A stretch of DNA of 64,000 nt from Nemertoderma westbladi (Eukaryota > Animalia > Xenacoelomorpha), in NCBI GenBank assembly GCA_032718475.1, contig JAUCBJ010006637.1:1-64000 (forward strand). The letters are read 5' to 3'. Below are positions 1 to 64,000 of this stretch, piece by piece. Position 1 is the first letter of the stretch; each line of letters opens with the position of its first letter. A model generated the notes under the pieces. The model worked only from the letters and a program-made list of their open reading frames with translations, ran no database searches and had not been told where the DNA came from. The position numbers and the translations under genes are program-made.

Positions 1-325
1 AGCACGAGGTCCAGTTATGAGATACAAATTAAAATTAAGCGACTGTATCACAAAATCAGGTTTTGAGAAATTTACCCACACCACCAATCAATCAAAGAAA
101 GGGGGACAGTACGTGTTCACCCCTTTTAATCCCCCCCCCCCCCCACCCTTCTCAACCACCAATACATAACCGTGACATCTACCACCCACGGAAGGGTAGA
201 ACGAACTTATTTCCAATCGCACGTTAAATATGCAAAGCCAGGTGGTGTATATGAATATAATCAACGCCGTACTCGTCTTAATTATTATAAGCGTCGTTCA
301 ATCGTTGCGCTCGTCCAGAGTAAGT
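1..325. repeat. Dispersed repeat, copy 1 (truncated by window start)
   Basis: Near-identical to 2418-2720 (AGCACGAGG...AAATATGCAAAGCCAGGTGG...), with a poly-C tract. A further partial copy lies at ~2805-2945. Confidence 0.8.
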
Positions 326-2000
326 CCCCCCCCCCCCCCCCCCCTATCAGAAAGATTTACTCAACAAAAAATAGTGTAAATAAATAAACAACTACAAGGA
401 TAAGAGGTCATGTGTAGGAAAGCTAATCAGACGATACCTTTACTAATATATTGAGCTGCATTGATCTATACATAGTAATGTTGGGTGATGGGGGGGGGGG
501 GGGGGGGGGGGTGAGGGGTAGGGGGTGTCTGGGTGGGTTGTTAGTATTAGGGTGCACAATATCGACGCACGCGCAGGAATGTGTTGATGTTTAATAGCAC
601 CGCATTCCCGCGTTAGAAAGCATCCCCAATTGGAATAAATAAATAAATTAAACGCGTTTCGTTATGTTCCTCGACTTATATTATTCTCTCCACGGACGAG
701 TTATTAGCTGCTAGACAGGTAGACCTAGTCCCCCACAACAACGGTCATACCTTCAATCAATCAATCAATTGAGCTCATATGAGCTCGTATATTAGTTTTA
801 TTTATAAATTGAAATCTCACGAATTAATAGGCCTATTAGCTGATTAGTGAACTATCATATGTTAGACCATATATATATATTATATATTGGACCTTATCAA
901 AATAGCGGTTGTACTGGGGCGGTATATGTTGTTCTCTAACCCACTGCAAGCGCATTTGAGGGGCCGGTATGTTTTAATAACTTCTGGTACAACGGGATGC
1001 AGTATTACAGCGCCAAGTAGATTTAATCTGATCAGAATATTCCGGACGCTAAGTTCATGTCATTCCCGATAAGTCGGGACTTTACAAAACTCGTGGATAA
1101 AACCGCGTGTAGCAGAGAGCAGATAAATTGGGTTGAATTGCAAAACAGAATAATATGGAACTGTAAGTGGAACTGCGGCGATTTGGGTTTTTTTGTTATG
1201 GTGAATAGTCAGCCTGTCCGCGATATGTTCAGCTGCCCTTTTTAATGGGTTGCAGGTACAAATGAAATACACATTGCAGTTACTAAAATAAAAGTGGCGC
1301 ATATTATTGTACATTTACAACAACAATTATATAAATGCAATATGCCTGATCCCTATTAATGTACTTTGTACCGCCAATTCTGTAATTCAATAACGCAAAG
1401 CCGCGTTTACTGTACAGCAGCACGTAATATATTTGATACTTATTATACTAACTAAACTAACAAACCGCAAGGCCTACTTACCGAAATAAATTAACTTTCA
1501 GTTAAATACAATATACTTGTTTGCTCTGTAAAAATTTTAATTAAAAACAATCCTGCCATTTAATATACCTAATTAGCATGGTTGCGTAAGCAGTATGAAT
1601 TGGAATGAAATTGTGAAATAATTTATTTAAACTATTATGTACATTTAGATTAAATAATAATACAGTAAGTTGGCCTACAGAAATAAACATTGATATTCGG
1701 AACAGTAAAACAATTATTTATTTCATTCATTCAACTAACCAGAGAGACTCATAGCTCCAGTGAATATTAACATCCCGACGTTACTTTAGTAATAATATTA
1801 ATGTCATTGAACCCGATACACACACACCTCCAATCAGCCAGTTCAATGGAGAGTGAGTGAATGGATGGCTACTAGCAGCAGCAGCAGTCTGCCTCTTACA
1901 AGCAAGGCTGACTGAATACCTCAAGTGTTGCTGGGAATCAAGCCAACTTGGATGTTAACCAATAAATGAGCAGTATTTAATGAGAATACATTTTTTATGC

Positions 2001-2945
2001 CGGTTTAATTACTTTAGATCAATTAAAGACACGATTATTAAAGCAAATCACTTGAACTAATTAAAAACTATAATAGAATGGAGTATGCGGATTACATCTG
2101 TATATTTTTTAAGTATAATTATTGAAGTCTTATACTGTAAAACAATTAATTTCCTTTAAAAGGCAGGTTGAAAATGGTGTTTTTACCGTAATCAACTTAA
2201 TTAACTAATTAACTGCTATTATCTTAGCTTCTCGAAGGCCACACGGAAATTCTACTTGGAAAATTTCTAAACTTTTGCCATACAACATGTGTACCAAGTT
2301 TGGATAGATTTCATCAAAGATTGGCCGAGTTATTAACGTTTAAAATTGAACACGACAGAACGACAGAACGACAGAACGACAGAACGACAGAACGACACGT
2401 TCGTGGGGACTTCGCGCAGCACGAGGCCTAGTTATTATATACAAATTAAAATGCAGCGACTGTATCACAAAATCAGGTTTTGAGAAATTTACCCACACCA
2501 CCAATCAATCAAAGAAAGGTGGACAGTACGTGTTCACCCCTTTTAATCTCCCCCCCCCCCCCCCCCCCCACCCTTCCCAACCACCAATACATAACCGCGA
2601 CATCTACCACCCACGGAAGGGTAGCACGAACTTATTTCCAATCGCACGTTAAATATGCAAAGCCAGGTGGTTTATAGGAATATAATAAACGCAGTACTCG
2701 TTTTCATTATAAGCCTCTTTGCGTTCGTCCTGTTTTGTATTTAAATATATTTCTTAAACGCAAGCTAGGACGATCTTTATAATAATAATAACTAGGGATG
2801 CGATCAATATGTGAAGCCAGGTGGTTTATATAATAATTTAGTCAACGCAGTACTCGTCTTCATTATATGCCTCGTTGCGCTCGTCGCTTGTCCTGTTTTG
2901 TCATAAAATATTTTTCCTAAACGCAGACTGACGATCTTTATACAG
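2001..2945. mobile_element. Putative non-autonomous Helitron/Helentron-like (HINE/DINE-1-like) element with (GACAGAAC)n microsatellite
   Basis: 2001-2396 is almost identical to 3517-3914. It contains TGTGTACCAAGTTTGG...TTCATCAAAGATTGG followed by (ACGACAGA)n at ~2352-2396, a motif-plus-GACA-microsatellite layout typical of HINE/DINE-1/Lep1-type elements. It continues into the repeat shared with 1-325. Family assignment is by resemblance only. Confidence 0.45.
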
Positions 2946-3516
2946 TTATAACTATGCGAAGTTTCGAAACTGTGCGAGTAACTGTTGATACATCTATGTG
3001 GAGATGTGTGATATGTGGAGATGTGTGATACAACGCCAACGCATCTTATGCCGATGTAGTAATATGGGTATTGAAATAATATTAAATCAATGTACACTCT
3101 TAAAGCTGCAGCGAAAAAATGTAGCTAATTTCCTAGGTTACATATAAAATAATAATATTATTTTTAAGAACATTAATTTTACTACTTTGCAAAAATTCAA
3201 TTAAAAAATAACCAGACATATACATTGTGGAATAAACTATTTCAGAAGCCTACAACAGCCATGCCATGGATTGTATTTATGTTATTATATCTGTCATTTA
3301 ACTGAGATAGCAATAGTAGTAATAGTCGAACGGTTATGCGGCCCGTCCAGCCTATAATAAACACAATTCAGTGATTGGGCTGGAATAGCAATACTGGTTG
3401 CCTCTATTACAATTCCTCTCAGGTTAGTCTACAGCCACAACTCCCAGCAGCTAGCTCCACACCAGCAGAGACTTGACCAATAATGGGAAGGATTAAATTT
3501 GTACTCAATAATTGTG

Positions 3517-3968
3517 CGGTTTAATTACGTTTAGATCAATTAAAGACACATTTATTAAAGCAAATCACTTAAACTAATTAAAAACTATAATAGAATGGCG
3601 TATGGGGATTATATCTGTATAATTTTTAAGTATAATTATTTAAATCTTATACTGTAAAACAATTAATTTCCTTTAAAAGGCAGGTTGAAAATGGCGTTTT
3701 CACCGCAATCAACTTAATTAACTAATTAACTGCTATTATCTTAGCTTCTCGAAGGCCACACGGAAATTCTACTTGGAAAATTTCTAAACTTTTGCCAAAC
3801 AACATGTGTACCAAGTTTGGATAGATTTCATCAAAGATTGGCCGAGTTATTAACGTTTAAAATTGAACACGACAGAACGACAGAACGACAGAACGACAGA
3901 ACGACAGAACGACAGGTTGATTAATGGTACCACTACGCTAAGGCTCACTCACTTCGTGGCTCGCCCCA
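3517..3968. mobile_element. Second copy of the HINE-like repeat with (GACAGAAC)n microsatellite
   Basis: Direct duplicate of 2001-2396. Microsatellite at ~3868-3914, then a GC-rich end GGCTCACTCACTTCGTGGCTCGCC. Confidence 0.45.
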
Positions 3969-4499
3969 CAGGTAAAAGTTTAACTTTTGAAGGTAATCAG
4001 CTGGTTACTTAAAACGTTCAACTTTGCAGCGTACTGTACTCCAATTGATTGTTGTACAGTAGTTGTGTTATGTTTACTTCCGTATATACTAAAATTATTG
4101 TTCTTGCAATTCGTTTAGACAAATCTAAAGTACAATAGGTCGTGTTATATTGCACACCAACGGTATCGATACGAACTTATATTAGAAGAAAGAAACCTAC
4201 TTTATCATACCTAAGATGACTGCGCTAAGTAAAGATTATGAAAGGGCAATTAGATAATAAATATAATTATCTTGATGGGGTGCAATGTAGCAATTTAATA
4301 GATGCATTTAAGAGGAGGATAGACATAAGACAATAGACTGGGTGATGGCATATAGGCCTACCTCCCCCAGCATAAAGCCAGGAAACCATTACAACTGGAT
4401 AAACTACTGAGGTTGGTCGTTTATCTCTTGGAGTTAAAAGCCTAACGAAACTTAATCAGTTCCGGGACTCGAACTCACGGCCATTGAGGAGGTGTTAGA

Positions 4500-7400
4500 C
4501 CGTCCTGCATCCTGAAAGTTCCATCTTGGAGTACCATGAAGTCCCATCTTGCAGTACCCTGAAGTCCCATCGTACAGTACCCTGAAGTCCCATCGTGCAG
4601 TACCATGAAATCCCATCGTGCAGTACTATGAAGTCCCATCGTGCAGTACCATGAAGTCTCATAGTGCAGTTCGCTGAAGTCCCATCGTGCAGTACCCTGA
4701 GGTCCCATCGTGCAGTACCATGAGGTCCCATCGTACAGTACCATGAAGTCCCATCGTGCAGTACTATGAAGTCCCATCGTGCAGTACCATGAAGTCTCAT
4801 AGTGCAGTACGCTGAAGTCCCATCGTGCAGTACCCTGAAGTCCCATCGTGCAGTACCATGAAGTCTCATCGTGCAGTACTATTAAGTCCCATCGTGCAGT
4901 ACCCTGAAGTCCCATCGTGCAGTACCCTGAAGTCCCATCGTGCGGTACCCTGAAGTCCCATCGTCCAGTACCCTGAAGTCCCATCGTGCAGTACCATGAA
5001 ATCCCATCGTGCAGTACCATGAAGTCCCATCGTGCAGTACCATGAAGTCTCATCGTGCAGTCCCCTGAAGTCCCATCGTGCAGTACCCCGAAGTCCCATC
5101 ATGCAGTACCTTGAAGTCCCATCGTACAGTACCATGAAGTCCCATCGTGCAGTACCCTGAAGTCCCATCGTGCAGTACCATGAAGTCCCATCGTACAGTA
5201 CCCTGAAGTCCCATCGTACAGTACCCTGAAGTCCCATCGTGCAGTACCATGAAGTCCCATCCTGCAGTACCCTGAAGTCCCATCGTGCAGTACCCTGCCT
5301 GAATTCCAATCGTACAGTACCCTGAAGTCCCATCGTGCAGTACCATGAAGTCCCATCGTGCAGTACCATGAAGTCTCATCGTACAGTACCCTGAAGTCCC
5401 ATCGTGCAGTACCCTGAAGTCCCATCGTACAGTACCCTGAAGTCCCATCGTGCAGTACCATGAAGTCCCATCGTGCAGTACCATGAAGTCCCATCGTACA
5501 GTACCCTGAAGTCCCATCGTGCAGTACCCTGAAGTCCCATCGTGCAGTACCATGAAGTCCCATCGTGCAGTACCCTGAAGTCCCATCGTGCGGTACCCTG
5601 AAGTCCCATCGTATAGTACCCTGAAGTCCCATCGTGCAGTACCATGAAGTCCCATCGTGCAGCACCATGAAGTCTCATCGTGGAGTACCCTGAAGTCCCA
5701 TCGTGCAGTACCATGAAGTCCCATCGTACAGTACCATGAAGTCCCATCGTGCAGTACCATGAAGTCCCATCGTGCAGTACTATGAAGTCCCATCGTGCAG
5801 TACCATGAAGTCTCATAGTGCAGTACGCTGAAGTCCTATCGTGCAGTACCCTGAAGTCCCATCGTGCAGTACCATGAAGTCACATCGTGCAGTACTATGA
5901 AGTCCCATCGTGCAGTACCATGAAGTCTCATAGTGCAGTACGCTGAAGTCCCATCGTGCAGTACCATGAAGTCTCATAGTGCAGTACGCTGAAGTCCCAT
6001 CGTGCAGTACCCTGACGTCCCATCGTGCAGTACCATGAAGTCCCATCGTGCAGTACTATCAAGTCCCATCGTGCAGTACCATGAAGTCTCATAGTGCAGT
6101 ACGCTGAAGTCCCATCGTGCAGTACCCTGAAGTCCCATCGTGCAGTACCATGAATTCCCATCTTGATCTACCATGAAGTCCCATCGTGCAGTACCATGAA
6201 GTCCCATCGTGCAGTACCATGAGGTCCCATCGTGCAGTACCATGAAGTCCCATCGTGCCTTACCCTGAAGTCCCATCGTGCAGTACCACGAAGTCCGATC
6301 ATGTAGTACCCTGAAGTCCCATCGTGAAGTACCATGAAGTCCCATCGTGCAGTACCATGAAGTCCCATCCTACAGTACCTTGAAGTCCCATATTGCAGTA
6401 CCATGAAGTCCCATCCTACAGTACCCTGAAGTCCCATCGTGCAGTTCTCCAAAGTCCCATCCTACAGTGCCTGGAAATCCCATATCCTAAGGTACCCCGA
6501 TGACAGCCCATGCTGCAGTACCCGGAAATCCCATCCTACAGTACCCGGTAGTCCCATCCTGAAGTACCCGAAAGTCCAAAATCTTACAGTACCCCGATGT
6601 CCCATCCTGCAGTACCCGGAAGTCCCATCCTGCAGTACCCTGAAGTCCCATCCTGAAGTCACCGAATGTCCCAAATCGTACAGTACCCCGATGTCCCATC
6701 CTGCAGTACCCGAAAGTCCCATCCTACAGTACCCTGACGTCCCATGCTGCCATACCCGGTAGTCCCATCCTGAAGCACCCGAAAGTCCCATCCTTCAGTA
6801 CCCCGATGTCCCTTCCTGCAGTACCCGGAAGTCCCCTCCTGCAGTACCCCGATGTCCCATCCTACAGTACCCTGATGTCCCATCCTGTAGTACCCGGTAA
6901 TCCCATCCTGAAGTACCCGGAAGTCCCATCCTGAAGTACCCCAAAGTCCCATCCTACAGTGACCGGAAGTCCCATCCTGAAGTACCCCAAAGTCCCATGC
7001 TACGGTACCCGGAAGTCCCATCCTGAAGTAGGCCTAACCACAGTTCCATCCTGTAGTACCCGGAAGTTCCATCCTGATGTACCCCTAAGTACCATCATGT
7101 AATACCCGGAAGTCCCATCCTGAAGCTCCCAGATATCCCATCATGTAGTTCCGGACGTCCCATCCTGAATTACCCGGAAGTCCCATCCTACAGTACCCTG
7201 ATGTCCCATCCTGTAGTACCCGGAAGTCGCAACCTGAAGTACCCCAAAGTTTCATGTTGCATTACCCGGAAGTCCCTCCTGCAGTACCCCGATGTCCCAT
7301 CCTGCAGTACCCGGAAGTCACATATCCTACAATACCCCGATGTTCCATCCTGCAGTACCTGGAAGTCCCCTCCTGCAGTACTCCGATGTCCCATCCTGCA

Positions 7401-10400
7401 GTATCCGGAAGTCCCATCCTGAAGTAGGCCTAACCCAAAATTAAATGCTGTAGTACCGGACGTCCCATCTTACATTACCCCGATGTCCCATCCTGTAGTA
7501 CCCGGAAGTCCCATCCTGTAGTATCCGGAAGTTCCATCCTAAAGTACCCCGATGTCCCATTCTGCAGTACCCGGAAGTCCCATCCTGAAGATCCCCAATG
7601 TCCCATCCTGCAGTACCCCGAAGTCCCATCCTGCAGTACCCCGAAGTCCCATCCTGCAGTGCCCGGAGGTCCCATCCAGAAGTACCCCAAAGTTCCATGC
7701 TACAGTACCCGGAAGTCCCATCCTGAAGTAGGCCTAACCCAAAGTACCATCCTGTAGTACCCGGAAGTTCCATCCTGAAGTACCCTGATGTCCCATCCTG
7801 CAGTACCCCGATATCCCATCCTGTAGTACCCTGAAGTCCCATCCTGAAATACGCCAAAGTTCCATCCTGCAGTACCCGGACGTCCCATCCTTAAGTACCC
7901 GGAAGTCCCATCCTACAGTACCCTGATGTCCCATCCTGCAGTACCCCGATATCCCATCCTGTAGTACCCTGAAGTCCCATCCTGAAATACGCCAAAGTTC
8001 CATCCTGCAGTACCCGGAAGTCCCATCTTACAGTACCAAGAAGTCCCATCCTGCAGTACCCCGATATCCCGTCCTGTAGTACCCTGAAGTCCCATCCTGA
8101 AGTACCCCAAAGTTCCATGCTGCAGTGCCCGGAAGTCCCATCGTGCAGTACCAAGAAGTCCCATCCTGCAGTACCCCGATGTCCCATCCTGAGGTACCCC
8201 GATGTCCCATCCTGTAGTACCCGGAAGTCCCATCATTAAGTAGGCCTAACCCAAAGTTCCATGATGCAGTACCCGGAAGTCCCATCCTGCAGTATCCCGA
8301 TGTCCCATCATGTAGTAACCGGAATTCCCATCCTGAAGTACCCCGATATCCCATCCTGTAGTACCCGGAAGTCACATCCTGAAGTACCCCGATGTCCCCT
8401 CCTGCAGTAACCGGAAGTCCCATGCAGTACATGGGAGTCACATGATGCAGTACCCTGAATCCCCATCCTGAAGTACCCCAATGTCCCATGCTGCAGTACC
8501 CTGAAGTCCCATCCTGAAGTAACCCAAAGTTCCGTGCTGCAGTACCCTGAAGTCCCATCGTGCAGTACCAAGAAGTCCCATCCTGCAGTTCCCCCGATAT
8601 CCCATCCTGTAGTACCCTAAAGTCCCATCCTGAAATACCCCAAAGTTCCATGCTGCAGTGCCCGGAAGTCCCATCGTGCAGTACCAAGAAGTCCCATCCT
8701 GCAGTACCCCGATGTCCCATCCTGTAGTACCCGGAATTCCCATCCTTAAGTAGGCCTAACCCAAAGTTCCATGCTGCAGTACCCGGAAGTCCCATCGTGC
8801 AGTTCCAAGACGTCCCATCCTGCAGTACCCCGTTATCCCATCCTGTCAGTACCATGAAGTCCCATCCTGAAGTACCCCAAAGTTACATGCTGCACTACCA
8901 AGAAGTCCCATCCTGCAGTGCCCCGATATCCCATCCTGTCAGTACCCTAAAGTCCCATCCTGAAGTACCCCAAAGTTCCATTCTGCAGTACCCGGAAGTC
9001 CCATCGTGCAGTACCAAGAAGTCCCATCCTGCAGTACCCCGATGTCCCATCCTGTAGTACACGGAAGTCCCATCCTGAAGTAGGCCTAACCCAAAGTTCC
9101 ATGCTGCAGTACCCGGAAGTCCCATCCTGCAGTATCCCGATGTCCCATCATGTAGTAACCGGAATTCCCATCCTGAAGTACCCCGATATCCCATCCTGTA
9201 GTACCCGGAGGTCCCATCCTGAAGTAGGCCTAACTAGTATCGGCATGCTGCATTGCAGCTACATTTTTAAGAATGCTGTGCCGGCTTATCGACAAAATTG
9301 CACCGCCACAACTCCCTATCACCCATGACATTTGTTAGATCATCCGCATCTTCAAGGCCAGTGTCCTTTAAGATGCGTCTCAAGAAAGTCATGGGCTGTC
9401 CACCATGGTTTATTCACTCCATGAGGCTGCCAAAGTACAAGATTATGCACTGGCTGGTCCTCACGGCGAAAGCAATGTCCTGCAAAGCGGAGGCGATTTT
9501 GTTCTAGTGTAAAGCTTGGGGGAACCAATGAGACACCTCCAATGATATATAGTGTCTGGTTGGAGATGTGTGCATTGGACTTGACACAATGAACCCGGCG
9601 TAGCATTCTTGTGAATGTGCCATCCAGAGATTTGGTGTCCTCAGCAGTTAGAGCCCAGCATGGACTCCCATAGAGGAGTACTGGAACTACTGCTGCTCTA
9701 AATAACCGGACCTTAAGTTTCCGATTAATTCTCGGTGACTTCCAAATCCTGGAAAGCCTATCAAAGGCTGCCCATGCCTTTCCCTTACGTATTCGAAGGT
9801 CCTCGCCTGACTTCCGGATCCATGATCCCAGGTAACAGAAGTCATCCACATGCTCAAGCATACCATCTTTTGAGCTTATGCTCATCCGATCAGAGACTTG
9901 CTGAGGACTTTCAAAGTTAACTGTCAAAATTTTGGTCTTTCTGGAGTTAATAAAAAGACCAACACTAGAAGCAGCATGTTCTAATGAGCTGAGGAGCCGT
10001 TGGGCTCCCTCTAGTGATTCTGAGAGTACTCCTAAGTCATCAGCAAAGTCTAGATCAGTTAGGTACTTGGCAGGATTTCCTCGACTTCTGGAGCCAGTAG
10101 GTGGAGTTATCATCACCCCATCATCATTATGATGATCTAAGAACATGCGTAGAACATAGTCAACAACAATTATGAACAAGAATGGTGCAAGTGTGTCTCC
10201 CTGGAGGACGCCCCATAACACTTCAAATGGTTCTGTGTCACCGTCAACAGTAGACACAAATGTTGTCGAGCCATCGTATACTGATCTGATTGCTGCAATA
10301 ATTTCATCAGGAATCCCATATAATGAAAGTATGCTGAACATACGTGAGCGAGAGACTGAATTCCCGTCCTGAAGTACCCCAAAGTCCCATGCTGCAGTAC

Positions 10401-10737
10401 CCGGAAGTCCCATCCTGAAGTACCCCAAAGTCCCATGCTGCAGTACCCGGAAGTCCCATAACCTACAGTACCCCGAAGTCTATGCTGCAGTACCCGGAAG
10501 TCCCATCCTGAAGTACCCGAAAGTCCCATATCCTACAGTACCCCGATGTCCCATCCTGTAGTACCCGGAAGTCACATCCTGTAGTGTTGCGGTACCCCGA
10601 AGTTCCATATTACAGTACCCGGAAGTCACATCCTGTAGTGTTGCGGTACCCCGAAGTTCCATATTACAGTACCCGGATTTTCCATTTACAGTAACCGGAT
10701 TTCCCATCCTGCAATGTCTTTTTACTCGGAAGTCCCA
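4500..10737. repeat. 23-bp tandem satellite (consensus GAAGTCCCATC(G/C)TGCAGTACC(A/C)(T/G)), interrupted by an RTE fragment
   Basis: Over two hundred head-to-tail 23-mers. Homogeneous to ~6450, then more diverged. Overlapping minus-strand ORFs with a 23-aa period are a by-product of the unit length. Confidence 0.97.
9234..10361 (-). mobile_element. 5'-truncated RTE-clade non-LTR retrotransposon (RT C-terminal half and 3' end)
   Basis: ORF 9352-10428 contains GVLQGDTLAPFLF, DLDFADDL, FCYLGS and RLRFAGHC. After a frameshift near 9405 the typical RTE tail (GQPMTF...DTGL...MGDRELWR) follows. The 3' end matches the second copy at 63885-64000. Confidence 0.9.
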
Positions 10738-12046
10738 TTAATTAAAAATTCCGTGGTGTATTTTTTATGATATATAATTAAAAAGTGGTGCGCCTAAATA
10801 TATTCTTCTGGAAAACAATTTAATGCTCGCGGCATATAATTTTTAAAAAATGAGTACCGTAGTGATGTGCAGTAGTAGCAAGTATAATCTATGCCGGTAT
10901 ACTGTACCGGTATTAAAATTAGGGAGACCTACTGAAACTGCTACCTGGAATTAGAATTGTTTAGTGACTTTTATTCTTTGTTTTGGTTAAAAAAATATCC
11001 TGCCTCTGTAACATCCTCCTTTCCCACAATTGGTACGTTTTAGTTAGAAGCCCGACTGAAGTAACCTGATACTTGTTCTTAATGGCTGTTATTTTCTAGG
11101 GTAATCCGAAAATGTGCCACATTAATAGAAAAATATAATTTGCAATAAAAATTGTGTCCGAGTAAATTAATTGGCCGTGACGTAAATTATGTAGCAGCCT
11201 AATTAAATAATGTGCCATTACAAACAGAAACAGGCGTTCAATCGTATAGAGTAAGTAGTAGTTTTGATAAAGTTGATGAATAATTACAATATATTAATTT
11301 TATTGCGATATCATGTACACCGTAAAGTGAGGAATTAATAGCACAATTAACTTAAATATATTTCATTAAATTTAGTAATTATTTAATTAAATAAATAATT
11401 ACATGCAATGTAATCAATTACGCATAATTACATGCAATGAAATAATGATTTAGTGGCACAACATGGTTTATACAACGCTATCGATTATTCTGTTGGGAAA
11501 TACCCACCCACCAACGTAATGCTGACAGTAAATATATGGTCGCCTAGAAGAATTATTATTAGCTTAATATGGAGCCAGTTCAGTACTGCTACATTAGTAG
11601 CAACCAACGCACGCCTTATTCATGTATTGGTAGACAATAGGTTTATGGGTACCGCCATTGCCTGCCTCTATCTATATTGAGTTTCAACAGCCCGACACAA
11701 CACAATGCCTTCCTCCCATGCAATATATCCTTTGAGTGATTAACATTTGGGGTACGGAGTACAGAGTCTGGTTTGCTTGCATAATGAGTTGGCAATCCCT
11801 ATAAATAATATAGCGCCATCTGTTGGAAACTTTAAAAATTAGCTCTTAAATAATATTGGAGTAAATAATGTAAATAATTATTTTTTTCGCCATTAATATA
11901 ACGATTTTTTTATAGTTGTATAATATATTTGTGATCTACAAATTTTATGCAAATATATTTGATAAACATAAGGTATATTATATTTATTAATACAAATTAA
12001 AAATTTATTAAACAATCTAAATTTATTACACACTCTTAAGTAACTG

Positions 12047-12115
12047 GCCGCCATTTTGAATGACGTAGGGCTTAGTATATAAAGCAACGTATAACCGGAA
12101 ATCCCCCTCTTTCTC
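12047..12115 (+). promoter_or_regulatory. eEF1A core promoter: YY1-like, CRE-like, TATA, ETS-like and TCT/TOP initiator motifs
   Basis: GCCGCCATTTTG 12047-12058, TGACGT 12061-12066, TATATAAA 12076-12083, CCGGAA 12095-12100. The pyrimidine tract TCCCCCTCTTTCTC 12102-12115 lies ~30 nt after TATA, as expected for translation-factor TOP genes. Confidence 0.75.
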
Positions 12116-12220
12116 GTCATTTACATTGCTAAAATTCTCTGTTTCGTTGCAGTGATTGTAGTTGACACTCATAGGCCAACGACTGTGTAATTTGTTAAAG
12201 GTATAAATCTAAATCTCACA

Positions 12221-13609
12221 ATGGGAAAAGAAAAACTCCATATCAACATCGTAGTTATTGGCCACGTAGATTCCGGTAAATCGACCTCAACCGGTCATTT
12301 GATTTACAAATGCGGCGGAATCGACAAGCGAACCATTGAGAAGTTTGAGAAAGAGGCTCAGGAGATGGGTAAAGGCTCGTTCAAGTACGCCTGGGTTCTG
12401 GACAAACTGAAGGCGGAACGCGAGCGAGGCATTACCATCGACATCGCCTTGTGGAAATTCGAAACCGAGAAATACTTTGTGACGGTAATCGACGCGCCGG
12501 GCCACAGGGATTTCATCAAGAACATGATTACGGGAACCTCGCAAGCTGACTGCGCGGTGCTGATCGTGGCTGCCGGAGTCGGCGAGTTCGAGGCGGGAAT
12601 CTCGAAGAATGGACAGACGAGGGAACACGCGCTCCTCGCCTTCACCCTCGGGGTCAAACAGATGATCGTCGGAATTAACAAGATGGATTCAACCGAGCCG
12701 CCCTACAGCGAGGATCGTTTCAACGAAATCGTCAAGGAGGTGTCAACTTATCTAAAGAAGGTTGGCTACCAACCCAAAGCGGTCGCTTTCGTCCCGATAT
12801 CCGGGTGGCATGGAGACAACATGATCGCCCCCTCGGCCAATATGGGCTGGTTCAAAGAGTGGACGATGGAGCGCAAAGAGGGAAACGCTAGCGGGAAGAC
12901 GTTGTTGCAAGCCATGGACGCGATCCTCCCGCCCAAACGGCCGTTCGATAAGCCGCTCAGGTTGCCCCTCCAGGACGTCTACAAGATAGGCGGGATCGGG
13001 ACGGTCCCCGTTGGCCGTGTCGAGACCGGGATCATTAAACCCGGAGTTATCGTCACCTTCGCCCCGCAGCAGTTGACCACCGAAGTAAAATCGGTCGAGA
13101 TGCACCACGAATCGCTCGCCGAGGCCCTCCCCGGAGACAACGTCGGCTTCAACGTCAAGAACGTCTCCGTCAAGGATATAAAGCGAGGGAACGTGGCGGG
13201 GGACAGTAAGAACGACCCGCCCAAGGAGGCGGCCTTCTTCACGGCCCAGGTCATCATCCTGAACCACCCGGGGGAGATACACGCCGGGTACGCGCCCGTC
13301 CTCGACTGCCACACCGCGCACATCGCGTGCAAGTTCGCGGAACTCCGCGAGAAGATCGACCGACGTTCCGGTAAGAAGTTGGAGGATAGCCCCAAGATGG
13401 TGAAGAACGGGGACGCGGCCATAGTCGAGATGAAGCCGAGTAAACCGATGTGCGTCGAGTGTTTCGCTGAGTATCCGCCGTTAGGGCGGTTCGCCGTAAG
13501 GGATATGAAGGTGACCGTCGCCGTCGGGGTCATTAAGGGAGTCGATAAGGTGGAGCGCGCCGGGAAGACAACCAAAGCCGCGCAGAAGGCCGGCGGAAAG
13601 AAGAAATAG
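12221..13609 (+). CDS. EEF1A: Eukaryotic translation elongation factor 1-alpha, intronless CDS
   Basis: 462 aa. [34 protein letters not shown] and NKMD GTPase motifs; opisthokont ~12-aa insertion ([12 protein letters not shown]); ends [12 protein letters not shown]3- and CpG-rich compared with the flanks. Confidence 0.99.
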
Positions 13610-14032
13610 CTAGGCCTGGGCCCCCCCGGTCCAACTGGTAGTGTAGGAAGAACTCGTAGGCAGACTATCCCCAACGTGTTCGACTGTGTCCACCGGAAGT
13701 TTGTGCGAAGGAAAGCAAAGCTCGCCTCGGTGGCGGGGGGATAGACCTAAAACCCTCTGATTTTTAATCTCCGGTTTTAAAAATCTCCCTTTTTATTCGA
13801 GGCGTCTCGTTTTTAGCCGTGAAAATATTAAGTGCATTTGATTTAATTATTATTTTATTCGTCAGTGAGATTATTTTATGAGAAAGGTTTTGATTTTGTG
13901 TTGATACGATAATATTGTCGGTTTCCTATTGTCGGTGAGGATGTCGGTTACTAACGCAGTTCGTATTGTAACGGTGATATTGTAGCTTCTACTATTGGTG
14001 GATTACTTACATTATTCGGGATTAATGAAAAC

Positions 14033-14046
14033 ATTAAAATATAAAA
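14033..14046 (+). terminator. Candidate polyadenylation signal of eEF1A
   Basis: ATTAAA at 14033-14038 within ATTAAAATATAAAA, ~425 nt after the stop, followed by T-rich sequence. Confidence 0.4.
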
Positions 14047-15063
14047 CAATGAGTTAAATTATTTATTAAACTTTTCTTCCATCCGGCCGCGGGGGGGGGG
14101 GGGGGGGGGGGGGGGGCGGTGTATTACCGCACATTAATATATTAATTTTGTACCCCTTATACTAACTACACAAGTAACGCCCAGTAGGTAATAATAACAA
14201 CAATAATAGTAACATTAAATAAATTAAATAATATTGACACGACTAGTGATATGATAAACCTCTGCCTTTTAGTAATCTTGAAAAGGCTAATTGGAATTCA
14301 ATACAAAATTACTTTTTAGTGAATTGGCGCCAGCCGATGACATGACAGACACCTTTACGTGACTAGACATCATGAAGCAGCTGCAGTAACAATGCACCAG
14401 TATGTAAGCAGCATGGTGCGAATACTTTTGAAAAAGAGAAGAGTGTTTATTGAAACAAAATAATAAAGTGCAACGAACAAAAATATATTAGAGAGCAGAG
14501 AGTAATTGAATAAAAATTATTCAAATTGATAAAGTTCCTAAACGTTACTCCCGCTAAGCGTGTCTAGATACATTTATAATGTGTTTGCATAATTGCAGGA
14601 TATTATTTATACATAGTTGGTGCGCGCAACGAGTTCTCAGCCGATTTTTATACAATACAATAGAAGTGAAATTATCTTGTATCGGACCAAAAACACGCAA
14701 CGCCGGCGCGTCCAGTAGGAACTACTTGTTTTATTGAAAAATGAACCCTTAATTATAGCCGATGCATTAAAATCAACAAGGCTCGAAGTCTAATCAACTT
14801 CCGTGTGCGGCTTACTTACTTAGTACAGGTTCTCTACTCGAACAGCATAGCTTAGCTTTCTTTGATAAATTTCTTGCGAATTATTAAACATAGATAGACT
14901 TTAATAGTAAATAACATTGTCCAAAAACAACAGCTTTTTTTTAGAAATCCTCTACTTTTTAAAGCAGCTCTGCCCACAGATATGAAAAAGACTATATACT
15001 TTATTGTTAATGTTTTATTTTAATCTGAGTTACAGAATAAAATGAGACTAGATACCCAACCAA

Positions 15064-15344
15064 GGTTCCACCTTGGTGTAGTGGTTGCATTGAATTCACA
15101 TCTCCCGTAGGTCGTGGGTTCGATCCTAACATGGGCAAGGGCAGTTTTCGTTTCGGCACGAATGCTTTAAAGGGACCAGCCAGGGCGCATCTCTGCCTTG
15201 CATCCTTAAGTGGTAGCTAAATGAGTACTGGAGTTTCCTCTGGGGAGTAAAGTTCTGGGGGGACCGCACTGGAAATAAGTCGTCAGACTTTGTGCGTAAT
15301 CCCTGGCCTCTAGCGGCCGAAGAAAAATTACTTAACTTTACTTT
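15064..15344 (+). mobile_element. tRNA-derived SINE, copy 1
   Basis: Pol III A box TGGTGTAGTGG, B box GGTTCGATCC, central AAATGAGTAC...GGGGAGTAAAG block, 3' hairpin and (ACTTT)n tail. Near-identical copy at 16517. Confidence 0.85.
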
Positions 15345-15726
15345 AATCGTTGCTAAGATTGCAATTTTCTTTAATATTACAACTATTTAGTTGACCCATG
15401 TTATTGTAGCCAATGCGATCTTTGACTTTAGTGGGGCTTCATACTTTTGAGTGTAGAACATTGTTCTAGAACTGGCTTTATTAATAATAAATACATTTTT
15501 GTTCGATAAATATTTTTATTCTTAAATTGTTACTTTTGCTCGAATATACCCCAAAATCTGGAGAAAAATTAATAATTTTTTCCCAAAGAATAGTAACCCA
15601 TAGTATTGCATTGATTTACTTTATTTCCAGGCGAAAAGGTAATATACAATATTTTTGGTGGAATTTCTTAAATTTAATGTCAATATTGCATCTGTTAAAA
15701 GAGCATCGAAGTAGAAAAGGTTTGCA

Positions 15727-15874
15727 TGTAATTTGACACACTCTCAAATTCACACTCTCAAAAGTGATAGCAACTTTATTGTCTGCGCGGCGAACTCCAA
15801 AACGGAACTCAATATCAGTGCTGACTGCATTATGCTGTTACTGTGTTAGGCATCAATGCCTTATCGTTATTACA
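15727..15874 (-). mobile_element. Possible short LTR remnant
   Basis: TGTAAT...ATTACA inverted termini and AATAAA on the minus strand. No TSD and no second copy in the window. Confidence 0.25.
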
Positions 15875-16516
15875 TTACCTGATTATCTGTATTTATTTGA
15901 CTATTTATTATCACCTCTCTCTCTCTACACGGGCTGGCAGCCACGGGGGCGGGGGCCTAATCTAATCTGGACATAGTATCTGAATCTGTATGGAGGGGAG
16001 GCCGTGGTAGTTATAGTTGGAAAGTGTTGTGTGTATAGATGACGCTCGCTCGCACGGTCTACAGAGTGGCACAAGTTCGACTAGTCAGGGCTTTTTTATA
16101 GATCAGATGACACCAGGGCCTACCACTAACATTTGTACATTTCGACGGGCGATATATTCAGTAAACCCGGAGTGCCGAAGGCTGTTCCGACTTGATTGTG
16201 CTATAAATGCTTCAAATTCCTCGGAGTCCGCCAGTAAAAAGAATATACCGTCAATCGTTTATCGAAATTCATGAAGGAGAGTATAATTAGTTCTTTATCT
16301 GATGTAGAGATGAAGCTACTGCTGGACTTGGGGTTGGAGGGTCCGGTTATTCTTTTAAGAATCATCATGCTAGGTTTATTCTTCTGCCTAAACCACCGGG
16401 ACTCCTATCTGAATGCCCGAAGACATATTGGCCCTTTCGGAGGATCTCGAGTAAGACAATATGCGTGGCCCACCTTAACAGGGTTCGTTCTTACTATCTT
16501 GGATTTAATAGACAAA

Positions 16517-16791
16517 GGTTCCACCTTGGTGTAGTATTAAATTCACATCTCCTGTAGGTCGTGGGTTCGATCCTCACATGGGCCAGGGCAGTTTTCGTTT
16601 CGGCACGAATGCTTTAAAGGGACCAGCCAGGGCGCATCTCTGCCTTGAATCCTAAGTGGTAGCTAAATGAGTACTATAGATTCCTCTGGGGAGTAAAGTT
16701 CTGGGGGGACCGCAGTGGAAATAAGTCGTCAGACTTTGTGCGTAATCCCTGGCCCAGTGGCCGAAGAAAATTTACTTTACTTTACTTTTTT
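16517..16791 (+). mobile_element. tRNA-derived SINE, copy 2
   Basis: Aligns end to end with 15064-15344 (small deletion after the A box); (TTTAC)n tail. Confidence 0.85.
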
Positions 16792-17123
16792 GGTAATTGA
16801 TACATAATAGATCTACTGAGATAAATTAATAATATTACGACTTCAATATAATGATATTAATTAATATTGAGAACTGATATTATTTAGGGGAATTATTATT
16901 AACTATCTTGGAATATAGTGTCGTTTCATGATTTGAGGAAGTTATACTTTATTTTACTCTACTCTACTATGTGTGTGATGCGGAATTAAGAGATTCATAT
17001 TCAGTCGGGGATATTTATCATGGGTTACCGGTACGGTTAACATTATCTGCTATCTGGCCCGGGCTATATTACTACAGTACTTAATTGGCCCGTGGGGGGA
17101 GGGGGGGGGGGGGGGGGGGGGGT

Positions 17124-17830
17124 GGTAACTTTCGACATTTTTTAGATCTTGGCTCAAAAATTACAATTTTGATGGCATACGGGATTTCGAGGACGCTGAT
17201 CACGATAAACATGTCAAACTTTCTGGCAAATTTAAATTTTCTGGCAATGCATCAATCATTTTTGGTGCTATTTTGGACCACCAGGACGAAAAGTAAAAGT
17301 AAACAATTCTGTCAAACTAAAAACTTTTGTGTTTGGTTTTTTAATTCTAAATGTATACGGGTTTTCGAGGTAGCGCGATTTCGCGATGAAAGTAGTCATA
17401 AATATTTCTGGTAAGTGCAAACCCAACTTTGGTGCCATTTCGGTGCTCCAAAACGAAAAGTACAAGTAGCAAAAATTTGAAACTGTTAAATTTTGCCTTT
17501 GGTTTGGTAATTCTGAAACTATACTGGTTTTCAAGGTCGCTAATCGAGATACAACTCGTTAAAAATAATTCGTGGTAACGCAATTATCGTTTTTCGTGTT
17601 TGACTGGTGGGACGAAAAATGCAAGTAGCATCAAATTTCAAAGGGAAAAAATCGAATTTGTTTGGATGGATAATACGATATTTATATGAGTGTCATATTC
17701 GTGATCAGCATCCCAAAAAACCCATATGGTCATAAAATCAATTTGTTTTCGTGGTGATTTTTCATTGTCATATTTCCACTACTTGTTTTTTTCGTGCTCC
17801 AGGGGCAAAAAAACTGACTAATAACTAATA
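17124..17830. repeat. Interspersed repeat with internal subrepeats (likely non-autonomous DNA transposon), copy 1
   Basis: Collinear with ~62045-62790. Recurrent motif TTTTC(G/A)AGGTCGCTGAT(C/T)ACGA and its inverse TCGTGATCAGC(A)TCCCAAAAAACCC. Ends are not defined. Confidence 0.65.
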
Positions 17831-18796
17831 TAACAACATGCCTAAGCTGTTATATTACACAACTCTTCGATATATTGATGTAGGTAGAGGAATAAACCTT
17901 CCCAATGAAATCAGCACATTCTAAAAACTTCAGTAGCCAAACTGTACGGCCAATTACCACGTTTGAAAAAAGTGCTACTTGCACTTTTGGTGCTCTTTTA
18001 GAATATATTGATAAAAAAATTTAAATTTTGCTTCTATTCTTACTTTCGATTACTAATAATGAATTCAACAAACCAAAAAAGCATATAATGGTTTCATGGT
18101 TATACCAAAGTCTTTGAAGGATGATGTATTTTGTGTAATTTTATCAATTCCGTAAGGTTCCGAAATGGTATGGGTGCCAGGAACTCCTCATATCTCGAAA
18201 ACTAATGGAGCTACAGTATTAACTTTTTATTTGTCTCATCTGAAGAGGATATAATTTTATTTAGGGACAAGTACTTTCGACACGCTAGACCTATTGTTTC
18301 AGGGGTTCTATCTAAGAAAAATAACTGGCCCAGGCCCACTAAATTTAGGGGCTTTGCAGCAGCTTGGCGGGTCGTATCTATAGTAGGTCATGTATGGACA
18401 ATGGCACCTTACATATTTTAAGACCCTATATACAGTAAGACTCACTTATGTAAACCTATCTTCCGCGCTCGCTCCTACAGCACTACAATAACAGCTTGCA
18501 TTTATTCTATTTGTTGAGTTTTCTTTTTCGTTCTTGGGGGGGGGGGGGGGGGGGGGGGGCAATTTCACTAAGAGCTGACCTTGACCTTATCTCGTCTATT
18601 TTTCCAAGAAATTTAATTATTGTATCATTTTATTAATATAGAAAAACATGTACAACATAATTTGCCTGCCAAAAATACTTTCGGGTGACCTGGTCGCAGT
18701 AATGCCCATTATTCCATTTCGTAGTAATTATTGGTCTGGCGATAAATGAAAGTGAAATATAGTCATGGGCAGAAATCTCGGCAATGTAAGAAGGCT

Positions 18797-21057
18797 ATCG
18801 GTTGTCGGCTGTCGGTTGTCTGCTGTCGGTTGTTTGCTGTCGGTTCTCTGCTGTCGGTTGTCTGCTGTCAGTTGTCTGCTGTCGGTTGCCTACTCACGGT
18901 TGCCTGCTGTTTGTTGTCTGCTGTCGGTTGTCTGCTGTCGGATATCTGTGGCGGTTGTCTGCTATCGGTTGACGGCTGTCGGTTGTCTGCTGTCGGTTGT
19001 CTGCTGTCGGTTGTCTGCTGACTGTTTTTTTTGTCGATTGTCTGCTAACTGTTTTTTTTGTCGGTTGCCTGCTGAAGCCTCGGCTGTCCGTTGTCTGCTG
19101 TCGGTTGTCTGCTCACGGTTGTCTGCTGTCGGTTGTCTGCTGTCGGTTGTCTGCTGTCGGGTGTCTGCTGTCGGTTGTCTGCTCACGGTTGCTTGCTGTC
19201 GGTTGTCTGCTGTCGGTTGTATGCTGTCGATTGTCCGCTGACGGTTGTCTGCTATCGGTTCACGGCTGTCGTTTGTCTGCTGTCGGTTGTCGGTTGTCTG
19301 CTATCGGTTATCTGCTGTCTGTTGTTTGTTGTCGGTTGTCTGCTTCGCGCGTCGGCTGTCTGTTGTCTACTGTCGGTTGTCTGCTGTCGGTTGTCTGCTG
19401 TCGGTTGTCTGCTGACGGCTGTCGGTTGTCTGCTGTCGGTTGTCTGCTGACGGCTGTAAGTTGTCTGCTGTCGGTTGTCTGCTGTCGGTTGTCTGCTCAC
19501 GGTTGTCTGCTGACGGTTGTCTGCTATCGGTTGACGGCTGTCGGTTGTCTGCTGTCGGTTGTCTGCTGTCGGTTGCCTGCTGATTGTTTTTTGTTGTCGG
19601 TTGTCTGCTGCGCCCCGGCTGTCCGTTGTCTGCTGTCGGTTGTCTGCTCACGGTTATCTGCTGTCGGTTGTCTGCTGTCGGTTCTCTGTTGTCGGTTGTT
19701 TGCTGTCGGGTGTCTGCTGTCGATTGTCTGCTGACGGTTGTCTGCTATCGGTTGACGGCTGTCGGTAGTCTGCTGTCGGTTATCGGTTGTCTACTATCGG
19801 TTGTCTGCTGTCTGTTGTTTGTTGTCGGTTGTCTGCTTCGCGCGTCGGCTGTCTGTTGTCTACTGTCGGTTGTCTGCTGTCGGTTGTCTGCTGACGGCTG
19901 TCGGTTGTCTGCTGTCGGTTGTCTGCTGACGGCTGTCGGTTGTCTGCTGACGGTTGTCGGTTGTCTGCTGTCGGTTGTCTGCTGTCGGTTGTCTGCTCAC
20001 GGTTGTCTGCTGACGGTTGTCTGCTATCGGTTGACGGCTGTCGGTTGTCTGCTGTCGGTTGTCTGCTGTCGGTTGCCTGCTGATTGTTTTTTGTTGTCGG
20101 TTGTCTGCTGCGCCTCGGCTGTCCTTTGTCTGCTGTCGGTTGTCTGCTCACGGTTGTCTGCTGTCGGTTGTCTGCTGTCGGTTCTCTGTTGTCGGTTGTT
20201 TGCTGTCGGGTGTCTGCTGTCGATTGTCTGCTGACGGTTGTCTGCTATCGGTTGACGGCTGTCGGTTGTCTGCTGTCGGTTGTCGGTTGTCTGCTATCGG
20301 TTGTCTGATATCTGTTGTTTGTTGTCGGTTGTCTGCTGCGCGTCGGCTGTCTGTTGTCTGCTGTCGGTTGACTGCAGTGAGTTGTCTGCTCACGGTTGTC
20401 TACTGTCGGTTGACTGCTGTCGGTTGTCTGCTGTCGGTTGTCTGCTTTCGGCTGTCAGTTGTCTGCTGTCGGTTGTATGCTGTCGGTCGTCTGCTGTCGG
20501 TTGTCTGCTCACGGTTGTCTGCTGACGGTTGTCTGCTATCGGTTGACGGCTTTCGGTTGTCTGCTGTCGGTTGTCTGCTGTCGGTTGTCTGCTGTCGGTT
20601 GTCTGCTGATTGTTTTTGTTGTCGGTTGCCTGTTGCGCCTCGGCTGTCCGTTGTCTGATGTCGGTTGTCTGCTCACGGTTGTCTGCTGTCGGTTGTCTGA
20701 TGTCGGTTCTCTGTTGTCGGTTGTCTGCTGTCGGGTGTCTGCTGTCGGTTGTCTGCTCACGGTTGCTTGCTGTCGGTTGTCTGCTGTCGGTTGTCTGCTG
20801 TCGGTTGTCTGCTTTCGATTGTCTGCTGACGGTTGTCTGCTATCGGTTGATAGCTGTCGGTTGTCTGCTGTCGGTTGTCGGTTGTCTGCTGTCGGTTGTC
20901 TGCTGTCGGTTGTCTGCTGTCGGTTGTCTGTTGTCGGTTGTCTGCTGTCGGTTGTCTGCTCACGGTTGTCTGCTGCCGGTTGACGGCTGTCGGTTTTCTG
21001 CTGTCGGTTGTCTGCTGTCGGCTGTCTGCTGTCAGTTGGCGGCTGTCGGTTGCCTGC
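18797..21057. repeat. 14-bp tandem satellite (GTCGGTTGTCTGCT)n with 7-bp substructure
   Basis: Tandem units with variants (CTCACGGTT, CTGACGGCT). Ends abruptly at the TGT of the BEL-A LTR. Confidence 0.97.
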
Positions 21058-22275
21058 TGTAAAAGCCTTTGCTGAATTGCCCCGTTATTTTTATTATCTT
21101 TTACATTAAAATACTCTGTAGTTGATTTAATAAGTGTAAGAGACCGTATTATTGCTGTATCGGTGTTTTTAGAGGATCTAAGACCTATTTCCTCCGTATG
21201 TGTACTGTGAAAGGCATATTTTATGATTCTATGGCAATTCGTGACGCAAAGGGGTGATAGCTACTCTTGAACAGTAGTTACTATGACTACGGTTAACAGC
21301 TGACATTCATACGTGTTGATTTCCTTTGTTCTACGGCGTCTCTCAGTTCAGTCAGCCAATTAGAGCGTTTTTGTGGCTCCTTGTACAGAAAATTTCCGAG
21401 AAATGACGCAATGCCTATGTGCAGTGTTTACATTCAGTCCTGAGCCAAAGAAAGAACGGCTTGGAAGTATTTTGTGCTTTACTGTTTTTAGTCTTACACT
21501 AGTAGGTTTAATTACAAGGACATATATCCTTTAACTGCTGACTGATCATACATGCTGACTGCTGAAACATTGCAAACTCATAACAATCAGTGTTTTCATT
21601 GTTGTTTTATACTGCTATTTACCGTCAGTTCTTCATAATATGGTTGATGAATTATTATATTTGGAATAACGATAAATAACCCCGAAACCCAATATTCTTG
21701 ATATACCGAAGGTAAGAGAGAAGGGTTACAGATAAACGATTGTGACTTATGTTAAAGTGGTTTGAAGTGAATCTAATGTTATTTGATAGACCCTACATGA
21801 GTCAGTCTGTGTTCCTTTTATATGTGACTAAAATCAGTGAAGATTGGCAGATTAGTGTGCAGTATTGTGCAGCATTGTGTATGAGTGAGTCTGTTAAAGA
21901 AGCAATTCCTAAAGAATGCGCCATATATGTGAATTATAATTAAGCCATATCGTTGTGAGTAGTTTAAGTCATAACTCTGTTTATATAGATAAAGCGCCAC
22001 GTCCTAAAGGAACTGTTAATATTACCGAAGGTGAATAATATTGTCAGAGATTATATAGTACTGTCAGTCGAATAATACATTAGGCTTACATAGCAATAAA
22101 ATTAAACCGTCGAACCCAATCTCCCGGGAATATCCAGCGGGTGAATGATCGCGCACAGATTGGTTTCGACTAGTGTAGTGAATCAAATACTTGTCATAGA
22201 CTAAAAACCGATTTAATATCTAGAAGACATCTTAATTTGGTGGGTTAAACTGCCAAAGGTCTGAAAGCGCGAACA
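21058..22275 (+). repeat. BEL-A 5' LTR
   Basis: TGTAAAAGCC...GCGCGAACA. About 8 substitutions versus the 3' LTR, counted by eye. Confidence 0.96.
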
Positions 22276-22289
22276 TTAAAGGATATATG
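22276..22289 (+). promoter_or_regulatory. BEL-A primer-binding site, self-complementary type
   Basis: TTAAAGGATATATG abuts the LTR, has no TGG, and is the exact reverse complement of 21521-21534 (CATATATCCTTTAA). Confidence 0.75.
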
Positions 22290-22619
22290 CTTCTTTGTTG
22301 CAGTAAGCAATAAAGTTGAAAGTACCGGTCAACCGGTAAACCTGAACCGGTACATCTGTAGGTCAGTAGTCAGTAGGCCCAACCGCTAGAACCGGTACTT
22401 CTGTATTCCGTAGGCCTAGCTGTCCTAACCCGTACTTCCGTATAAGTACACTAGTATTATTCGATTTGATTGTTGTATACCGGTAGGTCTTAGTACTTAA
22501 TCAGGGAACGGCCGCCCTGATTTTTTATTGAGATTTTACTTATTTCTGTCAAGTTTTATTTATTTGTAGGACAGTATTGAACAGAAGGCGTGTAAGCCTG
22601 ATCAGATTGTACAGACGAT

Positions 22620-23195
22620 TTGTAGGCTGAGCTGTTGTCTGATTGCTGTTAAGTCCGAACGAATTGCAGTGTGTGTAGATCACCTGTCCGATTAAGTACG
22701 ATTAGGCAGTAGGGGCAGCGAACGCTGTAAGGTAAACCCCCAACTAAAGAATAAGTCGCACTACTGGGTTAGAGCGCATACTCCCTAATCATTTCGGAGT
22801 CTGCATGTCCTGTAGTTTATTTAGGCTTGAGAGTAGTCTGCCATCGTTTAGTCTGTACTTTGTTTGTATAAGTCTGTACGGGTAGCGTATAATTTATTTA
22901 GATAATTCGTAGGCTGGATAGTTGTCTGGCTGTTATTAGGTCTGAACGGATTGCCGCGTATGTAGATCATCTGTCCGATTAAGTACGGTTAGGCAGTAGG
23001 GGCAGCGAACGCTGTAAGGTAAACCCCCAACTAAAGAATAAGTCGCACTACTGGGTTAGAGCGCATACTCCCTAATCATTTCGGAGTCTGCATATACCGT
23101 AGTTTGTTTAGGCTTGATAGTAGTCTGTCAGTGTTCGGTCTGTATTTTGTTTGAGTAGTTTGTACGCGTAGCGTAATATTTATTATTCAGAGTTT
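22620..23195 (+). repeat. ~290-bp tandem duplication in the BEL 5' leader
   Basis: GTAGGCTG...TAAGGTAAACCCCCAACTAAAGAATAAGTCGCACTACT...GGAGTCTGCAT occurs twice. The same duplication is in BEL-C (~55170-55569 plus 60421-60600). Confidence 0.85.
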
Positions 23196-24504
23196 ATGCG
23201 ATTATCCGCAACATTCATTCCCCAAGTTTGTTCCTACAGTAATTGTGTTTGTTATACATACCGCTATAGTTAAATTAACCCCGGTACTACACGGGCTGCT
23301 CGGGGTAGGTAAAGACTGGTGATTTTGTGCATCGGTCACTCCAGCAGATGCCGTGGTTCTTTTAGCTGTTCAAGTATATTTAACTACTGATTATTTGTTG
23401 TACAAGTACTCGTACCTAATTTAGGGTTTAGTGTACAGTGCTTTCCGAAAGTAATTAGTGTAGGCATTATATTTGTGTTGTAAAGTGGTTAATAGGCACA
23501 TTCGATTAGCTCTATTAACTTCTAGGTAGGAACACTCCGTGATACATAACGTAGAACCTATAGCGATACGGCTATAGGTCGTCAGGCGGTGGTATTTTCC
23601 TATCTAGACAACGCAGTGTATTTACTACTACTTATTATTTCAAATACCGTAGTACCCTGTCCGTGTAATAACCAGTTTTCTAACCCTTTGTTAGGCTGGT
23701 TTGTAGACTTCTTGTAAAATTACCCTAAAAATTCGTATTTTGTGTTTTTTTTTGTAAATTTTTGTGTTTATTTAGAGATTGTAATCTCAACCCGAATTGT
23801 ACGTAATTTGTAGTATTAAGTAACTTAGGTAAATTAGAATTATTTGTTTTAGTGTCCTATACGTAACACTTCACTAAAAGCGCACCGCTTTGTGTAGTGA
23901 TTACCCCAGAAATAATAACATTTATTTCAAACATTGACTAAACCCATTAAAACGGGTATAAATATATTATAAATCAAATCTAACGATTTATAAATAGTAG
24001 GCCTACCATATAACAATTAGGTCTCAATATCAGTTGGACTACTGCTTAAATAACGGTAATAAAGTAAGTTAAAGTAACCAAATAACCCTAAAGTTCAGAA
24101 ATTCAATTATTCCAAAATAATTGATATACCGGTATTTACGATAGGCCTATTATCTTATTTCTATAAATCTAGGCTGAAATTATACCGGTACTCGTAATTA
24201 ATTCTATTCCAGAATTATATATACTACAAACTGTAATCTGTATACCGGTATTCCGATAGGCCTATTATATATTTATATATATTTGTGCTAAAATTATACC
24301 GGTATTCTGTGATAAACCTAGTCTGTAATAATACTTATATAGCTATATATACTAGAAGTATACCGGTATTATAATATATTATATATCACGCTACACTGAG
24401 TAGCAGTAACGGTAATTAATTACTAGGCTAGCAGTTAATACTGAGTTACTAGACTTGCTCAGACTGTAATACAGCAGTAGGCATTCAACGGTACATACCT
24501 AGTC

Positions 24505-27500
24505 ATGTCTGATACTAAGCAGAACCTGTCAGACAGTTTATTAGATGTAACTATCTGCGACTCAGATAGAGACGTACAACCGTCTGGTCGTAAATCCAGT
24601 TCACCTCCCACTGTGAGGAAGGTCATCCCTCCAGTAGTAATAACAGAACCTAGGCTGGTCCAACATCGTAGGTCTATCATAGGCACCCGAGCTCAGGTCA
24701 AGCGGGACCAAGAAGCAGCGGAACAGCAACAACCCGCGAGTCAAGAGCTTGTTACTCAGCGGCCCAGCAGCTCCAGTAGTGAAGATACTGTAGAGCTGAC
24801 ACCCGAGCGCGGAGCAGAGATGACGGATGCTGTTTATACGGATCCCCTTCTCATCCTTCCTGCAGCCGTACTCGCTGGGTTATTGATCGCGGTGGAAGAA
24901 CACCAGATCGATTGGGCGAGAAGTCAACGGTCAACTAGAGATAGTTACGCGGGATACACGAGTGAAGAACTGAAGTCTATTGTCGAGTCGCAATGGAACT
25001 TCCCCGGACCCGGACTCCCGTTTGATTTATCAGAAGCTGCCTGGGAAGACATACACCGGATGGGAGTAGCCAAGGAAACCATCGATCCAGCTGTATGGAA
25101 GAGGTCCGCAGCCGGATACGCCCAGGGATTCTTCAGCTCTATGGAGCGAGTAGAGAGACAACTGTTTCAACAACCTCAAGGACCTCAAGAGCAGGGACAG
25201 CTGCTTTATCAAGTTAGAGAAAGAGTTCTGCGGATTAGGCTAATCTTATCCGCCTTTGAGGAGGCTTCTAAAAGAAAACAAGACACGTCGTTGCAAGTTG
25301 CCGTAAAGACTTGGTTTCAACGGGTGAGTCGCCAGGTTCAAGGAGCAGCTCAGTGGAAAGCTCAGTTGGAGGAGCGCTCAACCCATGGAGAATCAACAGA
25401 CGCTACTTTTTCCCAAGTGGAAAGTGAAGCGACGGCAGAGAAACCGCATAAGAAGGATGCCATTGACATCTATCTGTCAGACTATCAGCGTTTTTTAGGA
25501 GATGACGAGTTGAGGAGAAGGCTGGAGGGACTTAGCCCTAACAGCGAAGGAGCCAAACTTGTGTTAGATGCAATTGATGTGGATAGGTTAGCGGCGAACC
25601 AAGCTAAATTCGATGAACAACTCCGCATCGCCAAGGTTCAAGAAGAACAAGTAAAGAAAAAACGTATAGAAGATAGAAAGACAGCAGCAGCGGCAGTGGC
25701 AGCGGCAGAAGCGGAACGAAAGGCAGCAGAGGCAGCGGCAGAGGCAAAGGCGGCAGCTGCGGAAAGGAAAGCGGCAGCGGCAGAAGCGGAAAGAAAGATA
25801 GCAGTGGCAGAAGCAGAACGGAGGGCATCTGAAGAGACAACCCAACTAGAGTTGGAAAATCTTCAAGAGAGGCAAGATAACTTTAATAAACAGTTAACAG
25901 CTAGTAATATGCAGATGATGAATCGATCTACTCCCAAACGACAAGGTTATACATCATCTGAGGAAGGCGATACCACCGACACTGACGGCGGAGGAAATCG
26001 ATCTCGTCTAAGCAGACGTAAAAGAACATTCCACCGTCAGAAATTGCCTGATTTGCCTCCAGCTGTTAGAAGGCAACTAAATAACACCAACTTAGGTAGT
26101 ACAGAACCCACAGACCAAATAATTAAAATAGAAAGACTCCCTACTATAGTAGATGAGCCTGAAATAATTAGGCCTGTTCTTGAAATCACCCCTTCAGTGA
26201 TAGATACACCTGTGCTCCCTGAAACTACTTCTAAATTCCCTCTGCATAGCACTAAGCTACCTGTGCCCCGTAGAACTGCCCAAGAGACAGTTCAGGTCCT
26301 GGACCCCGAGCGAAATATTCCAAATTTGTCGCCCGTTGTCCCTCGTCCGCCCGCTACGACGTTGGCGGATCCCGTTTCGGCGGTTGATTGGGTAGACGAG
26401 AGACGGCGGGGGATGGATATCCTGCTCGGGCAGATGCAGGAGACTGTCCTGCAATTCAAGGGCACAGTAAGGGAAAGTAGGCTGGAGTTGCAAGAAGTGC
26501 AGCAAAGTATCGCGCTTGAACGCGATAAATTAGTAAATACCCAAAAGGGTATACCACCACCCTCTGTAACAATGTGTCAACCTGTTAGGTCTGAAGTATC
26601 TCATGCGCAAGGTGTGGAGCCTACACGCATCTATACTGCTAGCGAAGTAGAAACTCCTATAGTGAACCCTATTAAGGGTAATTATAGACCTGTTGATAGT
26701 GATATTCCCTATAGACCGGATCATAATCCGAGAAATTTATATACCGATAACTCGATATTAAATAGCACGATGGCCCAAGAAAGTTTTACGCGTCAAATGG
26801 CTAGAACCGAAGCCCGGCAAGCGGTAAAGGTTGGAGAGATCGTCAAGTTCAATGGAGATGAGATGAAATGGTTACCTTTTAATGAATATTACAAAGATAA
26901 CATACAGAACTCTGTACTATCTAATGGAGAAAAACTTAGATACCTCATCGAGTGCTTGGAAGGATCTCCCAAGTTAATGGCGTTAAAGTTTATTGGACAT
27001 CCAGACGGATTAAGACAAGTTTGGGATACACTAAACATCAGGTATGGTAATAGGAATAATATCGCTGGGTACTTGTATGCAAAGTTAGTAGCACCCCGAA
27101 AGTTTATTAGTAGCGGAATTATCGAGTTTTCCGATGAGATCCAGGAGATCTGCAGACAATTAGATTGGCTAGGTAAGTCTCATGAGTATCAGAACACTAT
27201 GGTTATTAGAGCAGTGGCTTCTACTTTACCTAAAGGTGGAGTAGGTACACGCTGGGATAAGAAAGTGTTATATATGATGGAACAACAACGGCGAGACCCT
27301 ACCATGGCTGATCTCATGTCATTCCTAGATGGAGAAGTGAAATTACAGCTCCTGAAACAGTCTAGGGAGAAAACACCGGAAAACAAGGTAAGTGAAAAAC
27401 CCGTCTCTAGGAGAAAAATAACACCAGTATGTTATACCGATGACGGCGAAAGCCAGACTTCTCAAGGAGAAGATAGCGGGAAGGACACGGATAGATCTTA

Positions 27501-30500
27501 TTACGTGAATAAAATGCCTAAAGATCAGGTAAGTAAATTTAAGTCTCGAACAAATGACAGGAGGGAACAGGTAAGAAAAACTCCTCCCACGTCTCCCAAG
27601 AGAATTCAGGTGAGAAAACCCGAAGAAAGGGCAAGTGTACACAACGTGACTCAGAATAAGGTAAGTAACATCAAACCAAAATGTGCGCTGTGTGACGGGA
27701 CCCACTATTTGAATAGGTGTGATGAATTTCTAAAGAAATCATTAACGGAGAGACGCGAAGTTATGTGGGATAAGCGGTTATGTTATAATTGCCTCAGACA
27801 AGGACACCAACGGCGTACCTGTTTCTCGGACATAAGATGTGCAAAGTGTGGTGCGAAACATCATATCTTGTTGCACGCTGAATTCGATCGAAATAGTCCG
27901 AATCAGGTAAGTGATTCCGAGTTACATGTCCAATTCAGTGATGTGAACGACACTGATCAATCTGAGATGGAAGGATTCTATACAGATGAGTTCTCCGACG
28001 AAAACGAATCCTGTTACATGATAAATACCGCAGTGTATCGAGCACTCACATATGAAAAGGATCCAGACAACGACTTTACTCTAACTACTTCTGAGCGACA
28101 ACCATCTTGGAAAGAGCCATCTTCAAATGTAGGGATCCGAGAGTTTCCTGTGGTGCAGGTGAGGGTTCACGGACCTAAGAGGAGTTATGTAGTGAACGCC
28201 CTCCTCGACTCCGGTAGTACAGGAACATTCATCGACAAAGAGCTAGCCGAAGATATATTTGCTGGACAACTCAAGTTCCAAACTAAGCTCAACATGTCTG
28301 GCATAATGCAAGTTTGGAAATCTACAATAACAGCTGATTATTATGTAGGCGCGTTGTCCACCCCACAAGACGAACTAGGAGAACACAGCATAAGGTCAGT
28401 GAAAATGGTGGCTATAAAGAACTTCGCTACTACTCAAGCAGACCTTTATAATTGGGACGAGGATGAGAGCATCCAACATCTTAACATACCTCGATTCCAG
28501 ACTGATTATCCTGGAGTGCAAATACTCATCGGCCAAAACGCGCATGAGGCGCTGGAGACATTAGAGAAACGGCCTGCTCAACCGCAGCCACTACAGACCT
28601 ATGCGGTAAGAACTAGAGTAGGTTGGTACTTTACTGGCCCTTCCCGTAGAACACTCAGAGAAAGACTACCGCAAGAGAGCGTATGCCAGGTGAGTGAATG
28701 GGAAGATGATACCAGTGAGGGAGACAACTCAACTGAGGGAATTCCATACTCCTCAGATAACGACGATGTTCACCAGCTTTTTGATGAGGAGAATACCATC
28801 GATCTCCTTAAGGAAAACGAGGCTTGGCAAAACCAAGTGAACTTATGTCAACTTCTCTATCCATCGGAACGAGAAGCTTATAACGACGAGTTAAATGACG
28901 TCATTGAGCGTCATAATGCCAAGATTCGGGATGAACATGCTGTACGATTCTTTACGCAAGAGGCGGTAGAGCCCAATTCCTACGATAAAGCCTTGTCGGT
29001 GGAAGAGGAAAGGGCCAAGCAGATCCAAGAGACAACTACATGTTTCCTCAAAGATCAAGGTAGGTATGAAGTCGGTTTACCTTTCCGCAAGAAAGAACCG
29101 AAGTTCATCAATAACAGACCTTTGGCGGAAAAAAGAATCGCGCAACTCCATCGACGCCTTACGGCTAATTCTTCAGCGAAAGCCATGTATCAAACACAGC
29201 TAGAAAAATTTATTAATAAGGGATACGCGGAGAGAGTACCGGAAGAAACACCTGTGACTGAAAGAACGTATTATTTAACTCACCATTACGTTCCTAAACC
29301 CGGTAAACCACACGAAGTGAGAGTAGTGTTTGACGGCTCCGCTCTCTACATGGGTCAATCCCTTAACTCTGAATTGTTACCCGGACCCAACTTGCTTCAA
29401 TCTTTGTTGGGAATTCTTTTAAGATTGAGACAATATTCGATTGCTTTCGCCTCCGATATAGAAGGCATGTTCTTACAAGTCAAGGTGTTAGATAGGGATC
29501 GAGATAGTCTACGATTTCTGTGGTGGCCCGAAGGAGACCTCAACCAGAAACCGGTGGAGTACTGGATGACCATCCAGGCCTTTGGGATAATCTCAAGCCC
29601 TTCCAACGCCTGTTCGGTAGTGCCTACTACTGCAGAGGACAATAGAGAGGCCTTCTCTAAGGAAGTGATCGACAACATCAAGAGAGACATATACATGGAC
29701 GACAATCTGAAGTCCCTTCCATCAGTTGAGGAAGCCATTGAGGTCGCTAAGGGAACGGTAGAGTGCTTAAAAAGAGGTGGATTTCGATTAACCAAATTCA
29801 CCAGCAACTCCCGTGAGTTTCTGGAGTCGATTCCTGCGGAAGATCGCGGAGCGAAAGATCTTGATTTGATCAAAGATGATCTGCCAGAAACCAAGACACT
29901 CGGCTTGAAATGGGACACAGAGAGAGATATCCTGTTTTTCCAACTAAAACAGCGAGATAATCCTGTTCGAACCAAACGGATTTGCTTAAGTATACTGAGC
30001 ACTTATTTCGATCCATTGGGATTTATTAGCCCAGTTATATTGATTGCTCGAAGTTTGGTACAACAAATGTGGCTTGAAAACCACTCATGGGACGATCCAC
30101 TTAAGGGTGAATTACTGAAGCAGTGGATGAAATGGGAAGATTCTCTACCGGCTATCGAGGAGTTTATAATTTCCCGTTCATATTTTGGTCATGTTCTCCC
30201 TACGTATTCCTATCAACTCCATGTGTTTGGAGACGCCAGCGATATGGGAATCGGTATAGTAGCCTACCTAAGAGTGGAAACTCCGGATGGAATCAAAGTC
30301 GCCTTGGTTACTTCTAAGGCATTAATCAACAACAAGTTGAAAGTTCCTCGAGCGGAGTTAAAAGCGGCTCTATACGCTACAGCCATCGGCCGGAATGTAA
30401 CCGAACAGATTGACTATACGTTAGAGAAAACTGTCTATTGGACCGACGCTTTACTCGTGTTAGAGTATATAACCAATGAAGTCTGTCAGTTCAGCGTCTT

Positions 30501-32577
30501 CGTTACCAACAGGGTAGCCATCATACTTAGTCGCACGACGATGGACCAATGGAGACATTGCCCCGGAACGATTAATCCAGCGGACATCGCGTCCCGAGGA
30601 GCGACTCCAAAGGAATTGGTAAATACTCCCGAATGGTTAGGTGGACCCGACTTTCTCTACCGAGAAGAAGAAGAATGGCCACCCCATCTCACAACAGCAG
30701 AGATCAGACAGGCCAAGGGAGCGGAGAAAGTTAAACCCAAAACTCGAGCGAGTAAATCGAAGTTGTTTAAACCTGCGGTTGATCTATCTGTATTATTTAC
30801 TTCCGGAGATGATGCTTTGGATCAGAAACCCACCGCCACGACGAAAGAAGTCATGGAAATCCGTGACAAGGATTTGAAATCTGGAATACCAGATATCTCG
30901 CAAGGACTCTCACCTCTCTTGCAGAGAGCGATACGTCACTACAGTTCCTGGAATCGGCTCTGTAAGGCTGTTACCTATTTGAAACGATGTTTTCATCATC
31001 GTTACTCCGGAACAAAGACCAATAGCGATGACGCTCCATCAACATCTGCACGAGTCCATGTTATTAAAGATATTCCTAAATACAAGATACCCGACAGGTT
31101 TCTAAAGGAGAAGATCAGCTACCAGGAGCATGATGAAACCAACAAACAGATGCTGAGACTCCTACAATGCTATGAGGATTCCGATAAGTATTTCCTGTTG
31201 TTAAGAAATCCACAGATGCGCTTAAGGGATCGCTTCTCTAGTACCATGATAGATGGGTTAATACGTGTTGGAGGTAGATTAACAAACGCCCCATTATCCT
31301 TTGACACTAAGTTTCCCATACTCATTAGAAATCTTGATATACAAATCAAGATGATTGTAGATGTTCATAGCAAACTGTACCATGCTGGTAGAGAACGAGT
31401 TCTGAGCGAAATTCGAACTCGCTACTATTTTTATAAACCCCGTAGGGCTCTGAACCAAGTTCTTAGGAATTGTATACCCTGTAGGAAAGCATTCAGTAGG
31501 CCTTTAACGCAGCGAGAGGCAGAATTACCTAGGGAAAGAGTAAGCTTCTATGAACCACCCTTTACTAATACCGGTGTGGATTTATTTGGCCCTATTGAAG
31601 TATATCGTGCCCGGACTATAGTCAAGAGATGGTGTGTCATCTTCGTTTGTATGACTTGTAGAGCTATCCATCTCGATATGGTAAACGATCTATCCACCAA
31701 CAGCTTCGTGTTGAGTTTACGACGACAGATCGCTCGCTTCGGAACCAGTAACACGATGAGATCGGATAAGGGAACGAACTTCATTGGCGCCAACAACGAA
31801 ATTCAAGCTTATGTAAAGGACTGGAATAAAAGACAGGTGGACGATCAGCTAAGGATAACAGCGTCTAGCTGGACCTTCAACGCCGCCGACGCCCCTTGGT
31901 GGGGAGGAAGTTGGGAGAGGTTGATTAGGAGCGTGAAGACTGCGTTCCACTTTATTGTGCCTTGTCGCGCTTATCTCACCGACGAACTATTGCGGACGTT
32001 AATGGAGGAAATCGCCGCCTATCTCAACGAAAGACCGCTTATGCCAGTCTCTTCAAATCCTGATTCCCTGGAAGCGCTAACACCCGCGCACTTCCTACTG
32101 AAGAAACCCGTAGCCATGCTCCCGCAATCGGAGATCACAGACGGAGACGAGTACTGCCGTCGAACCTGGCAACTTATGCAGTTGCTATCCCGTCGTTTCG
32201 CTGACCATTTCGAGAAACATTACCTGCCCACTCTACAACTTCGAACTAAGTGGTTTGCGCAGCAAGAAAACGTCAGCGCTGGAGACATGGTGCTTATTGT
32301 GGACCCCGATCTCCCACGTAAGCGATGGCAAACAGGACGTATCATCGAGACTTATATCTCGAGCAATGGTTTGGTGTGATCAGTAGAGCTCGTCGTCATG
32401 CGGCGGAACTTTAAGAAACCAGGGATAGTCTTTGAGACTCAACAGCTCAATCGCCCAGTGGGACGTTTATGTTTACTGGAAAGAGACAGAGAGCTCTCCG
32501 GAAACTATGGAAGGCAAGAAACTCTTCCCACGACCACTTCCCTAATCCAACCGACATCTAGGGACTCCCCAACTTAA
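24505..32577 (+). CDS. BEL/Pao Gag-Pol polyprotein (one in-frame TGA at 32377-32379 near the C-terminus)
   Basis: DUF1759-like Gag (KFNGD...W..F...EKLRYL), three Zn knuckles (CALC..H..C, CYNC....H....C, CAKC...HH.LLH), protease LLDSGST, RT (VVFDGS, SDIEGMFLQV, YMDD), RNase H (HVFGDAS, PRAEL, YWTD), integrase (HAG..CIPC, DLFGP, SDKGTNF, WERLI). The frame continues 65 codons past the TGA to TAA 32575-32577. Confidence 0.95.
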
Positions 32578-33122
32578 TATCGTTCGGAGTGGGCGTGTGA
32601 CTCTATTATTTTATATTATTTTATCATCTTTATATTTATGTATGGATTACTATGTAATTTTATTATAATCGTTTTATTTAATTTAGTAGAATATTATTTA
32701 GCGATTATTTTGTAGAATAGTGCAATATATTCGTGTTTATTACGTACATACTTACTTATATTATATTTAGTGCGACGGCGAAGAAATAATTATTTTTTCT
32801 CTTTCCTTACTGTCCGTATTATATTATAAATACGTAACTACAGTAAGATGAAATGTCTGTACTTATTAAAGTACAATAAAGCCACTACTATATTTAAGTA
32901 TTATTGGTAGGCAGAGTATTAGGAATGCAAAGTTCAGATCCTCGTGTCTCGGCTAAACCAAGCTCTGGGTAGACCTTGGAAACGACTTGCCTCTTCACAC
33001 TGACATTGCTTCGTGCGATATTGCTCTCATACCGTATATTAAATAATACATATAGTAGCGTGATGTCCCTTTAACAGTAGCGTATAACGCAAAATAAATC
33101 TGTTAAACCCTTTGACCATCTG

Positions 33123-33415
33123 TAATTCTAGTCGATTAAGATATCGCGGCACCCACCGATATACTTGAAAGACAAATTCTAGAATCAGTGGTTAACGTCC
33201 CCAGACAAGTTCTGGAATAAATCGGTGCCCATCTCAAATATTAATTAATTAATATTTGCAAAATCTAATAAATCAAAATCTGTAAAATTCAGATCCTTTA
33301 ATAATTCTAGTCAATTAAGATATCGTAGTATTTACCGATATTTTTAAAAAGACAATTGTCATAGAATTAAGGATCTTGTGTCCCCAGACATGTTCTGGAA
33401 TCCAAATATGTCCAT
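33123..33415 (+). other. Duplicated ~180-nt-period hairpin-forming module in the BEL 3' non-coding region
   Basis: ATTCTAG...AAGATATCG / CGATATACTT...CTAGAAT long stem plus CCAGA...TCTGG stem, present twice and retained in BEL-B and BEL-C. Confidence 0.55.
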
Positions 33416-34230
33416 TTAATTATCAAATAATAAAATTTCAGGGAATCAATTTAAATTCATGCCTTTTAATGAATTTAATAAATTGCCATTTTTACGCAAT
33501 TTATAAAGTTCCCAAAATTCCATTAATTAATAGATCAAGGGAGCGGAGATTTATCTTATCATGCGTATGAGTGTGTGAAAGTCTCCCAAACATAGTCAAT
33601 AGCCGATAAAATTCATAAAGTCATGTATAAAACAGAACATTGACTATTAAAGAATTACTATTAAATAACATCCCAGATCTGTATGCATTGGAATCACCCT
33701 AATTCTACCGCTAGCTTTGCATAATGTCACCATAGCAACAACCACGCTAGAATTAGAATTGAGTTAAAAGAACAATAGAAAGCTTGTCCCATTGAATAGC
33801 ATAGGGAATACATAGTGCACTGATAGTATCCAAGGATACATAATAATACAGTGACATTCTGGAAGGCATTGACTAACGGACAAGTGACCCGAGTGTGTGT
33901 AATTTGTGACAAGTTGTGTGTGTGGTATTTGTGAGTTTATAGGTGAATGTTACTGCTAAGGTGTGTTTACAGTAGCTAGTCGCAATCGTAAAAGTAACCT
34001 AACTCTCCAAGGAAACCTGAAGTACATCTAAGCCTTTGGGACGGACAGTTGAGTGACTTGTGCCGGTTGTCGTTGTCGTTGTGCGGCTACGTCGTTGGCG
34101 AAAGTACAGCGGCGACGACACATCGGCGCTGAGGATCTCGTACTGTCCGGGGTTGATTGGGGTAGGCAGCGACGCCCGCTCGCCTAAATATAAACTCATT
34201 ATAATATGGATAAACTCATATATAGCAGAT

Positions 34231-35357
34231 ATGACGGAGTTGATAGAAGATGGTCTTGTCATCCTATCGATTTACACAATACGGACTATGTCGACTATAT
34301 ATCCTGCCCAGCGGAGTCGGAACCATAAACGGAAATTCGAATGCGAAAATTCTATTCGAAATCGACTCGAAAGAAAAGACACTTAAGAAACAAATGGACG
34401 CGGTAACTCCAACGTATATGTGGAATTCTTGATAGAAGCATTGTAACAACAAATAAATATCACCCGCGTTTACCCTACCAGACGTGCGTCTTTGGTATTA
34501 TTACGATAAATGCCCTAGACCCAACTAATAAACGGAAAGACATAAACATCCACGTAAACCGAAACTTGTTGACGTATCACCTATGCTCACTCGGCTCGAA
34601 CGATCCTGGAGTAAACCTACGATCAGAGTCCCGGAATACTCGGTCAAACCTCCTCATTCCTTAGTTGGACCTCAGACCTGCGATCTTGGTAGTGTCGCGG
34701 ATCCTCGCGGACTGTATTCACTGTTCAAAGATCTAGTGCTACCCTAACAATTAATCGGTAACACTCCGACAGTGATTTCTAGCTAGCCGCCCATCTTACC
34801 TAGCCGGATTGTGACGCGGACACCTAATATCACTATCCAACCGTATGGTCGTCCACGTTTAACGCGATACAACCCCTCATCAAGGGGAAGGAGAGCGTTG
34901 TACGAAACGAGTTAAACGCTATTTTATAAAGATCAAAAGGGAAACCTGCGTTTGTTCAGATAAACGTAAGTTATAACAGTGAGTCCAATCGATAAACGAA
35001 TTGGCCTTATCTCAATTCGATTGGGAAATCCAGAATCTCTAAGAAGTTATCGAACTTGGACGATCCTATTCTCTGCGAGAGTTTTTGGATGAACGTATCC
35101 AGCTACGAGCGGAGGAAAATCAGCTCGAGGAGAAGCATATCGAAACGGCAGATACCTCGACCACAATCCTACACCTTCTGATGCAATCATATTGCACCCT
35201 TCACCCAGGAGTTATGGCCCTCCTAGTAAAGTGGCTCCCCCCAAAGAGAAAAAGACTCTTGCTAGCCTCAAAAAACTGCGTAAACGCCGTCTGCGTAAGA
35301 AAGACTAACTGTTTAGAGTATCTTTATGTTTTAGAAACTGTGATTTATATTTTATAG
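34231..35357 (+). pseudogene. Decayed accessory ORF of BEL-A (internal deletions, stops)
   Basis: Fragments (MTELIEDG, YPAQRSRN..ENSIRNRLER, DERIQLRAEENQLEEKH) are homologous to the more complete BEL-C copy at 45760-47333. Confidence 0.6.
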
Positions 35358-35376
35358 ACTGAAAATCCCATTTTCT

Positions 35377-35384
35377 GGGAGCGG
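35377..35384 (+). promoter_or_regulatory. Polypurine tract
   Basis: GGGAGCGG directly before the 3' LTR; identical in BEL-C (CCGCTCCC at 45734-45741 on +). Confidence 0.75.
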
Positions 35385-36602
35385 TGTAAAAGCCTTTGCT
35401 GAATTGCCCCGTTATTTTTATTATCTTTTACATTAAAATACTCTGTAGTTGATTTAATAAGTGTAAGAGACCGTATTATTGCTGTATCGGTGTTTTTAGA
35501 GGATCTAAGACCTATTTCCTCCGTATGTGTACTGTGAAAGGCATATTTTATGATTCTATGGCAATTCGTGACGCAAAGGGGTGATAGCTACTCTTGAACA
35601 GTAGTTACTATGACTACGGTTAACAGCTGACATTCATACGTGTTGATTTCCTTTGTTCTAAGGCGTCTCTCAGTTCAGTCAGCCAATTAGAGCGTTTTTG
35701 TGGCTCCTTGTACAGAAAATTTCCGAGAAATGATGCAATGCCTATGTGCAGTGTTTACATTCAGTCCTGAGCCAAAGAAAGAACGGCTTGGAAGTATTTT
35801 GTGCTTTACTGTTTTTAGTCTTACACTAGTAGGTTTAATTACAAGGACATATATCCTTTAACTGCTGACTGATCATACATGCTGACTGCTGAAACATTGC
35901 AAACTCATAACAATCAGTGTTTTCATTGTTGTTTTATACTGCTATTTACCGTCAGTTCTTCATAATATGGTTGATGAATTATTATATTTGGAATAACGAT
36001 AAATAACCCCGAAACCCAACATTCTTGATATACCGAAGGTAAGAGAGAAGGGTTACAGATAAACGATTGTGACTTATGTTAAAGTGGTTTGAAGTGAATC
36101 TAATGTTATTTGATAGACCCTACATGAGTCAGTCTGTGTCCCTTTTATATGTGATTAAAATCAGTGAAGATTGGCAGATTAGTGTGCAGTATTGTGCAGC
36201 ATTGTGTATGAGTGAGTCTGTTAAAGAAGCAATTCCTAAAGAATGCGCCATATATGTGAATTATAATTAAGCCATATCGTTGTGAGTAGTTTAAGTCATA
36301 ACTCTGTTTATATAGATAAAGCGCCACGTCCTAAAGGAACTGTTAATATTACCGAAGGTGAATAATATTGTCAGAGATTATATAGTACTGTCAGTCGAAT
36401 AATACATTAGGCTTACATAGCAATAAAATTAAACCGTCGAACCCAATCTCCCGGGAATCTCCAGCGGGTGAATGGTCGCGCACGGATTGGTTTCGACTAG
36501 TGTAGTGAATCAAATACTTGTCATAGACTAAAAACCGATTTAATATCTAGAAGACATCTTAATTTGGTGGGTTAAACTGCCAAAGGTCTGAAAGCGCGAA
36601 CA
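35385..36602 (+). repeat. BEL-A 3' LTR
   Basis: 1218-bp direct repeat of 21058-22275. Confidence 0.96.
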
Positions 36603-39600
36603 TAGGGGAAACGCGAGTGATCTTTCTCCAGCTTACAATATTCCTCCATCCGTTCGAAGCTATCCGGTACAACAGGTAGCGATCGATCGGCGGTAAGATA
36701 CATCATAGTGGAATAGAGCCGTTTGAGTTCTACCATGCGGTCATGATGTATACCTTGAGGATATCGAGTTTCTAGATTCTGTTGACTGGTAATATCGAGA
36801 TAGGTTTCTCTCAAGCATTCCAGGTATTTGGTGGAGTCGCTGCGTTTATCCGGCTCTTCGACATCTGCACTTTCGAGTCGGTTTCGAATAGAATTTTCGT
36901 GTTCGAGTCTCAGTTTATCGTTCCGCTTCCGCTGGGTATGATATTTAAATAAACCATTTCCCTTTGGTGTCTATATCGTTCGTATCGTGTAGGTCGATAG
37001 GATGACCAGTAGTTAAGAAGTCCATATACGTACCATTACGATGCGTATAGCGAGCGGTGAATTTTCTACAGTCTAACCCACGCGCAAGTTGCTCCCGGGA
37101 CATTGGCGGTTAGATATAACGACCATCGTCCTCCGTAGTAGTGGGACCAGCGTCGCCGCGTATCAAGCTATCAACAAACGCTTGTAAAGGTAGAGTATAT
37201 CGTTCCCTGATACCAAGATCATCTTCTATCAACTCAATCATATCTGCTATATAAGTTTATCCATATTATAATGAGTTTATATTTAGGCGAGCCGGCGTCG
37301 CTGCCTACCCCTCTCTGCCCCCGGACAGTGCGAGATCCTCAGCGCTGGTGTACTTTCGCCGATGTGCCTATCGCCAACGTCGTAGCTGCACAACGACTAC
37401 AACAACCAACACGAGCCACTCCACCGTCCGTCCCAAAGGCTTAGATATACTTCAGGTTCTTACTGGAGAGTTAGGGTTACTTTCACAATTGCGACTCGCT
37501 ACTGTAAACACACCTTAGTAGTAACATTCACCTACAAACGCACAAATTCCACGTAACAGTCACAAATGGTACACATTCTATCACACATTCGGGTCATTTG
37601 TCCGTTAGTCAAGTGCCTTCCAGAATGTCACGTTGTTATTATGTATCCTTGGATACTAGCGGTGTGCTATTTATTCCGTATGCTATTCAATACGCAAGCC
37701 CTTTATTGTTCTTTTAACTCACTTCTAATTCTAGCGTGGTTGTTGCCATGGTGACATTATGGAAAGCTAGCGGTAGAATTAGGGTAATTCTCATGCATAC
37801 AGATCTGGGATGCTATTTAATAGTAAGTCTTTAATGGTCAATATCCCTTTTATACATGATTTTATGAATTTTATCGGCTATTGACTATACATTGGAGATT
37901 CTCGCACACAAATACACTTAATAGAGTGAATCTCCGCTCCCATGATCTATTAATTAATGGAATTTTGGGAATGTTATAAATTGTACAAAATGACAATTTA
38001 TTAAATTCATTTAAATATATGAATTTAAATTTATTCCCGTAAATTTTATTATTTAATGTTAAATAGACACAATTTTATTCCAGAACGTGTCTGGGGACTG
38101 GGGTCCTTGATTCTAGGAATTTTGTCCTTTTAAGAGTATCGGTAAGTGCTACGATATCTTAATCGACTAGAATTTTAAAGGATCTAATATTTGACAGATT
38201 TTTGTAAATATTAATAATTAATATTTAGGATGGGCACCAGTTTATTCCAGAACTTGTCTGGGGACGTTAACCACTGATTCTAGAATTTGTCTTTCAAGTA
38301 TATCGGTGGGTGCCGCGATATCTTAATCGACTAGAATTACAGATGGTCAAAGGGTTTAACAGATTTATTTTGCGTTGTACGCTACTGTTAAAAGGACATC
38401 ACGCTACTATATGTATTATTTAATATACGGTATGAGAGCAATATCGCACGAAGCAATGTCAGTGTGAAGAGGCAAGTCGTTTCCAAGGTCTACCCAGAGC
38501 TTGGTTTAGCCGAGACACGAGGATCTGAACTTTGCATTCCTAATACTCTGCCTACCAATAATACTTAAATATAGTAGTGGCTTTATTGTACTTTAATAAG
38601 TACGGACATTTCATCTTACTGTAGTCACGTATTTATAATATGATACGGGCAGTAAGGAAAGAGAAAAATAATTATTTCTCGCCGTCGCACTAAATATATA
38701 ATATACGTAATTAAATAATAAACGCGAATATATATTGCACTAATCTACTAAATAATCTCTAAAATACCATACTACTAAATAAAATTAAATAAAACGATTA
38801 AAATAAAATTACATAATAATACATACATAAATATAAAAATAAAACAAATACAAAATAATAGAGTCACACACCCACTCCATATGTTGTTACGTTATGGAGT
38901 CCCTAGATGTTTGAAGGATTAGGGAGGTGGTCGTGGGAAGAGAATCTTGCCTTCCACAGTTTCCGGAGAGTCCTCCATTCCCTTCCGGTAAACACAAACG
39001 ACCGACTGGGTGATTGAGTCGCTGCATCCCGAATACAATTCCAGGTTTCCTCTTCGTCCTGGAATAGTGACGATAGAAACATCGCTCTAGGTACACGACG
39101 GCCTTACAAAGCCGATTCCAGGAGCTATAGTGGTCCGTCGCTCCCTGCAGGAGAGGTGAGAGTCCCTGCGAGACGTCTGATGTTCCAGAGCTCCAGTCGC
39201 TCTCTCTGATCTTCATGAAGGATCCACTCGCGGTGGGGAGGTCCAGATCCACGGCGTCGTCCCTGGCAATATGTAATACCGACAGATCTATCCCGGGTTC
39301 AAATAACTCCGATCCACCCGTCCGGGTTTTAGGTTTGACTTTCTCCGCTCCCTTGGCTGGTCTAATCTCAGTCGGAGTAAGATGGGGAGGCCATTCATCC
39401 TCCTTACTCAGGAAGTCGGGTTCACCTAACCGGTCTGTAGTATCTGTCAGTTCTTGAGGAGTTGCTCCTCTGGAAGCGATGTCAGTTGGATTAAACTTCT
39501 TGGGGCAATATCTCCATTGATCTACATTGGAGCTAATATCGTCATTATCTGAGGAGTATGGTGTTCCCTCAGTTGGGTCGTCTCCCTCACTAGTATCATC

Positions 39601-42600
39601 TTCCCATTCACTCACCTGGCAGACGCGATCTTGAAGCAGTCTTTCTCTGAGCGTTCTTCGGGAAGGTCCAGTAAGGTACCAACCTACTCTAGTTCTTACC
39701 GCATAGGTCTGAAGTGGTTGCGGTTGAGCAGGTCGTTTCTCCAATGTCTCCAGCGCCTCATGCGCGTTTTGACCGATTAATATTTGTACTCCAGGATAAT
39801 CGGTGTCGAATCTAGGAATGTTAAGTTGTTGGGCATGATCATCTTCGTCCCAATTATAAGGTTCCACTTGGGTGGTAGCGAAGTTCTTTATTGCCACCAT
39901 TTTGACTGACCTTATACTGTGTTCTCCTAGTTTATCCTGTGGAGTGGACAACTCACCTATATAATAGTCGGCAGCCACAGCAGATTTCCAAACCTGTATG
40001 ATCCCTGACATGTTTAGCTTGGTTCGGAACTTGGGTTGTCCAGCAAAGATGTCTTCGGCTAGTTATTTATCGATGAATGTTCCTGTGCTGCCGGAGTCCA
40101 GGAGGGCGTTCACTATATAGCTCTTCTGAGGTCCGTGGACCCGTAACTGGACTACAGGAAATTCTCGGATTCCTACATTTGAAGTTGGCGCTTTCCAAGA
40201 TTGTTGTTGATCTGAAGTAGTTAGGGTGAGGTCGCTGTCTGTGTCTTTCTCATACATGAGTGCTCGATACACTGCGGTGGTGTTTATTAAGTAACAGGAT
40301 TCGTTTTGGTCGGAGAATTCGTCCGTATAGAATCCTTCCATCTCAGAACTTGGGTCAGTGTCGTTCACATCACTGAATTGGACATGTAGTTGTTCGGACT
40401 CACTTACCTGACTCGGGCTGCTTCGTTCGAATTCAGTGTGCAACAAGATATGATGTTTTGCACCGCACTTTGCACACCTTGCGTCGGAGTAACAGGTTCG
40501 CCGTTGGTGTCCTCGTCTGAGGCAATTATAACACAACCGCTTATCCCACATGACTTCCCGTCTCTCTTTTAATGATTTCTTTAAGAATTCATCGCACATA
40601 TTCAAGCGGTGGGGCCCGTCGCACAGCACACATTTGGGTTTGATGTTACTTACTTTAACCTGTGCTGTGTGGTGCACACTTGTTCTTTCCTCGGGCTTTC
40701 TTACATGAATTCTCTTGGGAGACGTAGGAGGGGTTTTTCTTACCGGTTCTCTTCTGTCATTGGGTCGAGACTTGAATTTACTTACCTGTTCTATAGGCGC
40801 TTTATTGCCATAATAAGATCTTTCAGTGTCTTTTCCGCTGTCCTCTCCTTGAGAAGTCTGGCTTTCGCCGTCGTCTGTATAACACACTGGTGTTACCCTT
40901 CTCCTAGAAATGGGTTTCTCACTTACCTTGTTTTCCAGTGTCTTCTCTCTGGACTGCCTTAGGAGCTGTAATTTCACTTCTCCATCTAGGAATGACATGA
41001 GATCAGCCATGGTAGGGTCTCGTCGTTGTTGTTCCATCATATATAACACTTTCTTATCCCAGCGGGTACCTACTCCACCCTTTGGTAAAGTAGAAGCCAC
41101 TGCCCTAATAACCATAGTATTCTGATACTCATGAGACTTACCTAGCCAATCTAATTGTCTGCAGATCTCCTGAATCTCATCGGAAAACTCTATAATTCCG
41201 CTGCTAATAAACTTTCGGGGCGCTACCAACTTTGCATATAAATAACCAGCTATGTTATTCCTATTACCATACCTGATGTTTAGTGTATCCCAAACTTGTC
41301 TTAATCCGTCTGGATGTCCAATAAACTTTAACGCCATTAACTTGAGAGATCCTTCCAAGCACTCGATGAGGAATCTAAGTTTCTCTCCATTAGATAGTAC
41401 AGAGTTCTGTATGTTATCTTTGTAATATTCATTAAAAGGTAACCATTTCATCTCATCTCCATTGAACTTGACGATCTCTCCCACCTTTACCGCTTGCCGG
41501 GCTTCGGTTCTAGCCATTTGACGCGTAAAACTTTCTTGGGCCATCGTGTTATTTAATATCGAGTTATCGGTATATAAATTTCTCGGATTATGATCCGGTC
41601 TATAGGGAATATCATTATCAACAGGTCTATAATTACCCTTAATAGGGTTCACTATAGGAGTTTCTACTTCGCTAGCAGTATAGATGCGTGTAGGCTCCAC
41701 ACCTTGCGCATGAGATACTTCAGACCTAACAGGTTGACACATGGTTACAGGGGGTGGTGGTATACACCTTTGTGTATTTACTAATTTATCGCGTTCTAGC
41801 GCGATACTTTGCTGCACTTCTTGCAACTCTAGCCTACTTTCCCTTACTGTGCCTTTGAATTGTTGAACAGTCTCCTGCATCTGTCCGAGCAGGAGATCCA
41901 TCCCCCGTCGTCTCTCATCCACCCATTCGACCGCCGAAGCGGGATTCGCCAACGTTGTAGCGGGCGGACGAGGGACAACGGGCGACAAATCATGAATATT
42001 TCGCTCGGAGTCCAGGGTATGAACTGTCTCACGGACTGTTCTGCTGGGCACAGGTAGCTTAGTGCTGTGCAAAGGGAATTGAGAGGTAGGTTCAGGGAGT
42101 ACAGGTGTCTCTACGACCGAAAGGGTGGCTTCGGGAACAGACCTAACTATTTCGGGCTCATCTACTATAGTAGGGAGTCTCTCTATTGTAATTATTTGGT
42201 CTGTGGGTTCTGTACTACCTAAGTTGGTGTTATTTAGTTGCCTTCTAACAGCTGGAGGCAAATCAGGCAATTTTTGACGTTGGAATGTTCTTTTACGTCT
42301 GCTTAAGTGAGATCTACTTCCTTTGCCTTCAGTATCGGTGGTATCGCCTTCCTCAGATGATGTATATCCCTGTCTTTTGGGAGTAGATCGATTCATCATC
42401 TGCATATTACTAGCTGTTAACTGTTTATTTATGCAGTCTTGATTCTCCTGAATATTTTCCAATTCTAATTGGGCGATCTCTTCAGCCGCTCGCCGTTCTG
42501 CTTCTGCCGCTGCCATTTCCGCTTTTCTTTCCATTTCAGCTGCTTTTCTTTTCGCTTCTGCTGCTGCCACCTTTCTTTCCGCTTCGGCCGCCTTTCTTTG

Positions 42601-44157
42601 GGCTTCTACTGCTGCAGCTGCCGCCTTTCTTTCGGCTTCTACTGCTGCAGCTGCCGCTTTTGCCTCTGCCGCTGCCGCTTTTACCTCTGCCGCTGCCTCT
42701 GCCGCTTCTCTATCCACTTCTGCCGCTTTTCGTTCCGCTTCTGCCGCTGCTACTGCTGCTTTCTTTCTGTCTTCTATGCGTTTTTTCTTCACCCTTTCTT
42801 CTTGGTCTCTAGCGATGCGGAGTTGTTCATCGAATTTAGCTTGGTTCGCCGCTAACCTATCCACATCAATTGCGTCCAACACACGCTGGGCTCCTTCACT
42901 ATTAGGGCTAAGTCCATCTAGCCTTCTCCTCAACTCTTCGTCTCCCAAAAAACGCTGATAGTCTGACAGATAGATGTCAATGGCATCCTTCTTATGCGGT
43001 TTCTCTGCCGTCGCTTCACTTTCCACTTGGGAAAAAGTAGCGTCTGTTGATTCTCCATGGGTTGAGCGCTCCTCCAGCTGAGCTTTCCACTGAGCTGTTC
43101 CTTGAACCTGGCGACTCACCCGTTGAAACCAAGTCTTTACGGCAACTTGCAACGACGTGTCTTGTCTTCTTTTAGAAGCCTCTTCAAAGGCTGATAATAT
43201 TAGCCTGATTCGCAGAATTCTTTCTCTAACTTGATAAAGCAGTTGTCCCTGCTCTTGAGGTCCGGTCTTCAGGTTATGACTTAAACTAGACACAACGAAA
43301 AGGCTATAGATTCACGTATATGGCGCATTCTTTAGGAGATGCTTTGTTATCAGTTACAATCATACACAATGCTGCACAATACTGCACACTAATCTGCCGA
43401 CCTTCACTGAATTTAGTCACGCATAAAGAGAGCAACAGACAATTTATGTTGGGCATATGAAATAGCATTAGATTCACTTCAAACCACTCAACATAGGTCG
43501 CAATCGTTTATCTGTAACCGGTCTCTCTAACCTTTAGTATATCAAGAAGGTGGGGTGTCTGACTATTGATCAGTATTCCAAATATAATCTTCCATCAACA
43601 AATATAATGAATAACCGACAGCAAAAGCAGTAATGTAAGATATGAATTGCATAGATATGTATGATAAGATTGCTCGTTTGTGTAAATCGTTTGGTTAGTA
43701 TGATAACAGATATACGTTCTATAATTAAGCCTACTAATGTAAAGCTAAAGAATGCTGATATACGGAGGTGCCAAAAGCCGATGTTCTTAGGCTCTGGGCA
43801 AAAACATAACACTGAACTACTGAGTTCTGTATACACCTCCAACACAGAGACAAAAACGCTCTGATTGGTCAACCGAACAACGAGAGAACAAAGAAACAAA
43901 GAAACGTCGACGTGGCAATATCAGCTGTTAGCCATCGTCATGGTAGCGACACTGTTTTCAAGAGTATCCAGCTTATCGCGTCACGAGATTGCGGATTATG
44001 TCCTCTAAAGTACAAATACAGTACAAATACAGAAGAAATGACTTTTATGTCCTCTAAAACACCAGTACAGCAAGGACACGGCCTTTTTATGCCTGGCAAA
44101 CCAACTACAGAGTACTTTAAGGGAAAATAACCGGTTAATGACGCAAAAGCTTTTACA
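36603..44157 (-). mobile_element. BEL/Pao derivative (BEL-B), truncated and internally deleted
   Basis: Partial 5' LTR (~43272-44157, TGTAAAAG start on -) fused directly to gag. Contains gag-PR, small pol remnants and the 3' region, and is cut at the BEL-A LTR inside the accessory ORF. Confidence 0.92.
38887..43263 (-). pseudogene. BEL-B Gag-protease-remnant ORF (N-terminally deleted; in-frame TAA at 40063-40065)
   Basis: ORFs 40063-43293 and 38887-40011 are in one frame, separated by GAA>TAA (FIDK*LAED). RT and most of RH/IN are deleted in frame. Confidence 0.88.
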
Positions 44158-44595
44158 GCCCCCAAACTAAAACCGTTTTATGGATTTATTTTAAGCTCTG
44201 TGATCTGATTTTTAAGATATTTACCACAACACCAAAATGTTTATTACCATAGTTTATGCTACAAATGTAAATACATACTTTTATGGTCTATTTATGTAAA
44301 ACGTAATCCCATATTGTAAATGTGGCTGGTTGCGAGAAAAGGGACCTGGGGAAAAAATTTTCATTCTGAGAAAAACGCGTTTAAAGTTTGGCTCTTAAAA
44401 TCGACTGTTTTCATTGGTTTATTGGTCTTTATTGGGTTTTATTAGAGCGAAATTATTATACTAGTAATAATACTAAGCACCGTATACACTTGTTATTTTA
44501 GATTATCGTAGAATATCTGTAGCCTATTCTGTTAGTTATTGTACAAACAAGTTAACACACGAATAATTTAGAATTTATTATGGAAACTGAAGCAG

Positions 44596-45733
44596 TGTTC
44601 GCGCTTTCAGACCTTTAGCAGTTTAACCTGCCAAATTAGGATGTCTTCTAGATAATAGATAGTCTTTAGCCTACGACAAATATTTGATACACTACATTAG
44701 CCGAAACCAGTCTATGCGCGATCATTCACCCGCTGGATATACCCGGGAGACTGGATTCGGAAGCCTAATCGTATTGCGGGATAGGCCTACTGTATTATTC
44801 GACTGATCTTAATATATATAATCTCTGACAAATATTATTCACTTTCGGGAAATATTAACAGTTCCTTTAGGACGTGGCGCTCTAAATATATAAACAGAGT
44901 TATGACTTAAACCAGACGCAACGGGATGGCTATAGATTCACGTATATGGCGCATTCTTTAGGAGATGCTTCGTTATCAATCACAATCATACACAATGCTG
45001 CACAATGCTGCGCACCAATCTGCCGACCTTCACTAATTTTAGTCACATACAAAGAGAATAACAGACAATACATGTAGGGCCTATAAAATAGCATTAGATT
45101 CACTTCAAACCACTTAATGTAAGTCGCAATCGTTATATGTATCCGGTCTCTCTAACCTTTAGTATATCAAGAAGATTGGGGTGTCTGATTGTTTATCAGT
45201 ATTCCAAATATAATATTTCATCAACAAATATAATGAATAACCGACAGCAAAGCAGTAATGTTAAGGTATGAATGATTATGAGTGACTGAGATAACGGATA
45301 TACGTTCTATAATTAAGCCTACTAATGTTGATGCTAAAGACTGAAACACGGAGGTTCCACGCCGGTGTTGTAGGCTGTGGAAGAAATCACATACTGACTC
45401 ACTTCCCTAGATTCTATATACCATCTCCAACACAGAGGCAAAAAACGCTCTGATTGGTCGACCGAACAAAGAGAGAACAAAGAACAAAGAGATGTTCTAC
45501 GTGGCAATATCAGCTGTTAGCCGTCGTCATGGTATCTACACTGTTTCAAGAGGATCCGGCTTATTGCGTCATAGAATTGCTAATCATGTCCGCTAAAGTA
45601 CACATACGAAGAAATGGCTTTTATGTCCTCTAAAACAACAATACAGTAAGGACACGGCCTTTTATGCCGGTTAAACCAACTACAGAGTACTTTACGGGGA
45701 AAATAACCGGCTAATTACGCAAAAGCCTTTACA
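44596..45733 (-). repeat. BEL-C 3' LTR
   Basis: 1138 bp. About 5 substitutions and 1 indel versus 60879-62017; clearly diverged from the BEL-A LTR. Confidence 0.96.
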
Positions 45734-45759
45734 CCGCTCCCAGAAAATGGGATTTAAGT

Positions 45760-47333
45760 CTATAAAATATAACAAATCACAGTTTCTAAAATATAAAGAT
45801 ACTCTAAACAGTTAGTCTTTCTTACGCAGACGGCGTTTACGCAGTTTTTTGAGGCTAGCAAGAGTCCTTTTCTCTTTGGGGGGAGCCACTTTACTAGGAG
45901 GGCCATAACTCCTGGGTGAAGGGTGCAATATGATTGCATCAGAAGGTGTAGGATTATGGTCGAGGTATCTGCCGTTTCGATATGCTTCTCCTCGAGCTGA
46001 TTTTCCTCCGCTCGTAGCTGGATACGTTCATCCAAAAACTCTCGCAGAGAATAGGATCGTCCAAGTTCGATAACTTCCTAGAGATTCTGGATTTCCCGAT
46101 CGAACTGAGATATAGTTACTTTGTTTACCGCTTGGACTTGCTAGTGCAGTTTACGTTTATCTGAACAAGCGTAAGTTCCTTTTCTGATCTTTGTAGAATA
46201 GCGTCTAACTCATTTGGTACAACGCTCTCTGCCACTTTGGTGACAGGTTATATCGTGTTAAGCCGGGATGATGGTAAGGGTTAAACAGCGATATTAAATG
46301 TCCGCGTCCCAATCCTGCTAGGTAGGATGGGCTAATATCTAGGAAGCCCACAACCGGGGTGCCACCGACTAATTGTTCAGGTAACACTAGATCTTTGAAC
46401 AGTGAGTACAGCTCGGGAGGATCCGTCATACTAATAGGATCAAGAGTCTGAGGTCTCACTAGGGAATGAGGAGATCTGATCGAGTATTCCGAAACTCTGA
46501 TCATTGGTTTATTTAAGGATCGTCTGAGTCGAACGAGCGTAGGTGATACGTCAAACAAATTTCGCTCGAAACTCCCGCAAGTATAGCGAGTAAAACCGTG
46601 TTTAGTGCAACGTCTCCGCGGATGTTTATGTCTTTCCGTTTGTTGGTTGGGTCTTGGGCATTCATCGCAAAATACCAAAAACGCACGTCTTGTAGGGGAA
46701 ACGCGAGTGATCTTTCTCCAGCTTACAATATTCTTCCATCCGTTCGAAGCTATCCGGTACAACAGGTAGCGGTCGATCGGCGGTAAGATACATCATAGTG
46801 GAATAGAGCCGTTTGAGTTCTACCATGCGGTCATGATGTATACCTTGAGGATATCGAGTTTCTAGATTTTATTGACTGGCAATATTGAGATATGTTTCTC
46901 TCAGGAATTCCAGATAATCGTTGAAGTCGCTGCGTTTATCCGGCTCCTCAACGTCTTCTCTTTCGAGTCTGTTTCGAATAGAATTATCGTGTTCCATTCT
47001 CGGTTTATCGTTCCGCCTCCGCTGGGTAGGATATTTAAATCGTACCATTTCCCTTTTGGTGTCTATATCGTTCGTATCGTGTAGGTCGATAGGATGACCA
47101 GTAGTTAAGAAGTCCATATACGTACCATTACGATGCACATAGCGAGCGGTGCATTTTCTACAGTCCAACCCAAGCGCAAGTTGCTCCCGGGACATTGGCG
47201 GTTAGATATAACGACCATCGTCCTCCGTAGTAGTTGGACCAGCGTCGCCGCGTATCAAGCTATCAACAAACGCTTGCAAAGGTAGAGTATATCGCTCCCT
47301 GATACCAAGATCATCTTCTATCAACTCAATCAT
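45760..47333 (-). pseudogene. Accessory ORF of unknown function in the env position (about 520 codons; stops and frameshifts)
   Basis: Sense-strand fragments can be chained: MIELIEDDLG...RYI*PPMSREQ...NIASQ*NLETRYPQ...KDHSRFP / CDECPRP...HKHP..CTKH...YQMS / ...DERIQLRAEE. The TAA after ASQ is CAG in BEL-B. Confidence 0.65.
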
Positions 47334-49013
47334 ATCTGCTATATAAGTTTATCCATATTATAATGAGTTTATATTTAGGCGAGCGGGCGTCGCTGCCTAC
47401 CCCTCTCTGCCCCCGGACAGTGCAAGATCCTCAGCGCCGATGTACCGTCGTTGCTGTGCTTTCGCCAACGATGTAGCTACACAACGACAACGATAACTGG
47501 CACAAGTCACTCCACTGTCCGTCCCAAAGGCTTAGATGTACTTCAGGTTCTTACTGGAGAGTTAGGGTTACTTTCACAATTGCGACTCGCTACTGTAAAC
47601 ACACCTTAGTAGTAACATTCACCTACAAACGCACAAATTCCACGTAACTGTCACAAATGGTACACATTCTATCACACATTCGGGTCATTTGTCCATTAGT
47701 CAGTGCCTTCCAGAATGTCACGTTGTTATTATGTATCCTTGGATACTAGCGGTGTGCTATTTATTCCGTATGCTATTCAATGAGCAAGCCTTTTATTGTT
47801 CTTTTAACTCACTTCTAATTCTAGCGTGGTTGTTGCCATGGTGACATTATGGAAAGCTAGCGGTAGAATTAGGGTAATTCTCATGCATACAGATCTGGGA
47901 TGCTATTTAATAGTAATTCTTTAATTGTCAATATCCTCTCTATATATGATTTTAATAAATGTGATTTTGAAAATATGAAAATATGATTTTATGAATTTTA
48001 TCGGCTATTGACTATATATTGGAGATTCTCGCACACTGATACACTTAATAGAGTGAATCTCCGCTCCCATGATCTATTAATTAATGGAATTTTGGGAATG
48101 TTATAAATTGTACAAAATGACAATTTATTAAATTCATTGAAATATATGAATTTAAATTTATTCCCGTAAATTTTATTATTTAATGTTAAATAGACGTATT
48201 TTTATTCCAGAACGTGTCTGGGGACTGGGATCCTTGATTCTAGGAATTTTGTCTTTTTAAGAGTATCGGTAAGTGCTACGATATCTTAATCGACTAGAAT
48301 GTTAAAGGATCTAAAATTTGACAGATTTTGTAAATATTAATAATTAATATTTAGGATGGGCACCAGTTTATTCCAGAACTTGTCTGGGGACGTTAACCAC
48401 TGATTCTAAAATTTGTCTTTCAAGTATATCGGTGGGTGCCGCGATATCTTAATCGACTAGAATTACAGATGGTCAAAGGTTTAACAGATTTATTTGCGTT
48501 TTACGCTACTGTTATAGGGACATCACGCTACTATATGTATTATTATATATGGTATGAGAGCAATATCGCACGAAGCAATGTCAGTGAGAAGAGGCAAGTC
48601 GTTTCCAAGGTCTACCCAGAGCTTGGTTTAGCCGAGACACGAGGATCTGAACTTTGCATTCCTAATACTCTGCCTACCAATAATACTTGAATATAGTAGT
48701 GGCTTTATTGTACTTTAATAAGTACGGACATTTCATCTTACTATAGTCACGTATTTATAATATGATACGGACAGTAAGGAAAGAGAAAAATAATTATTTC
48801 TCGCCGTTGCACTAAATATATATTATAAGTAATTACGTAAGTAATAAACACTAATATATATTGCACTAATCTACTAAATAATCGCTAAAATAACATTCTA
48901 CTAAGTAAAATTAAAGAAAACGATTATAATTAAATTACATAATAATATATACATAATATAAAATAATAAAATAAATATAAAATAATATAGTCACACACCC
49001 ACTCCGTATGTTG

Positions 49014-52000
49014 TTACGTTATGGAGTCCCTAGATATTTGTTGGATTAGGGAGGTGGTCGTGGGAAGAGTATCTTGCCTTCCATAGTTTCCGGACAGTTT
49101 TCGGTCTCTTTCCAGTAAACATAAACGACCAGCTGGGCGATTGAGTGGTTGTGTTACTTTCTCCGCTCCCTTGGCCTGTCTAATCTCAGTCGGGTTAAGG
49201 TGGGGAGGCCATTCATCTTCTTTACTTAGGAAGTCGGGTTCACCTAACCAGTCTGGAATATCTGTCAGTTCTTGAGGAGTTGCTCCTCTGGAGGCGATGT
49301 CGGCTAGATTGATCGTCTCGGGGCAATGTCTCCATTGATCTACATTGGAGTTGATGTCGTCATTATCTGAGGAGTATGGTGTTCCCTCAGTTGGGTCGTC
49401 AACTTCACTGCTCTCCACTTCCCGTTCACTTAATTGATATACCTGTTCTTTTGGTAATCTTTCCATAAGAGTTCTACGAGAAGGGCCAGTAAAGTACCAA
49501 CCTACTCTAGTTCTTCCCGCATAGACTTGTAGTGGTTGCGGTTGAGCAGGCCGTTTCTCCAATGTCTCGAGCGCTTCATGCGCGTTTTGACCGATGAGTA
49601 TTTGCACTCCAGGGTAATCGGTGTTGAATCTAGGTATTTCCAGCTGCTGGGTGAAATCGTCCTCATCCCAGTTATAAGGTTCCACTTGAGTGGTAGCGAA
49701 GTTCTTTATCGCCACCATTTTTACTGACCTTATGCTAAGTTCTCCTAGTTCATCCTGGGGGGTGGACAACGCACCTACATAATAATCCGCGATTACTGTA
49801 GATTTCCAAACCTGCATAATTCCTGACATGTTTAGCTTAGTTCGGAACTTGGGTTGTCCAGCAAAGATGTCTTCGGCTAGTTCTTTGTCGATGAATGTTC
49901 CTGTACTACCGGAGTCAAGGAGGGCGTTCACTACATAACTCCTTTTAGGTCCGTGGACCCTTACCTGTACTACAGGAAATTCTCGGATTCCTACATTGGA
50001 AGATGGCGCTTTCCAAGATGGTTGTCGATCAGAAGTAGTTAGGGTGAGGTCGCTGTCTGTATCTTTTTCATACGTGAGTGCTCGATACACTGCGGTATTT
50101 ATCATGTAACAGGATTCGTTTTCGTCGGAGAACTCGTCCGTATAGAATCCTTCCATCTCAGATTGATCAGTGTCGTTCACATCACTGAATTGGACATGTA
50201 GTTCGGAATCACTTACCTGACTTGGACTATTTCGCTCGAATTCAGTGTGCAACAAGATATGGTGTTTCGCACCGCACTTTGCACACCTTGTGTCGGAGTA
50301 ACAGGTTCGCCGTCGGTGTCCTTGTCTGAGGCAATTATAACACAACCGCTTATCCCACATGACTTCCCGTCTCTCTGCTAATGATTTCTTCAGGAATTCA
50401 TCACACATATTCAAACGGTGAGTCCCGTCACATAGCTACATTTGATGTTACTTACCTTATTTTGAATAACCTTGTGCACACTCATTCTTTCTTCGGGCTT
50501 TCTCACCATAATTCTCTTGGGAGACGTGGGAGGAGTTTTTCTTACCTGTTCTCTCCTGTCATTGGTTCGAGACTTGAATTTACTTACCTGGTCTTTAGGC
50601 GTTTTATTGACATAATAAGATCTTTCAGTGTCTTTCCCGCTATCCTCTCCTTGAGAAGTCTGGCTTTCGCCATCGTCTGTATTACACACTGGTGTTACCT
50701 TTCTCCTAGAGACGGGTTTCTCACTTACCTTGTTTTCCGGTGTCTTCTCTTTGGACTGCTTTATGAGCTGTAATTTCACTTCGCCATCCAAGAATGACAT
50801 GAGATCAGCCATGGTAGGGTCTCGTTGTTGTTGTTCCATCATATATAACACTTTCTTGTCCCAGCGTGTACCTACTCCACCCTTCGGTAAAGTAGAAGCC
50901 ACTGCTCTAATAACCATAGCACTCTGATACTCGTGAGACTTACCTAGCCAATCTAATTGTCTGCAGATCTCCTGAATCTCATCGGAAAACTCTATAATCC
51001 CGCTGCTAATAAACTTTCGGGGCGCTACCAACTTTGCATACAAATACCCAGCTATGTTATTCCTATTACCATACCTGATGTTTAGTGTATCCCAGACTTG
51101 TCTTAATCCGTCTGGATGTCCAATAAACTTTAACGCCATTAACTTGGGAGATCCTTCCAAGCACTCGATGAGGAATCTAAGTTTCTCTCCATTAGATAGT
51201 ACAGAGTTCTGTATGTTATCTTTGTAATATTCATTAAAAGGTAACCATTTCATCTCATCTCCATTGAACTTGACGATCTCTCCCACCTTTACCGCTTGCC
51301 GGGCTTCGGTTCTAGCCATTTGACGCGTAAAACTTTCTTGGGCCATCGAGTTATTTAATATTGAGGTATCGGTATATAAATTTCTCGGATTATGATCAGG
51401 TCTATAGGGAATATCATTATCAACATGTCTATAATTACCCTTAATAGGGTTCACTATAGGAGTTTCTACTTCGCTAGCAGTATATATGCGTGTAGGCTCC
51501 ACACCTTGCGCATGAGATACTTCAGACCTAACAGGTTGACACATTGTTACCGGGGGTGGTGGTATACCCTTTTGTAAATTTACTAATTTATCGCGTTCTA
51601 GCGCGATACTTTGCTGCACTTCTTGCAACTCTAACCTACTTTCCTTTACGGTTCCCTTTAACTGTTGAACAGTCCCTTCTAACTCTCTGACCTGTTGGGA
51701 GGAGCGCACTCGATTCTCCTCCATCTTTCCGAGGAGAATATCCATCCCCCGCCGTCTCTCGTCTACCCAATCAACTGCTGAAGTGGGATCCGCCAACGTC
51801 GTAGCGGGCAGACGAGGGACTACGGGCGATATATCCTTTATATTTCGCTCGGAGTCCAGGACCGACACTGTTTCAGGGGCTGTTCCTCTAAGCACAGATA
51901 ATTTGGTGCTGTATAAAGGGAATTTAAAGGTAGGTTCTGGGAGTACAGGTGTCTCTATCACCGAAGGGGTGATTTCAAGAACAGGCCTAATTATTTCAGG

Positions 52001-53707
52001 CTCATCTACTATAGTAGGGAGTCTTTCTATTTTAATTATTTGGTCTGTGGGTTCTGTACTACCTAAGTTTGTATTAGTTAGTTGCCTTCTAACAGCTGGG
52101 GGCAAATCAGGCAATTTCTGACGGTGAGATGTTCTTCTACGCCTACTTAGACGAGATCTATTTCCTCCGCCTTCAGGATCGGTGGTATCGCCTTCCTCAG
52201 ATGATGTATAACCTTGTCTTTTGGGAGTAGATCGATTCATCATCTGCATATTACTAGCTGTTAACTGTTTATTAAAGTTGTCTTGCTTCTCTTGAAGATT
52301 TTCCAACTCTAGTTGGGCAGTCTCTTCAGACGCCTTTCGTTCTGCTTCTGCCACTGCCTCTGCCGCTTTTCTTTCCACTTCGGCTGCTTTTCTTTCCGCT
52401 TCTACAGCCTTTCTTTCCGCTTCTGCCGCTGCCGCTGCCGCTTTTCTTTCCACTTCGGCTGCTTTTCTTTCCGCTTCTACAGCCTTTCTTTCCGCTTCTG
52501 CCGCTGCCACTGCTGCTGCCACTGCTGCTATCTTTCTGTCTTCTATACGTTTTTTCTTTACTTGTTCTTCTTGAACCTTAGCGATGCGGATGCTTTCATT
52601 GAATTTAGCTTCGTTCGCAGCTAACCTATCCACATCGATTGCGTCCAACACACGCTGGGCTCCTTCACTATTAGGGCTAAGCCCCTCTAGTCTTCTCCTC
52701 AACTCTTCATCTCCTACAAAACGTTGATAGTCCGACAGATAGATGTCAATGGCATCCCTCTTATGCGGCTTCTCTGCCGTCGCTTCACTTTCCACTTGGG
52801 AAAAAGTAGCGTCTGTTAATTCTCCATGGGTTGAGCGCTCATCCAGTTGGGCTTTCCACTGAGTCGTTCCCTGCACCTGGAGGCTCACCCGTTGAAACCA
52901 AGTCTTTACGGCAACTTGCAACGACGTGTGTTGTCTACTTTTAGAAGCCTCCTCAAAGGCTGATAAGATTAGCCTGATTCGTAGAATTCTTTCTCTAACT
53001 TGATAAAGCAGTTGTCCCTGCTCTTGAGGTCCTTGGGGTTGTTGAAACAGTTGTTTTTCTACTCGCTCCATAGAGCTTACGAATCCCTGTACGTATCCGG
53101 CTACGGACCTCTTCCACACAGCTGGATCGACGGTTTCCTTGGTTACTCCCATCCTGTGTATATCTTCCCAGGCAGCTTCTGATAAATCAAACGGGAGTCC
53201 GGGTCCGGGGAAGTTCCATTGCGACTCGACAATAGACTTCAGTTCTTCCCTTGTATATCCCGCATAACTATCTTTAGTCGATCGCTTACTTCTCACCCAA
53301 TCGATCTGGTGTTCTTCCACCACAATCAATAACCTAGTGAGTACGGCTGCAGGAAGGATGAGAAGGGGATCCGAATAAACCGCATCCGTCATCTTTGCTC
53401 CGCGCTCGGGTGTCAGCTCTACAGTATCCTCACTACTGGAGCTGTCGGACCATTGAGAAATAAGTTCTTGGCTCGCGAGTTGTTGTTGTTCCGCTGCTTC
53501 TTGGTCCCGCTTGACCTGAGCTCTAGTGCCTATGATAGACCTACGGTGTTGGACCAGCCTATGTTCTGATATTACTACTGGGGGAATGATCTTTCTTACA
53601 GTAGGAGGTGAGTTGAACTTCTGTTTAACACGTTCCACACTCCTGTCTAGGTCACATATGGTTGTATCTAGGAGACTGTCTGACAGATTTTGCTTTGTGT
53701 CAGACAT
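49014..53707 (-). pseudogene. BEL-C Gag-protease fused to the Pol C-terminal tail; one frameshift near 50430-50445
   Basis: ORFs 50411-53707 and 49014-50414 are homologous to BEL-A Gag and PR. In-frame junctions SSDNDD|INSNVDQWRHCP and GAEKV|TQPLNRP remove RT, RH and IN. Confidence 0.9.
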
Positions 53708-55750
53708 GTTGGTTTGTACAGTTGAATGCCTACTGCTATATTACAGTTTAAGCAAGTCTAGTAATTCAGTATCACTGTTAGCCTAGTAATTAATTACCGA
53801 TACTGCTACTCAGTGTAGCGTGATATATATAATATATTAGAATACCGGTATGCTTATAGTATATATAAGTATTATTACAGACTAGGTTTGTCACAGAATA
53901 CCGGTAGGTAATTTCAGCACAAATATATATAAATATATAATAGGCCTATCGTGAATACCGGTATACAGCTTACACTTATAGTGTATATAAGTATAATTAT
54001 TAACTAGAATTAATTACAGAATACCGGTATAATTTCAGCCTAAATTTATATATATATAATAGGCCTATCATGAATACCGGTATACAGCTTACACTTATAG
54101 TGTATATAAGTATAATTATTAACTAGAATTAATTACAGAATACCGGTATAATTTCAGCCTAAAATTTATAGAAATAAATATAATAAGCCTATTGTAAATA
54201 CCGGTATGTCAATTATTTTAGAATAATTGAATTTCTGAATTTTTAGGGGTTACTTGGTTACTTTAACTTACTTTATTACCGTTATTTGAGCAGTAGTCCA
54301 ACTGATATTGAGACCTAGTTGATGTATGGCAGGCCTACTATTTATAAATCGTTTGAGTTGATTTATAATATATATACCCGTTTAAATGGGTTTTTGTCAA
54401 TATTTGAAATAAATGTTATTATTTCTGGGGGAGTCACTACACAGAAGCTGTGCGCTCTCAGTGAAGTGCTACTTGTTGGACACTAAAACAAATAATTCTA
54501 ATTTACCTAAGTTACTTAATACTACAAATTATGTACAATTCGGGTTGAGATTACAATCTCTAAATAAACACAAAAAAAAAATTACAAATACACAAATACG
54601 AATTTTTAGGGTAATTTTACAAGAAGTCTACTAACCAGCCTAACAAAGGGTTAGAATATCTGGTTATTACTACGGACAGGGTACTACGGTATTTGAAAAT
54701 AATAAGTAGTAGTAAATATACTGCGTTGTCCAGATAGGAAAATACCACCGTCTGACGACTTATAGCCGTATCGCTATAAGTACTACGTTATGTATCACGG
54801 AGTGTTCCTACCCAGAAGTTAATTACCGCGGTCTACCAGAACCAACGTGCCTATTAACCACTTTACAACACAAATATGCTGCCTACACGCTAATTACCTT
54901 CGGAAAGCACTGTACACTAAACCCTAAATTAGGTACAAGTACTTGTACAACAAATAATCAGTAGTTAAAAATACTTGAACAGCTAAAAGAACCACGGTAT
55001 CTGCCGGAGTGACCAAAGCATAAAATCTCCAGTCTTTACCTACACCAAGCAGCCCTGATGTAGTACCGGGGTTAGTTTAACTATAACGGTATGTATAACA
55101 AGCACAATTACTGTAGGAATAAACTTGGGGATATGAATGTTGCGAATAATCGCATAAACTCTGAATAATAAATATTACGCTACGCGTACAGACTACTCAA
55201 ACAAAATGCAGACTAAATACTGACAGACTACTATCAAGCCTAAACAAACCACGGTATATGCAGACTCCGAAATGGTTAGTTAGTATGCGTTCTAACCTAG
55301 TAGTACGACTTATTCTTTCAGAGGGGGTTTACCTCACAGCGCTGGAAGCCCCTACGTTCCCAACTGGCACTTTATCGGACATACACTCTACACACACCGA
55401 AATTTCCTCAGACCTAACAACAGCCAGACAACTATCCAGCCTACAAATTATCTAAATAAGAATTATACGCTACCTGTACAGATTACACAAACAAAGTACA
55501 GACCAAACGATGGCAGACTACTATCAAGCCTAAATAAACTACAGTATATGCAGACTCCGAAATGATTAGAAAAGAATAGATTTTTCTAGTCTAGTATTCT
55601 AGTAGAAGTAGTACATACCAGCATGTACTGATGTAGGCCTATTGCGTCGCTGCTACCTGTCACTCCATATTACAACTTTGTTAGATTCCAACAGTAGAAC
55701 CCGTATTCCCTCACGTAGTCTTAAACCACCCGATACTAACCTAACAAGCA

Positions 55751-56626
55751 ATGCCTCCCAAGAGTCTCGACCACCGAATGGATGCACTTGAACGCACACT
55801 ACTCCAAATCTCCACGAACCTGAGCGGTATCAACTCCCAACTAAACCCTTCCGACGGCTCCCCGTCCCTTACCAAAGCTCTAGCTGATCTCAAACACGAA
55901 AACAATATGTTGCGCTCTGAGAATGCCGAGCTCGCTAAACAGATTCAAGAGTCCAACTTGAAGATCGCCAAGGTTGAATATGCAAATGATGAGCTCGCCC
56001 AATACGGGCGGCGTTCCAACGTTTTAATCCACGGTGTCGTTGAAAAGAATCGCATGGACGACGAAGTTATGATTAAGAAAATTATGACTATCTGTTCAAT
56101 TGATCAATCAGAAATAGATGTTTGGCACCGACTCGGTCGTCCATTGCAAAATAAACCTCGGCCGATCGTTGTTAGATTTATTCGTCACTCAACACGTTTC
56201 CAGGTTTTCGCACATAAAGGAGAATTCGACAAAGGAACTTACCCTACGGACCATTTGACACCATTACGAGCAGCCCTACTTGGAGAGACGATAAAGTTAA
56301 AGAAGAATGGTGAAGTTTTTGCTGCGTATTCATACAACGGTACAATCCAAATACGGTTGTCCAAGGATTCCCAGCCAGTTGCTATAGCTTCCAACGCTGA
56401 CATCGAGAAAATTCGTAACCAATCGTCGCGCCCAAGTAGGCCTATGCCGAACTCAAAAAAGAGAGTAACCAACCCTACCTCATCCCCAAGACAAACCAGA
56501 AGTCTGACTAGATCCGACCCATCTGCTCGCCCCAACTCATCGCCGTCCAAATCTTACTATTCTCCACTAAATGACAACCCCCAATCAATATACGATGACT
56601 ACGAGAGCGGAGACCAAACGATATGA
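55751..56626 (+). CDS. LINE ORF1p (coiled coil plus L1/Transposase_22-like RRM)
   Basis: 291 aa. Heptad-rich N-terminus; LAQYGRRSNVLIHGV, HRLG, PRPIVVRF and DHLT motifs. Confidence 0.88.
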   Translation: MPPKSLDHRMDALERTLLQISTNLSGINSQLNPSDGSPSLTKALADLKHENNMLRSENAELAKQIQESNLKIAKVEYANDELAQYGRRSNVLIHGVVEKNRMDDEVMIKKIMTICSIDQSEIDVWHRLGRPLQNKPRPIVVRFIRHSTRFQVFAHKGEFDKGTYPTDHLTPLRAALLGETIKLKKNGEVFAAYSYNGTIQIRLSKDSQPVAIASNADIEKIRNQSSRPSRPMPNSKKRVTNPTSSPRQTRSLTRSDPSARPNSSPSKSYYSPLNDNPQSIYDDYESGDQTI

Positions 56627-56817
56627 AACTCAGGAATACCAACAAACGTTCTCCTGCCGAGCTTTACTGCTCACTACTGATATACGGTACACTATTTTTC
56701 GCAATATGATGTGTTAATTGGAACGTAATACTGTAATAACTTAAATTCAAGGCTGTATCAACATACTGTAGTAAATAGGTTTTTTTCAATAAAATAGTAC
56801 GGTAATTTGACTGGTGA

Positions 56818-59800
56818 CAACGGCAGTCGCAATATTTTGCCTGCAGTGTTAAATCTGTAGCCAAAATATCCTCCCTCCCCCAAGCACCAACCCCTTGCTG
56901 TGCGTTTTGCTTTACAGCTTTCAATATAACTGACCCCCATTTTATATGTAGCCTATGCCAATCAATATTTCACGTGCCGTGTGGCTCACACTTAAGCACA
57001 CACGATTTAACAAATCAAACTAGTCTAAATGAACTATGCATTTTTTGTAAAACCGAAACTTTTCCTTTTTATAATATTAATAATGATGATGAAGATATTT
57101 TTTCCCCAAATTTCACACCAACTGTACCACCTAACGAATTTTTGTTCTTAAACCAAACATTCTCTAATATTGATACGGACCAAAACTTAACTAAAATGAC
57201 TTTTGACAAAGGACCGCTCACACCTGAATATTTTCAGTCTGAATTCAATTCCCCCACAACCTCAAACAAAAAGTCATTTTCAGTCTTTCACTTAAACTGC
57301 TGCAGCCTACCTTTTAATTTCGATTCGATCGACACCTTTCTCCAAACTCTAAATTTTAAATTTGACATACTAACCTTTACCGAGACCTTTTTTAATGCCG
57401 ATTCCCCATTAGGTCTTTTTAAATTTCATGGTTATCATGATAAACCAATTCTTTGCAATAGGCAGACTGGAAATACCAGACGCGGTGGTACTGCTATTTA
57501 TGTGAGCGACACTTTGGAAATGGCCGAATGTCCCGAGTTCCAGATTGCAGGCCTTGAAAATTCATGGATTAAAATCGCCAGACCTGGATTCAAATCTATT
57601 ACAATAGGCACGATTTACCGCACCGATGCTATTTCACCAGCTGACTTCAACATTTTACTTAACTCTACACTTAACAAACTTACAAACAAAAACTTAGATA
57701 CTATTATTACTGGAGATATTAATATTGACCTACTGAAAACTAAAAACACACAGAAGGATTACATTAACTTGCTAAATTCTTACGGTTTTATACAAATACT
57801 CAATCACCCAACTCGAATTGATCCTAAACATAATTCTGAAACCCTCCTCGATCATATAATCACAAACATAAACTCCTCTGTCTCTAATGCGGGCTCATTC
57901 AATTGTAAAATTGGAAACTCCGACCACCAAGCCACCTTCATAGTCATACAAAAGTTTAATTGTATTTTTAACGAACCCAAACCACGCACTACCTTTGACT
58001 TTTCTAAATTTAATGAACGCGCCTTTCTTCAGGACATTAAGACAGACACTATCTGGACTTACACCGACAATGCTATACCTCTCCGCACTAAATTCGACAC
58101 TTTTCACAAAGACCTCACAAGAATTTGTACATCACATTTACCGACGAAACCGCTTACTCATAAGACTCGGCCCCTTAAACCGTGGCTATCTGAAAACTTA
58201 CTAAAATCTATTCGGACAAAGGACAAACTATACCGTAACTACCTGAAAAACCGAACCGACACCAACCGACAACTCTTTACTTCATACCGCAACCGTTTAA
58301 CCTCCACTCTTAGGGCCGCTGAAAAAAACTTTTTTTCCCAACAATTTGACCGTAACTCCAACAACATCCGCAAGACTTGGTCCATTATTAATTCCGCCCT
58401 GCACAAATCGTCTTCCAAATGTTCTCCTAAAAAATTGATTATTAAAACAAACAATGAAACTCAAATCATTTCAGATCCTAAAGAAATAGCAGAAAAATTT
58501 AACAGTCACTTTGCAACGGTTGGATCGTCATTACAGAACACGCTAACCCAGAGGCCTACCTCCTCCCCCCTACGTCATATTTCTCACACCCGCGCGAATT
58601 CATTTTGCCTCTCTGAAACCTCTCCAATTGAGATCCAATACAAAATTCTCAACCTAAAATTAAATTGTAGCTCCAATGACCCTTTTCCACCAAAACTCAT
58701 ACGACTGGCTGCTGAACCTCTTTCTTACCATTTATACAATCTTTTTAATCTTTCTATTGTCCGCGGTTTCTTTCCGGATTCCTTAAAAACTGCCAAAGTG
58801 ATTCCAATTTACAAATCCGATGATATAACTGATCCCAACAATTACCGCCCCATATCTCTCTTACCCATTATCAGTAAAATTCTAGAACAAATTCTTAACG
58901 ACCAATTGCAAACATACCTTATAAAATACAACATTATTTCCATATCTCAATATGGTTTCCGCAATAAGACTTCTACTTCGCACGCCTTACTCTCCATCAC
59001 TGAAAAAATATATGCCATGCTTGATTCCCACCAATCAATTTGTGCCGTATATATTGATCTTAAAAAAGCCTTTGACACCGTGGACCACAAGATTCTTATA
59101 CGGAAGCTTGAAGCCTACGGTGTCAGGGGCCCCCCATTACATCTCTTCTCTGACTTTCTTGCTAATCGTAACCAATTTGTTTCGATTGACAGCATCCACT
59201 CAACCCTTCAACCCATAAATTGCGGCGTCCCACAAGGCTCTGTTTTGTCCCCCACTTTATTTATAATTTTTATTAATGACCTTCCAAACGTGACTAACTT
59301 ACTGACCACACTATTTGCCGACGACACGACGTTACTCAACTCGCACACCAATATTCAGACCCTTCTCAATGACACAAACAATGAACTCACCAAACTAAAC
59401 AGTTGGCTAATAGAAAATAAACTAATACTCAATTTAAAAAAAACCGAATATACTCTATTTACAAACCGTATCTTAAATAATGACAATCGTTTACCCACAA
59501 TCGAAATTAATAACTCCTCTATACAAATTACCGACAACACAAAATTACTAGGCATCTGGCTTGATTCAAAACTCAGGTGGAAAACACACATAAATTATAT
59601 CCTTAAAAAAATCTCTCAATCTTCTGGAATATTTTACAAGCTACGCCATATTTTTCCCTTACACATTCTCAGGACACTCTACTTCACCCTAATTCACCCA
59701 TACATCAACTACGGCATTATTCTATGGGGCAGCTCCAATAAATCGATACTCAAACCTTTACGCATTAAAATTAATAAACTGATACGGTGCATTACATTCT

Positions 59801-60156
59801 CCCACTATCAATCGTCCGCGTTACCACTTTACAAAGAACTAAAAATTTTACCTCTTAACAAACTATACGATCTCACTGTCGCCAACTTTATGTACGATAT
59901 TCATTCTCACACAATCTCAACCTCCTCCACGCTAGGCAAACTTTTCAGCAAACGTTCCATTTCACACAACTACAATACTCGTTCTTCTGTCCGAGGTGAT
60001 TATACAACCCCGCTTTTCAGGCTTACCTCCTCCCAACGTTCCGTGAGTTTTCGAGGTCCTGCCATCTGGAACTCTGTGCCACTTGACATTAGGATAAAAA
60101 AATCAAAACCATCGTTTTCTGCTTTCTATAAAAAATTCTTATTCTCGACTTGTTAA
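56818..60156 (+). CDS. LINE ORF2p: PHD finger, APE endonuclease, reverse transcriptase (start codon uncertain)
   Basis: Frame is open from 56818. APE motifs HLNCCSL, TET, GGTAIY, GDINID, LLDHI, SDH; RT motifs NYRPISLL, DLKKAFDTV, GVPQGSVLSP, FADDT. Confidence 0.93.
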   Translation, partial: QRQSQYFACSVKSVAKISSLPQAPTPCCAFCFTAFNITDPHFICSLCQSIFHVPCGSHLSTHDLTNQTSLNELCIFCKTETFPFYNINNDDEDIFSPNFTPTVPPNEFLFLNQTFSNIDTDQNLTKMTFDKGPLTPEYFQSEFNSPTTSNKKSFSVFHLNCCSLPFNFDSIDTFLQTLNFKFDILTFTETFFNADSPLGLFKFHGYHDKPILCNRQTGNTRRGGTAIYVSDTLEMAECPEFQIAGLENSWIKIARPGFKSITIGTIYRTDAISPADFNILLNSTLNKLTNKNLDTIITGDINIDLLKTKNTQKDYINLLNSYGFIQILNHPTRIDPKHNSETLLDHIITNINSSVSNAGSFNCKIGNSDHQATFIVIQKFNCIFNEPKPRTTFDFSKFNERAFLQDIKTDTIWTYTDNAIPLRTKFDTFHKDLTRICTSHLPTKPLTHKTRPLKPWLSENLLKSIRTKDKLYRNYLKNRTDTNRQLFTSYRNRLTSTLRAAEKNFFSQQFDRNSNNIRKTWSIINSALHKSSSKCSPKKLIIKTNNETQIISDPKEIAEKFNSHFATVGSSLQNTLTQRPTSSPLRHISHTRANSFCLSETSPIEIQYKILNLKLNCSSNDPFPPKLIRLAAEPLSYHLYNLFNLSIVRGFFPDSLKTAKVIPIYKSDDITDPNNYRPISLLPIISKILEQILNDQLQTYLIKYNIISISQYGFRNKTSTSHALLSITEKIYAMLDSHQSICAVYIDLKKAFDTVDHKILIRKLEAYGVRGPPLHLFSDFLANRNQFVSIDSIHSTLQPINCGVPQGSVLSPTLFIIFINDLPNVTNLLTTLFADDTTLLNSHTNIQTLLNDTNNELTKLNSWLIENKLILNLKKTEYTLFTNRILNNDNRLPTIEINNSSIQITDNTKLLGIWLDSKLRWKTHINYILKKISQSSGIFYKLRHIFPLHILRTLYFTLIHPYINYGIILWGSSNKSILKPLRIKINKLIRCITFSHYQSSALPLYKELKILPLNKLYDLTVANFMYDIHSHTISTSSTLGKLFSKRSISHNYNTRSSVRGDYTTPLFRLTSSQRSVSFRGPAIWNSVPLDIRIKKSKPSFSAFYKKFLFSTC

Positions 60157-60867
60157 TTCTTTGACCCCAATAAAACCGCCAAAAGGAATATTGATTGACT
60201 TTTCACTCAGTGCCAATCTATATAAAAAAAATACACCAGCAAACGCACCCCCCCCCCCCCCCCCCCTCTCCTACTGCCAATGGAACCATCGCCCTCACGG
60301 CACTAGCTTTCTGCTATTAGTTTGGGCGATGCTTCACAATATTTAAAATACAATATGTTTTTTTCTGTGCAATATTAACAGTGGCACAAGGAATGAATAA
60401 ACTTGAAACTTGAAACTTGAATTAGTTAGTATGCGTTCTAACCTAGTAGTACGACTTATTCTTTCAAAGGGGGTTTACCTCACAGCACTTGAAGCCCCTA
60501 CGTTCCTAACTAGCACTTTATCAGACAGATGCTCTACACACACTGCAATCCGTTCAGACTTAACAACAGTTAGACAACAGTCAAGCCTACAAATTATCTG
60601 TACAATCTGAGCAGGCTTACACGCCTTCTGCTCAATATTGGCCTACAAATAAATAAAACTTGACAGAAATAAGTAAAATCTTAATAAAAAACCAGGGCGG
60701 GCCCTCCCTGATTCAATATTAAGGCCTACCGGTATATAATTATCAAATCGAATAATACTGCTATACCTGTACTGCTGTAGGTACTGGTCCGGGTGGTTAG
60801 GTAGTCAGGCCTACTGGGTACCGGTTGCCGGTACTTCAGCTTTATTGCCTACTGCAATACAGAAGAA

Positions 60868-60878
60868 ATATCCGTTAT
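60868..60878 (-). promoter_or_regulatory. BEL-C primer-binding site, self-complementary type
   Basis: Element-sense ATAACGGATAT abuts the LTR and is the exact reverse complement of the element-sense LTR sequence at 61574-61584. Confidence 0.75.
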
Positions 60879-62017
60879 TGTTCGCGCTTTCAGACCTTTA
60901 GCAGTTTAACCTGCCAAATTAGGATGTCTTCTAGAAAATAGATAGTCTTTAGCCTACGACAAATATTTGATACACTACATTAGCCGAAACCAGTCTATGC
61001 GCGATCATTCACCCGCTGGATATACCCGGGAGACTGGATTCGGAAGCCTAATCGTATTGCGGGATAGGCCTACTGTATTATTCGACTGATCTTAATATAT
61101 AGAATCTCTGACAAATATTATTCACTTTCGGGAAATATTAACAGTTCCTTTAGGACGTGGCGCTCTAAATATATAAACAGAGTTATGACTTAAACCAGAC
61201 GCAACGGGATGGCTATAGATTCACGTATATGGCGCATTCTTTAGGAGATGCTTCGTTATCAATCACAATCATACACAATGCTGCACAATGCTGCGCACCA
61301 ATCTGCCGACCTTCACTAATTTTAGTCACATACAAAGAGAATAACAGACAATACATGTAGGGCCTATAAAATAGCATTAGATTCACTTCAAACCACTTAA
61401 TGTAAGTCGCAATCGTTATATGTATCCGGTCTCTCTAACCTTTAGTATATCAAGAAGATTGGGGTGTCTGATTGTTTATCAGTATTCCAAATATAATATT
61501 TCATCAACAAATATAATGAATAACCGACAGCAAAGCAGTAATGTTAAGGTATGAATGATTATGAGTGACTGAGATAACGGATATACGTTCTATAATTAAG
61601 CCTACTAATGTTGATGCTAAAGACTGAAACACGGAGGTTCCACGCCGGTGTTGTAGGCTGTGGAAGAAATCACATACTGACTCACTTCCCTAGTTTCTAT
61701 ATACCATCTCCAACACAGAGGCAAAAAACGCTCTGATTGGTCGACCGAACAAAGAGAGAACAAAGAACAAAGAGATGTTCTATGTGGCAATATCAGCTGT
61801 TAGCCGTCGTCATGGTATCTACACTGTTTCAAGAGGATCCGGCTTATTGCGTCATAGAATTGCTAATCATGTCCGCTAAAGTACACATACAGAAGAAATG
61901 GCTTTTATGTCTTCTAAAACAACAATACAGTAAGGACACGGCCTTTTATGCCGGTTAAACCAACTACAGAGTACTTTACGGGGAAAATAACCGGCTAATT
62001 ACGCAAAAGCCTTTACA
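60879..62017 (-). repeat. BEL-C 5' LTR
   Basis: 1139-bp repeat of 44596-45733, TG...CA on the minus strand. Confidence 0.96.
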
Positions 62018-62044
62018 AGCAGAGTAGCTTAACCTATTAAATAA

Positions 62045-62900
62045 TAGGGTTTTCAGGTCGCTGATCATGATAAAACTTGTTAAAAACATTTTTTGGAAAA
62101 GCAACCATCATTTTTTGTGCTATTTTGGTCCCCCAGTATGAAAAGTACAAGTAAAAAAATGTCAACATAAAAAATTTGTGTTTGGTTTGATAATTCTGAA
62201 CGTATGTGTTTTCGAGGTCGCTGATTACGATGAAACTAGTTATAAATATTTCTGGTAATGCAAACCCAATTTTGGTGCTATTCTAGTGCCCCAGAACGAA
62301 AATTACAAGTAGCACAAACTTATAAACTGTCAAATTATGCCTATGATTTGGTAATTCTGAAGCTATACTGGTTTTCAAGGTAGCTGATCACGATATAACA
62401 CGTTACAAATCATTCGTGGTAATGCAACTGTCAATTTTGGTGCTTTTCTGTTGGGACGAAAATTACAAGTAGCAAACATTTCAAATTGCAAAAAGCGAAT
62501 TTGGTTGGATAATACGATATTTTTGAGTGTCATATTCGTGATCAGTGTCCCAAAAAACCCATAATGTCTAAAATTCAGGTTGATTTGGTAATGATTTTTG
62601 GTTATCCAACTTTTGCTACTTGTATTTTTCGTGCCGCACATTCACACATATCGAAAAAATTGTTTTAATTCGTGATCAGCATTCCAAAAAAACCATATGT
62701 TCATAAAATCAATTTAATTTTGTGGTGATTTTTCATTATCATATTTACACTACGATTTTTTTTCGTGCCCCAAAGGGCACATTCAAAATTACCAAAAATT
62801 TTCTAGAATGTTATATTTGAGTTCAATATTTGTGATCAGTGTCCAAAAAAACCGCTATATATAGCGCAAAAAATTAATTTTAGTGAATTATAAAAACATT
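62045..62900. repeat. Interspersed repeat, copy 2 of the 17.1-17.8 kb family
   Basis: Collinear homology with 17124-17830 (e.g. AAATATTTCTGGTAA.TGCAAACCCAA.TTTGGTGC). Confidence 0.65.
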
Positions 62901-63884
62901 TGAAAATTTTAGCACGAAAAATACCTGAGATGGATGCCAGAAAGGGGCCACATCAAAAAATTAACATTGGTTGCGAGAAAAGGGACCTGCGTTTTTAATT
63001 TTTTGTATAAACTCTCATAACTTTTTAACGAAAAACGATATGAAAAAACTAGTTCGATATTCGGAAAGCGCAGAATATTCTGCATCTAATAGGCCTAAAA
63101 ACGCAAAATCGACCATGTGGTCCCCAGGTCCCTTTTCTCGCAACCAGCCACAAATACTGTACTTTTATCTTTGGAACAAAGAACGGGGACCCTCTCGGAA
63201 ACAAAGATACTGTAGGGGGGAAACTGGACGCAATAAAAATGAATCCCTCTCCAGGGGAAATTCGATGGAAATAACAGATGATTACTCTCAAAAATAAATA
63301 ATAATACCGTTTTATAGCGCCAAATTAAATATTGCAAATCTACAATAGCTTTTGTCATGTATGTTTGTGTTATTTAATTGTGTTATTTAATTGTGTTATT
63401 TAATTGTTCATTTTAATGTTATACTTTGAGCACAATTAAACAAATACAGTACCAATACAGGTTGTGCAGCGGTCAGGCAGTGCTGCAGTCAGACAGTGCA
63501 GGCCTATATTCTGATATTACAGTATTACTTCAACCAAAATCAAAACACTTGTAAAGAAAATACAGGAATATCACTAGGCCAAAGCCTGAAAGCAGTAAAG
63601 GCAAAAGGCTACAGGACTGCGCTCGTCCTTTAGTACCGGTACCGTACTGGTCTGGTCACCAATGTTATTAATAATTAATAATTACGAATTTGGAATGTGT
63701 ACTAAATTTCATGCAAGTCCTTTCAGCCTTTGGTGTTTGGTAAACAAAACAATGCTGCAATGTCTATAACAGTAATAAAGCAATACCAAACCAATTAGCC
63801 AATGGCAGAATTGAGTTCACTACAGCACTAGCGAATTCAGATGAAGGCAAGGACTACTATACTACAGGACTGACTCACTATGGC

Positions 63885-64000
63885 TACTACTAGGATCGGC
63901 ATGCTGCATTGCAGCTGCATTTTTAAGAATGCTGTGCCGGCTTATCGACAAAATTGCACCGCCACAACTCCCTATCACCCATGACATTTGCTAGATCATC
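63885..64000 (-). mobile_element. 3' end of a second RTE copy (runs off the window)
   Basis: Nearly identical to 9234-9343; ends in (TAG)n on the minus strand. Confidence 0.85.

Follow-up and report, generated by a model that had tools for sequence, protein, structure and literature searches.

A primer-binding site complementary to its own LTR in BEL/Pao retrotransposons of Nemertoderma westbladi and distant relatives: a sequence signature of candidate tRNA-independent self-priming

Known self-priming systems and the elements of the window

Self-priming of reverse transcription is described, in the available parts of the relevant papers, for the Tf1/sushi group, Tcn1, Tj1 and the Copia TAR lineage (PMC6317226, PMC7175516, PMC4600332, PMC6934838, PMC2864245, PMC5443660, PMC3601003, PMC11042837). 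According to the accessible passages on Tf1/Tf2, Tj1, the Tf1/sushi group and the plant element Tcn1, about 11 nt by the 5' LTR complement the element's own LTR RNA, and cleavage by RNase H in Tf1 falls between bases 11 and 12 (PMC7175516, PMC4600332, PMC6317226). For BEL/Pao elements, the ICTV profile of the Belpaoviridae gives an 18-nt primer-binding site (PBS) for tRNA-Arg or tRNA-Gly and a length of 4.2-10 kb (PMC8742986). Neither self-priming nor a splice-built primer was found reported for BEL/Pao in the literature searched, which lies outside Repbase Reports, GyDB and most subscription journals, so that a prior note in one of these is possible. PBS and priming terms do not occur in the available parts of PMC554778, PMC3118150, PMC6238403 and PMC12440569, and those of PMC8220671 and PMC9094657 hold only general passages on the topic.

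The window analysed here is a 64,000-nt stretch of a contig from N. westbladi (JAUCBJ010006637.1). It carries three related elements, A, B and C, of which A has the following layout.

21058..22275, plus strand: 5' LTR of element A, 1218 nt, TG...CA ends
24481..32379, plus strand: gag-pol open reading frame of A, single frame, 2632 aa
35365..35384, plus strand: purine-rich tract before the 3' LTR, identical 20 nt in A and C
35385..36602, plus strand: 3' LTR of A, differing from the 5' LTR at 8 of 1218 nt (99.3% identity)

The preliminary description had assigned this family to BEL/Pao, and the assignment is borne out by the Pfam domain set (DUF1759, Peptidase_A17, Integrase_H2C2 and DUF5641), by the BEL/Pao order of gag, protease, RT, RNase H and integrase, and by homologues carrying PF05380; the protease and RT motifs were identified by eye in the translation. 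PF05380 is present in all of the at least 120 homologues listed, the best being at most 44% identical to A, and the named sources among these matches are cnidarians, echinoderms, hemichordates, amphioxus, molluscs, nemerteans and fish. Like the elements of the ICTV profile (PMC8742986), A has LTRs, a single gag-pol frame, the same domain order and a purine tract; unlike them, it has no 18-nt tRNA PBS and, at 15,545 bp (21058-36602), exceeds the stated length range. Because its proteins are BEL/Pao and the departure from the profile concerns priming, A is filed as a variant of the Belpaoviridae.

The leader of A is 2.2 kb long and includes a 287-nt tandem duplication, and the 3 kb downstream of pol hold no open reading frame of at least 110 aa and no visible env-like frame. 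A target-site duplication (TSD) is absent around A (21057/36603), unlike the 5-bp TSD of C. The left edge of A adjoins a 14-nt satellite and its right edge the middle of the 3' region of B, which together with the missing TSD points to a deletion, to recombination among copies or to a join made in assembly. Elsewhere in the window, satellites form long arrays of 23-nt and 14-nt units (4511-9226 and 18794-21060) and a LINE fragment lies at 9352-10479. The 64 kb contain no tRNA gene, and Rfam gave no match within 21058-23200.

60879..62017, minus strand: 5' LTR of element C (1139 nt), in agreement with A in 841 of 1131 aligned columns
44596..45733, minus strand: 3' LTR of C
43273..44157, minus strand: LTR part of element B, the only part of one LTR left

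The ends of C are set by its 5-bp TSD; its pol is broken and its leader is interrupted by a LINE (55745-60156, plus strand), which runs in the opposite orientation and has two open reading frames, the second with endonuclease and RT. The deletion in B extends into gag and has removed U5 and the PBS.

22276..22289, plus strand: PBS of A, 14 nt, beginning at the first base past the LTR, without TGG
21521..21534, plus strand: partner of A, LTR nt 464-477, exact complement of the PBS
60868..60878, minus strand: PBS of C, 11 nt, without TGG
61574..61584, minus strand: partner of C, LTR nt 434-444, homologous to the partner of A
43703..43713, minus strand: partner of B, one base different from that of C
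21496..21520, plus strand: conserved block upstream of the partner, A/C identity 20/24

With the LTR end of A placed at 22275 by comparison with the 3' LTR, the 14-nt reverse complement that had been noted between 22276-22289 and 21521-21534 proves exact, and the duplex ends at the LTR end. The reported lack of a tRNA-type PBS was likewise confirmed, as no TGG occurs within 100 nt past the LTR of A or C. C retains an 11-nt duplex through two compensatory changes, at PBS positions 1 and 5, which fall at homologous columns as originally claimed: the LTR alignment has no gap within the two partners, and nine of the 11 pairs are common to both. The geometry also agrees with the priming that had been proposed, the 3' end of the partner pointing to the LTR end at the first base after its CA. 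In B, whose own PBS is lost, the changed partner base would pair as G-U if set against a PBS of the C type. A and C resemble Tf1/sushi, as portrayed in the available parts of the sources, in that the PBS complements the element's own LTR, adjoins the LTR end and is not of the tRNA type; unlike those Ty3/gypsy chromoviruses, A encodes proteins of another superfamily, BEL/Pao. The five starting letters of the C PBS (60874-60878, minus strand) equal those of the Tf1 PBS in the portion of PMC11042837 available, and the PBS of A differs; the likeness is probably a coincidence.

In dinucleotide shuffles of the LTR, the observed length was reached in 0 of 20,000 trials for A and in 26 of 20,000 for C, with Markov expectations of 1.5e-5 and 1.1e-3, respectively; these values are not independent because A and C are related. 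Compared over some 13,000 positions inside A, the complement to the LTR is longest at the PBS start and is equalled nowhere else. Two matched changes with no unmatched one have a probability of 4-6e-4 under a simple model. The partner and the 25 nt preceding it are 31/38 identical between A and C, compared with about 50% in the flanks (41/83 upstream, 15/30 downstream).

Contiguous and split partners in distant relatives

Relatives of A were fetched from metagenome and genome collections with a profile spanning RT to integrase, giving 97 loci. The main test covered the 16 loci whose LTR end is set by two LTR copies; the other 81 lay outside it, either with the LTR end not set or, in the case of L031, L033 and L096, as further members of a family already present. 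RT identity to A is 40-46% in the 15 of the 16 relatives that were compared. Two of the 16 have a TGG site, 2 nt (L076) and 5 nt (L023) past the LTR, and there the complement reaches only 4 nt; in L073 the TGG lies 6 nt from the LTR end. By contrast, 13 of the 14 relatives lacking TGG carry a complement of 10-13 nt that starts 0-4 nt past the LTR, so that complement and TGG are mutually exclusive (Fisher p 0.025). This complement takes two forms. In three relatives (L046, L050 and L061) it is contiguous and 10-12 nt long, and in ten it is 10-13 nt long and split by a GT..AG intron within the LTR. The remaining relative, L084, gives 8 nt under the strict test and, by eye, 11 nt with one mismatch across the junction. 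The partners of A and C are contiguous, i.e., not of the GT..AG-split form; an intron upstream of the partner of A (acceptor-like AG at 21490-21491) was considered and rejected, since A, B and C share no conserved donor. The ten split relatives differ in this respect from Tf1/sushi as described in the accessible passages, and from the plant Ty1/copia elements of the Copia TAR group, for which the part of PMC6317226 available does not mention a splice-built primer.

The split pattern was spotted by eye and then tested on the same elements, and contiguous-only searches of the relatives had been mostly negative before the split form was permitted. Several controls bear on it. In the 13 relatives, shuffled PBS reached equal length in 0-4 of 100 cases per element and internal pseudo-PBS in 0-2 of 60, and a 10-nt complement arose in 18 of the 306 combinations of swapped PBS and LTR, four of these within families. 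When all 256 dinucleotide pairs were tried as junctions in the ten split elements plus L084, GT..AG succeeded in 10 of 11 elements, the next best pair in 3 of 11, and 142 pairs in none. The search demanded GT alone, and eight of the ten split elements have GT(A/G)AG donors, versus 25 of the 643 GT sites in their LTRs. These ten elements amount to about eight families (RT identity is 69% for L002/L009 and 90% for L082/L083). Between L082 and L083 two bases before the donor differ and the PBS differ to match, i.e., there is covariation across the junction, and L046 and L050 show covariation between PBS and contiguous partner.

Secondary evidence comes from a looser scan over another 47 loci with unfixed LTR ends. 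A complement of at least 11 nt was found in 24 of them, of which 16 follow the same pattern (14 split, two contiguous) at the inferred LTR end; the other eight were judged to be chance or unsure. L007 has a contiguous 10-nt match at its inferred LTR end, and L073 the TGG site. The PBS of most self-complementary relatives (L002-L090) begins with GT; the primer predicted from this ends in AC, and a C often comes next. A and C deviate from this GT start and retain the next C. A 29-nt LTR-end pattern had no matches in metagenome contigs, and no relative was found in viral contigs. Seventeen contigs of prokaryote assemblies (L081-L097) encode animal-type BEL/Pao elements and are most likely host contamination.

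A quick RT/RNase H tree of 114 rows, unrooted and with five loci of short RT cover dropped, places the three labelled TGG rows and L073 on one side of a branch with support 99, so that the TGG-type relatives L023, L035, L073 and L076 group apart; on the opposite side, split and contiguous forms are interleaved. The contiguous label requires six changes for seven rows, which fits repeated intron loss or gain in either direction. The branch of A is long (1.2) and lies close to the boundary of the TGG and self-complementary groups, and the placement of A is unsure. The preliminary description had suggested that self-priming arose in the lineage of the window; this is not upheld, as the signature spans a wide BEL/Pao group, mostly in the spliced form, in a tree that is unrooted. 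Taken as a statement about sequence, the signature of tRNA-independent self-priming in BEL/Pao is real and well controlled, and the window represents its contiguous form.

Predicted folds, variants and alternative readings

RNA folding and splice-site inspection yielded four further features around the PBS and its partner.

22236..22257, plus strand: predicted U5 hairpin, retained in C with other pairs
22293..22315, plus strand: predicted leader hairpin directly after the PBS, AATAAA in its 3' arm
21709..21717, plus strand: donor-like site downstream of the partner (GT at 21712); B and C have a similar one
ending at 22569, plus strand: strong acceptor-like site in the leader, kept in C

A splice from 21712 to 22569, if used, would remove the PBS and yield an mRNA without reverse transcription from it. 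A stem joining U5 and leader, seen by eye, was rejected because folding gave two separate hairpins instead. In Tf1 a U5 stem-loop reportedly stands beside the PBS duplex; a candidate counterpart in A and C is the hairpin predicted at 22236-22257. The duplex of PBS and partner is predicted with a probability of 0.8-1.0 for RNAs starting no more than about 40 nt from the partner. The Inr-like word at about 21431, previously put forward, is present in A and is not conserved in B or C, and a start there lowers the duplex probability of A to 0.04. For C, starts about 56-60 nt upstream give 0.0 to 0.8, depending on the 3' end chosen, and among spliced relatives the duplex reaches at least 0.8 in five of eight with a 20-nt first exon and is often near 0 with longer exons. 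Folding is thus weak evidence for the duplex, because A fails further upstream and both C and the spliced relatives are sensitive to the ends chosen.

Contigs of four runs (X1-X4) from four studies were aligned to the LTR of A with an 80% identity cut; X1 may share its source with the window. Among the rows listed, the partner of A has no substitution, and the single one around it is 21515 C>T, which makes up 85% of the contig depth in each of X1 and X3. Seven of the 23 rows listed for loose ends (of 37) start just behind the partner, at 21533-21546, and none in 21521-21532, so that subfamilies diverge directly after it. Among 40 of 123 rows listed, a variant at PBS position 5 (22280 A>C) reaches 34% in X1 and 30% in X3; the matching partner variant expected at 21530 is not listed, which tells against priming in cis; a C-type sequence agrees there in 49 of 65 columns, under the 80% cut, and may thus have escaped the listing. 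A common variant in U5, 22241 T>C, converts a U-G pair of the hairpin into C-G. No GT..AG joint was found in the contigs of X4, a run whose nature as RNA is a guess, so that this result is uninformative on expression.

The substitution at 21515 leads to the best-surviving alternative, in which the primer would act in trans: a separate short LTR transcript, or the 3' LTR portion of an RNA, would prime a genomic RNA that itself starts downstream of the partner or is unspliced. In this common variant a TATA-like word (21513-21518) is created, finishing 3 nt before the partner; as a promoter it would place the RNA start about 30 nt later, downstream of the partner. The corresponding word in B and C is weak. 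An intron would also survive in progeny LTRs more easily if the spliced RNA were a separate molecule, and a polyA-like signal follows the partner within 1-94 nt in seven of the eight split elements examined. Against this, AATAAA is absent from the LTRs of C and B, the duplex is predicted to span 740 nt in cis for an RNA that begins close to the partner, and the known case of Tf1 acts in cis according to the available part of PMC7175516. Priming in trans is considered rather unlikely.

Distinctly less probable is a purely structural role, in which the pairing would serve packaging, translation control or dimer formation and something else would prime. The further hairpins predicted to flank the PBS are compatible with such a role. 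It would leave unexplained why the 3' end of the partner always falls 0-4 nt from the LTR end, the place a tRNA end takes in the TGG relatives, and why the complement and TGG exclude each other while no other primer site is visible.

Binding of the PBS to a host tRNA half or fragment, with an incidental match to the LTR, appears very improbable. The PBS of some relatives resemble the tRNA T-loop motif, a point for such binding. Priming by half-tRNAs is known in Copia lineages, as stated in the available part of PMC6317226. However, the PBS of A and C differ at two of 11 positions, those of the relatives vary by family, each fits its own LTR and rarely another's, and matches across GT..AG junctions are not explained by a tRNA. 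Lastly, the pairing could be argued, from the C 11-mer alone (p about 1e-3) and the kinship of A and C, to be an inverted repeat that arose by chance in AT-rich DNA and came down from a single ancestor. This may be practically dismissed in view of the shuffles, the matched changes and the finding that the signature recurs across distant families.

Proposed mechanism and significance

Judged from the sequences, with the distant relatives lending strong support, self-priming in some form is highly probable. The specific version in which the element's own LTR RNA would serve in cis as primer in place of a tRNA is moderately probable. In this proposal, transcription of A would start upstream of 21521, and the RNA would fold back such that the PBS pairs with the partner in its own LTR. 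The RNase H of the element would then cut just after the partner (21534 in A), by analogy with Tf1, and the freed RNA end would prime synthesis that sets out at the base next to the CA of the LTR and copies U5. The 5' part lost in this way could be regained from the 3' LTR after strand transfer. As the PBS would be re-copied from the primer, PBS and partner would stay matched while drifting. In the split elements, the complement would exist only after splicing and so would have to act as RNA; moreover, the split partner spans the end of the first exon, and thus the primer need not consist of the first bases of the transcript. For these elements, the intron would have to persist in whichever RNA copy serves as template for the new LTR.

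If true, this scheme would make the ICTV statement of host tRNA priming in the Belpaoviridae (PMC8742986) wrong for many families, and self-priming would occur in all three LTR superfamilies. A comparable case outside the gypsy group exists in Copia TAR (Houba and Osr-1), for which self-priming was likewise predicted from sequence, as given in the available part of PMC6317226. The finding would also account for tRNA-based annotation detecting no PBS in such elements, and it touches the question, raised in the accessible portion of PMC3601003, of which is older, self-priming or priming by tRNA. Each element offers a base-exact prediction. As a further consequence, a splice-built primer may spare these elements any dependence on the supply of tRNAs and let them escape silencing by tRNA fragments.

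More broadly, it appears fairly likely that a large branch of animal BEL/Pao elements would do without tRNA priming and use a primer of its own LTR RNA, mostly assembled by the spliceosome, with the elements of the window as the intron-free form. A splice-built primer would, if true, tie reverse transcription to host splicing: replication would be gated by splicing and would require that one LTR copy lose an intron which the other copy retains.
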